Assembly: GCA_013287965.1 (NCBI GenBank)
Contig: JABDCU010000004.1
Coordinates: 13,503-77,502 of the forward strand
From: Candidatus Omnitrophota bacterium
GTDB taxonomy: Bacteria > Omnitrophota > Gorgyraeia > Zapsychrales > Fredricksoniimonadaceae
Direction: 5' to 3'
Length of the DNA: 64,000 nt
How positions within the stretch are numbered: position 1 is the stretch's first letter; each line of letters begins with the position of its first letter. The position numbers and the translations under genes were made by a program. Shown in pieces: positions 1-64,000 of this stretch. The notes under the pieces were generated by a model that saw only the letters and a list, made by a program, of their open reading frames with translations, did no database searches and had not been told where the DNA came from.

Positions 1-1278
1 CGCGGCTGCATCCCCTCTAAAGCCCTTTTGCACGCGGCCAAGATCATCAGTGAGGCCAAACATGCCAAGGCCTTTGGTATTGAATACGCGACGCCCAAAA
101 TAGACGTAGACAAACTGCGCGACTGGAAAAAGAGTGTGGTCAGCAAATTGACCGGCGGTTTGGGCCAATTGGCAAAGGCGCGCAAGATCAAATATTTTCA
201 AGGGGAAGCCAGTTTTATCAATTCCAATACCCTGAAAATTAAAAAAGCTGACGGCTCCAGTGAAGAGTTATCTTTCGAAAAAGCCATTTTAGCAACAGGC
301 TCACGACCGTCAGCCATCCCTAATATACTTAAATCCCCTCATATTTGGGATTCTACATCCGCTTTAGACATGGATACCATACCTGAAAAATTATTAGTGG
401 TTGGCGGCGGGTATATCGGCATGGAATTAGGCACGGTCTATCATGAACTAGGCTCGCATGTCTCCGTGGTGGAAATGACGCCCGGGCTTTTGCCTGGCGC
501 GGACCGTGATCTGTCGGATGTCCTTTATAAGCGCGTGAAGGGCATGTTTGCCAATATCATGCTCGAAACCAAGGTCGTTAATATGCAGGAAAGCGGTCTT
601 GGCATCACTGTCACTTTTGCTGACAAGGAAGGCAAAGAAATCAAAGAAGATTACAATAAAGTCCTGGTTTCTATCGGCCGGCGTCCCAATTCAGAAAATT
701 TAGGCTTAGAGAATACCAAGGTCAAGGTGACACCTCGCGGCTTTGTTGAAGTCAATGGCCAGCGCCAAACAGCAGATCCAAGTATTTTTGCCATCGGGGA
801 CATTGCTGGTGATCCCATGCTGGCCCACAAAGCTTCCCACGAAGGTCGTGTGGCCGTGGAAACCATCGCCGGACACAAAGTTGCCTTTGAACCGCAAGCC
901 ATCCCTGCTGTCGTCTTTACTGATCCTGAGATCGCCTGGTGCGGGATGACTGAAATTGATGCAGCCAAAGCTAATCGAGAAGTGACCGTTGTTAAATTCC
1001 CCTGGGCCGCCTCAGGCCGCGCGCTCACTCTTGACCGTACCGAAGGCTTGACCAAACTCATCATTGACCCTAAAACTCAGCGTGTCCTGGGAGTTGGTAT
1101 TGTTGGGGTTGGAGCCGGAGAAATGATCGCTGAAGGGGTCCTTGCCATTGAAATGGGCGCTGTCGCGGAAGACCTGAAACTTTCCATCCATCCTCATCCA
1201 ACACTGTCCGAGACCATCATGGAAGCCGCCGAAAGCTTCTTCGGCCACAGCACTCATATCTACAAGCCTAAAAAATAA
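1..1278 (+). CDS. lpdA: dihydrolipoyl dehydrogenase (E3 component), 5' end cut by the window edge
   Basis: The frame of ORF 28..1278 stays open to nt 1. Upstream residues RGCIPSKALL match the redox-active disulfide motif. Also present are the NAD Rossmann motif VVGGGYIGMELG and the C-terminal HPHPTLSE dimerisation motif. Confidence 0.9.
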   Translation, partial: RGCIPSKALLHAAKIISEAKHAKAFGIEYATPKIDVDKLRDWKKSVVSKLTGGLGQLAKARKIKYFQGEASFINSNTLKIKKADGSSEELSFEKAILATGSRPSAIPNILKSPHIWDSTSALDMDTIPEKLLVVGGGYIGMELGTVYHELGSHVSVVEMTPGLLPGADRDLSDVLYKRVKGMFANIMLETKVVNMQESGLGITVTFADKEGKEIKEDYNKVLVSIGRRPNSENLGLENTKVKVTPRGFVEVNGQRQTADPSIFAIGDIAGDPMLAHKASHEGRVAVETIAGHKVAFEPQAIPAVVFTDPEIAWCGMTEIDAAKANREVTVVKFPWAASGRALTLDRTEGLTKLIIDPKTQRVLGVGIVGVGAGEMIAEGVLAIEMGAVAEDLKLSIHPHPTLSETIMEAAESFFGHSTHIYKPKK

Positions 1279-1287
1279 TAGATAAAT

Positions 1288-1731
1288 TCATTCACCCAAA
1301 GCTTCTACGTCAGCTTGATCCTTTTTACGTCCTACAGAACGTTTATTCTTCAAAAGCAATTCACGGCTAATAAAAAAAACGACCAGTTCTCCATATTTGC
1401 CTTTTTTCTTAGCCGCATAAGCTTTTTCCCAAGAAACACCGGTAAGAGAAGTTAAGATATCAATACGCACAGGCGGCTGGCCGAGTTGAATAACTTTATC
1501 CCTTTGATTAAGATCTTCAATTTTTAATCCTACATTTCCAAAACCGAATTCTTTTAATGCTTCAAGGATTTTAAGGGCATTGTCATCGCTTGGTTCAATA
1601 AAAATATCAATGTCTCCTGTCATTCGTGGGGCTCCATGAAAGGCAAGGGCATAACCACCAACAATGATATATTTAACGTGAAGGGCGTTGAATAACGCGA
1701 GCAACTCTTTGAAGTCTTGCTGAAAGTCCAT
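1288..1731 (-). CDS. nucleotidyltransferase-fold protein (DUF6036/AbiEii-like, possible TA component)
   Basis: 147-aa ORF. The motif IIVGGYALAFHG..MTGDIDIFIE (G-x-n-D-x-D) is typical of minimal nucleotidyltransferases. The C-terminal GRKKDQADVEAL is common in this family. Confidence 0.55.
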   Translation of the reverse strand: MDFQQDFKELLALFNALHVKYIIVGGYALAFHGAPRMTGDIDIFIEPSDDNALKILEALKEFGFGNVGLKIEDLNQRDKVIQLGQPPVRIDILTSLTGVSWEKAYAAKKKGKYGELVVFFISRELLLKNKRSVGRKKDQADVEALGE

Positions 1732-1864
1732 AGATTTGATTTCTTAGGATTTCGACAGCGGCCACACGGTCTTTCGCAGGCTGCTTTAACCAATATTTTA
1801 GATCTTCATCGAGATTTGAGGGATCTGTGAGGCGAGTTCTTTTGAGGATCTTTTTTATCATCAA
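1673..1864 (-). CDS. small hypothetical protein overlapping the start of the nucleotidyltransferase gene
   Basis: 63-aa ORF that overlaps the downstream gene by 59 nt in another frame. The arrangement resembles a two-gene TA-like pair. No recognisable motif. Confidence 0.3.
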   Translation of the reverse strand: MMIKKILKRTRLTDPSNLDEDLKYWLKQPAKDRVAAVEILRNQIYGLSARLQRVARVIQRPSR

Positions 1865-1910
1865 TATATTATAACATTTCCAAGCTGATAAAAAAGCGGA
1901 AAGTAGATTT

Positions 1911-4900
1911 TTACCCCTCTAAAAACGCCCTCAAATCCGTCATAGGCTGAATGCTAATGATCACCGGCACAAAGCCAGGCGCATTTTGCAGTTGTGCCAG
2001 CTGTGTGGGGTCAAGATGAAACTGAATCTCCCCATTGCCGTCCCCTTTGACCTCCAACGGCGTCCTGCCGGCAGTAAAATCAATACCACCTTGTCTATGT
2101 ACTTTAACAGCCATCGTCCGGCCCATTCCCTCATTTTTCCCCACCGCCATGGCCCGGTCGGCAAAACCGCCAACTTCAATTTCTTTTGTTAGCTTTTCAA
2201 CACGACCAATTTCTTTATTTCTCAATACAATAATATTCCCTGTTGGGAATTCCACAACGATCTCATCATTTACTTTTATAGGCACCTTATTTGACGGGCC
2301 AGAAATTCCCTCAACTTGATAGTGTTGCTTTCCTACTTTCTTTAAAGAGATCAAAACTTCCTCGCCATCAAAAGATGCCCGTACATCCCCCACATTCTCC
2401 CTCTTAAAAAACCCATCGGCCACCAAGGGATCGTCAATCGGCGTCCATTTTTTCATGCCCTCTGAACCTTTAATACGTACCCGAGCAGGCCATGGGAATT
2501 TTCTATATAACCTATTGGAAAAATACCAACTCAACGCCCTCCAAGTTGACCAACCTGAATTCTTAAGCTGTTTCCCTGATATCCGAACGGCCTGTATGAT
2601 ATAAAATAACGCGGCTTCAGCCCCGCCGCTATTTGCAAAACGCTTGATCGTACCTTCATGAGCTGAATATGGCCAAAAATCTCCCATCCGCCAATCACCA
2701 TTTTGACTTTTAACCAGTGTAACAGTTTTTCCCTGGCTAAAATTCTCGAACGATGGACTCCTGATATTTTGCGCTCGAGAATAAAAATAGAGGTTCAGTT
2801 CATATTCATATGGTTCATTACGCGCCCGATATTCCATGGCATAAATAAACCCTTTGCGCGTTTCTCCTGGCTTAAGCTCAACATCATTGCGTAACCGGTA
2901 TTGACCAAACTTGAAAACTTGTGACACTCCTTTTTTTCCCGTGACCAAAAAGCTCTGCCTGGGATCAGCGATAAGAACACCTGGTGTTAAAATAGCTGAC
3001 GCCTTCATCGCCCGGTCCATTCCCTCATTTCTACCCGCCGCCATGCTCCAATCCGAAACAGAATCGCTTAATCTTTCTTGGATACGCTCTTTAATTTCTT
3101 CATACCTCATTTTAGATAATAAATCTTTTAATACTTTCATCCTCTGACGCAAGGAAGATTCTAATGTTAGCATGTCCCCTGCCTGGTATTGCTCTCTCAT
3201 TGAACGGTATATATTTCTGTCTCCAATGTAATATTCAACCTTAAAATAAGATTTGGCAAGATCAGCCAAGGGAGCTTCCGTAATAGTTTTATCATCCAAT
3301 TGTAATAGGGCTTTAAGTTGATTAATTTGTACTTCATCACTGCCATTAAAATTAAGCAGAATATCCAGGAGTATTTTTGCCTGTTCACCAGATCCTGAAA
3401 CAAGCACCAGCTTTAACGCTTCTGATTGAATAACACCATCAATAAAAAAAGGCTCGTCTTTCAATATTTCTACCTGGATCCCTTTTACTTTATTAAACCT
3501 CTTTGCTAACGCTTGTATAAAATCAAGCCATAATTGGCTTTGATACATATTGGTCCCTTCTAAAAGCACATCTATATCTTTCCGGCCGGGACCAAAATAT
3601 CTTCTTCCCCCCACAATGACCGGTCTAACATGGCTTGAGATCGGACGCATAACTTCCTGTAAAACCTCTTCTAACTTTTGTATATTGTCTTCTTTCTTAG
3701 TGAAATCATAATAATCTTCCGCTCTTTCTGTTGCAGGATCATCGCTCTTCATCGCCCGGTCCATTCCCTCATTTTTATCCGTCACCATGGCCAGGTTGAC
3801 AAAGTCGCCAACTTCAATTTTCTTTGTTAGTATTTCTACACGGCCGATCTTTTTGTTCTGAAATACAATATCCCCTGTTGAAAAATCCACAACGATATCA
3901 TCGTCTACTTTTATAGGCATGTTGAACGGACCCAAAATATCCTCGACCTGATACCGTTTCTTTCCCTCCTTCTTCAAAGAGATCAAAACTGCCTCACCAC
4001 CAAGGGACGCCTGTACAACCCCTACATTCTCCTTTTTAAAAAAACCATCAGCCACCAAGGGATCATCAATTGAAATCCAATCATTCATGTCCTCTGAACC
4101 TTCAATACGCACTCGCGCGGGCCATGAAAAATTCCTATATAACCTATTATAAAAATACCAACTTAACACTCTCCAAGCCGTGTGTCCTGAATTTTTAAGC
4201 TGTCTCCCTGAAATGTTCACAGCCTGCTCAATGTAGGACAATATAACTTCGGCCCCGCCGCTTTTCGCAAAACGATTGATCGTTCCATCATCTCTCGAAT
4301 ATGGCCAAAAATTAGTCATTTGCCAGTCATCTCCTGAATCCTTATCAACTTGGACATATTTAAAATTATTAAACGAGAAAGGATCAGTATCTTTCTTTTG
4401 AGAAGAAAGAATAAAACGCAATTCATATCTTTTAGAATAAAGATTCTCAAGGGCATAAATGATCCCTTTACGTGTTTCCCCCGGCTTAGGCGTAACATCC
4501 TCCCGCAATTGGTAAGTACCCAATTCAAAAATCTGCGATTGGCCAATTTTCCCAGAGACCAAAATGCTTTTCCTTGGATCTGCAATAAGAACACCTGGCA
4601 TTAAATCAGCCGACGTTTTCATCGCCTGATCTAATTTAGGCTGGAGCTTTCTTCGGCCATCCCTTGGTTTAATATGACTGGCCCACAAAACAATGGATGT
4701 TCTGGAGCGTGCTACTCCATACTTTCGCGCTACTTTATTTATTGTCTTTTTAAGGGTCTTGTATCTTTTTTTCTTTGCCATGGACAATAATGCCTCCATC
4801 TCTGGCGATATGTCCTGGGAGCCTTTAGTTGAAATACCAAGGGCCTTCAAAACTGAGTGGACTATAGAATTTGAAACATTATATTTCTTTGCTATTTGCC

Positions 4901-7900
4901 GCTCAGTTTTATCAATGGACTTCACATTTTTTTCATGTAACTTTTTTGCCCATTTTAAGAATTTTCTTATTTCCTTTGATGGCTCCGGGCTTTTGCGGCT
5001 GCTTGCTTGAATCTCCAAGACTCGCAAAATAACATTGATTGATGTTTGCGCAACTTCAAATTTGTTTGCTATCTGTTGCGGTGTCATTTTAGTGGTCTTG
5101 CTCTTTTTCTTTTGGGCCCATGTGAGCGCTTTTTTCATATTGGGGGATGTCGTCCAGCCTTTTGTCTTAATGCTGTACACCAAACATACAACGTTGACTA
5201 TTTCCCGGCTTACTTTAAACCTCTTTGCCAACTCCATCCCGGTCATGTTCACAGACCTGCCTTCCCTTTTTTCTGCCCAGGACAAGAACCCTTCCTGCCC
5301 GGTCTTTGCCTTGGGGCTGATCTTATAAATCATGGCCAGGTCTTTGGGAGCAGCCAATTGGGCGCTGTTTTCTGTAAGCTTGACCTTGGAAACCAATTCA
5401 AACAACTGTTCCGCTCCAAGGGAAGGTATAAGTCTGGCCTGCCTGTTCCTTATCATATGAATTTGTTTTTCAACCTTATTGTCATCACCGCGCCGCATTG
5501 GAAAACTGTCTATTTTACACACCGTCCCATCAGCCCTGTCCTTTATTAAATCGCCCTTCCCCCACTTTTCCGGATTTTGATCATCAGCGCCAGCTGGAAC
5601 GAAATACTCCTGGTCCTTGCTTAAATTCTCTACATGAGGCACCGTGTCCCTCTTAATGCCATTCTCTAACATATCTAAGATGCTCTGGGTAAACGGGCCA
5701 TCCGGCCAATTATCACCCCCTTGATCATAAATTTTCCGATAATAGACGAGCGACAATTGTTTTAGTGTTTTATTCGAAGGCACTAATAACTCCGCGTCTA
5801 CGATCCAGGCCCCAAGCTCTCCATTCAAATATCCAACTACGATATTAGAAGAAATTTGTGCGTCGAGCAGTTCCAAATGGTTTTTGACGAGTCTTATAAA
5901 AAGATCCTGTACAAGTTCCAAATATCGTCTATTTACCTGCTGTTGGGATAATAACTCATGTAGAGACTTCGTGCCATCTACCGGCTTGATCCGGGTAACG
6001 GCAATGACCCCATGCCCACTGATTGTTCCTATGGCAAACGGCGGGACAACTCCCTTTTCAAGCCCCAATACAAACCCCTGCTTTTCATTTTCTATTTCTT
6101 TATTATCCCTCTCCTCTTCATTGATCATCCTAAAAACAAAACCGCTCCAAGGGCCTTCATTAAAAATTAAAATCAAAGATTGTCCTTCAGACATGACCAC
6201 TGATTTATTCCCATCCGGATCGACCAATTCATGCGCTTTTTCAGAATATTTAAACCGCTCAAAAGGAATCACCATCGCCCGGTCCGCTGGTTTGATCTCA
6301 AGGGCTAAATTCCTACCCTCCTTATGTTGTATGGCAAGCAATGCATCTTGTACGCCCGCTGCTTGCAACCTTGTCCTGTTAAGAGGCACCCAGCTCGACA
6401 TGCCCGCCAATTTAAAAATAACACCAAATGGTTTACCCATCACCGATGCCAAATGCATCATCCCCCCTTCAACCGTCAACACATAATTTGAATAGCTGAC
6501 GAAATATTTAAACATTTCCGGATTGAGTGATGGCCCAGGGGCGATCGCAATACCTCCCCGATTACTTTTGGAGACTTGATCAACTAATTCTTCCGCTATT
6601 TTCCTTGTTCCCCAGGGCGTATCATTGGGCAAAAGAACAACCTTATAATCATTACTTACTAATTTTTCTATAATACTCACTAACTCTTGCTGATCTTTCT
6701 TGCTGCGGGAAAACCCCTTGCTTTCCATTCCTCCTCCATACGGATTTAATGAAACAACCGGGTATTTATACTTATGCCCGATCAATGGGTTTCCAATCTG
6801 CTCCATCAAATGGCCCCATTGTTCCTTGAACCGGGCGTTAGGGGTCCCGTTGACCAAAAATTCTGTACCTTCTTTTTTCAAGGGCAGTCCCAACTCTGCA
6901 TTTAGCCTTGAATATACCTCATGGATATTAAATTCCCAAGGCACAGAATCATCCAAATTCAATCGGTCAGCATAATCCTGTCCATTGACCCGGATTCTTT
7001 CAAATATTAAACTCCCTACATCTGCATGATGAGCATGGATATTTAAGAAAGCATTCTTACCTATATTGCTTACCCTGAAATTTTCTTCCAAATCATTGTT
7101 AAAGGAAATCGTATTGCCGTAAAAATCAATAACAGCATCGTAATGCTCCCTGGCCCCATCAATCTGCCAATGTGTTCTGGCCAAATCCTGCATTGGAATA
7201 ATCTTGACCCTTGGATGGTTGTATAAATAAGGACGTCCCGTGATCACCGTTACCTCCAAATCCGGGTTGAAGCCCAATAATCCCTGAATTAAAGAAGCTG
7301 TTCGGACCAATTCATCCCCTTGCCCATCTTTAATGTTATGGATAATTAATATATTCTTTCTCCCATACTTTAAGTGGTTTTCTATTAACCCATGCAAGCT
7401 GAACAGCCCTCTGTTCCTGATGATACCCTCAGCTTGCTGTTGGACCAAAGAGGATGCCCGGGGATTGGTCGTGATGTAATATAAAAAATATCTAAAGTTC
7501 CGGTCCTCCTGATATACCTTGCTGATGTCTTCCAGCACAGGGACCGTTAAATCCTCCGGGTGTTTTAATGCAAACGGCTCCAAACCTTTTATTAAAATAT
7601 CCTCTCTTTCTTGATACGTTAATCCTAAACCTAACAATGATAGTACAATCCTATAAAAATTATTCCCTTCATCCTCTGACATGGCACTTATCAACTCTGA
7701 AAATCCAGCTTTATTAAAATAGTCACTCAATATGACAAACGGATCATCCCACATAAAATAGGCCCCTGTTGTGCCCAGAATGTCCTTATTAAATAATCCC
7801 TGTGTCCTCATCAAATCGATCGCCTTTGATATTGCCATGGATTCCGGGGTTTTATCACCCAATAATACTCCCTGTATTTTCCTGAATAAAGGCCGTGCTT

Positions 7901-9533
7901 TAGAAAAATTATGTTGGCTCCAAACTCTTAATACCCGTAACCGTATACCTACGCCATAATCATGGTTGGTGACAATTTGTTCCATATATTCATCGCCCAA
8001 GTAATCCGCATGGTCCAACACAAAACTCACTATCACTCTTGCCCAACGGCTATTATGTTCAGCCGACAATGCGTCTTTCAACAACCTGCCTATTAAATCA
8101 GAAGTCAACGGAAACCTTGTCGCGATCCCATAGATACCTCTAAAATACCAGTCTACGTCTTGCCCCTTGATGATTTTTCTTTCTATCAAATTCAAATAAG
8201 ATCCAATAAGAAAATCATTTGCTTGATGGGGAATGGTCAGCATGACCCCTATGATCAAATTTCTCCCTACCGGTTTCATTATTCTTCTCCAGAGAACGGA
8301 ACCAATATAGGTGTTTTTTATCTCCAAAGGGGACATTGCCCAATCAATGCCGCCTGAAAAATACTTTCTGGGAGTGATTTGCTGCGTTAGCGGGTCTTGG
8401 TCTTCTTTGATGTAGTTGTAGACGCCTTTTTTGAAGGCTTTTAGGTATTGCTGGTAGATAAATTCGACGTTGTCCTGGGAATGGATTCCCGCGAGCAACT
8501 GCGAGTGTCGGTCAATACGACCTTTCGCGGGAATGACAGTAGAAGCATATTGAATGCCGGCGACTTTATTTTTATCCGCATAGACTTGCGCCAGGATGCT
8601 GTCTTTGATCTTCTTTTTATACCAAGTGGCTAAGATCAAGCTGTTGTAAACTTGGCGAAGCTGGGCGAAGTTGCGGCCGCTGTTGACTTCCTTTGTTAAC
8701 TCGGGAATTACTATTTCGCGGACGATTTGGGAACCTAAAGCATTCACGTCATTCTGAGGCGAAGCCGAAGAATCTTTAGATGTCTTAAGATTCTTCGCTT
8801 CGCTCAGAATGACGGGGTTCTTTTGGATGACAATATTTTTTTCAAGCGCAAGGTAATCTTGCTCAAGCATGACTTTTAATTTGGCTTCTACCACATAGGC
8901 TGTGCCAGCTTTGGCATTTTCGTAGACCACGGCTTTTTCAGGGATGATCCAGACCTTATTGAATGTGTTAACAGGGATATTGGTCGTGCCAAATTTCTTG
9001 GCGGCTTCTTGGTAGATGCGTTTCCAGAATTTTTTGCCTGTTTCGCCTTCAGGATAAATTAGGCTCGCGGTGATCTGTTTGAGCATGTAATCCTCTGCTA
9101 AGAGGTCGCGGCCCATTTCGGTGAGGCCAAAGCTATTAGGAATAATGCGGTTTTTTTCGTAAGGTGAGAGATTGACCCAGAGGTCTTTTTCCGGGATGGT
9201 TAAAGAGGCCAAAAAATATTTAATAAGTTTGGTGGCTTCGGTTTGGATTCCCGCTTTCGCGGGAATGACAGTGGAACTACCTTGGTCCAAAATGAAATCA
9301 AAGCGGAATGGATTGTCGGGATGGACTTTTAGGCCTTTGAGGATCGGTGGGTTGAATTCCGGACTTAAAGGAACCATTATCCCGGGTGCAGGCAAACGAA
9401 ACTCCTGCGCTTGAGCCAAGGGCATGGGGCCGCAAGAATTTAATATAAATGATATTAAAATGATAAAAGATTGCCAGGGCCTATAAAACTGGCCTCGCAA
9501 AGACATATAGCTGCGCATAGTGAAAGTATGCAC
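1911..9533 (-). CDS. giant secreted multidomain protein (2540 aa): shared N-domain, GT9 heptosyltransferase-like domain, weak kinase-like region, 4x HTH-like repeats, duplicated 290-aa module flanking an NTase-like module, shared C-terminal domain
   Basis: A single uninterrupted ORF with an N-terminal hydrophobic segment (SFIILISFILNSC). Residues 55-400 align by eye with residues 50-350 of the 43365..47072 protein. Residues 725-1045 (nt 6399..7361) carry GT9-like motifs (NILIIHNIKDGQGDELV; LTVEGGMMHLASVMGKPFGVIF). Residues 1929-2176 contain GGRRYFGPGRKDIDVLL (G-x-n-DxD). The C-terminus reads GGIDF...LQNAPGFVPVIISIQP. Confidence 0.85.
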   Translation of the reverse strand: MHTFTMRSYMSLRGQFYRPWQSFIILISFILNSCGPMPLAQAQEFRLPAPGIMVPLSPEFNPPILKGLKVHPDNPFRFDFILDQGSSTVIPAKAGIQTEATKLIKYFLASLTIPEKDLWVNLSPYEKNRIIPNSFGLTEMGRDLLAEDYMLKQITASLIYPEGETGKKFWKRIYQEAAKKFGTTNIPVNTFNKVWIIPEKAVVYENAKAGTAYVVEAKLKVMLEQDYLALEKNIVIQKNPVILSEAKNLKTSKDSSASPQNDVNALGSQIVREIVIPELTKEVNSGRNFAQLRQVYNSLILATWYKKKIKDSILAQVYADKNKVAGIQYASTVIPAKGRIDRHSQLLAGIHSQDNVEFIYQQYLKAFKKGVYNYIKEDQDPLTQQITPRKYFSGGIDWAMSPLEIKNTYIGSVLWRRIMKPVGRNLIIGVMLTIPHQANDFLIGSYLNLIERKIIKGQDVDWYFRGIYGIATRFPLTSDLIGRLLKDALSAEHNSRWARVIVSFVLDHADYLGDEYMEQIVTNHDYGVGIRLRVLRVWSQHNFSKARPLFRKIQGVLLGDKTPESMAISKAIDLMRTQGLFNKDILGTTGAYFMWDDPFVILSDYFNKAGFSELISAMSEDEGNNFYRIVLSLLGLGLTYQEREDILIKGLEPFALKHPEDLTVPVLEDISKVYQEDRNFRYFLYYITTNPRASSLVQQQAEGIIRNRGLFSLHGLIENHLKYGRKNILIIHNIKDGQGDELVRTASLIQGLLGFNPDLEVTVITGRPYLYNHPRVKIIPMQDLARTHWQIDGAREHYDAVIDFYGNTISFNNDLEENFRVSNIGKNAFLNIHAHHADVGSLIFERIRVNGQDYADRLNLDDSVPWEFNIHEVYSRLNAELGLPLKKEGTEFLVNGTPNARFKEQWGHLMEQIGNPLIGHKYKYPVVSLNPYGGGMESKGFSRSKKDQQELVSIIEKLVSNDYKVVLLPNDTPWGTRKIAEELVDQVSKSNRGGIAIAPGPSLNPEMFKYFVSYSNYVLTVEGGMMHLASVMGKPFGVIFKLAGMSSWVPLNRTRLQAAGVQDALLAIQHKEGRNLALEIKPADRAMVIPFERFKYSEKAHELVDPDGNKSVVMSEGQSLILIFNEGPWSGFVFRMINEEERDNKEIENEKQGFVLGLEKGVVPPFAIGTISGHGVIAVTRIKPVDGTKSLHELLSQQQVNRRYLELVQDLFIRLVKNHLELLDAQISSNIVVGYLNGELGAWIVDAELLVPSNKTLKQLSLVYYRKIYDQGGDNWPDGPFTQSILDMLENGIKRDTVPHVENLSKDQEYFVPAGADDQNPEKWGKGDLIKDRADGTVCKIDSFPMRRGDDNKVEKQIHMIRNRQARLIPSLGAEQLFELVSKVKLTENSAQLAAPKDLAMIYKISPKAKTGQEGFLSWAEKREGRSVNMTGMELAKRFKVSREIVNVVCLVYSIKTKGWTTSPNMKKALTWAQKKKSKTTKMTPQQIANKFEVAQTSINVILRVLEIQASSRKSPEPSKEIRKFLKWAKKLHEKNVKSIDKTERQIAKKYNVSNSIVHSVLKALGISTKGSQDISPEMEALLSMAKKKRYKTLKKTINKVARKYGVARSRTSIVLWASHIKPRDGRRKLQPKLDQAMKTSADLMPGVLIADPRKSILVSGKIGQSQIFELGTYQLREDVTPKPGETRKGIIYALENLYSKRYELRFILSSQKKDTDPFSFNNFKYVQVDKDSGDDWQMTNFWPYSRDDGTINRFAKSGGAEVILSYIEQAVNISGRQLKNSGHTAWRVLSWYFYNRLYRNFSWPARVRIEGSEDMNDWISIDDPLVADGFFKKENVGVVQASLGGEAVLISLKKEGKKRYQVEDILGPFNMPIKVDDDIVVDFSTGDIVFQNKKIGRVEILTKKIEVGDFVNLAMVTDKNEGMDRAMKSDDPATERAEDYYDFTKKEDNIQKLEEVLQEVMRPISSHVRPVIVGGRRYFGPGRKDIDVLLEGTNMYQSQLWLDFIQALAKRFNKVKGIQVEILKDEPFFIDGVIQSEALKLVLVSGSGEQAKILLDILLNFNGSDEVQINQLKALLQLDDKTITEAPLADLAKSYFKVEYYIGDRNIYRSMREQYQAGDMLTLESSLRQRMKVLKDLLSKMRYEEIKERIQERLSDSVSDWSMAAGRNEGMDRAMKASAILTPGVLIADPRQSFLVTGKKGVSQVFKFGQYRLRNDVELKPGETRKGFIYAMEYRARNEPYEYELNLYFYSRAQNIRSPSFENFSQGKTVTLVKSQNGDWRMGDFWPYSAHEGTIKRFANSGGAEAALFYIIQAVRISGKQLKNSGWSTWRALSWYFSNRLYRKFPWPARVRIKGSEGMKKWTPIDDPLVADGFFKRENVGDVRASFDGEEVLISLKKVGKQHYQVEGISGPSNKVPIKVNDEIVVEFPTGNIIVLRNKEIGRVEKLTKEIEVGGFADRAMAVGKNEGMGRTMAVKVHRQGGIDFTAGRTPLEVKGDGNGEIQFHLDPTQLAQLQNAPGFVPVIISIQPMTDLRAFLEG
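2106..3005 (-). repeat. internal protein module copy B (aa 2177-2476) of the giant gene
   Basis: Aligns over its full length with aa 1639-1928. Examples: PGVLIADPR, KPGETRKG, NSGGAE, QLKNSG, PWPARVRI.GSE, IDDPLVADGFFK.ENVG, EVLISLKK, IGRVE.LTK.IEVG. Confidence 0.85.
3750..4619 (-). repeat. internal protein module copy A (aa 1639-1928) of the giant gene
   Basis: Paralogous to 2106..3005. Both copies end in a NEGM(D/G)R(A/T)M linker. The linker DNA at 3003..3030 is 28/28 identical to 3747..3774. Confidence 0.85.
4668..5291 (-). repeat. four tandem ~50-aa HTH-like repeats inside the giant protein (aa 1415-1622)
   Basis: Repeat pattern is L.WA.K......MT..qIAkKf.VS.s.V..vL...I. The four cores are MELAKRFKVSREIVNVV, QQIANKFEVAQTSINVIL, RQIAKKYNVSNSIVHSVL and NKVARKYGVARSRTSIVL. 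Confidence 0.7.
8483..8538. repeat. 56-nt long form of the GGATTCCCGC...GCGGGAATGACA palindromic element, in-frame inside the giant gene
   Basis: The first 27 nt and last 13 nt are identical to the copy at 48778..48833. It encodes VIPAKGRIDRHSQLLAGIH. The paralog at 43365..47072 lacks about 21 residues at exactly this point. Confidence 0.85.
8749..8813. repeat. second palindromic element family (GTCATTCTGAG.CGAAGC.GAAGAATCTT / inverted copy), in-frame inside the giant gene
   Basis: The arms are 8749..8777 and 8787..8813. They are reverse complements apart from two extra bases in the left arm. Encodes VILSEAKNLKTSKDSSASPQNDV in a segment that does not align with the paralog. Confidence 0.75.
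9245..9270. repeat. 26-nt REP-like hairpin GGATTCCCGCTTTCGCGGGAATGACA, in-frame inside the giant gene
   Basis: 8-bp stem ATTCCCGC/GCGGGAAT with a 4-nt loop. Encodes VIPAKAGIQ (aa 89-97). Confidence 0.85.
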
Positions 9534-9561
9534 TATTTTCTATGATTTTGCCATTTTTTGT

Positions 9562-9587
9562 GGATTCCCGCCTTCGCGGGAATGACA
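9562..9587. repeat. 26-nt REP-like hairpin (intergenic copy)
   Basis: Sequence GGATTCCCGCCTTCGCGGGAATGACA, between the giant gene start and the stop of the GT-C gene. Confidence 0.85.
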
Positions 9588-9598
9588 GAGGAAATTCT

Positions 9599-11029
9599 TT
9601 AAAACATCCCCTTTTGGGCGAGGTAATCGTGCAGCTGCCACCAGGCATCATTGGCCTGTTTGCAGGTCATTCCTAACCGATGGACCATAAAATAACGTTC
9701 ATGATAGTTGCGCCGGTGGAAATACAATAAAAATTCCTGCCAATCCTGCTGTGTCTTAAGCTGTTCCGCTTTTTCTTTGACCCAATAATCAAACAGGCCC
9801 TTACTCTCTTGAGGATAGATCGTAAAATATTGATACGCTAACACCCCGCCGCATAATATCCCTGCCATGGCCAGCGCTGGCCATATTGCCGCCAGGTATT
9901 GGCCGGCAGACCACCACATAAACCCGGTAAATAACATCATAAACGGCCACGAGCCGCATATGCGCAAGGCATGAGGCAATTCCTGGTTGGTCAATGCCGA
10001 CGGGATGATCCCGATAAAAAAATTAGCGGCTAAGAATAAAAGCCAACGGCGGTTCTTGACCACCGGATTATCATTCCAAGAAGGACGCAAAAAGGCCAAT
10101 ACTAAAAACACGATTAAAATGATCAAGGCCGCGATATCAAGACCGCTGAATAATCCTAAATGCCTGGTTGAATGCACATAGGAAGGGTCTCCGGTCAGAA
10201 AAAGAAAATCAGGGCTTAAATGTAAAAGATAATTGTGGGTAAAAATACCGGCAATGTCCCAAGGGTTGCCGGTTTTCCCCAAGGAATGCAGATAATCCTT
10301 ATTAAAGATGCTGATCAAATTAAAACGCCGGCCCAATGGGCCATTCAAATAATTGGCTGCCAACGGGAGCAAGGACAAAATAAATACCACCGTCAAACTT
10401 AAAACAGATTGCCAACGCACAGAACGCCGGCCCCATTCATAGGTCCCAAGCGTTACCATCATTAATGGTATTTGCATCCGTGCCGGCGGATAGGCATACA
10501 TGGACAATGCCAAAAGAAAACCTGCCAGCGCCCAATCCCACCAAGCGCCGGAACGCCAAAAAAAATAAAGACCCCAAACAGCGAAAACCGGGGCCGCATA
10601 CGATTCCAGGGCGACACGGGTCACAACCCAAGCCCAAGGCGAACACGTGGCTGCCAAAACAACCGCCGCGGCAAAAGACTTGCCGAATAATTGTTTGCTT
10701 AAGAAAAATAATCCCAGGATGCCGATCAACAAAACAAAGACACTATAGCCCCTTAAACTGGGGACAGTTGACCCAAATACTTTTACCCAAAGGATGCCCG
10801 GATAAACATAGGTCGGCGGCTTGTCCTGGCCGTATTGCATAAAAGCAAATAAGGGCCAGGGTTTTAGCTCAGCATCACATCCGGATTCCGCAAAACACTG
10901 CATGGTGACGGCAGAGCCGACTTCATCCACATGATAACCATAAGGAATGGAGTCGAGTTTCCCGAAGCGCAGGACATTCAATACTAAAACCGTTAAAATA
11001 ATAAAAACTAAAGCAATTTTCTTAAACAT
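9599..11029 (-). CDS. polytopic membrane glycosyltransferase, GT-C fold (ArnT/PMT-like)
   Basis: 476 aa with roughly 11-12 hydrophobic segments. An early-loop acidic motif (YGYHVDEVGS) is typical of GT39/GT83 enzymes. A polyprenol-phosphate GT2 gene lies adjacent. Confidence 0.6.
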   Translation of the reverse strand: MFKKIALVFIILTVLVLNVLRFGKLDSIPYGYHVDEVGSAVTMQCFAESGCDAELKPWPLFAFMQYGQDKPPTYVYPGILWVKVFGSTVPSLRGYSVFVLLIGILGLFFLSKQLFGKSFAAAVVLAATCSPWAWVVTRVALESYAAPVFAVWGLYFFWRSGAWWDWALAGFLLALSMYAYPPARMQIPLMMVTLGTYEWGRRSVRWQSVLSLTVVFILSLLPLAANYLNGPLGRRFNLISIFNKDYLHSLGKTGNPWDIAGIFTHNYLLHLSPDFLFLTGDPSYVHSTRHLGLFSGLDIAALIILIVFLVLAFLRPSWNDNPVVKNRRWLLFLAANFFIGIIPSALTNQELPHALRICGSWPFMMLFTGFMWWSAGQYLAAIWPALAMAGILCGGVLAYQYFTIYPQESKGLFDYWVKEKAEQLKTQQDWQEFLLYFHRRNYHERYFMVHRLGMTCKQANDAWWQLHDYLAQKGMF

Positions 11030-11089
11030 GAAACCATTATCCCATTTCTATTGCTATAGTCACCATTTTTTGTTATACATATCAAGGTC

Positions 11090-11812
11090 ATGCCTGAAGG
11101 TATTTTCGATATAACGGTTGTCATTCCCGCGAAAGATGAGGAGCTGCGGCTCCCTCAATTTTTGCAGACCCTCATCACTTATTGCTGGGCGAGCACTTTA
11201 CGTTATGAGATCATCGTCGTGGACGATGGCAGTACGGATAAAACAGCCGAAGCTGTCCTGACCTTCCAAAAATCATTCCCCGGATTGACACTCCTCAAAT
11301 TAGGCCGCAATCACGGCAAAGGTTACGCGGTCAAACAAGGGCTTTTGGCGGCCCACGGGAACATCGCCTTGTTCATGGACGCGGACGGCTCAACCCCGGC
11401 AGATGAGATCGAAAAAAATTTAAAATTCTTCCAGGAAGGCTATGACATTGTCATCGGCTCAAGGGTCTTACAAAGCAAAACATCCAAGGTCACGGCCCTG
11501 CTCTATCGTAAAAGCATGGGCTGGGTCTTTAACTTTCTTGTTTCTACCTTCCTGATCAAGGGCATTAAAGACACTCAATGCGGATTTAAAATGTTCCGCC
11601 GTGAAATTGTACGGCCATTGTGGGAGAATATCCGGCTTGACGGCTTTGGATTTGACCTGGAAGTCTTGTTCTTGGCACAGCGAATGGATTATAAAATCAA
11701 GGAAGTGGCCGTAAACTGGAAACACGTGGAGAACAGCAAGATCAATTTGATCAAAGATTCCGGAAAAATGCTGGTCAATATTTTCCAAATCCGAAGCTGG
11801 TATAGCAATTAA
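11090..11812 (+). CDS. GT2 polyprenol/dolichol-phosphate glycosyltransferase
   Basis: Motifs: VVIPAKDEE, IIVVDDGSTDKT, FMDADGS (DxD) and QCGFKMFRRE. This pattern fits DPM1/ArnC/GtrB-type enzymes. Confidence 0.8.
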   Translation: MPEGIFDITVVIPAKDEELRLPQFLQTLITYCWASTLRYEIIVVDDGSTDKTAEAVLTFQKSFPGLTLLKLGRNHGKGYAVKQGLLAAHGNIALFMDADGSTPADEIEKNLKFFQEGYDIVIGSRVLQSKTSKVTALLYRKSMGWVFNFLVSTFLIKGIKDTQCGFKMFRREIVRPLWENIRLDGFGFDLEVLFLAQRMDYKIKEVAVNWKHVENSKINLIKDSGKMLVNIFQIRSWYSN

Positions 11813-12180
11813 ATCTCCTGCCCGATGGTTTCTTTGACGACACGGCGTATATCGTCGACCTCAAAGGGTTTCTTCAGGCATTCCACCGCTCCCAGAAGAC
11901 CGGCCTGTTTGCGTTTTTCATCCATACTATAGCCGCTCATCATCACCACCGGCAATTCCGGAGTGATCGCCCTGACTTCTTTGAGGACTTCCACCCCATC
12001 ATGGTCAGGCATCATCACATCCATGAACGCGATGTCAAATTCATGCTGTTTAACAGCTTCCAGGGTATGCTCAAGATCATGGACCACGGTGATATGGTGG
12101 CCGTAATAACCCATGGTCAGAATAAAAAAATCCCCGATGACCTTTTTATCGTCGACAACTAAAATATTAAGTTGCTTCAT
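11809..12180 (-). CDS. single-domain response regulator (CheY-like receiver)
   Basis: Motifs ILVVDD, the phospho-acceptor context FMDVMMPDHDG, and KKPF. The start is placed at MKQLNILVVDD (12180). The ORF track extends to 12219. Confidence 0.8.
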   Translation of the reverse strand: MKQLNILVVDDKKVIGDFFILTMGYYGHHITVVHDLEHTLEAVKQHEFDIAFMDVMMPDHDGVEVLKEVRAITPELPVVMMSGYSMDEKRKQAGLLGAVECLKKPFEVDDIRRVVKETIGQEI

Positions 12181-13054
12181 GAAGCTCTCCTTTTGGACTG
12201 ACCGTGTCAAGGCTGACACATGGCAGTTTTATCGTAAAAACGGTGCCCTCCTGATCACTTTGCACAGTGATACTTCCCCCGTGCTCATTGATCAAATCGT
12301 GGCACAACGCCAGCCCTATGCCTGAGCCTTGCACCTTTGTCGAAAAAAACGGGTCAAAGATCTTGGCCTGATGTTCGTGGGCGATTCCGGGCCCGTTGTC
12401 CTTAAAAATAATGAGGGCCTGGTTGTTCTCAATATCATATTTTGACGTCACCAGCAAGGTGCGCAAAACCCCATGAGGCATCTCACTTAAGGCCTCCATG
12501 GCATTGACGACCAAGTTCATAAACACCTGCTGCAGATGCAAAGCGTCCCCGAAAATAAGCGGTATACGATCATCTAATTGGATGTCCCATCCGATGCGGC
12601 GTATACGCAGCTCATCTAAAAGCAAATTAAAGGACTTATGAATGACCGTATTGACGCTTGTTTGGGTTTTTTGGATCTTGCGATGGCGGATCAATTCCAT
12701 CAAGTTGGCAAGCATGTCCTTGATGTAAAAAGACTGCTCATCCATCACACAGACAGGTTTATAAAAAGGAGAGTTGATGTCCATTTCCTTTTTCATAAAA
12801 CGCACAAAACCGTGGATGGCCGTGATCGGCTGGCTGATCTGGTGCAAAAGCCCGGCGCTCAAAGCCGCGACCGCCCCTTTTTTTCCGCTATCCATCAATT
12901 TGACCTGGGCCGCTTTCAGTTCCATGATCGTGGACTCCAGCTGCGCGTTCTTTTCTTTAAGAGCATGGTTAAGCCGGATATATTGGATAAAAAACCAGGC
13001 CAGGAAAGCCACCAGCACCAGATCAACGGCAATAAAAATGGCGTGCATCATCAA
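12167..13054 (-). CDS. sensor histidine kinase (one N-terminal TM, coiled coil, HisKA-like region, HATPase_c)
   Basis: N-terminal TM segment IFIAVDLVLVAFLAWFFI. ATPase boxes VNAMEA (N), KDNGPGI (G1) and GSGIGLALC (G2). 4-nt overlap with the upstream gene. Confidence 0.8.
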   Translation of the reverse strand: MMMHAIFIAVDLVLVAFLAWFFIQYIRLNHALKEKNAQLESTIMELKAAQVKLMDSGKKGAVAALSAGLLHQISQPITAIHGFVRFMKKEMDINSPFYKPVCVMDEQSFYIKDMLANLMELIRHRKIQKTQTSVNTVIHKSFNLLLDELRIRRIGWDIQLDDRIPLIFGDALHLQQVFMNLVVNAMEALSEMPHGVLRTLLVTSKYDIENNQALIIFKDNGPGIAHEHQAKIFDPFFSTKVQGSGIGLALCHDLINEHGGSITVQSDQEGTVFTIKLPCVSLDTVSPKGELHEAT

Positions 13055-14037
13055 ATCCCTTTTAAATCAAGCTTATCTCCCACCTTCCAGTGGTGAGAGG
13101 TAGCGTAACCGCTGTTAATTTCCAAAACATACCGGGCTTTCCGGCCAGGACCATAAACCGGGCAAGGGTCGCTGGTGCAAGCAGGGATGTTCTGCCCTAT
13201 AAAAACAATGCGGCCATCGACGGTAATCCACAATATATCCAAATTAAAATGCATGTTCTTCATCCAAAACTTATAAATGTCATCCCTGGCAAACTCAAAA
13301 AGCATGCCCTTGTCCTGGCCCAAACCGGTACGGTACATCAACCCGCGCTCCAGATCATCCTGTTTAAAGACCACCTCCACCGTCACGCAGTTGTTCAAAT
13401 GGCAAACCTGCGGGGATGCGGCCTGTACCGGGCCAATACCTAAGATTAAAAATATGAAAAAAAGAATGCTCACCCCAAATTTTTTTAGCATCTCGGCCAG
13501 CTTGGCCAAAGGCAGTCCCACCACGTTAAAATAGCATCCCTCGATGCGCGGGATAAAAAGCGCGCCCTTACCCTCGATATCAAAACCGCCTGCCTTATCC
13601 AGCGGAGAAACTTGCTTGTGATAACGTCCGATCGCCCCGTCTGTCAGCTTGGACATAAACACCCTGGTTTTTTCAAACCCTACCTCTTTTCGCCCGGTCT
13701 TGGCATCAATGACAGCCACGCCGGAGTAAACCCAATGCGGCTTGGCCATCAATTCCTTAAGATTTTTTTTAGCTTCCTGCAAATCCCGGGGTTTCAAGAT
13801 CAAACGGCCTTTGGATGAAAGTACCACCGTATCTGATCCGATGACTATCCCCTCCTGCAGGCGATCTGCCACTTCTTGGGCCTTTCTCAAAGCATTGATC
13901 CGGACAAGATGCGCGCAGCCGCGGGTCAAACGGGTGATCTCCTTGGCCCGGCTGGGGGAAACGCTAAAAGGCAGCCCCAATATTTTCATCAGTTTCCGAC
14001 GCTGGGGACTAGCCGAGGCCAGGATGATCTTTTTCAT
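13051..14037 (-). CDS. maf: Maf nucleotide pyrophosphatase fused in-frame to a signal/TM segment and a DUF192 domain
   Basis: Residues 1-182 are Maf-like (ILASASPQRRKLM, IGSDTVV, GFDIEG). Residues 183-208 (MLKKFGVSILFFIFLILGIGPVQAAS) look like a signal peptide. The rest is DUF192-like (ERGLMYR...GMLFEF...FWMKNM.F.LDILW). Confidence 0.75.
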   Translation of the reverse strand: MKKIILASASPQRRKLMKILGLPFSVSPSRAKEITRLTRGCAHLVRINALRKAQEVADRLQEGIVIGSDTVVLSSKGRLILKPRDLQEAKKNLKELMAKPHWVYSGVAVIDAKTGRKEVGFEKTRVFMSKLTDGAIGRYHKQVSPLDKAGGFDIEGKGALFIPRIEGCYFNVVGLPLAKLAEMLKKFGVSILFFIFLILGIGPVQAASPQVCHLNNCVTVEVVFKQDDLERGLMYRTGLGQDKGMLFEFARDDIYKFWMKNMHFNLDILWITVDGRIVFIGQNIPACTSDPCPVYGPGRKARYVLEINSGYATSHHWKVGDKLDLKGI

Positions 14038-14591
14038 TTAAGGAATTCGGCTAAAGTAAAAATAGATTCCAAGGGTACCTTGTACTTGGCCAAGGCCTCA
14101 AAAGCGCCTTCACCCCGGTCAATGACACAGATGGCTTTTTTGATCTTGATATTCATCTTCTGCAGCACTTCGATCGATTCCACAAAAGCCTTGCCGGTGG
14201 TGGCCACATCATCAATGATCACGACACTGCCGCCCTCTTCAAGCCGCGGGCCTTCCACCTGCTGCTGCTTGCCATGGGCTTTAGGTGTTTTACGGATGAT
14301 AAAGGTGTTGATGGGACGGCCTGCCTGATGGCTTAAAGAGGCGATGGCACCCACCATAGGATCAGCGCCCAAGGTGGGCCCACCGATGGCATCCGGCCGG
14401 TCTTGGGCGATCATATCCAGCATGATGCGTGCGGTCAGGAACGCTCCCGCGGCAGACAAGGTCACCAGCCGGGCATCCAGGTAAAAATCACTCTCTTTGC
14501 CCGACGATAAAATAAACTTTCCCTTTGAAAAAGCCTGGGCCTTAAGAAGGCGGAATAATTCACTTTTATCGGCGGTAATGGGTGTATGCAT
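14034..14591 (-). CDS. pyrE: orotate phosphoribosyltransferase
   Basis: Motif FILSSGKESDFYLD and the PRPP-binding loop VVIIDDVATTGK. Confidence 0.9.
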   Translation of the reverse strand: MHTPITADKSELFRLLKAQAFSKGKFILSSGKESDFYLDARLVTLSAAGAFLTARIMLDMIAQDRPDAIGGPTLGADPMVGAIASLSHQAGRPINTFIIRKTPKAHGKQQQVEGPRLEEGGSVVIIDDVATTGKAFVESIEVLQKMNIKIKKAICVIDRGEGAFEALAKYKVPLESIFTLAEFLK

Positions 14592-14888
14592 TTAAAATTG
14601 GGGGATCTCTAAGTTGCGCGCATGGATCTCGATCAACAGCAAAAGGCGGAATTTTAACAGGGCTTTATAATCTTTGTATTCTTTGGGGCTAAAACCGGAT
14701 GTAGCGTGGAAGGAACGGTTGGCCTCGATCTCGACCAAAGCATTCTCATAGGTATCAATGAGCTGGTCATCAGTGAGCTTGACGATGGCTGGTTTTTCTA
14801 AAATGGCCACGTCCGATGGAAATTCAGCCATGGACAGAGGGGTTAAAAACAAGACCACCATCATCGCTAAAGCTAGTTTTTTATACAT
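14592..14888 (-). CDS. small secreted hypothetical protein
   Basis: 98-aa ORF with an N-terminal signal-like segment (LALAMMVVLFLTPLSMA). It abuts pyrE. Confidence 0.5.
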   Translation of the reverse strand: MYKKLALAMMVVLFLTPLSMAEFPSDVAILEKPAIVKLTDDQLIDTYENALVEIEANRSFHATSGFSPKEYKDYKALLKFRLLLLIEIHARNLEIPQF

Positions 14889-14902
14889 AAAATCCTTTAA
14901 AT

Positions 14903-14928
14903 GGATTCCCGCTTGCGCGGGAATGACA
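14903..14928. repeat. 26-nt REP-like hairpin (intergenic copy)
   Basis: Sequence GGATTCCCGCTTGCGCGGGAATGACA. Confidence 0.85.
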
Positions 14929-14977
14929 ATATAGATTAGACACCTAAAATCTCTCCCGGGTAAGTTAATTATATGGT

Positions 14978-15060
14978 TTATGTGGCGCAGCCAGTTATGT
15001 GGCCTTGCGCCTCAAACCATGATATCTCCTAATATGGAATCAAAAGTTAACACCACATAA
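14978..15060. repeat. left terminal motif array: TTATGTGG (14978), TTATGTGG (14995), CCACATAA (15053)
   Basis: Read directly from the sequence. The contexts TTATGTGGCG and ACACCACATAA recur in inverted orientation at 40345..40425. Confidence 0.7.
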
Positions 15061-15074
15061 ACAACAGCAGTCTA

Positions 15075-16082
15075 TCACAGTGTTCTTAGAAATTGTACCA
15101 GATTTACATTGTCATGCCAACGTTTTACTGGCTTAGATTCAATATCACAAAAAGCCAGCGCCCTTGCTTTCATTTCAAGGTCAGTTTCAGCATAAATATT
15201 GGTCGTATTGATAGAAACATGCCCCAGCCAAGCTCGTATAGTATTAATATCAACTCCAGATCGTAAGAGATGTGTGGCAGTTGTATGCCGAATTGTATGA
15301 GGGCTAACTCGTTTAAGCTTCAGAGAGGGGACTCTCTCTGAGGCTTTTAGAGCATAACGTTCAACCAAGGTATAAATGCCAAAACGCGTAATAGGCTGTT
15401 TACAACGATTAAGAAAAACATGTTCTTTAACATCCCGCCCTTCTATAAGCAACCGTATTTCCTTTACAGTTTGAGACCATAACGGACAACTGCGAAGCTT
15501 ATTCCCCTTTCCACGAATAACTACTGATGAATAATTACGGCCTGGCACATGAGCCAAATTAAGGTCAGCAATGGTAACTTGAGCCGCTTCGTCGGCACGA
15601 ACTCCGGTGTTGTAAAGAAAAAGAAGAAGCGCATGGTCACGCTGTTTTTGAGGTGAAGTACATTCGGCAGCTCCAAGTAAAGCATCCATTTCCATTTTCT
15701 CAAGATAAGGAATTAATGCATGAGGAGCTCTCTTGAAAGGGATGGCCATGATCTGTCCAGACCACTGAATATGCTCAGGACTATAAAGTCCAATAAACTG
15801 AGCCAGTGAATGAATAGCTCCCAAACGTTGATTACGGGTTGTGATGCTTGAATGACGTGTCTTTTCAAGATCAAGAAGAAAAAGTAATACGTGCTCCCTC
15901 GAAACATCTTCGATCAAAAGTTGATCAATATTTTTTCGTGTCTGAGAGGCAATGAAAGGCAGAAGTAAACACAAAGTATCGCGGTAACTGCGCTGTGTAT
16001 TATATGAAAGATTTTTGACACTGATCAAATATTCCATTAAAAAACGTCTAATCCAAGGGCCAATCAAGCTATGGTTAATCAT
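15075..16082 (-). CDS. ritC: tyrosine recombinase, third gene of the recombinase trio
   Basis: Catalytic signature GVRADE...HTIRHTTATHLL...LGHVSINTTNIYA (R..HxxR..H..Y). The symbol is assigned by position in the trio. Confidence 0.8.
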   Translation of the reverse strand: MINHSLIGPWIRRFLMEYLISVKNLSYNTQRSYRDTLCLLLPFIASQTRKNIDQLLIEDVSREHVLLFLLDLEKTRHSSITTRNQRLGAIHSLAQFIGLYSPEHIQWSGQIMAIPFKRAPHALIPYLEKMEMDALLGAAECTSPQKQRDHALLLFLYNTGVRADEAAQVTIADLNLAHVPGRNYSSVVIRGKGNKLRSCPLWSQTVKEIRLLIEGRDVKEHVFLNRCKQPITRFGIYTLVERYALKASERVPSLKLKRVSPHTIRHTTATHLLRSGVDINTIRAWLGHVSINTTNIYAETDLEMKARALAFCDIESKPVKRWHDNVNLVQFLRTL

Positions 16083-16083
16083 T

Positions 16084-17022
16084 TCAAGCCTCCTTTAAAG
16101 TATATTGTTCAAAACGATGTCCTGCTTCTTCAAGTAATGCGGGTGTCATAGTAAGATAAACAGAAGTAGCAGCCAATGTGACATGTCCCAAGTAAACAGA
16201 CAACATCAGTACAAGATTTTGTACATCTGCCCCTTCTTTATATAAAGCAGTTAGACGATGAACTGCAAAAGTGTGGCGTAGATCATGAATGCGTGGCTGT
16301 TGATCACTATCAAGACGCCTAATATTCACTTTTTCACGGATACGTCTAAAATTTTCCCCGACAGCAGGTTGCTTAACGGCTTTTCTGTTTCTCCCTATAA
16401 AGAACGAAGATTGAGGATCTTGGGAATATTTTTTCTGCTTACGCCAAGAAACGTACTCTTGTAAAACCTGAGTCAATTGTTCACCAATAGGAACAAAACG
16501 TGACTTATAAAATTTCGTTTTCCGAATTGTGAGCAATGATTGATTCAAATCAACATCAGCCAATTTTAAAGAAATAGCTTCCCCAATTCGTAAACCACTT
16601 CCATATAAAAGTAATAAAATTGTACGCATCGTATAAGGTGAAATCCTACTATTAATTTTGTGATGAGTAAAACAGCCATTAATTAAAGCCTTAACTTCTT
16701 CAGTACTGTAAATATATGGTAAAAATCGTGGGGGCTGTTTCGGTATTACCAGTGGCAAAAGTGAAGTATCCGCATATCCTCGGCTGATTACATACTTATA
16801 AAAACCACGTAATGCGCTATGTCTAACATGCCAACTTCTAGTAACGGCAAAAGTCCCTCCTGTAAGAAAACTAATTACGGAATCAGGTTTCACTTCGGAA
16901 AGTTCAATCCCTGGCTCCAAGGTCCGAACAAAAGCTTTTAGTCTCCAGGAACCACTTTCAAAGGATTCACCAAGTGATTTTCGATAATTTATATATTGAT
17001 CAACTAACGTTAAAAGCTTCAT
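16084..17022 (-). CDS. ritB: tyrosine recombinase, second gene of the trio
   Basis: Catalytic signature GLRIGEA...IHDLRHTFAVH...LGHVTLAATSVYL. It starts 4 nt inside the upstream gene. Confidence 0.8.
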   Translation of the reverse strand: MKLLTLVDQYINYRKSLGESFESGSWRLKAFVRTLEPGIELSEVKPDSVISFLTGGTFAVTRSWHVRHSALRGFYKYVISRGYADTSLLPLVIPKQPPRFLPYIYSTEEVKALINGCFTHHKINSRISPYTMRTILLLLYGSGLRIGEAISLKLADVDLNQSLLTIRKTKFYKSRFVPIGEQLTQVLQEYVSWRKQKKYSQDPQSSFFIGRNRKAVKQPAVGENFRRIREKVNIRRLDSDQQPRIHDLRHTFAVHRLTALYKEGADVQNLVLMLSVYLGHVTLAATSVYLTMTPALLEEAGHRFEQYTLKEA

Positions 17023-18266
17023 AGCACACCCCCTAAATTAAAATTGGCGACTTCCCGAAGTTTCGTAAGATTTACCTTCGTATAAACACGCGTTGTTTCC
17101 AAGTCACGGTGTCCCAGCTGGTCTGCAATAGTCTTAAGTGGAACTCCTTGATTAATTAAACGACTAGCACAAGCATGACGCAAAGAATGCGTGCCATGTT
17201 TCTTAATATCAACACCTAGTCGCCTCCAACGGGCATAAATTAGCGAAGCCAATCCTTTTAAAGGACGAAAAGGTGCGCGGAAAGTCAGAAAAATCTCACC
17301 ATACGAAACGCATTGGGGACGAGTTTTTGTAATATATTCCAACAATGCATCTGCTACGGTTTGACTAAGTGGAAATTGTTGTGCAGGCCCACGCTTCGAG
17401 TGTTTAAGACAAAAAGTTCTTTGTTTCCAATCAATATCCTCCAATCGTAATTGTCGAACTTCACTGGCACGAAAACCGTATACTGCCAAGAATAAAATGA
17501 TGGCTCGGTCACGAATGTCCAAAGGACGTTCCCCTTCTGTTGTTTTGACAAGACGTTGAATTTCTTCTAAAGAGAGTCCAGTGGGAAGCGCATCATGTCT
17601 ATATACACGCGGAGAGTTAATAGAATCTACTATTCCACAAGGACACCAGTTCCGATGCTCAGCATAACGAAGAAAACTTCGTAAAATTGACATTTGATTC
17701 TTTATAGTGCGACGAGCATATAGTCCTCGACTGAGTTCTTTAATCAAAATTGTATCAATATGCGCGGGGATGAGGTTAGCAAGGAAATGCTCAAGATCTT
17801 CTTTGGTTTTGCTAAAGAACTGTACCAATATAAAGCGACGAGTATAAATCGTTGCCTCAGATAGCCCCTTCTCTTTTCGCATGTAATTAACATACTCTTT
17901 CAACTGCCAGGGGATTCTTTGTTTTGGATCTTCAAGCCGATCCAAAAATTTCAACCAAATCTTAATATCACTAATAAAACGGTAGCCACGAGAAGAACAA
18001 GAAAAGTCTTTACGACCAAACTTTAACATTTCATCACGTAGCCAACGCCTGGTTGCGTCTTTAATTTCTTTAATCGTTATAATTCGATCATTATCAATAT
18101 TAAGATATTTAGTCGCGATATATTGATAACGAGCAATTTCACGGAGTGCTAACCACCCACTCCCTCGTTCGGCACGATAAGTAAGATACCGTAAGCGATC
18201 CTCTAACAGAGAAGCGTTACGTAGACGCTTTATGGTTCCAGGTTTCTCAAAAAGTTTCTCAAACAT
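17019..18266 (-). CDS. ritA: tyrosine recombinase, first and longest gene of the trio
   Basis: 415 aa with GFRASEV...THSLRHACASRL...LGHRDLETTRVYT. The extended N-terminal domain fits the first member of a RIT trio. Confidence 0.8.
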   Translation of the reverse strand: MFEKLFEKPGTIKRLRNASLLEDRLRYLTYRAERGSGWLALREIARYQYIATKYLNIDNDRIITIKEIKDATRRWLRDEMLKFGRKDFSCSSRGYRFISDIKIWLKFLDRLEDPKQRIPWQLKEYVNYMRKEKGLSEATIYTRRFILVQFFSKTKEDLEHFLANLIPAHIDTILIKELSRGLYARRTIKNQMSILRSFLRYAEHRNWCPCGIVDSINSPRVYRHDALPTGLSLEEIQRLVKTTEGERPLDIRDRAIILFLAVYGFRASEVRQLRLEDIDWKQRTFCLKHSKRGPAQQFPLSQTVADALLEYITKTRPQCVSYGEIFLTFRAPFRPLKGLASLIYARWRRLGVDIKKHGTHSLRHACASRLINQGVPLKTIADQLGHRDLETTRVYTKVNLTKLREVANFNLGGVL

Positions 18267-18358
18267 AGCAGATCCTCCTTTTAGGGTTAGAATTGCTATT
18301 TTACTTTATGAAAGAAATAATAGGAAGTTAGGCTTATATACAACAGGCAGTAGAAATT

Positions 18359-18973
18359 TTATCGTTCCAATCTAAATCTCACTGGCACTCTTACCTCAGA
18401 CTCAACAGCCATGTTACCAATGCGGCCAGGCTGAAATTTCCAATGCCAGACAGCTTTTAAAGCCGCTTGATCAAGCAAACGAAATCCCGAACCATGTATA
18501 ATTTCTACATTGACCGGATTGCCTTCTTTATTCACATCAACCGACAACATGACAATACCTTCTTGGCGCATCTGCTTGGCAAGTTCAGGATATTGCGGCG
18601 GCGGGTTCTGGATATAATCCGGCTTGGCCTCTACTTTTACCTGGGCACTGGATGTCAGTATAGGCTTTAGCCTAATCAATACTTTAGGCGTTATAAGTTG
18701 TTTTGGTTTTTCTATAACCTTAACTGTTGGCTTTAGTATTTTAGGAACGATCTTCTCAACTTTTTTGACAACAGGCTTCGTTTCTTCTTGAACTTTAACC
18801 ACTTCTTTGGGTTCATCAATCAAACTAATGTCAATTTCACGACTTGGAGCAATGGCAAGTTGAGCTTGTCTGATGAACATTTTCCCCGTAAGAGAAAAAA
18901 ATAAGACATGGATTAAGACTGCTGCTGTCCAAGCTATAACGATATCCTGTTTGTTATTGTCTATAGAAACCAT
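18359..18973 (-). CDS. tonB: energy transducer TonB
   Basis: N-terminal TM segment, a Lys/Pro/Val-rich spacer, and a C-terminal TonB domain (PPPQYPELAKQMRQEGIVMLSVDV...GNP). Confidence 0.85.
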   Translation of the reverse strand: MVSIDNNKQDIVIAWTAAVLIHVLFFSLTGKMFIRQAQLAIAPSREIDISLIDEPKEVVKVQEETKPVVKKVEKIVPKILKPTVKVIEKPKQLITPKVLIRLKPILTSSAQVKVEAKPDYIQNPPPQYPELAKQMRQEGIVMLSVDVNKEGNPVNVEIIHGSGFRLLDQAALKAVWHWKFQPGRIGNMAVESEVRVPVRFRLER

Positions 18974-18978
18974 GACAC

Positions 18979-19401
18979 TTATTGATTTGAAGACTCTGCA
19001 CCTTTAGTTTGAATCGCCACCCTTGTAATCCCCACTGCCCTTACTTTATCAAGAACAGTAATTGCTCCCTGGAAATAAGCATGGCTGTCACCATTAATAA
19101 AGACTTTCAAATCAGGATCTTGATCTTTTAATTCTTTAAGACGTTCGGGTAAAGCATCCAGGCTTATCTTTTCCTGGTTAAGATAAACTTCATTTGTTTG
19201 AGTGACAGTAATTGTCACAGCGGCTTTGCGATCCTGTGAAACAGCAGTTTGTGCCGATGGTAAATTCACATTCAACCCTTGGTTTTTTACCATCGATAGA
19301 GAAATCATGACGAAAGTAGCCAACAGAAAGAAAATAATATCAATCAACGGGATTATTTCGATCCTCGCCCGTTTTCTGCTGACCGGAGATGGGATAATCA
19401 T
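18979..19401 (-). CDS. exbD: biopolymer transport protein ExbD/TolR
   Basis: Motif IEIIPLIDIIFFLLATFV followed by a periplasmic domain. Sits between the exbB and tonB genes. Confidence 0.85.
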   Translation of the reverse strand: MIIPSPVSRKRARIEIIPLIDIIFFLLATFVMISLSMVKNQGLNVNLPSAQTAVSQDRKAAVTITVTQTNEVYLNQEKISLDALPERLKELKDQDPDLKVFINGDSHAYFQGAITVLDKVRAVGITRVAIQTKGAESSNQ

Positions 19402-20006
19402 GATTTTTTCTCCAACTTAAGCAACAAAAGCTCCAGATGTGTGGCTGCCTGTTCAATTTCATGACGGGCTTCTTCAAGTCGCGCATTTAAATAATTAAAC
19501 GGTACAAGAGCGATGATCGCGATAGCCAAACCACAAGCCGTCGCAATCAAAGCTTGGGCTATACCACCGGTGATTACTGTTGGAGTTTGCAATTCTCTAC
19601 TACCTAATAAACCAAAGGCATGAATCATACCTGTCACCGTTCCCAACAACCCAAGCAAAGGCGCCACTGTGATAATTGTATCTAAAACGACCAATCCCCT
19701 ACTAAAGCGCTTTAGTTCGACACTAGCCGCTTGCATCAAGGCATTGCTTAGAGCATCTTCCCGGTGTGTTAAGCCATAAACCAAGGTCGTTGCAACATAA
19801 TCATGACAGCCTTGGGCTTCCTCAATGGCCTTGTCAATATTGCCATGTTGAACATTGGACAAGATAGCTTTAATAATGTCCGGTCTGTAGGATATTTTAA
19901 TACGCCATAAGAATAACAACCGCTCAATGACAACACTAAATGCCATCAATGAAGTAATAAGCAAGGGCCACATGACAGGGCCACCTTTAAGAAAAAGACT
20001 AAACAT
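19398..20006 (-). CDS. exbB: MotA/TolQ/ExbB proton channel protein
   Basis: Three TM segments and the conserved APLLGLLGTVTGMI motif. Confidence 0.85.
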   Translation of the reverse strand: MFSLFLKGGPVMWPLLITSLMAFSVVIERLLFLWRIKISYRPDIIKAILSNVQHGNIDKAIEEAQGCHDYVATTLVYGLTHREDALSNALMQAASVELKRFSRGLVVLDTIITVAPLLGLLGTVTGMIHAFGLLGSRELQTPTVITGGIAQALIATACGLAIAIIALVPFNYLNARLEEARHEIEQAATHLELLLLKLEKKS

Positions 20007-20017
20007 TTATCCTCCTG

Positions 20018-22138
20018 TTAGAAATCATACGTCACACCGCCATAATATCCACGGCGGGAACCAAATTGAGATGCGCCAACGCCAACACCTGTGCCATCCC
20101 TTAACTCATAGACCTCATCAAAAACATTGACCACATCAAAACGGACTTTGATGTCATTCTTATCATTAATTCTAAAGGTATGTTCAATACCCATATTAAT
20201 GGGGTTATAGGAGCCCACGCGTTTACCATTAGGCGTATCCCCACCTTTACGTAACCCACTACCAAAAAGCAAATCAGCGTAAACCTTGGTTTTATTCAAT
20301 GCTGATAAGGATAAATGATCAAATTCATATGCCAATCCAGCCGAAACTGTCAGACTCTGATCATGGTCTAAAGGTATATAGTGATCGGCAACGTAATTAA
20401 ACTCATCCTGGGAAAAATGATACTGACTGGATTCCCATGCCTTACCTAAAGCATGGCTGTAGGCGGCATTCGCATAACCAGAAAATCCACCTTTTTTATA
20501 GTTGATTGTTAATTCAGTCCCGTAAACCTTTCCTTTTTTATAATTAAAAGGAGTGACAATAGGCGCCGCACCAAACTGTCCGTCATCAAGTTGATGTGCA
20601 GCTATTTTATAATAACTATCCAAACCAACCTGCAATTCAGGCATGAAATTGTGTGTCACGCCTACATCAAAATAATGAGCGCGTTCTGCTTTAGCAGGGG
20701 AATTAATATCAATCTGAGCCGCGTTGGTTGTATTATCAAAAATAGCAGGATTAATATTTTGCTGTAGCTCAAGCGGTGGCGGGGTAAAATAACGAGCATA
20801 TCCTGCATGTATCTTGGTGGCTTGGTCGACTTCATAGACGGCATTAACGCGAGGGCTAAATTGATACTCATTAAGGTATTGGTATGATTGATCAAAACGA
20901 CCGCCGAAATTGATGGTCAAGGGATCAAAGACCTTCCATTCATCCTGCAAATAAAGGCCGTACTGTTCTCCCTGTTTTTGATTATTAACATTAATCGAAG
21001 TTTCAGGCCCGCTAACACCACTACCACTGTCTGGAAAAACTAAGGAATTATTCTCGTTAATAGCATCACTAATTGTAAATATCGACCCAGCACGAAGCGT
21101 ATGATTATCGTTTAACTGGTAACTACCATCCACCTCAAGGCCGTTGGTCAATATGCTGTCATTGATTTTGGTTGCGACCCCGTTATATTCCAAGTCTCCG
21201 ATATTATCAGGCAGATAATTAGCCTCACTAAAACGGGTAAAGGCAGAAACCTGATAATTGAGCTTATCCTCAGCCTTTTGGTATGCGACAATGCCATAAA
21301 AATTCTGTTCTATCTGGCGATCATTCACATTGCTTGAATCAATGCTTGGAAGTGGGAGAGGATTCCCAGCAGTATCAGTAAATGGAGATCCGCCGGGACT
21401 GTTGGGAATTTGAAAATCACTATGGGAAGCACTCAGCATCACGTTAAGGCGGCTGGTATCATCGATGACCTTGGAGACATAGGCAAACATCTTGCCCTGC
21501 TGAGTTTGGTCATGGATAGCTGATGTGCCATTGGTGGGATTTTCAATACCAAGATTGTCTTCCAAATAACTACCAGTGACAAAATAGTTAATCCCTCCTT
21601 TTGCAGAGCCTCCATAGGTAAAGCTGGGGTTGACTTCACTATGACTGCTCCCATACATGGAAATGTCACCACCATTAGTAAATGCCCCGCTTTTAGTATG
21701 AATATCCACAATGCCTGCTGTATGAAAACCATATTGGGCTGGCAGCGATCCATCAATCAAAGAAACATTGTCTACAAAGCGTGTGTCAAGTTCTTCACCA
21801 AAGCCTGTCAGTCCTTCCGGCAACAAAACATCATTAATCCTATATTGCAAATTGGCATGTTCGCCACGAACATGTAATTGCCCAAATGAATCCTGGACAA
21901 CCCCAGGAGCTCTTAATAGGACCTGATTGAATGAGGCATTGTCACCTTGGGTTTGATCGTCGATCTGATCACTGGCAATGTTATAATCGGTTGCCCCAAG
22001 GCTTGGTTGAATACTATTACGGGCTTGATCTAATTTCCCAATCACATCCACTTCATTAAGTTGAGTTGATGATGTGTTATCCGCGTTACTATTAATAGAG
22101 AACCAACATAGAAAACCTGCCAAAAACCATACCCACAT
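20018..22138 (-). CDS. TonB-dependent outer-membrane receptor
   Basis: 706 aa with a signal peptide and a plug domain (LLRAPGV...GQLHVRG). The beta-barrel repeats are rich in Y/G/N, and the C-terminus ends in an aromatic residue (...GVTYDF). Confidence 0.85.
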   Translation of the reverse strand: MWVWFLAGFLCWFSINSNADNTSSTQLNEVDVIGKLDQARNSIQPSLGATDYNIASDQIDDQTQGDNASFNQVLLRAPGVVQDSFGQLHVRGEHANLQYRINDVLLPEGLTGFGEELDTRFVDNVSLIDGSLPAQYGFHTAGIVDIHTKSGAFTNGGDISMYGSSHSEVNPSFTYGGSAKGGINYFVTGSYLEDNLGIENPTNGTSAIHDQTQQGKMFAYVSKVIDDTSRLNVMLSASHSDFQIPNSPGGSPFTDTAGNPLPLPSIDSSNVNDRQIEQNFYGIVAYQKAEDKLNYQVSAFTRFSEANYLPDNIGDLEYNGVATKINDSILTNGLEVDGSYQLNDNHTLRAGSIFTISDAINENNSLVFPDSGSGVSGPETSINVNNQKQGEQYGLYLQDEWKVFDPLTINFGGRFDQSYQYLNEYQFSPRVNAVYEVDQATKIHAGYARYFTPPPLELQQNINPAIFDNTTNAAQIDINSPAKAERAHYFDVGVTHNFMPELQVGLDSYYKIAAHQLDDGQFGAAPIVTPFNYKKGKVYGTELTINYKKGGFSGYANAAYSHALGKAWESSQYHFSQDEFNYVADHYIPLDHDQSLTVSAGLAYEFDHLSLSALNKTKVYADLLFGSGLRKGGDTPNGKRVGSYNPINMGIEHTFRINDKNDIKVRFDVVNVFDEVYELRDGTGVGVGASQFGSRRGYYGGVTYDF

Positions 22139-22157
22139 AAACCTTCTCCTTGTTTGT

Positions 22158-22178
22158 AAATAGAAAACATTTCTATTT
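22158..22178. promoter_or_regulatory. 9-3-9 palindrome AAATAGAAA-aca-TTTCTATTT upstream of the TonB-dependent receptor gene
   Basis: Perfect inverted repeat. The identical arms recur at 22654..22674. Confidence 0.5.
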
Positions 22179-22194
22179 ATTGATTAAAAAAATT

Positions 22195-22215
22195 AAACAG
22201 AAACAGTTTCTGTTT
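22195..22215. promoter_or_regulatory. 9-3-9 palindrome AAACAGAAA-cag-TTTCTGTTT (variant of the same box)
   Basis: Perfect inverted repeat that differs from the 22158 box at one position per arm. Confidence 0.45.
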
Positions 22216-22230
22216 AAAGATTAAAAAAAT

Positions 22231-22653
22231 TTATACACACTTAGGACAAAGACCTTCAAGCTGAACAAAATGCTTCAACACTTTAAAACCACTTGCACGA
22301 CCCATGCTTGCCAATGCACATCCATCAACATCTTCTACCTTCCCGCATTTTACACAGACAATATGATGATGGTGATCATTGCTGTGGCTATGACATAAAG
22401 CGTAATATAGTCGCCTCTCTTCCCTTTGAATCTTGACTAAAATACCGCAATCCTCAAATGATTCCAAGTTCCTATAAACACTCGGAAAGCCAATACGCTT
22501 AAAATTTTTCTTCAATTGGTTCCAAACATCTTCAGGGGTTAAACAACGCCCTTCCTTTATAAAATAATTCAATATCGCCTCGCGTCTTGGCGTGAATTTA
22601 AGTCTTTGAGATTTTAATTTTTCGATATATGTTGTCATTTTGCTCAATTCCAT
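22231..22653 (-). CDS. fur: Fur-family metalloregulator
   Basis: Winged-helix N-domain (TPRREAILNYF) and the motif HSHSNDHHHHIVCVKCGKVEDV...C..C. The start could also be MTTYIEK (22638). Confidence 0.85.
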   Translation of the reverse strand: MELSKMTTYIEKLKSQRLKFTPRREAILNYFIKEGRCLTPEDVWNQLKKNFKRIGFPSVYRNLESFEDCGILVKIQREERRLYYALCHSHSNDHHHHIVCVKCGKVEDVDGCALASMGRASGFKVLKHFVQLEGLCPKCV

Positions 22654-22674
22654 AAATAGAAATTGTTTCTATTT
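22654..22674. promoter_or_regulatory. 9-3-9 palindrome AAATAGAAA-ttg-TTTCTATTT abutting the fur start
   Basis: Same arms as 22158..22178. Confidence 0.5.
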
Positions 22675-22733
22675 ATACATCAAAATAAAAAAGAGTCAAG
22701 ATTTTTTATTAACTACCATACAGCAATCGCTCC

Positions 22734-23699
22734 TTATTCTTGATTGGAGATAGGAATGATCCGCACAAAAGTTTTCTCGAATTGACGGATAATCGTCAAA
22801 ATATACGGATGTCCCACACTATAATTGGTCAACAGCCGATGCAAATCATCGATGCTGGAAACTAACTGATCATTGATACCAACGATAATATCACCCACGG
22901 CCAGCCCCGCTTTATCCGCAGGACTGTTGGGCTCAATACCAGACACACTGATACCAGACTCCACTGGCAATTTACCCACGTGTACAATACCATGAGGCAA
23001 AACCACATTCTGCCCCATGATACCGATAAACGCACGGGTGATGCGACCATACTGTAACAATTCAGTCATAATCAACTTGGCCGTGTTTGAAGGAACCGCA
23101 AAACAAATTCCCTGGGCAGGTAAAATCACGGCGGTATTGATACCGACGACTTGCCCCTGACTGTTAAATAACGGCCCCCCTGAGTTGCCCGGATTAAGAG
23201 CCGCGTCAGTTTGGATCACTTGTTCAATCAGACGTCCAGACTGTGACCGCATGGAACGTCCCAAGGCACTGATAACGCCTGCTGTCAGGGTGCATTGAAA
23301 TCCAAAAGGATTGCCGATTGCAATGGCAATCTGCCCTACCTGAATACGGTTGGAATCGCCTAATTGCACATAGTTGAGATTTTGTAAGCCAACACGAATC
23401 ACCGCCAAATCTGTGTGTGGATCATCCCCAACTAACTGGGCCTCTGATTTACGACCGTCAATAAAGGTTATCTTGATCCGTTTGGCCCCATGAACCACAT
23501 GGCTATTAGTTAAGATAAACCCATCGGGCGTAAACACAAAACCGGAACCACCGGCTGGCGTATCACCTTTTTGCACTTCAATATTGACCACTGCAGAAGA
23601 AGAGTGTTGAAAAACCCCGCTAACCGTCTGCGAATAGCTGTCTAATAACTTATCGTCGGAAGTACGCATATAACCTCCTACTTTTCTACATAGCCGCAA
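22734..23699 (-). CDS. HtrA/DegP-type serine protease with one PDZ domain
   Basis: Catalytic triad context: TNSHVV (His), DLAVIRV (Asp) and GNSGGPLFN (Ser). The C-terminal PDZ carries GLAVGDIIVGIND. Confidence 0.85.
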   Translation of the reverse strand: MRLCRKVGGYMRTSDDKLLDSYSQTVSGVFQHSSSAVVNIEVQKGDTPAGGSGFVFTPDGFILTNSHVVHGAKRIKITFIDGRKSEAQLVGDDPHTDLAVIRVGLQNLNYVQLGDSNRIQVGQIAIAIGNPFGFQCTLTAGVISALGRSMRSQSGRLIEQVIQTDAALNPGNSGGPLFNSQGQVVGINTAVILPAQGICFAVPSNTAKLIMTELLQYGRITRAFIGIMGQNVVLPHGIVHVGKLPVESGISVSGIEPNSPADKAGLAVGDIIVGINDQLVSSIDDLHRLLTNYSVGHPYILTIIRQFEKTFVRIIPISNQE

Positions 23700-24435
23700 A
23701 TGAACGTTCCACGGCTTTTGGGTCCTTGACCCAAGACTGCCCTATCTGGACAGAGAAAGGATCAGGAAAAATGTCCTCATTCCCTGCCTCAATACCTTTG
23801 ATGATATTTTCTGCCGCAATAGCAGCACTGGTTTTATCAAAATTAAAATCACGCGCCATATCTGTATCGATAGGTCCCGGAAAAACCGTATGGACACTGA
23901 TTCTCTTTGCTTTTAATTCCGCTCTAAGGGCTTGAGAAGCAGAAAACACAGCGGCCTTAGAAGCCGAATAACCTGCGGCCTGCGCCATGCTAGCCAAACC
24001 CACTACCGAACTTAAATTGATAATGGCGCCCTGGCCATTTTTTTCGATCACCGGCTCGAAAGCGCGAATCATATTTAATGTGCCAAAATAATTGACCTGC
24101 ATATCGCGCATTAAATCCGGTTCTTTGGCTGTTAAGACAGATCCTGCTGACAGGGACCCGGCATTATTGATAAGGACATTGACATCCTGGGCTTTGGCTG
24201 CGGCTTGTTGAATTTGCCCCATTGATGTGATGTCTAATTCCACGGGAACCACTCTTGGATCATTCCAGACAGGCAACTGATCAAGCTTGCGTGCTGAAGC
24301 ATAAATTTTTCTGACTTTTCTTTTAATTAAAGCATCTACTATCGCTTTGCCGATGCCCCGGTTTGTACCGCTGACAAAAACCACCTGATTATCCAGTTTC
24401 ATATTCCTATCCTTTCTTGTTTTTCTCATCTCCAC
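23686..24435 (-). CDS. short-chain dehydrogenase/reductase
   Basis: Motifs VSGTNRGIG (TGxxxGxG), NNAG and YSASKAA (YxxxK). The likely start is MKLDNQ (24402). Confidence 0.85.
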   Translation of the reverse strand: MEMRKTRKDRNMKLDNQVVFVSGTNRGIGKAIVDALIKRKVRKIYASARKLDQLPVWNDPRVVPVELDITSMGQIQQAAAKAQDVNVLINNAGSLSAGSVLTAKEPDLMRDMQVNYFGTLNMIRAFEPVIEKNGQGAIINLSSVVGLASMAQAAGYSASKAAVFSASQALRAELKAKRISVHTVFPGPIDTDMARDFNFDKTSAAIAAENIIKGIEAGNEDIFPDPFSVQIGQSWVKDPKAVERSFAAM

Positions 24436-24441
24436 TTTTTA

Positions 24442-25038
24442 TTATTTGACCAATCCTTCTTCCCTTAGAGTTTTTTGAACAGAAGGTCTGGCTATATGGC
24501 GCTTAAAATAAGTGTTGATGTTTTTGTAAGCACTTAAATCCACTTGCAGCATAGGACACCAATTTAAAACTGTCACCAGATAGGCATCAGCGGCAGAAAA
24601 GGCATCAGCAAAAACATATTCTCTCGAACCTAATTTTTCATCTACCCATAGTAGGCGCTTGGCCACCTTCTCTTTAATAGCACGAACTACTTCCTGTGGT
24701 CCATCCTTATAACCAAACAAGGAGCCAATACCTTTATGTAGTTCGGTAGAAATAAAAGCTAACCATTCTAAAAACTGATGCTTGTCGCCTTTGAGAGTGC
24801 CATTGGCATCACTAAGGTAAGACAAGATCGCAATATTTTCAGTCAGAGTATAACCATTATCCAACGTCAGAGCTGGCACATACCCTTTAGGATTGATTTT
24901 GTAAAAGTCTTCTCCCTTGGATGTCTTGTGAGTTCTCAGATCAACGGCTTCCGTTGTATGAGGAATATTCCATTCATTCAAAAGAATATGTGATGCCATG
25001 GAACAAGCAGCGGGTGAATAGTAAAGTTTCATAATCAT
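24442..25038 (-). CDS. glutathione S-transferase (bacterial beta-class-like)
   Basis: MKLYYSPAACSMASHILLNE closely resembles the N-terminus of beta-class GSTs. The likely start is 25032. Confidence 0.8.
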   Translation of the reverse strand: MIMKLYYSPAACSMASHILLNEWNIPHTTEAVDLRTHKTSKGEDFYKINPKGYVPALTLDNGYTLTENIAILSYLSDANGTLKGDKHQFLEWLAFISTELHKGIGSLFGYKDGPQEVVRAIKEKVAKRLLWVDEKLGSREYVFADAFSAADAYLVTVLNWCPMLQVDLSAYKNINTYFKRHIARPSVQKTLREEGLVK

Positions 25039-25076
25039 CTCCTTTTTGTTATTCTATTACTCTCTTTTATCTTTTA

Positions 25077-25673
25077 CTAAATAATTTTACAGGCCTCATT
25101 AAAGTCAAGACGCGGAGATCTGGGAAGAAGTTTGCTGGAATCTCCATACCCGATATTGCAGATAAAATTTGATTTCCAGGATGTTCCCTGAAAAAAAACT
25201 TCATCCACTTTTGCATTATCGAAACCTGAGATCGCACCGCAGTCCAGACCAAGAGAACGTGCGGCAATCATAAAATAGGCCCCTTGGAAGCTGCTGTTGC
25301 GAAAAGCTGTTGATTCAATCAACGGCTGATTTCCGACAAACCAGGAACGAACGTCCGCGTGCGGAGCAAGTTTGGGCAGCTTTTCGTAAAACTCCATGTC
25401 CTGCGCAATGATCACGTTCACAGGAGCGGTCTTGGTTTTTTCGATATTGCCAGGGGCCATGCAGGTAAGTAGTTTATCTTTGGCCTCTTTAGACTTCACA
25501 AATACGATTCTTGCTGGACAAGAGTTAGCACTGGTGGGACCCCATTTCATAAGATCATAGATCTGTTGAAGCAGTTCGTCACTCACCGCGTCCGACAGCC
25601 AATCCTTATGGGTGCGGGCTTGTGTAAAAATTGTTTCCAGCGCTTCTTGGGGCAAGGCCCTAGCAATTGTCAT
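25077..25673 (-). CDS. nitroreductase-family protein (RutE/YdjA-like)
   Basis: Contains ...ARTHKDWLSD...WGPTSANSCPARIVFV... in a ~196-aa nitroreductase-fold layout. Confidence 0.7.
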   Translation of the reverse strand: MTIARALPQEALETIFTQARTHKDWLSDAVSDELLQQIYDLMKWGPTSANSCPARIVFVKSKEAKDKLLTCMAPGNIEKTKTAPVNVIIAQDMEFYEKLPKLAPHADVRSWFVGNQPLIESTAFRNSSFQGAYFMIAARSLGLDCGAISGFDNAKVDEVFFQGTSWKSNFICNIGYGDSSKLLPRSPRLDFNEACKII

Positions 25674-26068
25674 GATCTTACTCCCTTATCTTTTTCCAAA
25701 CTTAATGGTCCTGTGCCAAAATGTAGGATCATCAAGGCAGTCCCCAACATCGAGACATTCTTTAAGAACATGATCATCTGTATTTGTTTCATCATAGGAT
25801 CTGTAACCGCCCAGAAATTATGCATCGCAATGGTAACAGGGATCAAAAACATAATAATAAGCACAGCTCCCCAGCGGCTTTTATATCCAAGTAGAATACT
25901 TAATCCACCGACCAGCGCCATAATACCTGATAAAGGTACGAGTACATTGGCCATGGGCACACCCTGGGATGCTGCGTAAGCTATAGTGGGTTGGGAAAAA
26001 TGACCTAACGCTGCAAAGAGAAAAATGAGCGAATAAAAGAACCTACCTGCTAATACGATAAACTGCAT
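25670..26068 (-). CDS. DoxX-family membrane protein
   Basis: 132 aa with four hydrophobic segments and a DoxX-like pattern (LLGYKSRWGAVLIIMFLIPVT). Confidence 0.65.
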   Translation of the reverse strand: MQFIVLAGRFFYSLIFLFAALGHFSQPTIAYAASQGVPMANVLVPLSGIMALVGGLSILLGYKSRWGAVLIIMFLIPVTIAMHNFWAVTDPMMKQIQMIMFLKNVSMLGTALMILHFGTGPLSLEKDKGVRS

Positions 26069-26108
26069 ACTACCTCCTTTGTTAAATGGTTAATAATTTG
26101 ACATTCTT

Positions 26109-27143
26109 TTACTTAAGTGCAGGTGCTACTCGAGCACCAAGAAGTTCAATCGCCTGCATATGTTTCTCATGAGACAATCCGGCAACATCCATTTGAAAGC
26201 TAATACGCGAAATTCCTCCGAGGGCTTTACTGTGTTCAATTATCTTTTCGACTACTTCTTCAGGGTTCCCTACCAGCAGTGCGCCATAACGACTTCGTTG
26301 AACGTCGAAATGGGCACGAGTCACCGGCGGCCATCCACGTTCACGACCGATCTCAGTAAATGAACGGGCATAGCCAGGAAAAAAGTCATCAATGGCTTTC
26401 TGCGTCGTATCTGCAACGTAACCTAGGGCATGAACTCCCACTTTAAGTTGATCAGGCAAGTAACCTGCACGCCTGCCACTTTCCCTGTAAAGATCAACAA
26501 GTGGACGGAATCGTCGTGTTTCACCACCGATAATCGCAATCATCAAAGGAAGCCCAAGTGTGCCGGCACGAACAAAGGATTCAGGTGTCCCACCCACACC
26601 CAGCCAAATCGGCAATGAATTCTGCAAAGGTCTTGGGTAGACACCTTGGCCCTTAAGTTCGGCACGGTGTTTGCCGGACCAGTGAACATGTTCGTTTTTA
26701 CGGATATTAAGAAGCAGGTCAAGTTTTTCTGCAAAAAGCGAATCATAGTCCTCAAGCTGTAGTCCGAACAAAGGGAAAGCCTCGATAAACGAACCGCGTC
26801 CAACGATCATCTCCGCACGTCCTTGGGAAAGAAGATCAAGGGTAGCGAAACTTTGGAACACGCGTACAGGATCTGCTGCACTTAAGACCGTAACAGCACT
26901 CGTCAGACGAATACGACGCGTCCGCGCAGCCGCAGCTGCAAGAATAACTACCGGAGCGGAGTCAATAAATTCCTGACGATGATGTTCGCCGACTCCGAAC
27001 ACATCCAACCCGACTTGCTCTGCATGTTCAATACGTTCAACCAATTGATTCAGGGTATTTGACGCACTGACTTTAGGATCCGAAGATATGGCTGCAAAGC
27101 TATCTACACCGATCTGTAATTTTTCAACTGTGGTATTTTTCAT
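26109..27143 (-). CDS. LLM-class (luciferase-like) flavin-dependent oxidoreductase
   Basis: Motifs GVGEHH, LSQGRAEMIVGRGS and IWLGVGGTPES are typical of the LLM family. Confidence 0.8.
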   Translation of the reverse strand: MKNTTVEKLQIGVDSFAAISSDPKVSASNTLNQLVERIEHAEQVGLDVFGVGEHHRQEFIDSAPVVILAAAAARTRRIRLTSAVTVLSAADPVRVFQSFATLDLLSQGRAEMIVGRGSFIEAFPLFGLQLEDYDSLFAEKLDLLLNIRKNEHVHWSGKHRAELKGQGVYPRPLQNSLPIWLGVGGTPESFVRAGTLGLPLMIAIIGGETRRFRPLVDLYRESGRRAGYLPDQLKVGVHALGYVADTTQKAIDDFFPGYARSFTEIGRERGWPPVTRAHFDVQRSRYGALLVGNPEEVVEKIIEHSKALGGISRISFQMDVAGLSHEKHMQAIELLGARVAPALK

Positions 27144-27157
27144 CTTTACTTCCTTCT

Positions 27158-27177
27158 AATACCAACTGGTTGGTATT
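27158..27177. promoter_or_regulatory. 9-2-9 palindrome AATACCAAC-tg-GTTGGTATT upstream of the LLM gene (probable TetR operator)
   Basis: Perfect inverted repeat 15 nt upstream of the LLM start. A related core, CCAGTTGG, occurs upstream of the TetR gene near 27797..27815. Confidence 0.45.
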
Positions 27178-27200
27178 TATTATGGACAAAAAAACTTACC

Positions 27201-27842
27201 TTACTTTTTTATTAAAGTTTGAAGATACTTTTTAAAATGCTCCAAATTATCAACGATCACCTTATTATTACCTTGGACTTTTGCCAAAATATACGATCCT
27301 TGCAAAACAGCTATAAAATGTTTTGCTAGAGTATGCGGATCAAAATTCCCGCCATACTGCTTTCTAGCATCAGCTAAATCTTGAGCGAAGTCATTGGCCA
27401 TCTTATCAAAATAATTAGCACAGATCTTACGAATTTCTGGATAAGTGTCTGAAAGTTCTTGTCCTAACATCCCTTTGATACAAGCTTTAGTACCACCTGG
27501 CTTTTTAATCATTTCAATAAGCATATCAATGTGCCCAAACACTATTTTATAAGGATCTTTACCAAATAGCTCCTCTTTGATTTTCTGACTTGCAACACAT
27601 TGGCGTGTCAAAAGAGCCTTAGCCAGCTCTTCTTTACTCTCAAAATAATGGAAAAAGCTACCTTTAGTTGTCCCTGCTTTTTCACATATCTCATCAACAC
27701 TGGTGGCGACATAGCCCTTGGCCATCATCAGCTCAAAAGCCGCGTCCAAGAGATTTTCTTTTTTGATTGGTTTTTCTTGTGCTGTTTTCATATACATACC
27801 TACCAGTTGGTCTAATAATACTATGCTGTAGACTTTTGTCAA
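27201..27842 (-). CDS. TetR/AcrR-family transcriptional regulator
   Basis: N-terminal HTH LLDAAFELMMAKGYVATSVDEICEKAGTTKGSFFHYFESKEEL. The likely start is MKTAQEK (27794). Confidence 0.85.
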   Translation of the reverse strand: MTKVYSIVLLDQLVGMYMKTAQEKPIKKENLLDAAFELMMAKGYVATSVDEICEKAGTTKGSFFHYFESKEELAKALLTRQCVASQKIKEELFGKDPYKIVFGHIDMLIEMIKKPGGTKACIKGMLGQELSDTYPEIRKICANYFDKMANDFAQDLADARKQYGGNFDPHTLAKHFIAVLQGSYILAKVQGNNKVIVDNLEHFKKYLQTLIKK

Positions 27843-27863
27843 GAATTTCTTTTCAAACAGGAA

Positions 27864-29510
27864 TTAAAGATGATTGATAGCGCTGACAACAGCCTTGATT
27901 GAAGCGGCGCTGATGTTGGCATCACAGCCCGCGCCGTAAACGATACGACCGTTGGTATTGACTTCAACGAAAGCGATGGCCTGGGCATCAGCCCCTTTGG
28001 TGAGCGCGTGTTCGGCGTAATTGGTCACTGCCACGTGGATCCCTGCAGCCTGAGCAATCCCGCTAATGAACGCATCAACGGGTCCATTCCCTTCCGCTTT
28101 AAATGCAATCGGTCGACCACCGATAATGGCTTCTGCCTCAAGGGACGTCTTGCTGCTTCCGGATACGATCTGATATTTCTTGAGCAAATTGCCATTTAAC
28201 AAATAGGTGCGATCAAAGGCATCATGGATTTCTTTAGGCTGAAGTTCACGGCCTGTCGAATCGCTGATCTTTTGCACAATGCGCCCAAAATCCGGCTGCA
28301 TCCATTTAGGAATCTGGATACTTGCTTCCTTTTCCAAAATATAAGAAACTCCGCCCTTCCCCGATTGGCTGTTAATGCGGATCACACCCTCATAGGTGCG
28401 CCCGATGTCGGAAGGCTCGATCGGAATGTAAGGAACATCCCAATATGCGCGCGGATGATCGGCGTGGTGTTTTAAACCTTTATGAATCGCATCCTGATGC
28501 GAACCCGAAAATGCGGTATAGACCAACTCACCCGCCCATGGATGACGCTGATGAATGTCCATGCCTGTGCATTGCTGATATACCTGTGCGATATGCGGCA
28601 TATTACTGAGATTGAGTTTGCAATCGACACCCTGCGAATAAAGATTGAGCGCCATGGTCAAAAGATCCATGTTCCCGCTGCGTTCGCCATTACCAAACAA
28701 TGCGCCTTCGACCCGCTCTGCCCCTCCCATAACGGCGAGTTCGGCGGCGGCAACGGCACAACCACGATCGTTATGCGTATGCACGCTGATAATGACCGCC
28801 TCACGGGGCTTAATGTGACGACCAAACCATTCGATGCGATCGGCGTAAATATTTGGCGTCGACAATTCAACCGTTGATGGCAGATTGATGATGATCGGTC
28901 GTTCTTTCGTCGGTTGCCAGGTATCGATAACGACCTGAGAGATCTCAAGTGCGTATTCGAGTTCGGTCGCCGTAAAACTTTCAGGGGTATATTCGTAACG
29001 GATTTCCGTGTCGCTCATTTGTGCGGCCAACAATTTGATTAGGCGCGTACCTTCGACAGCAATGGCCTTGATTTCGTCCTTGGTCTTGCCAAAGACGACC
29101 TCGCGCTGCGCGGGGGATGTGGAATTATACATATGCATAACGGCACGCTTGGCACCCTTCAAGGACTCCATTGAACGGATGATCAAATGCTCGCGGGCCT
29201 GGGTCAAGACCTGAATCGTGACGTCATCGGGAATAAGATTATTCTCTATGAGTGTGCGTACAAAATCGAACTCGACTTGGGCGGCAGAAGGAAAACCGAC
29301 TTCAATTTCTTTAAAACCAATCTCAACGAGCAGCTTGAACATGGCGATCTTCTGCTCAATGTTCATAGGGCTACTCAATGCCTGGTTGCCGTCCCGCAAA
29401 TCCACGCTACACCAGATCGGCGCCTGCGTGATGCGGCGGTTCGGCCATTGCCGGTCAGGCAGATCGACCGACGGGTAGGCGTTATATTTCTTGAAGTGTT
29501 GTGGAGACAT
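27864..29510 (-). CDS. leuA: 2-isopropylmalate synthase, long (type 2) form
   Basis: Motifs PDRQWP...WCSVDLRDGNQAL and HTHNDRG, plus a C-terminal regulatory domain. No leuBCD genes lie nearby. Confidence 0.85.
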   Translation of the reverse strand: MSPQHFKKYNAYPSVDLPDRQWPNRRITQAPIWCSVDLRDGNQALSSPMNIEQKIAMFKLLVEIGFKEIEVGFPSAAQVEFDFVRTLIENNLIPDDVTIQVLTQAREHLIIRSMESLKGAKRAVMHMYNSTSPAQREVVFGKTKDEIKAIAVEGTRLIKLLAAQMSDTEIRYEYTPESFTATELEYALEISQVVIDTWQPTKERPIIINLPSTVELSTPNIYADRIEWFGRHIKPREAVIISVHTHNDRGCAVAAAELAVMGGAERVEGALFGNGERSGNMDLLTMALNLYSQGVDCKLNLSNMPHIAQVYQQCTGMDIHQRHPWAGELVYTAFSGSHQDAIHKGLKHHADHPRAYWDVPYIPIEPSDIGRTYEGVIRINSQSGKGGVSYILEKEASIQIPKWMQPDFGRIVQKISDSTGRELQPKEIHDAFDRTYLLNGNLLKKYQIVSGSSKTSLEAEAIIGGRPIAFKAEGNGPVDAFISGIAQAAGIHVAVTNYAEHALTKGADAQAIAFVEVNTNGRIVYGAGCDANISAASIKAVVSAINHL

Positions 29511-29759
29511 GATTCGATAAGTGTACTACGTTTGTTTGTGACCTTCAAGCAATTCCCAGCGCCTTTTAATGTTTTTCATATTTTTATATTGCCCTCTGTT
29601 GAATAGGTGTGTTAAACGTATAATTGCCTAAATTTATTGAAAATAATTTTCAAGAACTAACATTACACATTCATATGTGAAGCTTGAATCTGATAGTTAA
29701 ATTTTGATTTCCTCATACTTACTATGTTTATAAGACTTTTCTTTTTTTACCGTTTTCTG

Positions 29760-30098
29760 TTATTCCCCATACATCATTTTTAGCTGTGATACTTCAGGAT
29801 AGAGCTCCACTGGAAGTCCTATAAATCTATTACCTAATTTCTGGACAATTACGGTTGAATACCCCCCTTTATCGTTGGGAATATTAGCCGCAAAAATATT
29901 TTTACTCACTTGGGTCCGGATTTCAACAGGCACTGACGATACCACAAATGCAGCACCATCAGTTGGCGCCACCTTCACGGCCGGCAATTCAAAGTCCCAT
30001 CCCAATGGACTTACATAGGCCTTAGCCGGTTGTGTTAAAAAGACCATACCTAACAGACCAACAATGGCTATTTTACTAGAATTATTTTTAATAATCAT
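29760..30098 (-). CDS. small secreted hypothetical protein
   Basis: 112-aa ORF with a signal-like N-terminus (IAIVGLLGMVFLTQPAKA). Confidence 0.45.
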   Translation of the reverse strand: MIIKNNSSKIAIVGLLGMVFLTQPAKAYVSPLGWDFELPAVKVAPTDGAAFVVSSVPVEIRTQVSKNIFAANIPNDKGGYSTVIVQKLGNRFIGLPVELYPEVSQLKMMYGE

Positions 30099-30107
30099 AT
30101 GCCCCTC

Positions 30108-30545
30108 CTAATTAAGTTTATTCTCTGATAATTTTGCATCCATGGAACAGATGCCGGCCCCTACGATCAAAAGAAAAATCAAACTCAACAACATAGTGAA
30201 ATCCAAGCGGGATTCATGGACAGCCGGCCAAAATCCTTTTTGGACAAACATGATGAACTTGGTTGACATAATGGCTACTATAATATCGATGATCAACGGT
30301 ATAGTAGCTAATCTCGTGAATAAACCCACTATAAGAAGGGCGCCAAAAACAATTTCCGATACTGCAGAAATATGCAGCATCAGGTGGGGTATGGGTAGGC
30401 CTATCTTTATAAAACGCCCTATCCCCAATGTATCCGGATAAAGATATTTTTGAATACCTTCTACAAAAAAGACATACCCTACAATGACACGAATAAGAAC
30501 TGCTGCCGGTGTTGATGATTGCAAATTTAAGATTTTGTCGATCAT
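30108..30545 (-). CDS. DoxX-family membrane protein
   Basis: 145 aa with four hydrophobic segments and RVIVGYVFFVEGIQK, which is typical of DoxX. Confidence 0.6.
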   Translation of the reverse strand: MIDKILNLQSSTPAAVLIRVIVGYVFFVEGIQKYLYPDTLGIGRFIKIGLPIPHLMLHISAVSEIVFGALLIVGLFTRLATIPLIIDIIVAIMSTKFIMFVQKGFWPAVHESRLDFTMLLSLIFLLIVGAGICSMDAKLSENKLN

Positions 30546-30607
30546 GATGTTTTCTCCTTTTAGATTATAGTTTAACTGCTACTACACTTCTAAGCATACT
30601 GGAGGAT

Positions 30608-30648
30608 AATGACTGGAATATGACCGCAAGATTACATTTTTGTAATCT
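30608..30648. repeat. 41-nt box AATGAC.GGAA.ATGACCGCAAGATTACATTTTTGTAATCT, copy 1
   Basis: 39/41 identical to 34345..34385. Contains the inverted repeat AGATTACA-tttt-TGTAATCT. Confidence 0.8.
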
Positions 30649-30661
30649 ACGCCACAGCCCA

Positions 30662-31831
30662 TTAAATCGCCTCCATTAATGTATTCGTATCATCCTGCAC
30701 ATAATAAAATCCCTTGCCGTCCGGTGTCATCGCTATTCCAAACAAATCTCCGCTACCAGGAGGCGTCTGTGCCGGGTTTTGATCAACCCACTGTGCATCA
30801 ATCTGCTTTCCTGAAATAGGATCAACCTCTACAACCTTACCGTTATTGCCATTACTCACAAGCAGATGCCCTCCAGGAGTCATTACCATGGCCAATGGCC
30901 CCGCTAATTGACCGTCACGAGTGACTTCCCAACCTGTTCCAGCACTATCAGTACGAGTTACAGCATCAGGAATAGCAGTAATAACGTTATCCAGTACATC
31001 GGTCACATAGATCGTGCGATTGGGGCCAAGGGCAAGGCCTGTGGGACCAAACAGAAAACTGTCCTTATCAGCACGTTCTGAAAAACCACTACCGATAACA
31101 GTCTGACTAAGAAGCACAGGAGGCTTACCCTCCGGGATAGATATCTCCATCCTTACGACAGTTGACTTATGAATGATGGGTGGATTACCTGTTTTCGGAT
31201 CAATGATCTTAGGGTCAGACACGCCTAATCCTGCCATGGTAATGAACAAGGTAGCCGTAGAACCACTGTCTATAGAGGCTATATTACCCCATGGGTCATT
31301 AATCGTCGGACTAGACCATGCGGATACTACATGTCCTGTAGTATCGAGCACTATTAAACAACCATCACCCTTGGTAGCAGTAGTTCCATCGGTGCTTGGC
31401 GTGCTGCCGACAATCACCCAACCGCTCTTAAGCATCGTCATGGCGGTCGAAAGACCCACACCACCAGGGCATTGATCCAACTTTTTAGGAAGGTTTGCGA
31501 ACAAGGTCGTCTTCTTGGTTGAAGGTCTATAATCAATGATGGTCGTGCCTGTGCCTTGCAAATTGGATTTATCATTAAAATTATCTACAAGTACGTCTCC
31601 CTTGTTGATATTCCCGGATGTTACAGGTGCTACTATAATGGCATATGGATTTTGGTCACCATTGCCCGGGACCGTTGAGCCCAAGGTGATATGCTTGTGG
31701 ATGGACTTCAAAATTACTTGATGGGCAAAAGCGTTGGCCATAGGCACTACTGCCAAGGAAACTGTAACAAGCAACTTCAAGTGATTCAGTGTTAGGTTCA
31801 TGACTCTCTCCTTTTTATCACTACGATTCAT
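30662..31831 (-). CDS. secreted repeat protein, probable beta-propeller
   Basis: 389 aa with a signal peptide ending VPMANAFA. The body has Gly/Thr/Asp-rich repetitive strand-like segments. No catalytic motif was recognised. Confidence 0.6.
   Translation of the reverse strand: MNRSDKKERVMNLTLNHLKLLVTVSLAVVPMANAFAHQVILKSIHKHITLGSTVPGNGDQNPYAIIVAPVTSGNINKGDVLVDNFNDKSNLQGTGTTIIDYRPSTKKTTLFANLPKKLDQCPGGVGLSTAMTMLKSGWVIVGSTPSTDGTTATKGDGCLIVLDTTGHVVSAWSSPTINDPWGNIASIDSGSTATLFITMAGLGVSDPKIIDPKTGNPPIIHKSTVVRMEISIPEGKPPVLLSQTVIGSGFSERADKDSFLFGPTGLALGPNRTIYVTDVLDNVITAIPDAVTRTDSAGTGWEVTRDGQLAGPLAMVMTPGGHLLVSNGNNGKVVEVDPISGKQIDAQWVDQNPAQTPPGSGDLFGIAMTPDGKGFYYVQDDTNTLMEAI
31725..31813. repeat. 89-nt duplicated 5' region (RBS + signal peptide), copy 1
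   Basis: Aligns by eye with 32135..32223. Both copies cover GGAGAGAGTCATG through the ...VPMANAFA coding sequence. Confidence 0.8.
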
Positions 31832-32211
31832 TATTTCTCCTGCAAGGACAGCAGGTAAGCGGATATCTCCTTTAATTCTTGATCCGTTAGATGACTAAAA
31901 GACGGCATGATGCTGTTTGGATTATCTTTGATGCCATATTTAATACTGTGGATGATATCCTCTACTTTATAACCATGATGATATCCCTTTGTGTCATGAA
32001 AATTAGTAGGATAAGGATCATAAGCTTCGGCATTTTCCCCATCTCCTTTTCCTTTTTCACCATGACACACAGCACAATTATAGGATTGGTACAATTGCTT
32101 GCCTTTCTCAATAGCTATATTGTCTTGCTGGTCTGCAAAAGCGTTGGCCATAGGCACTAAGCTCAAGGAAGCTGTAATAAGCAACTTTAAGGGACTATGT
32201 GTTAAGTTCAT
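31831..32211 (-). CDS. monohaem c-type cytochrome
   Basis: Signal peptide, a single CAVCH haem-binding motif, and a distal Met region (NSIMPSF). Confidence 0.8.
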   Translation of the reverse strand: MNLTHSPLKLLITASLSLVPMANAFADQQDNIAIEKGKQLYQSYNCAVCHGEKGKGDGENAEAYDPYPTNFHDTKGYHHGYKVEDIIHSIKYGIKDNPNSIMPSFSHLTDQELKEISAYLLSLQEK

Positions 32212-32223
32212 GACTCTCTCCTT
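32135..32223. repeat. 89-nt duplicated 5' region (RBS + signal peptide), copy 2
   Basis: See 31725..31813. Confidence 0.8.
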
Positions 32224-32233
32224 CGCAGAAATG

Positions 32234-32830
32234 TTATTGCTTATCCGCTTCTATATTGATTGAAAGAAGTATGTCATTACTGACGAATACCCCGCCCTGA
32301 TCCAGATTCCTGTTCCAGTTAATACCATAATCTTGTCGGTTAATTGTAATCGAACCACTAATCCCTATGGCCTGGCGGTCTCCCATGGTCTTGACCGGTC
32401 CTAAAATGCTTACAGGAATGGTAATATCCTTAGTGACGTCCTTCATGGTCAATTTCCCTGTTATATATCCAGGAGTAAACTTTGTACTGACAAAGGTTAT
32501 ATTTGGATATTGGGCAGCGTTAAAAAAGTCTGGGCTTCTTAAATGATGATCACGTTGCTCAGTGCGGGTATTGATGCTGTTGACATCAATACTCACATTT
32601 GCTTTGGAATTTGTTAAATCCTTAGGGTCATAGGTAATTGTTCCGCTAAATTTCTCAAACTGTCCGGGTACTTTGCTGATCATCATATGTGTGGCCGTAA
32701 AAGCAAAGCTGCTGTGCGCCGGATCAATGACATAGGTGTCTGCTGCAAAAGCAGCTGAAGTCATTAATAATGAAATTGCTATAAACATTACTTGAATAGG
32801 TCGACGCATAAATCCTCCTTTAAAATTCAT
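32234..32830 (-). CDS. YceI-family periplasmic protein
   Basis: Signal peptide followed by YVIDPAHSSFAFTATHMMISKVPGQFEKFSG, the YceI signature. Confidence 0.8.
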   Translation of the reverse strand: MNFKGGFMRRPIQVMFIAISLLMTSAAFAADTYVIDPAHSSFAFTATHMMISKVPGQFEKFSGTITYDPKDLTNSKANVSIDVNSINTRTEQRDHHLRSPDFFNAAQYPNITFVSTKFTPGYITGKLTMKDVTKDITIPVSILGPVKTMGDRQAIGISGSITINRQDYGINWNRNLDQGGVFVSNDILLSINIEADKQ

Positions 32831-32892
32831 GTTTCTCCGTTACTAAAAAGAGTGGTCACAGGCTTGGGCTCTCAAGCCTGTGACCACCACTT

Positions 32893-33786
32893 TTAATTTC
32901 CTAAGGAATCTGCAATTGAATGTTCAGTGATTACACATTCTCCTGTATCAGCTTTCACTAATACACTGCGGAAGCCTAGGTTCTTGTAGGGATGAGCGGG
33001 GTCCCAAGGAACTGGTGTGCTTTTTGGTTGAGAGCCTGGTGCAGGCAAAGCAAACATCAATGGTGCTGCAGCGTGGTGACCGATATGACCTGTCATATAA
33101 TCATTGAGCTGATGAATATGGCCATAGAAAACCGTCACTTGCTTAAATGGCATCAACATGTCTATAGCCTTCTGACCATCCTTGGTTGACCAGCCCCATT
33201 TAGGATAAAGATCAAACAATGGTCTGTGGGTAAAAACAACAAGATGAGCATTATCACGATCCAACTTGCTTAGATCATTCTGCAACCATTGCAATTGAGC
33301 TTCACCCAAACTTGCTTCTTCCTCGGTAGTATTTAATACAATGATGTGAGCCCCTTTGTGATCAAAGGAATAGTAAACAGCTTTGCCAAAAAATTCCTTG
33401 AAAGCCTCTCCATTATCTTGATCAGCATCATGTTCACCTGGATTGAATCTAACGTCTTTGACCTTAAGCCCTGATAAGATGGTGCGCACTTCAGTCATCC
33501 TTTTGATGCGCTGCTCGGGCGTTTTGGCCCTGTGTGTCAAGTCACCGGTGATGACTACAAAATCCGGTTGAGGGTCTAACTTATTGACTGCATCAACAGC
33601 TTTTTGTAAAGTCCCTGCATAGTCCGGGTTCATCTTTGGATCATTAAACCCCCAATGAATGTCGGATAATTGGACAAATGTAAAATCACTGGGTGTATCT
33701 GTGGCGGCGTCCTGGGCGAAGGCGCCAGTTGACCATACACTTACAGCTAACATCAACATCATTGATAAAATCTTTAAACTTTTCAT
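32893..33786 (-). CDS. secreted metallophosphoesterase (calcineurin-like)
   Basis: Motifs QLSDIHWG, ITGDLTH, GEHD and FTHRP...GHIH. Confidence 0.8.
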   Translation of the reverse strand: MKSLKILSMMLMLAVSVWSTGAFAQDAATDTPSDFTFVQLSDIHWGFNDPKMNPDYAGTLQKAVDAVNKLDPQPDFVVITGDLTHRAKTPEQRIKRMTEVRTILSGLKVKDVRFNPGEHDADQDNGEAFKEFFGKAVYYSFDHKGAHIIVLNTTEEEASLGEAQLQWLQNDLSKLDRDNAHLVVFTHRPLFDLYPKWGWSTKDGQKAIDMLMPFKQVTVFYGHIHQLNDYMTGHIGHHAAAPLMFALPAPGSQPKSTPVPWDPAHPYKNLGFRSVLVKADTGECVITEHSIADSLGN

Positions 33787-33818
33787 TTTTTCTTCTCCTT
33801 ATGTTTACTGTTTGTTGG

Positions 33819-34283
33819 TTATGCTTTTTGAGCAGCATCTTTAATAAAATTAGTGAGATCTTCTAATTGTTCCTTCGCATTTCCCCCATCACTTTTTAGG
33901 ACCTGAAGTTCAAGCAAGGCCGCTTGAATGTAAGCTTCCCCTAAATATTCATGGGCTTCCGGGAAATTCGGACGCAATTCCAAGGCTTTTTTGTAATTGG
34001 CTAAGGACTCATCGAGAAGACCAATCTTGCGTTGAGTGTGGGCCAACATATTCAGAATGTCCGGATTATTGGGATCATTCCTTAAGGCCTGCTCAAAAAG
34101 CGGCAACGCTTTTTGAAAATCATTGGCTTGGCTCGCCGCGACTCCTTGATCATACAAAGAAACTGTCTGTGGGGTGGCTGTCGGGTTACTGGCAGCCATG
34201 GCGTTTGTTGACGTATCATCAGCCATTGCCATCTGCGGCATCAGTAAGACCGCGGTGATTAATAAAAGATTTACGTTTTTCAT
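33819..34283 (-). CDS. secreted TPR-repeat protein
   Basis: Signal peptide plus three TPR-like units (ALPLFEQALRNDPNNPDILNMLA; ANYKKALELRPNFPEAHEYLG). Confidence 0.75.
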   Translation of the reverse strand: MKNVNLLLITAVLLMPQMAMADDTSTNAMAASNPTATPQTVSLYDQGVAASQANDFQKALPLFEQALRNDPNNPDILNMLAHTQRKIGLLDESLANYKKALELRPNFPEAHEYLGEAYIQAALLELQVLKSDGGNAKEQLEDLTNFIKDAAQKA

Positions 34284-34344
34284 CGTCTTCCCTCCTGTAT
34301 GTTAGCACCTGTTAACTTCATCTACAGGGAGTATACGATCTGAA

Positions 34345-34385
34345 AATGACAGGAAGATGACCGCAAGATTACATTTTTGTAATCT
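34345..34385. repeat. 41-nt box, copy 2
   Basis: See 30608..30648. Confidence 0.8.
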
Positions 34386-34410
34386 TGGCCAAACTGCTAT
34401 GGAAAGAATT

Positions 34411-35826
34411 TTAGAGGGATTTTAGAGGGATATTAATGCTGAAAGTAGTACCTTGACTTAAGGCACTCACGACGGAAATGCTCCCACCCATCGATGCAAC
34501 CATGGACTTGACAAAACTTAATCCCAGCCCATGTCCAGGCGTTGAACGGCTGGATTCAACACGATAAAATTTCTCAAATATGCGCGACTGATCCTTTGAG
34601 GCGATACCGATTCCGGTATCTTTAACCAGGATAATTGCTTCGTTGGGAGTTTCTTTAATTTCAAGACAAATGCTTCCCTTAGAATTAGTAAATTTGATGG
34701 CATTATCCAAAAGATTAGCAATAATTCTTTGCAAACGTGCCGCATTGGCCAAGACAATAACTGGATGCGATGGAGATTTAATTTCAAAATTGATCTCTTT
34801 ATCTTGGGCTAAGGCCAAAAATATTTCATAAGCTTGGTTTGCCAAAGACACAATATCCACAGAAGTCTCTTCAGGTTTCTTTAGGCCCGCATCAACCTCC
34901 GCAATTTCCAGCATGGTATTGATCATGCCATTAAGCCTATCGCATTCTTCTACGATGATCCCAATGGATTCCTGATAACCTTCTACATCCTTCTCCCTCA
35001 AGGTTGATTCCGCAAGGCCCCGGATGCGGGTCAAAGGCGTGCGCAAATCATGGGCAATATTATTGGTAACATCCTTTAATCCCATCATCAATTGCTCGAT
35101 GCGATCCAACATATGATTAAAAGTTTCTGCCAAATCCTCGATCTCTTCTCCCTCATGCCCCAACTCAACTCTATGATCAATGCCATCTTGACCAATATTA
35201 CGGGCCGTCGTCGTGACACGTTTTACACCCTTCATCGCTTTTTGCGCTTCTATCCAACTCAAAATAATACCGCACAATAGCAAAAAAATGACTGCCCCTA
35301 AAAATACCTTGCTGTAAACCTTGGCTAATTCCTCTTCATCCTTCATGGGTTTACCAATTTGTACAACATACTTCCCATCATCAACCACCTGTGAAAGGAT
35401 TCGTATATTATATGGCCTGTCGTTAGGAGAAAGTGTGTGGTAGTTGGTCTGGCCCCCTGCCGCCATCGATGCCCATTGGCTTAATACCGGAAAATTTAAA
35501 CAGGGCCATTTAAGAGGGTCTGAAGTCACAACAATATTTAAGTTGGAGGTCAATAATCTATAAAACACTCTGTTAATCCCTTCTTCCTCAATCCCTACAC
35601 GTATATCCGATTTGACTTGGGTCAATCCTTCCTTATGGAACTCTTGATCAACCTTGTTTGTAGCAGCCAATAAATCACGATCAACAAGGTGCACAAGGTC
35701 AGACGCCAATATTTTATAACTGATAAAGAAAATAATAATTAATGAGATGATAAACAGGATGGCGTACCAGAGAGTGAGGCGAAAAGCAAAAGTGCCGAAG
35801 AGGCTATTCTTTTTCTTCAATGACAT
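34411..35826 (-). CDS. sensor histidine kinase (2 TM, HAMP, HisKA, HATPase_c)
   Basis: H-box NIAHDLRTPLT, N-box LLDNAIKFT, G1 DTGIGI and G2 GHGLGLS. The start is placed at MSLKKK. The ORF track extends to 35877. Confidence 0.85.
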   Translation of the reverse strand: MSLKKKNSLFGTFAFRLTLWYAILFIISLIIIFFISYKILASDLVHLVDRDLLAATNKVDQEFHKEGLTQVKSDIRVGIEEEGINRVFYRLLTSNLNIVVTSDPLKWPCLNFPVLSQWASMAAGGQTNYHTLSPNDRPYNIRILSQVVDDGKYVVQIGKPMKDEEELAKVYSKVFLGAVIFLLLCGIILSWIEAQKAMKGVKRVTTTARNIGQDGIDHRVELGHEGEEIEDLAETFNHMLDRIEQLMMGLKDVTNNIAHDLRTPLTRIRGLAESTLREKDVEGYQESIGIIVEECDRLNGMINTMLEIAEVDAGLKKPEETSVDIVSLANQAYEIFLALAQDKEINFEIKSPSHPVIVLANAARLQRIIANLLDNAIKFTNSKGSICLEIKETPNEAIILVKDTGIGIASKDQSRIFEKFYRVESSRSTPGHGLGLSFVKSMVASMGGSISVVSALSQGTTFSINIPLKSL

Positions 35827-36481
35827 AACCAAAGCCCCTGACCGTATGAAGTAATTTTGGATTAAATGAACGATCAATTTTATCTCTTAAGCGACAGATG
35901 CGCGCTTCAATAATATTGGTTTGCGGATCAAAATTATAGTCCCAGACGTGCTCCATGATCATGGTCTTTGAAACGACCCTGCCGGCGTTACGCATAAGGT
36001 ATTCAAGAAGGACAAATTCACCCGACTGTAGGATTATTTCTTTTGTCCCCCGGAAAACTTTACGGCCTAACATATCTATCTTGAGATCAGCTATTTCTAA
36101 TGTGGTAGTCTCTGGATTATGGCTGGTCCTGCGAATAATTGCCTGGACCCTGGCTAAAAGTTCTGTGAACGCGAAGGGTTTAACCAGGTAATCGTCCCCT
36201 CCTGCCTGTAACCCTTTGACCCTGTCATCAACGGTATTCTTGGCGCTTAATACTATGACAGGGGTTAGAATTTTCTTTTGACGCAATCGGTTGATCAAAC
36301 TTAAACCATCAAGTTTAGGCATCATAATATCTACAATGGCCAGATCGTAGTCTTCTTCTTTAGCAAAATGCAGACCATCTTCACCATTATCAGCACGATT
36401 TACGGTGTATCCAGCTTGCTTTAAGCCTTTAACGATAAACGATGCTATCTGGTCATCATCTTCAACTAATAGTATTTTCAT
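35804..36481 (-). CDS. OmpR-family response regulator
   Basis: Receiver domain (MKILLVEDDD, DLAIVDIMMPKLDG, KPF) plus a winged-helix domain (LLEYLMRNAGRVVSK...VRGFGYV). The start is placed at 36481. The ORF track extends to 36559. Confidence 0.85.
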   Translation of the reverse strand: MKILLVEDDDQIASFIVKGLKQAGYTVNRADNGEDGLHFAKEEDYDLAIVDIMMPKLDGLSLINRLRQKKILTPVIVLSAKNTVDDRVKGLQAGGDDYLVKPFAFTELLARVQAIIRRTSHNPETTTLEIADLKIDMLGRKVFRGTKEIILQSGEFVLLEYLMRNAGRVVSKTMIMEHVWDYNFDPQTNIIEARICRLRDKIDRSFNPKLLHTVRGFGYVIEEKE

Positions 36482-36654
36482 ACTCTCCGTGACCTTGTAC
36501 TCCTTTAGGTCGTAAATAGTCCAGTAAGATTCTTTACTCGCGAAGTTTACCACTCTCAATCTGAAAAAGCAAATTCAATAATATTCAGAGATTCAGAGGT
36601 TCAAATGCAGGAGCTGCTATTGCGGTTTATAGGAAGGTTGTAAATTACTAAATA

Positions 36655-36687
36655 ATAACTGCCCGTATTTTGATTACGGGCAGTTAT
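36655..36687 (-). terminator. 13-bp perfect-stem hairpin ending the Ubl/E1 operon
   Basis: ATAACTGCCCGTA-ttttgat-TACGGGCAGTTAT lies 24 nt after the last stop codon. The tail on the minus strand is only moderately T-rich. Confidence 0.5.
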
Positions 36688-36710
36688 ATTAAAATTGATT
36701 CCTTATGATT

Positions 36711-36917
36711 CTATGAATTCTTTCGCAGATCACTGAGGGAATCTTTTCCGGTCTTCTTTAATACATTCTCAAGCTTTGCATCGCTACGGACGCCAGACAG
36801 AAAATCTGGCCCATAAGTATGCCTAAGAGTTCCAACTAAGGTGTTGCCATTCTTCCGACGGATTTCTCCGTCTTCATCACGGCTACGGCCATCAAGGCCC
36901 CTTGAATGTTTATTCAT
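36711..36917 (-). CDS. small basic hypothetical protein, last gene of the Ubl/E1 operon
   Basis: 68-aa ORF rich in R/K/D/G. No motif recognised. It is co-directional with the operon and lies upstream of the hairpin. Confidence 0.45.
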   Translation of the reverse strand: MNKHSRGLDGRSRDEDGEIRRKNGNTLVGTLRHTYGPDFLSGVRSDAKLENVLKKTGKDSLSDLRKNS

Positions 36918-36978
36918 TTCTTTATACCTCCTTCCTTTTAGACTTATAGCATTGATTTAAAAGCATAGACTCTGTTTT

Positions 36979-37335
36979 TTATTTTTCACTTTTGCTTTTA
37001 TTTTTGTAATATTCCTTTTTAATCAATTCATCACACTTTCTAGCCCGCTCAATTTGACTTTTAGTCCAATTAGGTGCCCTCTGTACCCTGCTGTTTGTAA
37101 TAAAATAATGTGATTGGCACTTAAAACTCCAATTCCCAATCGAAGGATATAAAGACACAGTCTCCCCGTCATAAATCAACTTCCAATCAGTCGGGGAGAG
37201 CGGCGTCACAACTTCTTCCCCACAGCCACAACAGCATTTATGAATTACTGTTGAATATTCGATGGAAATATACAAAACGCCATCTTCCAATTTGTCCGGG
37301 GCATGCTTTATAAATTTGTGCGTCAATTTAATCAT
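36979..37335 (-). CDS. Cys-rich small protein resembling DUF6527 (putative Zn-binding partner of prokaryotic E1/Ubl systems)
   Basis: 118 aa with a HKCCCGCGEE cluster and a distal KCQSHYFI (C/H ligand pattern). 8-nt overlap with the E1 gene. Confidence 0.65.
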   Translation of the reverse strand: MIKLTHKFIKHAPDKLEDGVLYISIEYSTVIHKCCCGCGEEVVTPLSPTDWKLIYDGETVSLYPSIGNWSFKCQSHYFITNSRVQRAPNWTKSQIERARKCDELIKKEYYKNKSKSEK

Positions 37336-38494
37336 TTATCACTTTATTTACATTGGTTTCATAAATCGAATGACTCTCTGCTGTGAGGTCATGATAAAAA
37401 TTAAAATATTTTTTCCACTTAATAACAGCTATAGCCGCATTTAATGCATTCAACTCGACTATTTGAATATTCTTATTGTATTCATTTTCCCCTTCATCAG
37501 TGAATGGTATTCTTAACTCAATGTGATCATTCTTTTCTTTAGTGACCAGTGTCGTGCGCACACTCCCACTTACCTTCCCATTCTCAAGGTTAACACCCAT
37601 ACCTACATCAATGAAAGGAATCAATAGCCCAGTAAGTTTCTGAACAATTAACTTCCTTGCATCCCCTTTATCAATGCAAATAAAGACAAAATCCATCGAT
37701 AGAAGCTCGTCGAATACCGCAGGTGTTACATAACAATCATGGGGTACAACATGCTTATGAATATTGGAGTACATATCGCTATAATAATTGACCTTCTTTA
37801 GCATCTGCCTCAATGTTTCAACCGAAGCGGCGGCAGGAGCCCGAAATGCGTTCTTTGAAACAAAAATGTCACCATCAAAAAGGTGAATTTCTTTAACCGG
37901 CGTTTTAGCAATAAAGTCAAGAATATAGGAACCTGCGCCCCCTAACCCTATAATGACGACCTTTAAGTCCCTTAATTCTTTAGTAACGACCTCAAGTTCA
38001 ATACAACTTGGACTTGGATTTAAATATTTAAAGACAACATCTTGCTCTTTAGACTCGATCACCTTACCTGTCCTCGCGGTAACAACTGGATTCAATGCCT
38101 GCGCCTGGGACTCCAGATGCGAAACGTAAGTTTCAATTTTTTCAAAATAATCCGGGTAATTGCCGCTGGGTGGTTTTGCCGAAAAATAATGGTCAGCTAC
38201 TACCCCATAGCCCAGATCCTTTTTTACGCTGTTGTTAACTATTGCATTAAGGATGGATCCATCTTTATCACATGGAGAGTCGCCCTTAAAGTATATGGTA
38301 TGGTCAGCCGGACCAAGGAGCTGCTCCCCAGAAATATTTAAAAGACATACCAAAGTTCCGGGGCTAATCTCTTTATTAGTATTAACGTACGGCACGTTAT
38401 ATACAAGCAAGATAGTGCCTTTAATTTCTATTTCATAGCCCTCAGCACGCAGCCTTTGAAGGTCCGGGCTAAGACTTATCAGTTTTTCTGACAT
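37328..38494 (-). CDS. ThiF/E1-like adenylyltransferase with an unassigned ~170-aa N-terminal domain
   Basis: The C-terminal half has the Rossmann motif VVIIGLGGAGSYILDF, an NLxRQ-equivalent SKNAFRAP, and FVFICIDKGDARKLI...IDVGMG. The N-terminal half has no motif I can name and one notable Cys (GDSPCDKDG). Confidence 0.8.
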   Translation of the reverse strand: MSEKLISLSPDLQRLRAEGYEIEIKGTILLVYNVPYVNTNKEISPGTLVCLLNISGEQLLGPADHTIYFKGDSPCDKDGSILNAIVNNSVKKDLGYGVVADHYFSAKPPSGNYPDYFEKIETYVSHLESQAQALNPVVTARTGKVIESKEQDVVFKYLNPSPSCIELEVVTKELRDLKVVIIGLGGAGSYILDFIAKTPVKEIHLFDGDIFVSKNAFRAPAAASVETLRQMLKKVNYYSDMYSNIHKHVVPHDCYVTPAVFDELLSMDFVFICIDKGDARKLIVQKLTGLLIPFIDVGMGVNLENGKVSGSVRTTLVTKEKNDHIELRIPFTDEGENEYNKNIQIVELNALNAAIAVIKWKKYFNFYHDLTAESHSIYETNVNKVIND

Positions 38495-38747
38495 TGAAAA
38501 TCATCCCTTCCTTGACTTTGACGCTTTGGCCCTTGGTCAAAGACCCTTCATGTTTCGGATCATGGCCTTTTATATATGTTACAGAGTATAGAACGTTTGG
38601 ATTATCCACATATGTGCTGAAAGCAAGTATGATAACTTCTTCGTATGTGATTTCCTTTTTGTCCCAGGCCTTGATACGTGTGTTAACGATGATCTCAACT
38701 TGCTGATGATGCTCTTCGTGGTGGTGTTCATGTTTTTCATGGTTCAT
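38469..38747 (-). CDS. ubiquitin-like beta-grasp protein of the multiubiquitin type, with a His-rich N-terminal tail
   Basis: The start is set at MNHEKHE, preceded by AGGAGG 6 nt upstream. The ORF track starts at 38774. The tail reads HEKHEHHHEEHH. The body, VEIIVN...KEITYEEVIILAF...YSVTYIKG...EGSLTKGQSVKVKEGMIFNV..TDKS, resembles Multiubiquitin-family sequences as I remember them. Confidence 0.65.
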   Translation of the reverse strand: MNHEKHEHHHEEHHQQVEIIVNTRIKAWDKKEITYEEVIILAFSTYVDNPNVLYSVTYIKGHDPKHEGSLTKGQSVKVKEGMIFNVRKTDKS

Positions 38748-38765
38748 ACTTACCTCCTGGGTTAT

Positions 38766-38784
38766 TTTACGCAACTTGCGTAAA
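38766..38784. promoter_or_regulatory. perfect 9-1-9 palindrome TTTACGCAA-c-TTGCGTAAA just upstream of the Ubl RBS
   Basis: Read directly from the sequence. A 1-nt centre rules out an RNA hairpin loop, which favours a dimeric HTH operator. GCGTAA/GCGTAT half-sites recur at 39902..39916, upstream of the XRE gene. Confidence 0.45.
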
Positions 38785-38801
38785 TTGTGATTAAAAAAAT
38801 A

Positions 38802-39527
38802 TCAATGCCATTCTCTCCGACGGGGATCTTCATAACTATTAATCCCATCATGTTCGAGCACAAAATCATCTCCTGGCAAAATCAAAAGTCCTAACGTTTT
38901 CAACCTTAATTCAGCAGACTGCCTGGAAACATCGAAACAGGACACTAAATCCTGTAGCAATGCATTTTGGTTATGTGATTTTGACCTAAACTGTCTGACC
39001 TTTTCTTTAAAAATTGAAACTGGCATTAAGAGCGCCGCCGATCCTCTATTGGCCTGCCATTCAATAAAATCTCTTGTGTTCTGTGATGGAGCAACCGTAC
39101 TTTCCATAAAATGATTTTCAAAACATCTTAATGTGCGATCATCGCCGGCATTACGAAAAAGTTGGCCGTGAAATAAAGAATGAAAAATCTCATGCGCACA
39201 GGTAAAACGAAACCGACCTTTAAATGCCGGTGTATTTCTTTGATGATAAAGAATGGCATTGATCTGAATTAATTTGGATCCATCAGGATTGAACATTGTC
39301 GCACCTAAAATAAACCTTGAAAGTTGGGCCTGGGAATCGAATCCAATATCTTCCTGAGTCAGCGCCTCATCGACGAATCGATCAAGATCAATGGCGGGAT
39401 GAATCATGTTGCAGGCGCCTTTATAAAACTTTAGGTACCTCTCTTCCATGATATCATCGATATCAGCCCCCGAACAAACTAGCCGACATCCATAAGGACT
39501 TTCCTTGTCATCAACCCACTGCATCAT
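38802..39527 (-). CDS. ImmA/IrrE-family (COG2856) zinc metallopeptidase
   Basis: HEXXH motif in CAHEIFHSLFH. The downstream EWQANRGSAALLMP is the typical ImmA/IrrE third-ligand region. Confidence 0.8.
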   Translation of the reverse strand: MMQWVDDKESPYGCRLVCSGADIDDIMEERYLKFYKGACNMIHPAIDLDRFVDEALTQEDIGFDSQAQLSRFILGATMFNPDGSKLIQINAILYHQRNTPAFKGRFRFTCAHEIFHSLFHGQLFRNAGDDRTLRCFENHFMESTVAPSQNTRDFIEWQANRGSAALLMPVSIFKEKVRQFRSKSHNQNALLQDLVSCFDVSRQSAELRLKTLGLLILPGDDFVLEHDGINSYEDPRRREWH

Positions 39528-39892
39528 TTCTTTCCATTTCCTTTTTCAAGTTCTTTATTTAATTTCTGGATAATATCAGAATCTTCAGGTAACTCAGCGA
39601 GACGACGATAAAGAAGCGCCATCTCTGGCTTTTTACTTACGGTTTCTTCAATCAGCGGATCAACCTTTCCCGCCAAATTAAGCAAATCTTGAGAGTCAAG
39701 CTCTAGCTTTTTAGCAAGCTGAACAATGATTTTCCCTCCAGGAGGGTTACGATAACCTTGTTCAATATCATTGAGATACGATACTGAAATTGACTTAAGG
39801 TCATCATTCTTTACTGCATCGCATACTTTTTTTAAACTTAGATTCAGGTGAAGACGCTTGTTCTTGATTTTCTTTCCAAATTCATTTTGCAT
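39524..39892 (-). CDS. XRE-family helix-turn-helix regulator
   Basis: The pattern FGKKIKNKRLHLNLSLKKVCDAV...ISVSYLNDIEQGYRNP fits HTH_3. 4-nt overlap with the ImmA gene. No Shine-Dalgarno sequence, and a TATAAA lies 3 nt before the ATG, so the transcript may be leaderless. Confidence 0.8.
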   Translation of the reverse strand: MQNEFGKKIKNKRLHLNLSLKKVCDAVKNDDLKSISVSYLNDIEQGYRNPPGGKIIVQLAKKLELDSQDLLNLAGKVDPLIEETVSKKPEMALLYRRLAELPEDSDIIQKLNKELEKGNGKK

Positions 39893-40016
39893 ACTTTATA
39901 AGCGTATAGCGTAATCCTCTACTTGTCAAATTAATTTTACCTATTTAATTTACAATGCCCCCTTCCAAATCATTCGTCGATGAATTCAAGTTAGAAAATA
40001 ATACTCCTGCCGAGAT

Positions 40017-40277
40017 TTATTCCTGATCGGCTTCTTTATTTTCTTCCGTTAACTCGATCCTAACTCGTCTGCGATTATGCTTACTATCAGGGACACCCAA
40101 TAATTCTATTAATTCCAAACACAATTGGACAAATGCCTCTTGTTCCGCGAACTCACCTCCCTTTTCTTCAACAACATAACTTTTTGTGACCTCTATTTCT
40201 TTTCTGTCAGCACCTTCCATATAGTCTGGGTAAAATATAATAAAACCGTTGTCTGCCTGCTCTATCGTTATTTTCAT
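40017..40277 (-). CDS. small acidic hypothetical protein
   Basis: 86-aa ORF with no recognisable motif. Confidence 0.4.
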   Translation of the reverse strand: MKITIEQADNGFIIFYPDYMEGADRKEIEVTKSYVVEEKGGEFAEQEAFVQLCLELIELLGVPDSKHNRRRVRIELTEENKEADQE

Positions 40278-40344
40278 TTAGTTCCTTTCCCAGGGCCCAT
40301 CCTGTGGCCAATTGGCTAAAATTTGTTTAATTATGGTGTTAGAA

Positions 40345-40439
40345 TTATGTGGTGTATAATTAAAAAATTACTATAGAGTAAATTGAAAGAAAAATCTATG
40401 CAACATAATCAACAACGCCACATAATACGTCTTATGTGG
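40345..40439. repeat. right terminal motif array: TTATGTGG (40345), CAACATAA (40401), CCACATAA (40418), TTATGTGG (40432)
   Basis: Mirror image of 14978..15060. In addition, 40418..40439 is a perfect 8-6-8 inverted repeat: CCACATAA-tacgtc-TTATGTGG. Confidence 0.7.
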
Positions 40440-41146
40440 TCAACAACATAAATATGGTAACATACGGCATGCTTCAAGCCTTTTTACGGGGAGCTTGTGA
40501 ACTTATCTTCCCTGACAACTGCCTGCTCTGCCGCCAATTCCTTAACAGCCGCCACCAGCGGCAGCTTTGCGCTCATTGCCTGGGTTCCCTGGAGTTTAAT
40601 CCAACGCCCTTGGGCCGGCAGTCGACCAATGGCAGCTTTGCTTTTGACCATGCCTGGTCAGTTTGCCTTTATAATGAACCAGCCCAAAAACTGCTGCACG
40701 CTTTCAAATACAACTCCAAAACATCCCTGTCTAAAACCTTTGTCCCTTTAATGATCGACTTCGTTGACCGCTTTGCCTTACCCTTACAAAAGTTTGATTT
40801 GATTACTCCCATCCCCCTGCATCCGGTAAGGCGGCGGGAAAGAGGATACAATCAGTCTGCTCTCTTGAGTTCGGGCTTAAGCCGGCACTATGGCATCTTG
40901 CATTCGGAAGATCTTTTGATACGGCAGAAGCAGACCTCCACCCAGACGGAATTAGGGGCAAAACAACGCTGGACAAACATGGAAGGTGCTTTTAGAATAA
41001 AAAGCTCGACGGATGTTGAAGGCAAGATTGTCATGCTTATTGATGATCTTTTCACGACAGGGGCCACTGTCCACAGCGCCGCGCAAGCCCTAAAAACAGC
41101 CGGCGCCGCGCGGGTAGGCGTGTTGACATTTAGTATAACGGTTTAA
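40436..41146 (+). CDS. comF: ComF-family phosphoribosyltransferase-like protein
   Basis: N-terminal Cys pairs (C..C...C..C), RGYNQS, and the PRT loop IVMLIDDLFTTGAT. The start is ambiguous (40436, 40454 or 40469). Confidence 0.8.
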   Translation: MVNNINMVTYGMLQAFLRGACELIFPDNCLLCRQFLNSRHQRQLCAHCLGSLEFNPTPLGRQSTNGSFAFDHAWSVCLYNEPAQKLLHAFKYNSKTSLSKTFVPLMIDFVDRFALPLQKFDLITPIPLHPVRRRERGYNQSALLSSGLSRHYGILHSEDLLIRQKQTSTQTELGAKQRWTNMEGAFRIKSSTDVEGKIVMLIDDLFTTGATVHSAAQALKTAGAARVGVLTFSITV

Positions 41147-41149
41147 AAT

Positions 41150-42238
41150 ATGCGTATACTGCGAAATTATATTCTAAGAGAATGCCTTCAGCCTTTCACA
41201 CTTTCGATCAGTGTGCTGACCAGCGTCTTTTTACTGGGCTATTTACCGCAATTGGCCAACAAGGTCATTAATAATGGTGTCTCGCTGACCGCCATGAGCC
41301 AGGTCTTCGTCTATTATATCCCCATCCTTTTAGGTTATACCCTGCCCATTGCCTGCCTGATCACGGTGATCCTGGCCTTGGGACATATGTCCGCGGAAAA
41401 TGAAATTTTGGCCATGCGCGCCTCGGGCATTCACCTGCTGCGTCTGCTTAGCCCGCTGACAGTCGTGGGCATTGCCTTATGCCTGGTAGTCTATCTTCTC
41501 AACGACCGCATCATTCCCGAAGCTTATGACGCCCAATCACGCATCTTGCAGGAAACAGGCAGCCAGGACCCCTCGGCCATGCTGGAGCCCGGCAGTTTTA
41601 TCAATGCCTTTGATAAATACATCATTTTTATTTACCGGATGGACAATGACCTGTTATATGGCGTGCGCATCTATGAACCGGCACCTAATAAACCCACCAA
41701 AACCATCATTGCCGAGCAAGGTGAATTTGTCCATGTCCCGGGAAAAGACCAGCTGATGCTCAAGCTCCTCAACGGCACCTCCGATGAGCCTGACCTGAGC
41801 AATCCCAATAATTTTTATAAGCTTAATTTCCAGCAGTCATTTATCAGGATGGACCTTTCCAAAAAGAACCCGAAGGCCGAGAAAAAATCAAAAGCCATGA
41901 CATTACGGGAATTGCACAAGAAGATCAAGGGCCTGCGCCATTTGTCCATTGACCCATCCCCCCTGATCGCTGAATACCAGCGCCGCCTGGCATGGTCGCT
42001 GTCGCCGTTAATATTTATCTTCCTGGGTTTTCCCTTCGCGGCCATCACCAACCGCAGGGCCAAATCCGCCAATCTTTTGTATGCCTTATTATTCGCCGCC
42101 CCTTATTACATTTTATCGTTAGCTTGCCAAGGCATGGCCTCCCAAAATGTTTTGAACCCCGTTCTTTTAATGTGGGCGCCCAATGGCCTTGCCCTTATCG
42201 TGGCCATTTTTTTGAACTGGAAACTATGCACCCGTTAG
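41150..42238 (+). CDS. lptF: LPS export ABC permease LptF (YjgP/YjgQ family)
   Basis: MRILRNYILRE start, six TM segments, a central periplasmic domain, and pairing with the following paralog. Confidence 0.8.
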   Translation: MRILRNYILRECLQPFTLSISVLTSVFLLGYLPQLANKVINNGVSLTAMSQVFVYYIPILLGYTLPIACLITVILALGHMSAENEILAMRASGIHLLRLLSPLTVVGIALCLVVYLLNDRIIPEAYDAQSRILQETGSQDPSAMLEPGSFINAFDKYIIFIYRMDNDLLYGVRIYEPAPNKPTKTIIAEQGEFVHVPGKDQLMLKLLNGTSDEPDLSNPNNFYKLNFQQSFIRMDLSKKNPKAEKKSKAMTLRELHKKIKGLRHLSIDPSPLIAEYQRRLAWSLSPLIFIFLGFPFAAITNRRAKSANLLYALLFAAPYYILSLACQGMASQNVLNPVLLMWAPNGLALIVAIFLNWKLCTR

Positions 42239-42251
42239 GCGGCTTTAAACC

Positions 42252-43364
42252 ATGCGTATTTTAGACCGTTATATTTTGAGATCTATCCTGATCACCTTCG
42301 CGGGGACGATGTTTACCTTCGCGTTTTTATTCATCCTTGTTGACCTGTTCAGTAATTTGCAGGATTTTATCGCGAAAAATGTAGGGCTGGACGTGATCGC
42401 GCAATACTACCTTTCATTTTTGCCCTCGATCATCGTGCAAACTTCCACCATGGCCTGCCTGATCTCTGTCCTGTTTACCTATAGCAGCCTCAACGCCCAC
42501 AATGAGATCATCGCCATCAGGGCCTCCGGCATGAATTTCTGGCAGATCACCCGTCCGGCGCTGGTCTTTGCCCTCTTTGTTTCAGCTTTAGTATTTTTAG
42601 TGAATGAAAAATTCGTGCCGCAATCCTCAATGGTCAACCAAGAGATACGCGACACCCAGATCAAGGTCGTCCCTTCCCAAAAAGGCAAGGGGCTGCCCCC
42701 CATCCACAATCTTACCTTCTACGGCATGAAAAACCGCCTGTTTTTTATCGACACCTTTGACCCTAACACCAATGAGTTGACCGGTATCACCATCATCGGG
42801 CATGACCATAATCAAAACCTGGTTGAGAAGATCGTGGCCCTTAAAGGCAAATGGACGGGCATCGCCTGGAAATTCTTTAACTGCCAGACAACAGCGTATA
42901 ACAGCACCCTGCCCAACGACCCTCCCAGCAGTATCCACATGTCGATGGAAAAATTGATGGACATCAAAGAAACACCTAAGGATTTCTTAAGACAAAGGAT
43001 GGACATCACGTCGATGAACCTGCGCCAACTGCATGGCTATATCAAACGTTTTGCCGGCAGCGGGGCGTTAAAGACGCTCAATAATCTGCGGGTCGACCTG
43101 CATGAGAAGATCACCTTCCCCTTACGCAATTTTATCATTGTTTTGATCGGCTTGCCTTTCGCGCTGATGTCGGTGGGGAAACGTAAAGCGATGACCTTTA
43201 CTTCCATTGCCATTGCCCTGGTCATCGGATTTCTTTATTATGTTTCAGACGCGGTGGGATTGGCCCTGGCCAAAGGCGAAGCATTATTACCGTGGGAAGG
43301 GGCGTGGCTGACCCCTATCCTGTTTACCCTCGTGGCCCTCTTCATTATCATCAGGAATTTTTAA
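42252..43364 (+). CDS. lptG: LPS export ABC permease LptG (YjgP/YjgQ family)
   Basis: MRILDRYILRS start and the same architecture as lptF. Confidence 0.8.
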   Translation: MRILDRYILRSILITFAGTMFTFAFLFILVDLFSNLQDFIAKNVGLDVIAQYYLSFLPSIIVQTSTMACLISVLFTYSSLNAHNEIIAIRASGMNFWQITRPALVFALFVSALVFLVNEKFVPQSSMVNQEIRDTQIKVVPSQKGKGLPPIHNLTFYGMKNRLFFIDTFDPNTNELTGITIIGHDHNQNLVEKIVALKGKWTGIAWKFFNCQTTAYNSTLPNDPPSSIHMSMEKLMDIKETPKDFLRQRMDITSMNLRQLHGYIKRFAGSGALKTLNNLRVDLHEKITFPLRNFIIVLIGLPFALMSVGKRKAMTFTSIAIALVIGFLYYVSDAVGLALAKGEALLPWEGAWLTPILFTLVALFIIIRNF

Positions 43365-46300
43365 TTATTGGATAAAATCCAGCAGATCGGGAATGCGGGT
43401 AACCGCGACGATGACCCCATAAAGCCCTTGAGACCTCAAAAGCATGTTCTCAAACGGCTGATCACTGATAATATTTGTCATCAGGCGGCCGTGACGTTCT
43501 AATGGGATATTGTTTAACTTAATACCGCCTGGGACCGTCATAGCCCTGCTCGCGGTAGCAATCCTCTTTGCCGGAACCTCCACTTTTAAAGATTGATCAT
43601 TCTCAACAGATCCGTCGAGACTTTCGACAAATTGCTGCAACTTTCCCATTGCCCGCCGAGTTAAAGCTATTTTGCCAGGCGTATCGTGCACACTTACAAG
43701 CGCAGCAAGTTCTTCACTTCTTAAACTTTCTTTCAAAGGGGCCAATTCAGGACATGCGCTATAAAGATGATCAAGATAAAACAATATGTCCGCATGTCCC
43801 CGGCGATTGTGAAATTCCAATACGCTGTTATTTGCCTGGTGGTATGTATCAAGAAATGACCTAAAACCATCGCCATCCCTATTTATTTCATGGCCATCCA
43901 TATCTCTCCAAACAAATAACCCTCCACTTCCATACAGTAAAAGCCTGGCTTCATCAGGATCAATGGATAGCTGGGGAGGTTCCTCGACTTTAATCTCTAT
44001 TGGTGGGGGTTCAATTTGCCAACTTTCTTCTCTTTCCCACTGTTCCTCAAAAGCCTTACGTCTTGCTTCAATTACTGCAACGAGATCAGGACTGGCTTCG
44101 TTTAAAACGTCGTACGCAATACCATATTCCTTAATCATACGATAAATCGATACCTTTTCATGAGAGGCTTGAAAAGCCCCTTCCATCACTTTATAAAGCC
44201 GTTCTCTTCCAGGTTCTCGATACATATCAACAAATTCTTGCATGTATCCGGCAAACTGCCGGCGACTTTCTTCATAAAATTGATCAATCGCCCATTTTTC
44301 CCTATGTTGGAACGCCCATACAATTCTACGAAATTTAGCACTGTCTTTGCCATTGCGCTGTGAATGTTCAAAATCAAAAGGATTGACTAACCATCCATTA
44401 ACTCTGTGCTTGATCCATTCCAATGGGCCGCCGGTCGCCGTAGCAATGGACGGGTGGCCGTTAAAACCCGACCTATTATCACTTGTACCAGATGCCTCTC
44501 GAGTCATCCATGGCATCACTAACCAGCAATCAGCTCCTGCTGTTGCCTCTTTCATGAATTCTGTTCCTGTTGTCCTTTCAATGATCACAAATTTTCCTTT
44601 AATATCAGGCTCCTGTGCCAGCCCTGTTAATACACTCACCCACTCAGGGGCCACGCCATCAAGAGCTTCACCGGCCAATAAAAGATTTGCTCCGAGCCCA
44701 TTCCTTGGTCCTAAGGGTGAATCATACACTTTATCTGGGTCACCAACGATCCACCTGATCATAGGAATGAACAGGGCCTGGGATTTATATTCTACCATCC
44801 TTCGAACAGCGGCAAACAATGGCCTGTGATTGTCAGTAAACCCCTCAAATCCCATACTCCTTATATAATCATTTAAATCATTTTTCTGGCCTGATCCAAT
44901 ATTAAACAGTTCCTGTCCAGTAATATGGGCTATCCCTTTTTGTGAAATAAGCCTGTTAAGCCCATCAGAGCGCCACAAGGGCGGTAAAGATCCATTCTGG
45001 ATGCCGGTTGTTTTGTGCGCAAAACCGGGTAAAATTGCTTCACGGGTAATATCAGCAGCTTCCAGCGAAACGCCGTTAATCAAATCCGCATGATGTGCCA
45101 TAGCTCCGGCTGCATTCACTTGCCCGTTATATATAATATCGTCTCGCACAAGATCAGAACCCACCAGGTATTTTAAATGTCCAACGTCTTTCCAAACAGG
45201 CAATGCGCCAAATTCAGGAGTATGTGTCGTCATTACAAACTTGGTTGCTACAAAAATGCTCCGTTCACCTTTTTCTCTTTTGGCATCAATATCGTTCAAT
45301 ACGGCTGTCATGACAAAAATCAATTGCGGCTCGCTTAATCGTATTATGCGGGGAGCAATGCCTAAGGCATAACATAGCTCAACATAGGCCTTACCCATAA
45401 AACCATATTGTACTACTTGCTCGTCGCCTCCCGGGTACAACCTTTTAAACAGGTCGCGTTGTTTGATAGCCAATACGGGTGTTCCATTCGCATCGACCCA
45501 GTAGATATAGGCGCGTTCTTTTTTCCCTTTGAAATCCACATCAATGGAAAGGGCATGGCTATTGCCTTTCCCATCTTGAACAATAACAGGATGGACCCCT
45601 TCCTGGTGGTCCCAGTCAACTTCAACGCCATTCTTATCATTGCTATAAAGCGGCATAACGCCTGCGGCATTCCACTTGGGCAAAAGAGCGTTATAGGATT
45701 GAAAAGTTTCACCTGCCAGGAAGCCAAGCCCTCCTTTGCCTAACGCTAGTTGGGCCGTCCCTTTAATGGGAACTAAGAAAGATTCAAGGGTCACATCAGT
45801 GATGGCCCCACTCCCCTTTGGATATTGCAAATCGGAAATAACCTTCTCAGGGCCGTTTACAATCTGCAATTGTTTCCCGTGATAAAACGCCTTGGATGGC
45901 TCAATTTGGGCTGCAGTTTTCTTGAAATCGACCTGAAGGTCAATATCATTTTCTGTCGTAGCCATGGCCTTGTTGAAACTGCCTAAAGAGGCCGGCTCGC
46001 GCATGATCGGCTGCTCTACAAAACCCCCCGAAAAATACTTCCTGGGAACAGGCTGTTTGGAAAACCGGTCAGTTTCTTCCTTAATATAGTTAAAAACGCC
46101 TTTCTTATACGCAGCCAGATATTGATGATAGATACGATCTTTGTTTTTAGGATCACTGACATCAATGCCTGCTATCTTGCTGCGTCCTGAATAATCTTTA
46201 TTGAGTATCGATGATTTGAAGACATCCCTGTACCATTGCGCGAGGATCAGGGCATAGAACACCTGCCTTAACGGCGCGAAATTCCGGTCTTCATTCACTT

Positions 46301-47072
46301 CTTTTTCTATCGCGGGAATAATGACAACACGCATGATCTGTTTGGAAATATCCTTAACAGGCGCGTGGCTTGACTCCGGGTTCCTTTTACCTTGCCGGCT
46401 TTGGGCCAGCAAATCTTCTTCCAGCATGACCTTCAAATGCGCATGGATGATGTAAACCGTATTGTCCTTTTCATAAACGGAAGCTTTTTCAGGAAGGATC
46501 CAAACTTTATTGAATATATTGATCGGGACCTCGGTGACCCCGAATTTTCTATAAGCCCCCTCATAAACTTCATTCCAAAATGACCGGCCAAGCCTGCTTT
46601 CCGGATATATAAGGGAAGAGCTGATCTGTTTGAGGATATAGTCCTCGGCCAAAAGGTCGCGGCCTAACTCGGTCTTGATCAAGGCATCCGGAATGATATG
46701 GTTTTTCTCAAACGGTGATAAATTGACCCACAGGTCCTTTTCAGGGATGGCCAAAGAGGCCAGGAAATAATTGACCATGCGCTGGGATGTTTTCTTAAAA
46801 TCATCAGCGCTTAATTTTTCATCGCCGGGATCTACAATGAAATCAAACTTGAAGGGATCTTCAGGGTGGACTTTCAAGCCCTTTATTAAAACAGGTTCAA
46901 AGGCCGGGCTTAAAGTGACCCTTGTCCCTGGTTTAGGCAAGATGAATGGCAGGCCTGCTGGATCAACGGGAAGTGAGTGGGAATAGGCAAACGATGGGAA
47001 AATAGATGTTACTAAAAAACTAAGTAAAACCCAAGCACATAAAACGCGGCGTAAAATGATCATTAGCCTCAC
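43365..47072 (-). CDS. secreted 1235-aa paralog of the giant protein: shared N-domain + GT35 (alpha-glucan phosphorylase)-like core + shared C-terminal domain
   Basis: Signal peptide. Residues 50-350 align with the giant protein (LSPAFEPVLIKGLKVHPEDPFKFDFI, YFLASLAIPEKDLWVNLSP, GRDLLAEDYILKQI, KGVFNYIKE, PRKYFSGG). Residues 440-900 carry GKGGLGFLAGE, TTHTPEFGA, GIQNGS and REASGTSDNRSGFNG. The C-terminus PGGIKL...GLYGVIVAVTRIP parallels GGIDF...GFVPVIISIQP. Confidence 0.85.
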   Translation of the reverse strand: MRLMIILRRVLCAWVLLSFLVTSIFPSFAYSHSLPVDPAGLPFILPKPGTRVTLSPAFEPVLIKGLKVHPEDPFKFDFIVDPGDEKLSADDFKKTSQRMVNYFLASLAIPEKDLWVNLSPFEKNHIIPDALIKTELGRDLLAEDYILKQISSSLIYPESRLGRSFWNEVYEGAYRKFGVTEVPINIFNKVWILPEKASVYEKDNTVYIIHAHLKVMLEEDLLAQSRQGKRNPESSHAPVKDISKQIMRVVIIPAIEKEVNEDRNFAPLRQVFYALILAQWYRDVFKSSILNKDYSGRSKIAGIDVSDPKNKDRIYHQYLAAYKKGVFNYIKEETDRFSKQPVPRKYFSGGFVEQPIMREPASLGSFNKAMATTENDIDLQVDFKKTAAQIEPSKAFYHGKQLQIVNGPEKVISDLQYPKGSGAITDVTLESFLVPIKGTAQLALGKGGLGFLAGETFQSYNALLPKWNAAGVMPLYSNDKNGVEVDWDHQEGVHPVIVQDGKGNSHALSIDVDFKGKKERAYIYWVDANGTPVLAIKQRDLFKRLYPGGDEQVVQYGFMGKAYVELCYALGIAPRIIRLSEPQLIFVMTAVLNDIDAKREKGERSIFVATKFVMTTHTPEFGALPVWKDVGHLKYLVGSDLVRDDIIYNGQVNAAGAMAHHADLINGVSLEAADITREAILPGFAHKTTGIQNGSLPPLWRSDGLNRLISQKGIAHITGQELFNIGSGQKNDLNDYIRSMGFEGFTDNHRPLFAAVRRMVEYKSQALFIPMIRWIVGDPDKVYDSPLGPRNGLGANLLLAGEALDGVAPEWVSVLTGLAQEPDIKGKFVIIERTTGTEFMKEATAGADCWLVMPWMTREASGTSDNRSGFNGHPSIATATGGPLEWIKHRVNGWLVNPFDFEHSQRNGKDSAKFRRIVWAFQHREKWAIDQFYEESRRQFAGYMQEFVDMYREPGRERLYKVMEGAFQASHEKVSIYRMIKEYGIAYDVLNEASPDLVAVIEARRKAFEEQWEREESWQIEPPPIEIKVEEPPQLSIDPDEARLLLYGSGGLFVWRDMDGHEINRDGDGFRSFLDTYHQANNSVLEFHNRRGHADILFYLDHLYSACPELAPLKESLRSEELAALVSVHDTPGKIALTRRAMGKLQQFVESLDGSVENDQSLKVEVPAKRIATASRAMTVPGGIKLNNIPLERHGRLMTNIISDQPFENMLLRSQGLYGVIVAVTRIPDLLDFIQ

Positions 47073-47218
47073 GGGTATTTTTTATTATTAAAAAATCTTG
47101 TTTACAGATTAACACATTCATTTTTAAAAGCAAATTTTTGTCAAGACACAACATATTGACAATAAGAGAGTTAAAAAAATGTTAAAAATTTGTTAAGTAA
47201 TGTTTTTATTTTACGATT

Positions 47219-48391
47219 TTAGGAATGATAAATGCGCGGGAGGCGGCTGCCTAAAGAGCAGAGGATCTCATAGCTGATGGTGTCTGCCCATTGGGCGATT
47301 TCGTCTGCTGAAATTGTTGAGCCTTTTTGAACGCCCATGATGACAGCTTCATCGCCAATTTTAGGAATATGGCCTGAAAGAGTGACTGCGGTGATGTCCA
47401 CAATGATCTGGTCCATGGTCACACGCCCTACCACCGGACAACGCACACCAGCCACCAGAACAAAAGCTTTATTGGACAAGGAACGCAAATACCCGTTGCT
47501 GTAACCAATGGACAAAACCGCAACGGTAATATCTTCCTTGGCCTTAAAGGTATGTCCGTAGCTGATGCCCCGGCCACGGGCAATGGTCTGCACAAAAATA
47601 ATGCGGGCCTTGACCGACATCACCGGCTTTAAATGGACCTTCTTTTTTAAATCTTCCAGCGGATAAACGCCGTAGAGCATAATACCTGGACGGGCCAGGT
47701 TAAAAAGATCAGACTTATAATCGCCCAGCCCCATGCTGTTGCCCGCGTGCACATACGTAAAAGTGATGAATTGATTTTCCAGGGAATACACGATGTCACG
47801 AAAACGGCGCATCTGGCCTAAAGTAAAATCACGGTCCGTGTCAGCGAGAGGAAGATGGGTATAAATGCCTTCCAGGATTAAATTAGGGCATTGGGCTTTA
47901 AGTGATTCCACAAAGGGCAGGGCCTGCTCTTCATTGACCCCCAAACGGCCCATCCCGGTGTCTATTTTGATATGCACAGGGATTTGGATACCTGCCTGAT
48001 GAGCACAGCGGTCTAATGCCTGGGCCATTTCCAAAGAACAAACCGTCGGTGTCAGTTTATATTCGACGATATCACGGGCTTCGGAGGCCAAAGTGGATTC
48101 GAACAATAGGACCTTCTGCTGGAAACCCGTGGCGCGCAGGGTCACGCCTTCGGTGGTATTGGAAACCCCCCAATATTTACAGCCGCACTCCCTCAAACAC
48201 TCGGCAACCTGGACCATCCCGTGGCCATAAGCATCGGCTTTGATGACCGGCACAATACCCAAAGAATGCGACATGTTTTTAGCGGCAACCTTCTGCAATT
48301 GTTCAAAATTATGCGCCAGCGCTTTAAGGTCTATCTCACACCAGGTCGGCGGATGAACAACTGTTTCGAAATTTAATATTTTAAGTTGCAT
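47219..48391 (-). CDS. alr: alanine racemase
   Basis: PLP-lysine motif VIKADAYGHG and a C-terminal beta domain. Confidence 0.9.
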   Translation of the reverse strand: MQLKILNFETVVHPPTWCEIDLKALAHNFEQLQKVAAKNMSHSLGIVPVIKADAYGHGMVQVAECLRECGCKYWGVSNTTEGVTLRATGFQQKVLLFESTLASEARDIVEYKLTPTVCSLEMAQALDRCAHQAGIQIPVHIKIDTGMGRLGVNEEQALPFVESLKAQCPNLILEGIYTHLPLADTDRDFTLGQMRRFRDIVYSLENQFITFTYVHAGNSMGLGDYKSDLFNLARPGIMLYGVYPLEDLKKKVHLKPVMSVKARIIFVQTIARGRGISYGHTFKAKEDITVAVLSIGYSNGYLRSLSNKAFVLVAGVRCPVVGRVTMDQIIVDITAVTLSGHIPKIGDEAVIMGVQKGSTISADEIAQWADTISYEILCSLGSRLPRIYHS

Positions 48392-49142
48392 TTTTGGGGG
48401 TCACCTGGCAGTCTTGCGGATACAAATACAACGGCAAAAGGCCTGCGGCATCATCGTATTGTTTCTTTCGAAAGCGCTCATAAGCCAACGCTGCCATCAC
48501 ACGCGCTTGAGGATGCCAGTATTTTTCATCAGCAAAGAAGCATTTACAGGTACTGCTCTTCTTAGAAGCATATTTTTGATACGCTTCTTCAATATCTTTA
48601 CGATATAGGCTGAGGCCATCACCCGTAAAAAGCGTCCTGCCATGTACTTTATCTAAAACATCTTCAAGTGAGGTCAATAAATAGTCACTGGTGCGCCCCT
48701 TGGGACCATAGAGGCAGGCATACACCTTGTCCCGGCGGGCATCGGCGATGACGCAGATTTCGTCATAATGAGAAAATGGATTCCCGCGAGCAACTGCGAG
48801 TGTCCGGTATGAGGACCTTGCGCGGGAATGACAAATTCCAGAAGCAATGATGTCCAGGGTTGGGATGCCGACCACGGGCTTACCCGTACTCATCGCAAAA
48901 GCCTTCACCGTACTTAAGCCCACCCGCAAGCTGGTAAAAGAACCCGGGCCTAAACCAATGGCAAAGCCGTCAACCTGGCTGAACTTGACCCCGGCCAGGC
49001 CAAGCATTTTATCCATTGCCGGTAAAATGGAATCCTCCAGCACTAAAGCAGATTTTAAATTCCTAAAACGTAAGACCTGCTCATCTTTGTTAAGGGCTAA
49101 TGAGAAGATCTTGGTTGAGGTTTCGAAGGACAAGAAATACAT
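48381..49142 (-). CDS. tsaB: tRNA t6A37 biosynthesis protein TsaB, carrying an in-frame palindromic element
   Basis: Motifs LSFETST, GLGPGSFTSLRVGLS and KPVVGIPTLD. The insert HSRARSSYRTLAVARGNPFS is encoded by the repeat at 48778..48833. Confidence 0.85.
   Translation of the reverse strand: MYFLSFETSTKIFSLALNKDEQVLRFRNLKSALVLEDSILPAMDKMLGLAGVKFSQVDGFAIGLGPGSFTSLRVGLSTVKAFAMSTGKPVVGIPTLDIIASGICHSRARSSYRTLAVARGNPFSHYDEICVIADARRDKVYACLYGPKGRTSDYLLTSLEDVLDKVHGRTLFTGDGLSLYRKDIEEAYQKYASKKSSTCKCFFADEKYWHPQARVMAALAYERFRKKQYDDAAGLLPLYLYPQDCQVTPKNAT
48778..48833. repeat. 56-nt long form of the GGATTCCCGC...GCGGGAATGACA element, in-frame inside tsaB
   Basis: Same termini and same first 27 nt as 8483..8538. 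The reading frame stays open through it. Confidence 0.85.
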
Positions 49143-49567
49143 ATTTGGCGTTGATGCTCTCCCTTATGCTGAAATTCCACTAAGTAATATTTCTTTGGTT
49201 TGTGTTCGCCTAAGCGCTCGGGCCACTCGATGAGGCTGATGCCCTCTCCGTAAAAATAGTCGTCAAAATCAAGGCTGTCCAATTCTTTGGGATTGCCCAG
49301 ACGGTAAAGGTCAAAATGATAGATGGGCAGCTTTCCCTTATAGTAATTCATCAGCACAAAGGTGGGGCTGACGATCTTTTTAGAGGAAACCTTAAGCGCT
49401 GATCCCAAACCTTTGACAAAGGTGGTTTTGCCGGCACCTAAGTCACCCTGTAAAAGAACAATGTCACCAGCTTTGAGCTGGCCCGCAAAACGCTGTGCGC
49501 ATAGCTTGGTTTCTTCTTCGCTATTAGAAATGAGCGAAACTTTTGGAATTAATTTTTTCTTTAACAT
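49097..49567 (-). CDS. tsaE: tRNA t6A37 biosynthesis ATPase TsaE
   Basis: Walker A motif GDLGAGKTTFVKG and SPTF. The start is placed at MLKKKL (49567). The ORF track extension to 49687 overlaps thiL and looks spurious. Confidence 0.85.
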   Translation of the reverse strand: MLKKKLIPKVSLISNSEEETKLCAQRFAGQLKAGDIVLLQGDLGAGKTTFVKGLGSALKVSSKKIVSPTFVLMNYYKGKLPIYHFDLYRLGNPKELDSLDFDDYFYGEGISLIEWPERLGEHKPKKYYLVEFQHKGEHQRQICISCPSKPQPRSSH

Positions 49568-50399
49568 CAGCGGTGATGGTACCAATGGGATAAAAATAAA
49601 ATGATCTTGCCTTAGCCTGCCAGTCCATGAGCGCACGGGCCTTTGCAGGGGACAGTGTGAACAAAAGTTCGAAATCTTCCCCGTCATTTAACGCCTGGGA
49701 CAAACTCGCACCCTTATGCCGCGGGATGGACGCATGATCCAAGCGCGCCCCGACCCTGCTGGCTTTGAGGATATGATTCAAGTCGCCAGACAAGCCGTCA
49801 GATATGTCCATCATAGCGCTCGGCTTGAAATTCTCAACCAAAAATCTTGCCTGGGGCACGCGCGGAAAAAAAATCAAATGCCTGCCGCTTTTCAAAGAAC
49901 CGCCCAAAGGCCCGGTCACAAATATCCAATCCCTTGGCCCTGCGCCTTCGCGGGTTGTCAGGTATTTCTTTTCCACCAAGCCCAACAATGCAATATTAAT
50001 GATGATCTTGTCTGTCTTAATAGTGTCCCCGCCGACAATGCTGACATTAAAAGCACGAGCTGTGCGCTCCATTCCTTTATAAATGTCTTTGATGAACGGC
50101 ACGGGCAAATTCTTTGGGACACCGATAGAAACAACTGCAAAAGTGGGACAGCCACCCATGGCTGCGATATCGCTGATACTGCAAGCTAAAGCTTTATGTC
50201 CAATCCCTTGAGGAGACATACGGCGGGTAAAATGCGTGCCTTCAGCCAGCATATCAGTCGTGAATAGCAAGTATTCGCTTTTACTGTACGGCAAAACAGC
50301 CGCGTCATCCCCAATTCCTCTAATTACAGATTTGGAAACAGGCGCATATTGCTTGAGTGCGTCAATTAAGGCAAATTCACCGAGTTGGGAGATTTTCAT
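49524..50399 (-). CDS. thiL: thiamine-monophosphate kinase
   Basis: Motifs GEFALID, GIGDDAAVL and DISDGL, with AIR-synthase-like domains. Confidence 0.85.
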   Translation of the reverse strand: MKISQLGEFALIDALKQYAPVSKSVIRGIGDDAAVLPYSKSEYLLFTTDMLAEGTHFTRRMSPQGIGHKALACSISDIAAMGGCPTFAVVSIGVPKNLPVPFIKDIYKGMERTARAFNVSIVGGDTIKTDKIIINIALLGLVEKKYLTTREGAGPRDWIFVTGPLGGSLKSGRHLIFFPRVPQARFLVENFKPSAMMDISDGLSGDLNHILKASRVGARLDHASIPRHKGASLSQALNDGEDFELLFTLSPAKARALMDWQAKARSFYFYPIGTITADVKEKINSKSFAHF

Positions 50400-51420
50400 A
50401 AATATTCTTCACGTACGGCGGATGAATGATCCCATGCTCCGTCACGATACCTGTGATCAATTTTGCCGGCGTCACGTCAAAAGCGGGATTATAGACCTTA
50501 ACACCTTTAGCAGCAATCCGCACACCTGCAAAATGGGTGACCTCATCACTCTTGCGCTCTTCAATCGGGATCTGCTTGCCGGATTTAATTTTCAGATCAA
50601 AAGTTGAACGCGGAGCAACGATATAAAAAGGAATACTGTGATGACGAGCCAGCACAGCCAACATATAGGTACCGATCTTATTGGCGGTGTCGCCATTAGA
50701 GGCGATGCGGTCAGCGCCGGTGAAAATAATATCTACCTGTCCCTTGGCCATCAAGGAAGCGGCCATGTTATCGCAAATAAGGGTGGTATTGATTTTCTGA
50801 CGGAGAAGCTCCCAGCACGTCAGTCTCGCTCCCTGCAATAAAGGACGGGTTTCACAAGAATAAACGCTGAATTTCTTACCCTGCCGCTTGGCACTGTAAA
50901 AAACCCCTAAGGCCGTGCCATAATCCACCGTGGCCAGGGCCCCGGCATTGCATACGGTCAAGGCCTTCATGCCGTTCTTGATGAGTTTAGCGCCATGGTC
51001 CCCCATGGTGCGGCAGACTTTTTGGTCTTCTTTAAATATTTCCATCGCGCGTTTGTGCAATAACTTCTTTAATGCAGGCACATCTGCTTTAGGGTTTTCG
51101 GCAACAACGGCGCGCATTTCATTGAGCATATTAAAAAGATTTACTGCGGTCGGTCGGGACGTAGCTAGATAATCGCAGGTCTTATTGAAAAGTTTCAAGA
51201 ACTTAGGTTTATCCTGGCCTTTAAATTTCTGAATGCCCAAAAGCACACCAAAAGCCGCGGCCACACCAATGGCCGGAGCTCCGCGCACGGACAAACGCTT
51301 GATCGCCTGCCACATCGTTGCTACATCACGGCAGTAGATATATTCAAATTTATTGGGAAGCTTGGTTTGATCTATGATCCGCGCACAACCACTCACCCAT
51401 TTGATGGTTTCAATGGCCAT
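50377..51420 (-). CDS. mtnA: S-methyl-5-thioribose-1-phosphate isomerase (eIF-2B alpha/beta/delta family)
   Basis: Motifs VRGAPAIGVAAA, TSRPTAVNL, CNAGALAT and GADRIA.NGD.ANKIGTY. Confidence 0.85.
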   Translation of the reverse strand: MAIETIKWVSGCARIIDQTKLPNKFEYIYCRDVATMWQAIKRLSVRGAPAIGVAAAFGVLLGIQKFKGQDKPKFLKLFNKTCDYLATSRPTAVNLFNMLNEMRAVVAENPKADVPALKKLLHKRAMEIFKEDQKVCRTMGDHGAKLIKNGMKALTVCNAGALATVDYGTALGVFYSAKRQGKKFSVYSCETRPLLQGARLTCWELLRQKINTTLICDNMAASLMAKGQVDIIFTGADRIASNGDTANKIGTYMLAVLARHHSIPFYIVAPRSTFDLKIKSGKQIPIEERKSDEVTHFAGVRIAAKGVKVYNPAFDVTPAKLITGIVTEHGIIHPPYVKNIYENLPTR

Positions 51421-52922
51421 CAGGCTTTCTCCACTTCAATCCGGGGAAACAGTGCTGGATGTGCTCTCAAAACAGCGCCAGGTATTAATTGGCCCCAGAC
51501 AGGCTTGGTGTTCGCTGCGCCTAAAATATCCAACACTTCAGCAGTTTTCTCGGGCATGACCGGAGCCAAAAGGATCGTCGCTATACGCAAACCTTCTGCC
51601 GCGGTATACAAAACACGGTTCGCGGCTTTCATGTCTGTTTTAGCTAATTTCCAGGGCGCCTGAGCTTCCATATATTTATTAAGCACATCCACAAATGCCA
51701 AAACAGATGTCACTGCTTCCTGCACCTTATAGTCATTGATCAAATCCTTGACCCGGCCAGGCAAGGCATTGGCCTGTTGCTTAATATCTTCTTCAACGGT
51801 GGTCAAGGTGCCAGGCTCCGGGATTTGGCCATTATGATTTTTTTGGATCAGGCCGCTGACACGGTTGAGCAAATTGCCGAAATCATTGGCCAAATCGCTG
51901 TTATAGCATTTGATAAATGATTCGAGCGTAAAATTAGCGTCAAGTCCCAAGACCATTTCACGCATCAAATAAAACCGCACGGCATCCACCCCATAATCCG
52001 CGATCAGATCCAGGGGATTGACTACGTTCCCTAAGGACTTGCTCATCTTGGTCTCACCGATAAGCCACCAACCGTGGGCAAAGATGGTTTTAGGAAGCTC
52101 CAAGCCCAGAGAAAAAAGCATGGTGGTCCAGTAAACGCAATGGGTGGTCAGGATGTCCTTGCCGATCAAATGCACATCCGCCGGCCACCATTTCTTGAAC
52201 TTTTTATCGTCGCTGCCGTAGCCAGGAACGGAAATATAATTGACCAACGCGTCAAACCAGACATAGGTCACATAATCATGGTCAAAGGGAATTTCAATGC
52301 CCCAATCCATGCGAGCTTTGGGGCGGGAAATGCACAGGTCTCCCAACGGCTGGCGCAGGAAGCCCAACATTTCATTCTTACGGTGTTCAGGACGGATAAA
52401 ATCCGGATGTGCCTGGATATAATCAATGAGCTTTTGCTGATACTTGCTCATCTTGAAGAAATAATTCTTTTCTTTGAGTTTTTTAACGTCGCGGAATTGG
52501 CCTGATCCGTATTCAGTATCCGTGATGAAGCGTTCTTCTGCCACTGAATACCAGCCCTCGTATTCGTCCGTATAAATGTCCCCGTTCTCTTTGACCTGCT
52601 GCAAAACAAATTGGACTATTTTCTTGTGACGCGGCTCGGTAGTACGGATAAAATCATCATACTGGATGTCCAGGGTCTTCCATAAATTAAGGAACCTGGG
52701 GGCCAAGTCATCCGCATGCGCCTGGGGCGAAAGACCGCGTTTCTCCGCCGCCTGCTTGACCTTTTGGCCATGCTCATCCAGGCCGGTCAGGAAAAACACC
52801 TCATCACCATTGGCACGGTGGTAACGGCTTAAAACATCGGCGAGAATGGTCGTATACGCATGCCCGATATGCGGGGCATCGTTGACGTAGAAGATGGGAG
52901 TCGAGACGAAGAATTTACTCAT
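51420..52922 (-). CDS. metG: methionine--tRNA ligase (short form)
   Basis: HIGH motif (PHIGHAYT), the KMSKS motif, and an anticodon-binding helical domain. Confidence 0.9.
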   Translation of the reverse strand: MSKFFVSTPIFYVNDAPHIGHAYTTILADVLSRYHRANGDEVFFLTGLDEHGQKVKQAAEKRGLSPQAHADDLAPRFLNLWKTLDIQYDDFIRTTEPRHKKIVQFVLQQVKENGDIYTDEYEGWYSVAEERFITDTEYGSGQFRDVKKLKEKNYFFKMSKYQQKLIDYIQAHPDFIRPEHRKNEMLGFLRQPLGDLCISRPKARMDWGIEIPFDHDYVTYVWFDALVNYISVPGYGSDDKKFKKWWPADVHLIGKDILTTHCVYWTTMLFSLGLELPKTIFAHGWWLIGETKMSKSLGNVVNPLDLIADYGVDAVRFYLMREMVLGLDANFTLESFIKCYNSDLANDFGNLLNRVSGLIQKNHNGQIPEPGTLTTVEEDIKQQANALPGRVKDLINDYKVQEAVTSVLAFVDVLNKYMEAQAPWKLAKTDMKAANRVLYTAAEGLRIATILLAPVMPEKTAEVLDILGAANTKPVWGQLIPGAVLRAHPALFPRIEVEKA

Positions 52923-52930
52923 GATTGAAT

Positions 52931-53731
52931 TTAATTCGGATTTCCCAGCGGATATTCGACCTTGACCATCTTGCCATCCCCCAAATCCACGGTCACATAA
53001 TGCTTGAGAATATCCATCGCAATGACCCTGCCCTGTTCCCCCTCAGGGGTCTTGACCTTGGCCCCTAATTTCGGCAGGCTCCTGGAAAATTCACGGTAAA
53101 CCTGGTACTCATACGCCATGCAGCACTTGACCCGCCCGCAAACACCGGAGATCTTTTGGGGATTAAGCGGCAGGCCCTGGTCCTTGGCCATTTTAATGGA
53201 TAAGGGGTGAAAATCTTTCATATAAGAAGAGCAGCATAATTCCCTGCCGCAAACGCCATAACCGCCGACGATCTTGGCCTTATCACGGACACCGATCTGC
53301 TTGAGCTCAATGCGCACGCGCAGTATCTTGGCCAGGTCTTTGACCAGGCTACGGAAATCCACCCGGCCTTCGGCCGTGAAAAAGATCAGTATCTTGGTGG
53401 CGTCAAAAGAATATTCCGCCTGGACTAACTGCATGTCCATTTTACTTTCCTCAACCTTGGTCTTGCAGGTCTTCAACGATTCAACGGACTTTATTTCATT
53501 ATTGACCACCTGCCGTAAATCCCCGTCGCTGGCTAAACGCACGATCTTGCCGGCGGCAGCCTCGGTCTTGCCTGTGCAAACCTTGTCCGTGTCCGAGATG
53601 ACCTTGCCGAATTCCAAATTCCTCTCCACCTCCAGGATCACCAGGTCATGGCGATGGACTGCCACGGTAGCAGCATCCACCCAGATCACCGGGCGGTATT
53701 CCCCTAATTTAACCTGCACTAATAGTCCCAT
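52931..53731 (-). CDS. PSP1 domain protein (RicT/YaaT-like)
   Basis: PSP1 C-terminal pattern with a Cys cluster (GVCGRELCCSSY...CGRVKCCMAYE). The position upstream of holB/tmk matches yaaT. Confidence 0.8.
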   Translation of the reverse strand: MGLLVQVKLGEYRPVIWVDAATVAVHRHDLVILEVERNLEFGKVISDTDKVCTGKTEAAAGKIVRLASDGDLRQVVNNEIKSVESLKTCKTKVEESKMDMQLVQAEYSFDATKILIFFTAEGRVDFRSLVKDLAKILRVRIELKQIGVRDKAKIVGGYGVCGRELCCSSYMKDFHPLSIKMAKDQGLPLNPQKISGVCGRVKCCMAYEYQVYREFSRSLPKLGAKVKTPEGEQGRVIAMDILKHYVTVDLGDGKMVKVEYPLGNPN

Positions 53732-54561
53732 ATATGTTCCCTCAATAGCCCTAAGGACATTTTGACATTCAGCTTTTCGTCCACGAGCCCTTTTGTCCGC
53801 ACGATCTGCCGCATGATCAGGTCCAAATCTTCAAACCTGCGTGCGGCAAATTTCTCCGCCTCTTTTAAACAGTCCTGATGGACCAATGCCGCCTTAGAAA
53901 CCCCGCTTTTCAACAAAAGCACGTCCCTGAAAAAACTCAATAAGAGCCGCAAGGCTTTGGATGTCTCTTGCGGGTCTGTTGACAACTCTTTAAGAAATGC
54001 ATCATTATTACGGTTTAAAATCATCTCATCAAAAACCTTACGGTCAAATGGAATGATCTCCTTTTTAAGAAAGAATTTGACGACGTGGCAGCGGGACTTG
54101 ATCGTATCCAGGCTGTCCTCGGGCACGCTCGTCGTTAAGATCATCAAGGTATTGGGTGCCGGCTCCTCTAATGTCTTAAGAAGCGCATTGGCCGCCTCCG
54201 GGGTCATCAGCTCAATGTTACGGATAATGAATACCTTGGTCTTGCCCTCATAGGCCATCAGCTGGGCCCGGCTTAAAAGAAAACGGATATCCTCGATCTT
54301 GATACTGTCCATTTCATCGTTGCCAATCGCATGCACGTCAGGATGATTGCCTGAAGCGATCTTACGGCAAGAGGCGCATTCACCGCAGGGCTTGACCGCG
54401 GCACTTTCACAATTAACCAATTGAGCCAGGGCCCAAGCTGTCTGGGTCTTGGCCGTTCCCTGCGGCCCAGCCAGCAAATAAGCGTGCGCCAGACGATGAT
54501 TGGCTGTAAGCCTTCTGAAACGCTCCATGACAGCGACATTAATTTGTGCTGAATTTATCAT
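53719..54561 (-). CDS. holB: DNA polymerase III delta' subunit
   Basis: RLAHAYLLAGPQGTAKT, the Zn module C..C..C..C, and TLEEP. Confidence 0.8.
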   Translation of the reverse strand: MINSAQINVAVMERFRRLTANHRLAHAYLLAGPQGTAKTQTAWALAQLVNCESAAVKPCGECASCRKIASGNHPDVHAIGNDEMDSIKIEDIRFLLSRAQLMAYEGKTKVFIIRNIELMTPEAANALLKTLEEPAPNTLMILTTSVPEDSLDTIKSRCHVVKFFLKKEIIPFDRKVFDEMILNRNNDAFLKELSTDPQETSKALRLLLSFFRDVLLLKSGVSKAALVHQDCLKEAEKFAARRFEDLDLIMRQIVRTKGLVDEKLNVKMSLGLLREHIWDY

Positions 54562-55181
54562 AAGCCTAATAAAGCGTCGATATATAGTTTGACCTTTTTA
54601 AAAATTTCTTCCTTGTCCGCGTCCACTTTAATGACCTTGATGCGCGCAGGGTATTGCTTACTTAAGTCCAAATACCCATGGCGGACCCGCTTATGATACT
54701 CCAAAGACCGGGATTCAATGCGGTCTTTTTTGTCTCCGGCGCGGCTTAAGCCTTTTTCCGGCGGAATATCAAAAAGTACGGTCAGATCAGGAGAAAGTCC
54801 TTTAGTCGCGAACAGACCTAATTGCTCAATGGTTTTAATGTCAATGCCGTTGCCATAGCCCTGATAGGCGATGGTTGAATCCAAAAAGCGGTCGCACAAG
54901 ATGATCTGTCCTTTTTTTAATTGCGGCTCCAGCACTTCCTTGACCATCTGGGCGCGCGCCGCCATATAAAGCAGGGTTTCGCACTCATCCCCCATGCCGG
55001 TATTGTTCACATCAAGCAGGAGTTTGCGGATATTTTCCGATATCTTGACCCCGCCCGGCTCGCGCAAAAGCGTTACCGGCATTTTCTTGGATTTCAAATA
55101 ATCAAGCACCAGCGCTGCCTGCGTGCTTTTGCCGGAGCCTTCGGAACCTTCGAATGTAATGAATTTACCAGTCATAAGCAA
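54558..55181 (-). CDS. tmk: thymidylate kinase
   Basis: P-loop FITFEGSEGSGKSTQ, the DRF motif (CDRFLDS), and a LID region. Confidence 0.9.
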   Translation of the reverse strand: MLMTGKFITFEGSEGSGKSTQAALVLDYLKSKKMPVTLLREPGGVKISENIRKLLLDVNNTGMGDECETLLYMAARAQMVKEVLEPQLKKGQIILCDRFLDSTIAYQGYGNGIDIKTIEQLGLFATKGLSPDLTVLFDIPPEKGLSRAGDKKDRIESRSLEYHKRVRHGYLDLSKQYPARIKVIKVDADKEEIFKKVKLYIDALLGL

Positions 55182-55189
55182 AATAAATA

Positions 55190-55217
55190 TTGATTAATTA
55201 TCAATAAATGTTATAAT
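55190..55217 (+). promoter_or_regulatory. sigma70-like promoter for tRNA-Val (TTGATT-16 nt-TATAAT)
   Basis: The hexamers are at 55190..55195 and 55212..55217, 17 nt upstream of the tRNA 5' end. Confidence 0.5.
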
Positions 55218-55233
55218 TATACAACAATTTGAC

Positions 55234-55309
55234 GCCCCAGTAGCATAATCTGGATCAATGCTTTCCCTTCACGAAGGAAATGATGTGGGTTCGAATCCCG
55301 CCTGGGGCG
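55234..55309 (+). tRNA. tRNA-Val (anticodon CAC)
   Basis: Manual fold. Acceptor GCCCCAG/CTGGGGC, D-arm GCAT/ATGC with GG in the loop, anticodon stem TTCCC/AGGAA (one C-A mismatch). The anticodon loop is TTCACGA. T-arm GTGGG-TTCGAAT-CCCGC, discriminator G. No encoded CCA. Confidence 0.8.
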
Positions 55310-55315
55310 TTAAAG

Positions 55316-55362
55316 GCCTTAAGAATGAACTAAGGGACTTTCTTAAGGCTATGTTTTCTTCT
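55316..55362 (+). terminator. hairpin GCCTTAAGAA/TTCTTAAGGC followed by a T-rich tract, downstream of tRNA-Val
   Basis: 10-bp stem (55316..55325 / 55340..55349), 14-nt loop, then TATGTTTTCTTCTT. Confidence 0.45.
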
Positions 55363-55425
55363 TGAAAAGAACACTACTTCTGATATACTTAAACTACCTT
55401 CGTGAGGAAAGTGCATTATCCAGTG

Positions 55426-55452
55426 GGCCGCGTTCATCGCGGCCTTTTTATT
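55426..55452 (+). terminator. GC-rich hairpin GGCCGCG-ttcat-CGCGGCC + TTTTTATT
   Basis: Canonical intrinsic-terminator shape on the plus strand. It lies 2 nt beyond the cysS stop, which is on the opposite strand. Confidence 0.55.
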
Positions 55453-55453
55453 G

Positions 55454-56860
55454 TCAAATCCACCGCCAGGTTTGGCCGTTCTTGCCGTCCTCGACAGCCA
55501 GGCCTTTTTCTTTCAATAAAACGCGCAGTTCATCCGAGCGTTTGAAATTCTTGAGCTCGCGCGCCTGGACACGCTCATCCAGCAGGGCCTTGAGTTCTGC
55601 TGACAACTCCTTGTCTTTCTCCTGCAGGAATAAACCAAATATATTGCGCGCCAAATTCTCCAATATGTCCACCGCGTGGTAAATGACCCCTAAATAATTC
55701 GGGTCATCACTGTTCTGGTCAATGTACAAATTAGTATCATTGATCAGGTTAAATAACGCGGCCAGGCTCTTGGGCGTATTGAAATCATCATCCATGGCCT
55801 CAATGAATTCATGCTTATATTTACTGATGAAACCCGCTTGCACGGGTTCGATATTTTTATCTTTCAAAAGGCCTGAAGCCCTGTAAAAAAGCACATCAAA
55901 TTTGCCCAGCGCCTTACGGGCTTCAAGGACCTTCTCCTCGGAAAAATCAATATCGCTGGCATAATGCGAAAACAAAAACAACATTTTGATCTCATCAGCG
56001 CTATATTTAGCTAGGGCCTGCTGGATGGTAATAAAATTACCTGATGACTTGGACATTTTCTGCCCATTAATGGTCAGCAAGCCATGATGTATCCAGTATT
56101 TCGCGAAACGCGCACCTGTGAGAGCCTCGGACTGGGCGATCTCATTTTCATGATGCGGAAAGATCAGGTCCCGCCCGCCGGCGTGGATGTCCAGGGTTTG
56201 CGTATGCAAATGTTTCATGCTCATGCATGAGCACTCAATATGCCAACCCGGACGACCGGGACCCCAAGGGCTGTCCCAAGCGGGCTCGCCTGGTTTGGAA
56301 GATTTCCATAAAACAAAATCCAGAGGGTCACGCTTTTGTGAATCTTTCTCGATGCGCACCGCCTCATGCATCTTATCAATGCTCTGGCCGGAAAGCTTGC
56401 CGTAATCCTTGAAGGCGCGCACATCAAAATACACATCTGCGCCTGGGACCGCATACGCAGCGCCTTTGTCAATGAGCCCCTGGATATGCGCGATCATGTC
56501 AAGAATATTATCCGTGGCCTTGGGCTCTGCATCACCGAGAGGAACGCCGAGGGCTTTCAAATCCTCATGATAAAACCGGATCTGCTCTTCGCTGACGTCA
56601 AGGGCGCGGCGCTTGGTCTCATTGGCCCGGTCAATGATCTTGTCATCAATATCCGTGATATTGCGGACAAAAATGACATTAAAGCCGCGGAATTTCAAAT
56701 AACGGCGGACCACGTCAAACACATACAAACTGCGCGCATGCCCGATGTGGGAGCGGTCATAGACAGTCACACCGCAGGTGTACATCTTGACATCAACACC
56801 CGAGAGGGGAACAAAGTCTTCTTTCTTCCCACTTAAAGAATTGTAAATTTGTATGGCCAT
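55454..56860 (-). CDS. cysS: cysteine--tRNA ligase
   Basis: HIGHARS and KMSKS motifs, plus a Zn-binding Cys context (MYTCGVTVYD). Confidence 0.9.
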   Translation of the reverse strand: MAIQIYNSLSGKKEDFVPLSGVDVKMYTCGVTVYDRSHIGHARSLYVFDVVRRYLKFRGFNVIFVRNITDIDDKIIDRANETKRRALDVSEEQIRFYHEDLKALGVPLGDAEPKATDNILDMIAHIQGLIDKGAAYAVPGADVYFDVRAFKDYGKLSGQSIDKMHEAVRIEKDSQKRDPLDFVLWKSSKPGEPAWDSPWGPGRPGWHIECSCMSMKHLHTQTLDIHAGGRDLIFPHHENEIAQSEALTGARFAKYWIHHGLLTINGQKMSKSSGNFITIQQALAKYSADEIKMLFLFSHYASDIDFSEEKVLEARKALGKFDVLFYRASGLLKDKNIEPVQAGFISKYKHEFIEAMDDDFNTPKSLAALFNLINDTNLYIDQNSDDPNYLGVIYHAVDILENLARNIFGLFLQEKDKELSAELKALLDERVQARELKNFKRSDELRVLLKEKGLAVEDGKNGQTWRWI

Positions 56861-56878
56861 AGATGTAGTTCAACTGCT

Positions 56879-57103
56879 GCTAACGGATAAATTTGTTGGT
56901 TCGAAGCGACTTGTCATTTTTAGTCAAAAGTTTATTGTTGTTTCGGGAATCCCGAGGCTTTTGGCCGAGGGATGTCTGAAATGTTCGAGTCCCGAAGTTC
57001 CAGAGAACTTTGGGACGAGTTTTTCAGACACCGGAACAACAGAAAAACTTTTGACGTTAAAAAAATGACCCAGGAGCGAGAAGCAATAAATTTATCCGTT
57101 AGC
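56879..57103. repeat. ~225-nt imperfect palindrome filling the cysE-cysS intergenic region
   Basis: The outer arms GCTAACGGATAAATTT (56879..56894) and AAATTTATCCGTTAGC (57088..57103) are perfect complements. Two further nested arm pairs pair imperfectly: ~56912-56945 with ~57031-57068, and 56974-57000 with 57006-57029. Confidence 0.7.
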
Positions 57104-57123
57104 GGCCTTCGACACGCGAGGCC

Positions 57124-57846
57124 TCAAATGGTAAAATCCACATCACTTTCGCCCTTAGGCGCTTCACAACCTGTTTTCTTTTCCAGTGTCTTGATACGTC
57201 CAAGCAATCTTGACATATTTTCCATGACAGGATCAGAGACATGCATATGGTCTAATTCCATGTCGATCTTGCGGCCTTCCTGTTTCGTAATGCGTCCCGG
57301 TATACCGACGACCGTGGAATTAGGCGGCACATCCTTGATCACCACCGCATTGGCCCCGATATAAGAATTATCCCCGATGGTGATATTGCCCAAGATCTTG
57401 GCCCCGGCACCAACCACCACATTACTGCCAAGGGTCGGATGGCGCTTGCCTGTTTCTTTGCCGGTACCTCCTAAAGTCACTCCCTGATATAAGAGGACAT
57501 TATCGCCGACAATGGCAGTTTCGCCGATCACAACACCCATCCCATGGTCAATAAAAAAACTCTTGCCGATCTGGGCCCCGGGATGGATCTCTATGCCCGT
57601 AAAAAAACGACCTACTTGAGAATACCAACGGGGGATAAACGGGACTTTCCATAGCCATAATTGATGGCTGATACGATAGATCACTAAGGCATGCAGGCCC
57701 GGATAAAGCAAAAGCACTTCGAAGGCGCTTTTTGCTGCCGGGTCACGGCCCTTGATGGTTTCGATCTCATCGGTAAAAATGATATAGATCGCCATGCACT
57801 TAATGGTGGCGATCAAAACAAGCAAAATAATTATAAAGGCAATCAT
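57124..57846 (-). CDS. cysE: serine O-acetyltransferase
   Basis: Motifs [21 protein letters not shown] and hexapeptide repeats ([26 protein letters not shown]). The hydrophobic N-terminal 17 aa may be an ORF-caller extension; an alternative start is MAIYII. Confidence 0.85.
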
Positions 57847-57855
57847 AGATCACTC

Positions 57856-58335
57856 CTATGGTTTCTTTAAAAGCACCACTGCGTAAGCCGCGATACCCTC
57901 CTGGGCACCGATAAAACCTAACCCTTCATTGGTGCCGGCCTTGATATTAACTTGGGTCTGCTCCACGTTTAAAATACGCGCAATATGATACTTCATTTTT
58001 GGCTTATATTCCTGCAATTTCGGTTCCTCGGCTAAAATGATAACGTCCAGGTTCTCAACGACCCATCCTGCCTCATGGACATTTTTCCTGACATGCTCCA
58101 GGAACAGGGAGCTGTACATGCCTTCGTATTGCGGATCAGTATCCGGAAAATGCTGCCCAATATCACCAAAGCCTGCCGCGCCCAAGATAGCATCACAGAT
58201 GGCATGCATGACCACATCCGCGTCGGAGTGGCCGTCAAGCCCATGGGTGTGCGGCACTTCAATGCCTCCCAGCATCAGCTTGCGGCCCACCACCAACCGG
58301 TGCACATCATGACCTATGCCTACTCTGTAACTCAT
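57856..58335 (-). CDS. ispF: 2-C-methyl-D-erythritol 2,4-cyclodiphosphate synthase
   Basis: Motifs IGHDVHRL, GHSDADV and HAICDAILGA. Confidence 0.9.
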   Translation of the reverse strand: MSYRVGIGHDVHRLVVGRKLMLGGIEVPHTHGLDGHSDADVVMHAICDAILGAAGFGDIGQHFPDTDPQYEGMYSSLFLEHVRKNVHEAGWVVENLDVIILAEEPKLQEYKPKMKYHIARILNVEQTQVNIKAGTNEGLGFIGAQEGIAAYAVVLLKKP

Positions 58336-59009
58336 TTTACTCCTGTCAGCATTTGCCGCGCTAAAATGATGTCTTCGGGTGTCGTGACCTTGATATTGCG
58401 ATAATTACCCATGACAACCTTGACCTTGTCCCCCATGCGCTCAACTATCATGGCATCATCAGTTGCTTCGTCTTTAAATTTTCGGGCATGCGCTTTGACT
58501 AAAAGATCTTTATGAAATCCTTGCGGCGTTTGTGCTTCCCATAACAGATCCCGCGCCGGAGTTTCTTGAATATTTAACGTTTTACGATCGACTTTTTTAA
58601 CCGTAAATTTGACCGGCACACCGACGATAGCTGCTTTATTCTTCTTTAATGAAACAAGCAGACGATCAATGGAGGCACGATCAATAAACGGCCTGGCAGC
58701 ATCATGCACCAAGACGGTCTTGGTATCGGGCGACAGCGCTGTCAGGCCACACTTGACTGAATCCGAACGTTTGAGCCCGCCCGGCACCACTGCGCGTACT
58801 TTTTTAAACGGGCGCGTGAAACGGATAAATTGAGACAAAAACCCGGCAGCCCCGACCACCACCACCCCATCAATGCCGGGATGCGCTTCAAAAACTTTCA
58901 AAGAATAAGTAATTAAAAGTTTACCTTTAAGCAAAACCAGGGCTTTAGGGACCTTCGCTTTCAAACGCTTGCCAGCACCAGCAGCGACTATAATAACTTC
59001 TGTCTTCAT
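58332..59009 (-). CDS. ispD: 2-C-methyl-D-erythritol 4-phosphate cytidylyltransferase
   Basis: VIIVAAGAGKRL and VLVHDAARPF. The start is set at MKTEVII. The ORF-track extension MVSFPRKRESRNGI is just the translated REP hairpin. Confidence 0.85.
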   Translation of the reverse strand: MKTEVIIVAAGAGKRLKAKVPKALVLLKGKLLITYSLKVFEAHPGIDGVVVVGAAGFLSQFIRFTRPFKKVRAVVPGGLKRSDSVKCGLTALSPDTKTVLVHDAARPFIDRASIDRLLVSLKKNKAAIVGVPVKFTVKKVDRKTLNIQETPARDLLWEAQTPQGFHKDLLVKAHARKFKDEATDDAMIVERMGDKVKVVMGNYRNIKVTTPEDIILARQMLTGVK

Positions 59010-59021
59010 TATCCCGTTTCT

Positions 59022-59047
59022 GGATTCCCGCTTTCGCGGGAATGACA
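59022..59047. repeat. 26-nt REP-like hairpin directly upstream of ispD
   Basis: Sequence GGATTCCCGCTTTCGCGGGAATGACA. Confidence 0.85.
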
Positions 59048-59056
59048 CCAAAAAAA

Positions 59057-60040
59057 TTATTGCCGTTCCATTTTCGCAAAGATCATGCGGCCGGCCTGGG
59101 TTTGCAGGGCCGAGGTCACATAAACCTTGACGGTCTGGCCCAAACCTCTACGACCGTCGCTGACAACAACCATGGTCCCGTCTTCCAGATAGCCGATGGC
59201 CTGGTTGGCCTCTTTGCCTTCCTTTAAAAGCTTGATCTCCAATTCCTCGCCGGTAAACACCACCGGCTTGACCGCGTTGACCAGGTCATTGATGTTAAGC
59301 ATTTCAATGCCCTGGAGTGACGCAATGCGGCTTAAATTAAAATCCGTCGTGCAAATGCGGGCATCCATGAGCTTGGAGAGCTTGACTAATTTCAAATCCA
59401 CGGCCTCAGGGCCGGTCAGATCATCTTCATGGATGCGCACATCCGCTGCTACGTCTTTTTGCATCGTTTTTAATATGTCCATGCCGCGGCGTCCGCGCTG
59501 GCGCTTGGTATCATCTTCGGAATCCGCCAGGCGCTGTAATTCATGCAAAACAAAACGAGGTACCACCAAACGGCCGCCTAAGAAACCGGTCTTAAAAATA
59601 TCACTGACACGCCCGTCGATAATGGCACTTGTGTCCAAAAGCACGACACCGTCTTTGACATCCTGCCGTTTAAAACGCACATAAGGGATGATCAGATTGA
59701 ACTCATCCTTGCCGCGCAGCGCCATCACCGCACCCAGATAAGAAAAGACCAGGGTCAGCACCACCCTCAAGATGGGTTTAAGCACATCCCCCAAAGGCAT
59801 CAGTGAAAGGATGTCTGAAACTAAATTCGCCATGAAGATCCCCAGCAAGAGGCCGAAGACCATGCTGGTCAGCCCGCGCACCGACACCTGCTTCAGGTTG
59901 GCTTCAATAACAATTAATAGCGCTCCGCCCGCCACACAGGCAAAGACGCCCGGAAGGGGAGCCCGATTGATAGCTCCAATTTGATAACCAATAATAGCGC
60001 TGATGATCAAGAAAAAAATACGGATGAATAATAACGTCAT
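59057..60040 (-). CDS. PIN/TRAM domain membrane protein (YacL-like)
   Basis: Four N-terminal TM segments, a PIN domain (VLLDTSAIIDGR), and a C-terminal TRAM-like beta domain. Position next to radA and ispD. Confidence 0.75.
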   Translation of the reverse strand: MTLLFIRIFFLIISAIIGYQIGAINRAPLPGVFACVAGGALLIVIEANLKQVSVRGLTSMVFGLLLGIFMANLVSDILSLMPLGDVLKPILRVVLTLVFSYLGAVMALRGKDEFNLIIPYVRFKRQDVKDGVVLLDTSAIIDGRVSDIFKTGFLGGRLVVPRFVLHELQRLADSEDDTKRQRGRRGMDILKTMQKDVAADVRIHEDDLTGPEAVDLKLVKLSKLMDARICTTDFNLSRIASLQGIEMLNINDLVNAVKPVVFTGEELEIKLLKEGKEANQAIGYLEDGTMVVVSDGRRGLGQTVKVYVTSALQTQAGRMIFAKMERQ

Positions 60041-60052
60041 GAAGTCTTCCTC

Positions 60053-61426
60053 CTATAATTTATCTAACGCTTCCTTGACCGTTGCTACCGGAATTAACCG
60101 GATATTAGACGGCTTAAAATCATTTTTGTTCTTCAAATTATTTTTAGGGACAATGCAGCGGGTAAACCCCAGCTTCTGTGCTTCATTGACCCTCGAGGCG
60201 ATCTGGGCCACACTGCGCACCTCTCCGGAAAGACCCACTTCTCCCAAAACAGCCATGTCATGGGGCACGACCTTGTCTAATAAGGCGGAGGCAACCGCGA
60301 GACTTACACCCAAGTCCGCGGCAGGGTCCATCACCTTAACACCACCGACGACGTTCAAGAAAATATCCTTGTCCCCCAAATTCATCCCCAGCCTTTTTTC
60401 CAATACCGCGGCAAGCAGGCTCAAGCGATTGGCATCAAACCCTTGCGCCTTTTGGCGTATCATGCCAAAGGCAGAGCGGCTGACCAAACCCTGGATCTCC
60501 ACCAAAAACGGCCTGGTCCCCTCCATGATCGGCACCACCACAGAGCCGGAAGAACCTTCAGGCCGTTCGCAAAGGAAAATCTCCGAAGGGTTCAGCACTT
60601 CCTGCAGGCCCGTGGCTGTCATCTCAAAAACGCCGATCTCATTGGTGGAACCAAAACGGTTCTTGTTGGCCCGAAGGACACGATAAGATGAATAACGTTC
60701 CCCTTCAAAATAAAGCACCCCGTCAACCATGTGTTCCAAGACCCGCGGGCCTGCCAGCATCCCTTCTTTGGTCACATGCCCGACGAAAAAAAGAGAAACC
60801 CCCCGCGATTTGGCCAACTGCGTCAAAACAGCGGCGCTTTCCCTGACTTGGGCCACCGAGCCCGGTGACGAAGAAAGCTCTGCTAAATGCACCACCTGGA
60901 TCGAATCAATGATCACCACTTGAGGATTTAATTGATGGATATAACCGGTGATCGTTTCAACATCGATCTCATTGACGATAAAAAAATTCTCATTAGCGGA
61001 TTGGGCAACCCTGTCCGCGCGCATCTTGGCTTGCTTGACAGACTCCTCGCCGCTGACATACAAAACTTTTAATCCCGTACGTGCCAGGGCACAGCCCGCC
61101 TGCAAAACGATCGTGGATTTACCGATACCAGGATCTCCGCCGATCAAGGTCACAGATCCCGGGACAATGCCGCCGCCCATGACCCGGTCAAATTCTCCGA
61201 TAGATGTCATGTAACGCCTGTCCTGAAGGACATCCACTTCTTTTAAAAGAACAGGTGCTACTGCCACCCCTGCCGCCAGTTGGACTCGAATGCTTGACTG
61301 TTCACTGCGGGGAATAGCTGTCTCCTCGACATACGAATTCCATTCCTCGCAATTGGGGCATTTTCCCATCCAACGCGCGGCCTGTGTTCCGCAGTTCTGG
61401 CATACAAACACTGTTTTGGTTTTCAT
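60053..61426 (-). CDS. radA: DNA repair protein RadA/Sms
   Basis: Zn ribbon CQNCG...CPNC, Walker A GDPGIGKST, KNRFG, and a Lon-like C-terminal domain. Confidence 0.9.
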   Translation of the reverse strand: MKTKTVFVCQNCGTQAARWMGKCPNCEEWNSYVEETAIPRSEQSSIRVQLAAGVAVAPVLLKEVDVLQDRRYMTSIGEFDRVMGGGIVPGSVTLIGGDPGIGKSTIVLQAGCALARTGLKVLYVSGEESVKQAKMRADRVAQSANENFFIVNEIDVETITGYIHQLNPQVVIIDSIQVVHLAELSSSPGSVAQVRESAAVLTQLAKSRGVSLFFVGHVTKEGMLAGPRVLEHMVDGVLYFEGERYSSYRVLRANKNRFGSTNEIGVFEMTATGLQEVLNPSEIFLCERPEGSSGSVVVPIMEGTRPFLVEIQGLVSRSAFGMIRQKAQGFDANRLSLLAAVLEKRLGMNLGDKDIFLNVVGGVKVMDPAADLGVSLAVASALLDKVVPHDMAVLGEVGLSGEVRSVAQIASRVNEAQKLGFTRCIVPKNNLKNKNDFKPSNIRLIPVATVKEALDKL

Positions 61427-61428
61427 TG

Positions 61429-62118
61429 TTACTTTGGTTTGGGACGGTAAAGCAGCTTCCAGGGATTGCCTTTTAAGTCCGACGTGAGATCATCAAGATT
61501 AGTATAGATGGACTCATCGGTCAGCAATTTACCCAAGGTCCCACGCCCCTCTTTTAGGTCCGTACCCACCGCGCCGAAGCCTTCCAGGGCCTCTTGCAGG
61601 GATTGTTTATTTTTATCAGTTAAGATGCCGTTATTGACACTGTCCACCGTGGTTGACAGCTTGGCCATCAAGGTATTGACCTGTTCCGCTATCCTTTCCA
61701 TCGGGACAGGGTCTTGGCCCGCGATCACACTGTCATCCTTGATCCCGTCAGCTGATTTACCGGGGACGATCTCAAGGTATTTCTCCCCCAGGATCCCCAG
61801 CTGATTGATCGTAATTTTAGAGTCTACGGGGATGGCGATATCATCCCTGATCCAAACACTCACCCGCACCTTGGTTTTCCGCTCATCGGCCGCATCCGCA
61901 AAAACCTGCAATTTCTTGACCAGGCCCACTTCCACCCCTGCCAGGCGCACGGGCGCTGCCTCACGCAAGCCGCTGGCAAAACCGAAAACGACCTGGATAT
62001 GGCGGCCCTTCTCAAAAATGGAAAGGTCACTGATCGAAATGATAAAAAAAGTCAACGCCAAAGCTGCCATCAATACAAATGAACCGACCTTCAATTCCAG
62101 CCCGCTATCTCGAGACAT
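61429..62118 (-). CDS. mlaD: MCE-domain protein MlaD
   Basis: N-terminal TM segment, an MCE domain (GLREAAPVRLAGVEVG.V), and adjacency to mlaF and mlaE. Confidence 0.75.
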   Translation of the reverse strand: MSRDSGLELKVGSFVLMAALALTFFIISISDLSIFEKGRHIQVVFGFASGLREAAPVRLAGVEVGLVKKLQVFADAADERKTKVRVSVWIRDDIAIPVDSKITINQLGILGEKYLEIVPGKSADGIKDDSVIAGQDPVPMERIAEQVNTLMAKLSTTVDSVNNGILTDKNKQSLQEALEGFGAVGTDLKEGRGTLGKLLTDESIYTNLDDLTSDLKGNPWKLLYRPKPK

Positions 62119-62148
62119 AATCAGTTCTCCATAGTGTTAGGTAAAAGA

Positions 62149-62922
62149 TCACTTAACATGCCCAAAAATCAAACTCTCGTCCTCGGTGATGGGCCCATGC
62201 GCCTCACCGTGTATGAACTGCTGGATCACCGGGTGTTTGGAATTCTTGATCTCTTCCGGCTTGCCATCGGCAATGACCTGCCCCTTATAGAACATAGCGA
62301 TCGAATCCGCCACCTGATAGGCGGAATTCATGTCATGCGTGACAATAATGGAGGTGACTTTAAGCTTGTCGCGCAATTCAATGATCAGCTTGTTGATCGC
62401 GGCCGCCGTGATAGGGTCAACTTCGCTGGTCGGCTCGTCGTATAAAATAATATGCGGTTCCATGCACAGCACTCGCGCCAGGCTCACACGTTTTTTCATG
62501 CCGCCGGAAAGCTGGGAAGGCATCAAATGTTCCACGTCTTTGAGTCCCACGAGGCCCAACGCGTCATGCACCTTATCAGCAACGGTCTTTTTATCCAGAT
62601 TCATGAACTCATTGAGGACAAATCCGACATTTTCCCCGACGTTCATGGAATCAAACAAAGCCCCGCCCTGGAACACCATCCCGATCTCCATGCGCAGGCG
62701 ATCATATTCTTTCTCATTGAGATTAGTGACTTCGACCCCATTGATCTTGATCGAACCGCTGTCCGGACGGATCAAACCCACGATATTCTTTAAAAGGACA
62801 CTTTTCCCCACACCCGAGCGCCCGATAATGGCCTTGGTCTCCCCCCGGCGCACGGTCAGATTCATGTTATTAAGGATCATCTGCGCGCCGAAGACTTTAT
62901 ATAGGTTGCGTATTTCAATCAT
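62149..62922 (-). CDS. mlaF: ABC transporter ATP-binding protein MlaF
   Basis: Walker A GRSGVGKS, signature LSGGMKKRV, and Walker B ILYDEPT. Confidence 0.85.
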   Translation of the reverse strand: MIEIRNLYKVFGAQMILNNMNLTVRRGETKAIIGRSGVGKSVLLKNIVGLIRPDSGSIKINGVEVTNLNEKEYDRLRMEIGMVFQGGALFDSMNVGENVGFVLNEFMNLDKKTVADKVHDALGLVGLKDVEHLMPSQLSGGMKKRVSLARVLCMEPHIILYDEPTSEVDPITAAAINKLIIELRDKLKVTSIIVTHDMNSAYQVADSIAMFYKGQVIADGKPEEIKNSKHPVIQQFIHGEAHGPITEDESLIFGHVK

Positions 62923-62966
62923 TTAAATTTAGCCTTCTTATAAAAAACTCAATGTGTCCCGGTTTT

Positions 62967-63752
62967 TTAAAAATTTAATAAAAAGTAAAAGACGAACGTG
63001 ATGAAGCAGTCCATCATGATGATCAAAATGAATGAACGCACCACCGCCGTTGTTGTCGCCTTACCGACACCGTCCGCCCCGCCCCTGACGGTCAATCCCT
63101 GCTGGCAGCCGACAATGGCAATGATCATGCCAAAGAAGATCGTTTTGACCAAACCCGTCGTGATGTCCTTCATGGTCAGCGCCCGGAAGGTCATCTTCCA
63201 GAACATCTCGTGGCTGATATGCAATTTGAACACACAGATCACATAACCGCCCCAGATGCCGATCATGTCCGAGAGCATGGTCAAGACCGGGAGCATGATC
63301 AAAAGCCCCAAGAACCGCGGGACCACCAGGTATTTGACCGGATTAACCGCAAAGGCCTTAAGCGCGTCCACCTGCTCGGTGACGACCATAGACCCGATCT
63401 CCGCGGCAATGCCGGCACCGATGCGGCCGGCAACGATCAGGGCTGTCAGGACAGGCGTCAATTCACGGGTCAAGGCCACGGCGACCACGTTGGGGATATA
63501 AAGCTCGGCGGAAAGCTGTACCATCTGATAAGCCATCTGCAAAGCAATGATCATCCCCACGAAAAAAGCCACCAGGGCTGAAATGACAAAACTGCCCGGC
63601 CCGATGCGCTGGGCTTGTATCAAAGAACGCACGCCTTTATACGGAGGCGTGCAAGCGCATACCACCGTCTGAAACCACAAAACCGTTAACTGACCGACAT
63701 ACCGGACCCAATCCTTGGCGGCAATGCTGATCTTTGAAGCTAAAATATCCAT
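62967..63752 (-). CDS. mlaE: ABC permease MlaE
   Basis: 261 aa, polytopic. LTRELTPVLTALIVAGRIG is the conserved MlaE motif. Confidence 0.8.
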   Translation of the reverse strand: MDILASKISIAAKDWVRYVGQLTVLWFQTVVCACTPPYKGVRSLIQAQRIGPGSFVISALVAFFVGMIIALQMAYQMVQLSAELYIPNVVAVALTRELTPVLTALIVAGRIGAGIAAEIGSMVVTEQVDALKAFAVNPVKYLVVPRFLGLLIMLPVLTMLSDMIGIWGGYVICVFKLHISHEMFWKMTFRALTMKDITTGLVKTIFFGMIIAIVGCQQGLTVRGGADGVGKATTTAVVRSFILIIMMDCFITFVFYFLLNF

Positions 63753-63755
63753 AAT

Positions 63756-64000
63756 TTAGACAAGTACCAAATTATCATCCTTACGGACAACCGTGACCTT
63801 GCTTCCTTCTTTAAAACGTCCGGAAATGATCTCTTCAGAAAGCATGTCTTCCACATAGCGCTGGATGGTCCTCTTCAAAGGCCTGGCCCCGTACAAGGGA
63901 TCAAAACCTTTTTCCATCAGGAAATCCATGGCTTCAGAAGACAAGCTGATATCGATCCCCCTGCCTTTAAGGCGCTCAATGACCTCATTGATCTCGAGCT
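63756..64000 (-). CDS. clpC: Clp ATPase (ClpC-type) C-terminal end, 5' part beyond the window
   Basis: The frame is open to the window edge. The motif ...FDPLYGARPLKRTIQRYVED... is the D2-small domain signature. Confidence 0.8.
   Translation of the reverse strand, partial: LEINEVIERLKGRGIDISLSSEAMDFLMEKGFDPLYGARPLKRTIQRYVEDMLSEEIISGRFKEGSKVTVVRKDDNLVLV

Follow-up and report, generated by a model that had tools for sequence, protein, structure and literature searches.

Type II Bub operons, the '6E.2' class of Iyer, Burroughs and Aravind, have been studied in Escherichia coli ZDHYS365 by Ye, Gong, Chambers and Corbett (bioRxiv 10.1101/2024.11.21.623953). They comprise BubA, a ubiquitin-like protein (Ubl); BubBD, an E2-E1 fusion with a Ser/Lys/His E2 motif, an adenylation Arg and a crossover-loop Tyr; and BubE, a peptidase of the DUF6527 family that carries a Ser-His dyad and a C4 zinc site. 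Conjugates were restored in cells by the published BubE mutants S92A/H102A, which identified BubE as a deconjugase; its in vitro peptidase activity was reported to be extremely weak, and a role in Ubl transfer was weighed by its authors before testing. No Bub operon is yet known to protect against phage. Type I Bub, Bil and Type II CBASS (Cap2/Cap3) likewise combine E1 adenylation, an E2-like carrier, a beta-grasp or C-terminal substrate and a dedicated deconjugating peptidase in a defence context. Their peptidase, however, is of the JAB/JAMM type; in addition, Bil and CBASS use Cys thioesters, and Type I Bub carries Ubl-E2 and JAB-E1 fusions. CapH and CapP are DNA-damage-responsive regulators related to Deinococcus DdrO/IrrE and to ImmR/ImmA: upon exposure to single-stranded DNA or DNA damage, CapP cleaves CapH, its demonstrated substrate (Lau et al., bioRxiv 10.1101/2022.04.27.489752). 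Published pairs lie divergent from their cargo, and CapH plus CapP have been reported with 31% of Bub operons.

The window, by which we mean the whole 64-kb stretch of DNA analysed, contains six minus-strand open reading frames between positions 36655 and 39929, encoding XRE, ImmA, Ubl, E1, DUF6527 and 68-aa basic proteins. The 4-nt (capH/capP), 26-nt (bubA/bubBD) and 8-nt (bubBD/bubE) overlaps, the sequence motifs and the 13-bp hairpin are all present as an earlier, sequence-only reading had described them. We scanned seven proteins against Pfam and other family libraries (NCBIfam, PADLOC and PHROGs), and the family assignments of the cassette lie well outside what chance would give. Domain content and gene order match the literature definition of Type II Bub, and we conclude on these grounds that the core, bubA, bubBD and bubE, is an ordinary Type II Bub ('6E.2/DUF6527') operon. 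The sequence-only reading had taken the cassette for a new variant, but this architecture, typically without JAB, is already published. It had correctly noted that JAB and a canonical Cys-E2 are missing: Pfam gave no JAB and no Prok-E2/UBC match in any of the seven scanned proteins, and the window holds neither the thioester chemistry of Bil and CBASS nor the fusions of Type I Bub. As that reading also required, the Ubl, E1 and DUF6527 genes form a conserved block: 78 of 80 related loci, in archaea and many bacterial phyla, have all three together and share the 26-nt bubA/bubBD overlap. Among the neighbours of these loci there is no JAB cluster.

Table 1. Features of the cassette and its surroundings (positions in the window).
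Feature	Coordinates	Strand	Family match or remarks
p86, 86-aa acidic ORF	40017..40277	-	upstream of capH, co-directional; cassette membership uncertain
Candidate CapH operator O1, imperfect palindrome TTACGCTATACGCTTAT	39898..39914	-	between TTGACA hexamer (39924-39929) and capH ATG
capH-like XRE helix-turn-helix repressor, 122 aa	39524..39892	-	Pfam HTH_3 2.3e-6
capP-like ImmA/IrrE (M78) zinc metallopeptidase, 241 aa, HEIFH and EWQANRGSAALLMP	38802..39527	-	Pfam Peptidase_M78 9e-10
Candidate CapH operator O2, perfect 8+1+8 palindrome TTACGCAAGTTGCGTAA	38767..38783	.	between capP stop and bubA ribosome-binding site
bubA, single beta-grasp Ubl, 92 aa	38469..38747	-	Pfam Multi_ubiq 5.4e-18
bubBD, E2-E1 fusion, 388 aa, contains GDSPCDKDG	37328..38494	-	Pfam DUF6791 4e-51, ThiF 5e-12
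bubE, DUF6527 serine peptidase, 118 aa, contains CCCGCG...CQSH	36979..37335	-	Pfam DUF6527 1.5e-25
p68, conserved uncharacterised basic protein, 68 aa	36711..36917	-	own ribosome-binding site; last gene before terminator
Intrinsic-terminator-like hairpin	36655..36687	-	13-bp stem, 7-nt loop, T-rich tail; closes operon

The bubA gene starts with an ATG behind an AGGAGG ribosome-binding site, and its product has a disordered, His-rich N-terminus and a conserved C-terminal TDKS. We found that BubA matches E. coli ZDHYS365 BubA (PDB 9cd2; E=4.6e-11), and that TDKS ends both proteins. An AlphaFold2 model (pLDDT 83) adopts beta-grasp topology; Foldseek returned 9cd2 as its best match (E=6e-7, TM 0.72), and the top four also include Citrobacter BubA. 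The profile match, the predicted topology and the Foldseek result agree with the earlier assignment: judged by sequence and model, BubA is a beta-grasp Ubl. The same protein had been called 'His-tailed'; the His-rich stretch exists, but at the other end. Unlike E. coli BubA, which has three beta-grasp domains, the protein described here has one (the Ubl1 class, 40% of Bub Ubls according to Gong et al.), preceded by its short His-rich segment. The terminal Ser is invariant in the homologue alignment and no propeptide follows it: BubA stops at this conserved residue, and trimming is therefore predicted not to be needed.

BubBD consists of a DUF6791 E2-like domain (residues 10-159) and a ThiF adenylation domain (approximately 170 to 388). 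By sequence, its closest PDB entry is Citrobacter BubCD, and its identity to the genome representatives retrieved is only about 45-57%. In an alignment of 81 sequences, S105, R218 and Y339 are invariant; these are the counterparts of E. coli BubBD S106, R219 and Y342, residues mutated in published work. K107 is conserved at 94% and H102 at 84%; the ATP motif, a glycine-rich stretch at G183-G188, does not vary. The adenylation site, including R218, is thus intact, as had been proposed, and the suggestion that the N-terminal half supplies the E2 is borne out as well: by its sequence, the DUF6791 half is a BubB-like E2, in which S105 and K107/H102 match the published catalytic Ser and Lys/His. 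As a minor new point, Cys75 is near-invariant (97.5%), and the oxyester model gives no account of it.

The DUF6527 protein had been cast as a possible E2/E3. We discard that assignment: the family is BubE, a published Ser-His peptidase (PF20137 carries this name in a newer Pfam release), and among 80 sequences the C4 zinc site (C34, C36, C38 and C73) and the catalytic dyad (S65 and H76) are each at least 95% conserved, in a pattern that agrees with that published for BubE. By analogy with the studied system, BubE, not ImmA, is the protein that fills the deconjugase role. That BubE is a peptidase would also account for the absence of JAB.

The two upstream genes resemble capH and capP, in that an XRE helix-turn-helix protein and an M78 HExxH peptidase lie side by side ahead of a defence-type operon with palindromic operator candidates in promoter regions. 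CapH matched generic helix-turn-helix models and PHROGs transcriptional regulator/repressor families (5e-7 and weaker), but neither the PADLOC capH model nor, by sequence, any PDB entry. CapP matched PADLOC capP at 3.7e-15, over profile positions 45-152 of 242 only, which is the peptidase core, and weakly matched the IrrE orthologue 8slm. In contrast to characterised CapP, it carries an N-terminal extension of roughly 75 residues, and only 30 residues lie beyond the matched core; the GAF-type C-terminal sensor domain thus seems to be missing, and a different signal may activate the protein. A CapP 92% identical to this one fronts a CBASS cyclase at a locus on another contig (L089), with the same operator half-sites. 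That a near-identical peptidase and the same half-sites precede a different cargo argues that the XRE/ImmA pair is a CapH/CapP-like portable regulator, not a Ubl-processing enzyme.

The sequence-only reading had proposed instead that the ImmA-type metallopeptidase replaces JAB as Ubl-processing enzyme or deconjugase, leaving DUF6527 as the E2/E3. The weak in vitro activity of BubE, the transfer role once considered for it and the lack of JAB in Type II Bub would all fit such a model, as would the striking frequency of M78 peptidases beside the BubBD clade: of 78 related loci, from varied phyla, 51 encode an HExxH M78 peptidase no more than 3 kb upstream of bubA, and representatives match capP down to 1e-59. 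However, an HExxH-bearing M78-like peptidase is missing from that interval in the other 27 loci, and 40 of the 51 are divergent with a helix-turn-helix partner, as regulators would be (the remaining 11 are co-directional, like the present locus). Moreover, unrelated CapW or CapK/CapS occupy the same position in other Bub operons, CapP has a demonstrated substrate in CapH, BubA ends without a propeptide at an invariant Ser, and the published BubE mutations restore conjugates in cells. Together with the CapP fronting a CBASS cyclase, these data make the proposal very improbable.

Two palindromes are candidate CapH operators, a function that we infer from their sequence and placement. O1, in the approximately 125-bp capH upstream region, departs from TTACGC-N5-GCGTAA at two positions, with about 1.5 such matches expected by chance in the whole window; a promoter scan found no consensus -10 element upstream of capH. 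For O2, which overlaps a promoter-like site (38791 to 38764), the chance expectation is 0.15 matches. Its sequence recurs in another locus (L090) save for the central base (C for G), and in L089 its half-sites are conserved and homology stops directly after it. Analogous paired palindromes occur in three co-directional loci (L005-L007). With two operator-like sites, of which one falls inside the operon, the locus resembles the two-site layout reported for CapK/CapS (PMC13373217).

These sites bear on whether the pair and the Bub genes are chance neighbours, with the pair left over from the immunity module of a prophage or ICE. Mobile elements commonly use XRE/ImmA pairs as induction switches, PHROGs holds related families, and the same pair was seen with other cargo. 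Yet we found no phage or ICE genes near the cassette; the 54-nt gap between capP and bubA, on the same strand, contains an operator-like palindrome with a relative upstream of capH; and the association recurs across phyla at the frequency given above and is published. We consider chance adjacency to have very little probability. Nor does the cassette sit at the end of a mobile island, as had been suggested: its flanks are housekeeping genes (ComF-like/LptF/LptG on one side, a two-component system on the other), and the nearest recombinases, three of them at 15075-18266, are separated from it by approximately 18 kb that includes housekeeping genes. Least probable of all is a sulfur-carrier or cofactor-biosynthesis system of ThiF/ThiS or MoeB/MoaD type without protein conjugation, for which speak NCBIfam matches of the E1 C-terminal half to ThiF, MoeB and TcdA that are weak and all far below cut-offs, and against which stand the best NCBIfam model for BubBD (PRK06153.1-4, 9e-150, full length), the E2-like domain and dedicated peptidase, a BubA without the Gly-Gly terminus of sulfur carriers, the lack of adjacent thiamine or molybdopterin genes and the protein conjugates shown for homologues.

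The best explanation, to which we assign a probability of roughly 85%, is a CapH/CapP-regulated Type II Bub operon in which a transcriptional switch governs conjugation and its reversal by BubE. Drawing on sequence and published homologues, we propose that CapH dimers bound to the two related palindromes, before capH and between capP and bubA, would hold the operon silent. In response to DNA damage or to single-stranded DNA from a phage, the CapP metallopeptidase would become active, cleave CapH and so allow transcription. Given the biochemistry of the homologous E. coli and Citrobacter systems, a BubBD dimer would then adenylate the C-terminal carboxylate of BubA through the glycine-rich ATP site and R218; BubA would form an oxyester with Tyr339 of the crossover loop, move on to Ser105 of the E2-like domain with help from K107 and H102, and finally reach target lysines, from which BubE, as a zinc-stabilised Ser65-His76 peptidase, would remove it. 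Every residue position named in this conjugation scheme is conserved here.

Two further small proteins are encoded at the locus, and neither matched a family in Pfam, NCBIfam, PADLOC or PHROGs. Both contigs of the source organism carry a gene call for the upstream p86, and no homologue of it occurs in the 80 Bub loci surveyed. The appended p68 gene, a difference from the E. coli operon, belongs to a family of 66 protein clusters and at least 527 metagenomic relatives; it is present in only two of the 80 Bub loci, and p68 is an accessory protein, outside the Bub core. Its relatives often lie downstream of XRE/M78 pairs bearing other, varied defence cargo. This recurrence beside CapH/CapP-type regulators is a minor new point, as is the arrangement of co-directional regulators with two operator-like palindromes.

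We found that the cassette, which extends from ~36655 to ~40330, contains all three protein families of a bacterial ubiquitination-like (Bub) operon. The six co-directional minus-strand ORFs, their overlaps of 4, 26 and 8 nt and the closing hairpin are present exactly as first described from the sequence alone, and the proposal that they encode a ubiquitin-like (Ubl) conjugation system was borne out, with matches to the BubA, BubBD and BubE families in the window. The genes for the XRE protein (CapH-like) and the ImmA protein (CapP-like) overlap by 4 nt, and a gap of 54 nt separates capP from bubA; the 92-aa length of BubA is counted from an ATG behind an AGGAGG ribosome-binding site. For the E1 protein, NCBIfam PRK06153.1-4 spans the entire length (9e-150).

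Coordinates and best matches of the cassette genes, candidate operators and other features of the window
Feature	Position	Strand	Match or description
Three adjacent tyrosine recombinases	15075-18266	minus	Pfam Phage_integrase 9e-32, 4e-26, 2e-31
Hairpin	36655-36687		13-bp stem + T-rich tail; terminator after p68
p68, 68-aa basic protein	36711-36917	minus	no family match
bubE, 118-aa Cys-rich	36979-37335	minus	DUF6527 1.5e-25
bubBD, 388-aa E1	37328-38494	minus	DUF6791 4e-51 (residues 10-159) + ThiF 5e-12
BubBD Cys75 codon	38270-38272		HPC motif
bubA/bubBD overlap	38469-38494		26 nt
bubA, small Ubl, 92 aa	38469-38747	minus	Pfam Multi_ubiq 5.4e-18
O2, candidate CapH operator	38767-38783		8+1+8 palindrome
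ImmA (capP-like)	38802-39527	minus	Pfam Peptidase_M78 9e-10; PADLOC capP 3.7e-15
XRE (capH-like)	39524-39892	minus	Pfam HTH_3 2e-6
O1, candidate CapH operator	39898-39914		related site
p86, 86-aa acidic ORF directly upstream of capH	40017-40277	minus	no family match
2540-aa ORF	1911-9533	minus	no Pfam match at E<=1e-4
PMT_2 glycosyltransferase-like gene	9599-11029		adjoins 2540-aa ORF

Bub is the current name for what Iyer, Burroughs and Aravind described as "6E/DUF6527" operons, and the Type II form comprises a BubA Ubl, a BubBD E2-E1 fusion and a BubE DUF6527 protein, according to Ye et al. (bioRxiv 10.1101/2024.11.21.623953). The same work describes a pathway through oxyester intermediates, in which the Ubl moves from a tyrosine of the E1 crossover loop to a serine of the E2 domain; BubE, a Ser-His peptidase with a stabilising C4 zinc site, removes the conjugates. 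In a newer Pfam release, PF20137 carries the label "BubE".

We aligned the window BubBD with 23 database homologues and then with BubBD from 80 species-level genome loci that span many bacterial phyla and archaea. Residues S105, R218 and Y339 are invariant (81/81 sequences), as are G183, G185, G186 and G188 of the ATP motif and several adenylation-site aspartates; K107 and H102 are conserved in 94% and 84% of the 81 sequences, respectively. The three invariant residues correspond to S106 (E2), R219 (adenylation) and Y342 (E1) of E. coli BubBD, and the Bub preprint reports that mutating these abolishes conjugation (bioRxiv 10.1101/2024.11.21.623953). In PDB, the E1 half is closest in sequence to Citrobacter BubCD. 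With its glycine-rich ATP motif and R218 invariant, the adenylation site is intact, and the E2 function suspected in the N-terminal half of the E1 has a clear counterpart in the DUF6791 domain with its conserved Ser105.

BubA matches PDB entry 9cd2 (E=4.6e-11), and both C-termini read ...TDKS; the terminal serine is invariant in single-domain homologues and conserved in at least 95% of the 79 BubA proteins of the genome loci. An AlphaFold2 model built from 23 sequences (pLDDT 83) has beta-grasp topology, and its top Foldseek match is again 9cd2 (E=6e-7, TM 0.72); Citrobacter BubA and further multi-ubiquitin proteins of bacteria come next. The model and the structural search thus agree with the beta-grasp fold predicted for the 92-aa protein, and single-beta-grasp proteins make up 40% of Bub Ubls (Gong et al.). 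Residues C34, C36, C38, C73, S65 and H76 of BubE are each conserved in at least 95% of 80 sequences, a pattern that reproduces the published C4 and Ser-His arrangement. The earlier suggestion that the DUF6527 protein supplies E2- or E3-like activity falls with this assignment, as the protein is a BubE that conserves the peptidase pattern.

The three bub genes also form a conserved block. They are adjacent and co-directional in 78 of the 80 loci, in agreement with the predicted co-conservation, and in nearly all of those 78 the end of bubA lies 25 nt past the start of bubBD, so the family conserves the 26-nt overlap. This overlap, found around 6001-6026 in the Bub loci (L001-L080), couples the conserved ...TDKS end of BubA to the likewise conserved BubBD N-terminus MSxKLIS. 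The predicted lack of a JAB protease held as well: profile searches of seven proteins, p86 included, gave no match to JAB or to classical UBC/Prok-E2 models, and no recurrent JAB cluster was found when the 573 neighbour ORFs of 78 loci were clustered. By eye, a RadC/JAB-like HNHPSG motif is visible in a protein of only two of the 78 loci, encoded ~2.4 kb away. Five of the 78 loci carry, downstream of bubE and mostly on the opposite strand, a protein of ~560-680 aa; its representative (L061, 7806-9842) has a cytidine/dCMP deaminase domain and may be a neighbouring defence gene.

A beta-grasp fold, an intact adenylation site and co-conservation of the block were all found, and gene order, the residues of the E2-E1 fusion, the DUF6527 sites and the absence of JAB all agree with Type II Bub. 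We conclude that the window locus is a further example of the known, biochemically characterised Type II Bub. By analogy with the E. coli and Citrobacter homologues, the only ones for which this has been demonstrated, the window system would conjugate BubA in an ATP-dependent manner through oxyester intermediates.

The two genes ahead of bubA resemble a known regulatory pair. CapH keeps the promoter of a neighbouring defence operon repressed; once single-stranded DNA or DNA damage has activated it, CapP cleaves CapH (Lau et al., bioRxiv 10.1101/2022.04.27.489752). Ye et al. report that CapH and CapP adjoin 31% of Bub operons (168/544; bioRxiv 10.1101/2024.11.21.623953); in other Bub operons, CapW or CapK/CapS hold the same position (PMC13373217). 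In our survey, the most common neighbour cluster among the 573 ORFs of 78 loci is an M78 peptidase. In 51 of the 78 loci, a gene for an M78 peptidase with HExxH lies at most 3 kb upstream of bubA (40 divergent, 11 co-directional), and the cluster representatives match capP with E-values as low as 1e-59 and Peptidase_M78 with values as low as 5e-23, with HTH_3 matches in adjacent ORFs. In the remaining 27, no M78-like peptidase with HExxH is encoded within that distance. Because M78 is the dominant neighbour, is mostly divergent, matches capP and adjoins HTH_3 genes, we conclude that the XRE/M78 pair is truly associated with the BubBD clade, in the manner of a regulator.

The sequence-only reading had instead cast ImmA as a substitute for JAB. 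Co-occurrence of an M78 peptidase with the conjugation genes (51/78) and the absence of JAB both stood up in the neighbourhood survey; the replacement role did not. An enzymatic role for ImmA in the conjugation pathway is argued against by three observations: BubA ends at its serine and so has no C-terminal extension to remove, 27 of the 78 loci have no such peptidase in the 3 kb upstream of bubA, and a 92%-identical CapP on contig L089 precedes a CBASS cyclase rather than bub genes.

Returning to the regulatory reading, the window pair differs from characterised CapH/CapP in several respects. All cases in Lau et al. are divergent from the operon that they regulate, whereas the window pair is co-directional with it. 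Characterised CapP combines the peptidase with a C-terminal GAF-like sensor, whereas the window CapP matches capP only over the peptidase core: residues 75-211 of 241 align with positions 45-152 of the 242-position PADLOC profile. Profile searches detected no further domain in the remaining 30 C-terminal and 74 N-terminal residues, and the GAF-like domain seems to be missing, because only 30 residues follow the peptidase core. The only CapP match in PDB is a weak one to IrrE (E=0.03). The window CapH has no match to the PADLOC capH model at E<=0.1 and no sequence match in PDB; its PADLOC matches are HTH_VI (3e-5) and a weak HEAT-ARM_XIII (0.021), and it shares the HTH fold class with CapH. Because the pair is co-directional, matches capP only over the peptidase core and has only generic HTH matches for CapH, we describe it as CapH/CapP-like and claim no ssDNA-sensing mechanism for it.

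Between the capP stop codon and the bubA ribosome-binding site lies O2, a candidate CapH operator formed by the perfect palindrome TTACGCAAGTTGCGTAA, for which 0.15 matches with at most three mismatches would be expected in the window. O2 overlaps a promoter-like site, and a related candidate, O1 (TTACGCTATACGCTTAT), is flanked by a TTGACA hexamer on one side and by the capH start on the other. In the related locus L090 (BubBD 87% identical), O2 is kept save for the central base, and L089 retains its half-sites, TTACGC-N5-GCGTAA. Three co-directional Bub loci from other phyla (L005, L006 and L007) have TAAGC...GCTTA palindromes both upstream of capH and in the capP-bubA gap, a pairing that mirrors the two sites of the window. 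We infer that CapH has two putative operators, of which O1 would be autoregulatory and O2 would act at a bub promoter inside the operon, a layout that parallels the two operator sites shown by ChIP for CapK/CapS (PMC13373217). To judge from the sequence, the window CapH might bind at O1 and O2 and might be cleaved by CapP upon exposure to ssDNA or DNA damage.

The L089 contig bears further on this arrangement. Its positions 1-1604 encode a CapP that is 92% identical over all 241 residues, followed by the operator half-sites and then a CBASS oligonucleotide cyclase (PADLOC Cyclase 1e-36; Pfam NTP_transf_2 1.1e-5; a SMODS match lies below threshold). DNA homology between L089 and the window ends directly after the palindrome, which suggests that cargo may have been swapped just behind the operator.

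The last gene ahead of the terminator, p68, has its own ribosome-binding site and belongs to a family of 66 protein clusters (55-90% identity, 18 invariant positions; consensus GLDGRxRDxDGEIRxKRGDTLVGTLRxTYGPDF...), with at least 527 relatives in metagenome contigs. It matches no Pfam, NCBIfam, PADLOC or PHROGs family; its AlphaFold2 model (pLDDT 69) consists of three short helices and has no Foldseek match below E=6.8 in PDB. We considered and rejected p68 as a Bub-specific component: it is carried by two of 80 Bub loci, and a BubBD-like match occurs in four of 80 p68 loci, one of them the window contig. The commonest p68 neighbours are genes for M78 peptidases and XRE HTH proteins, and an XRE/M78 pair lies upstream, usually divergent, in 14 of the 43 p68 loci with enough upstream DNA. 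Other contexts include DUF3892 and YuaX behind a divergent XRE/M78 pair, DUF3892 followed by a Bil operon, a conjugative element, and an overlapping downstream nucleotidyltransferase; DUF3892 is already listed as CapH/CapP-associated cargo (Lau et al., bioRxiv 10.1101/2022.04.27.489752).

Across the p68-family loci (L082-L088 and L091-L170), p68 often comes first behind a divergent CapH/CapP-like pair or a response-regulator module. The cargo varies among a nucleotidyltransferase that resembles CBASS-type cyclases by eye, Bil, DUF3892, a TIR-like protein (by eye) and Bub; in L167, a p68 relative is fused to the C-terminus of a 401-aa protein. We treat p68 as an accessory and as the chief lead left by the locus, and it could be a shared sensor, adaptor or co-regulator. 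At the other end, p86, a possible further gene of the cassette, lacks homologues in the other Bub loci and matches no family of Pfam, NCBIfam, PADLOC or PHROGs.

The GC content of the cassette (0.389) is mildly below that of its flanks (0.42-0.46), which carry ComF-like, LptF and LptG genes on one side and a two-component system, with metabolic genes beyond it, on the other. A setting at the end of a mobile island had been proposed and did not hold: the flanks are housekeeping genes, and the only recombinases of the window, the adjacent trio, lie ~18 kb away, with TonB/ExbB, a TonB-dependent receptor, an HtrA-like protease and further housekeeping genes in between. The trio, in a stretch of lower GC, resembles a recombinase-in-trio element. 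The cassette itself looks like a small defence islet without visible mobility genes.

The lone notable cysteine of the sequence-only reading is Cys75 of BubBD, which lies in an HPC motif and is conserved in 79 of 81 sequences (97.5%); its placement resembles the classical E2 HPN motif. It is near-invariant although the Bub family is described as lacking catalytic cysteines, and the searched passages of the Bub preprint hold no mention of it; mutagenesis in that source supports serine as the E2 nucleophile (bioRxiv 10.1101/2024.11.21.623953). We regard as rather unlikely the proposal that p68 represents an undescribed small-protein family recurring as an accessory of damage-inducible defence operons and that, separately, Cys75 could have a catalytic or redox-gating role beyond the oxyester model. 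The p68 family and Cys75 are small leads.

The identification of the locus matters little in itself: published work already covers the system, its JAB-less design and the link to CapH/CapP, and the window contributes one further Type II Bub example, from an uncultured Gram-negative bacterium. The regulator association reaches 65% in the BubBD clade, compared with the 31% reported overall. Co-directional layouts appear to hold two operators, one of them internal, and CapH/CapP together with its operator would constitute a portable cassette, as illustrated by the 92%-identical L089 regulator that precedes CBASS. Because the role of Bub is still open in the literature, a compact, single-beta-grasp operon such as that of the window could, if tractable, serve as a minimal model for Bub.
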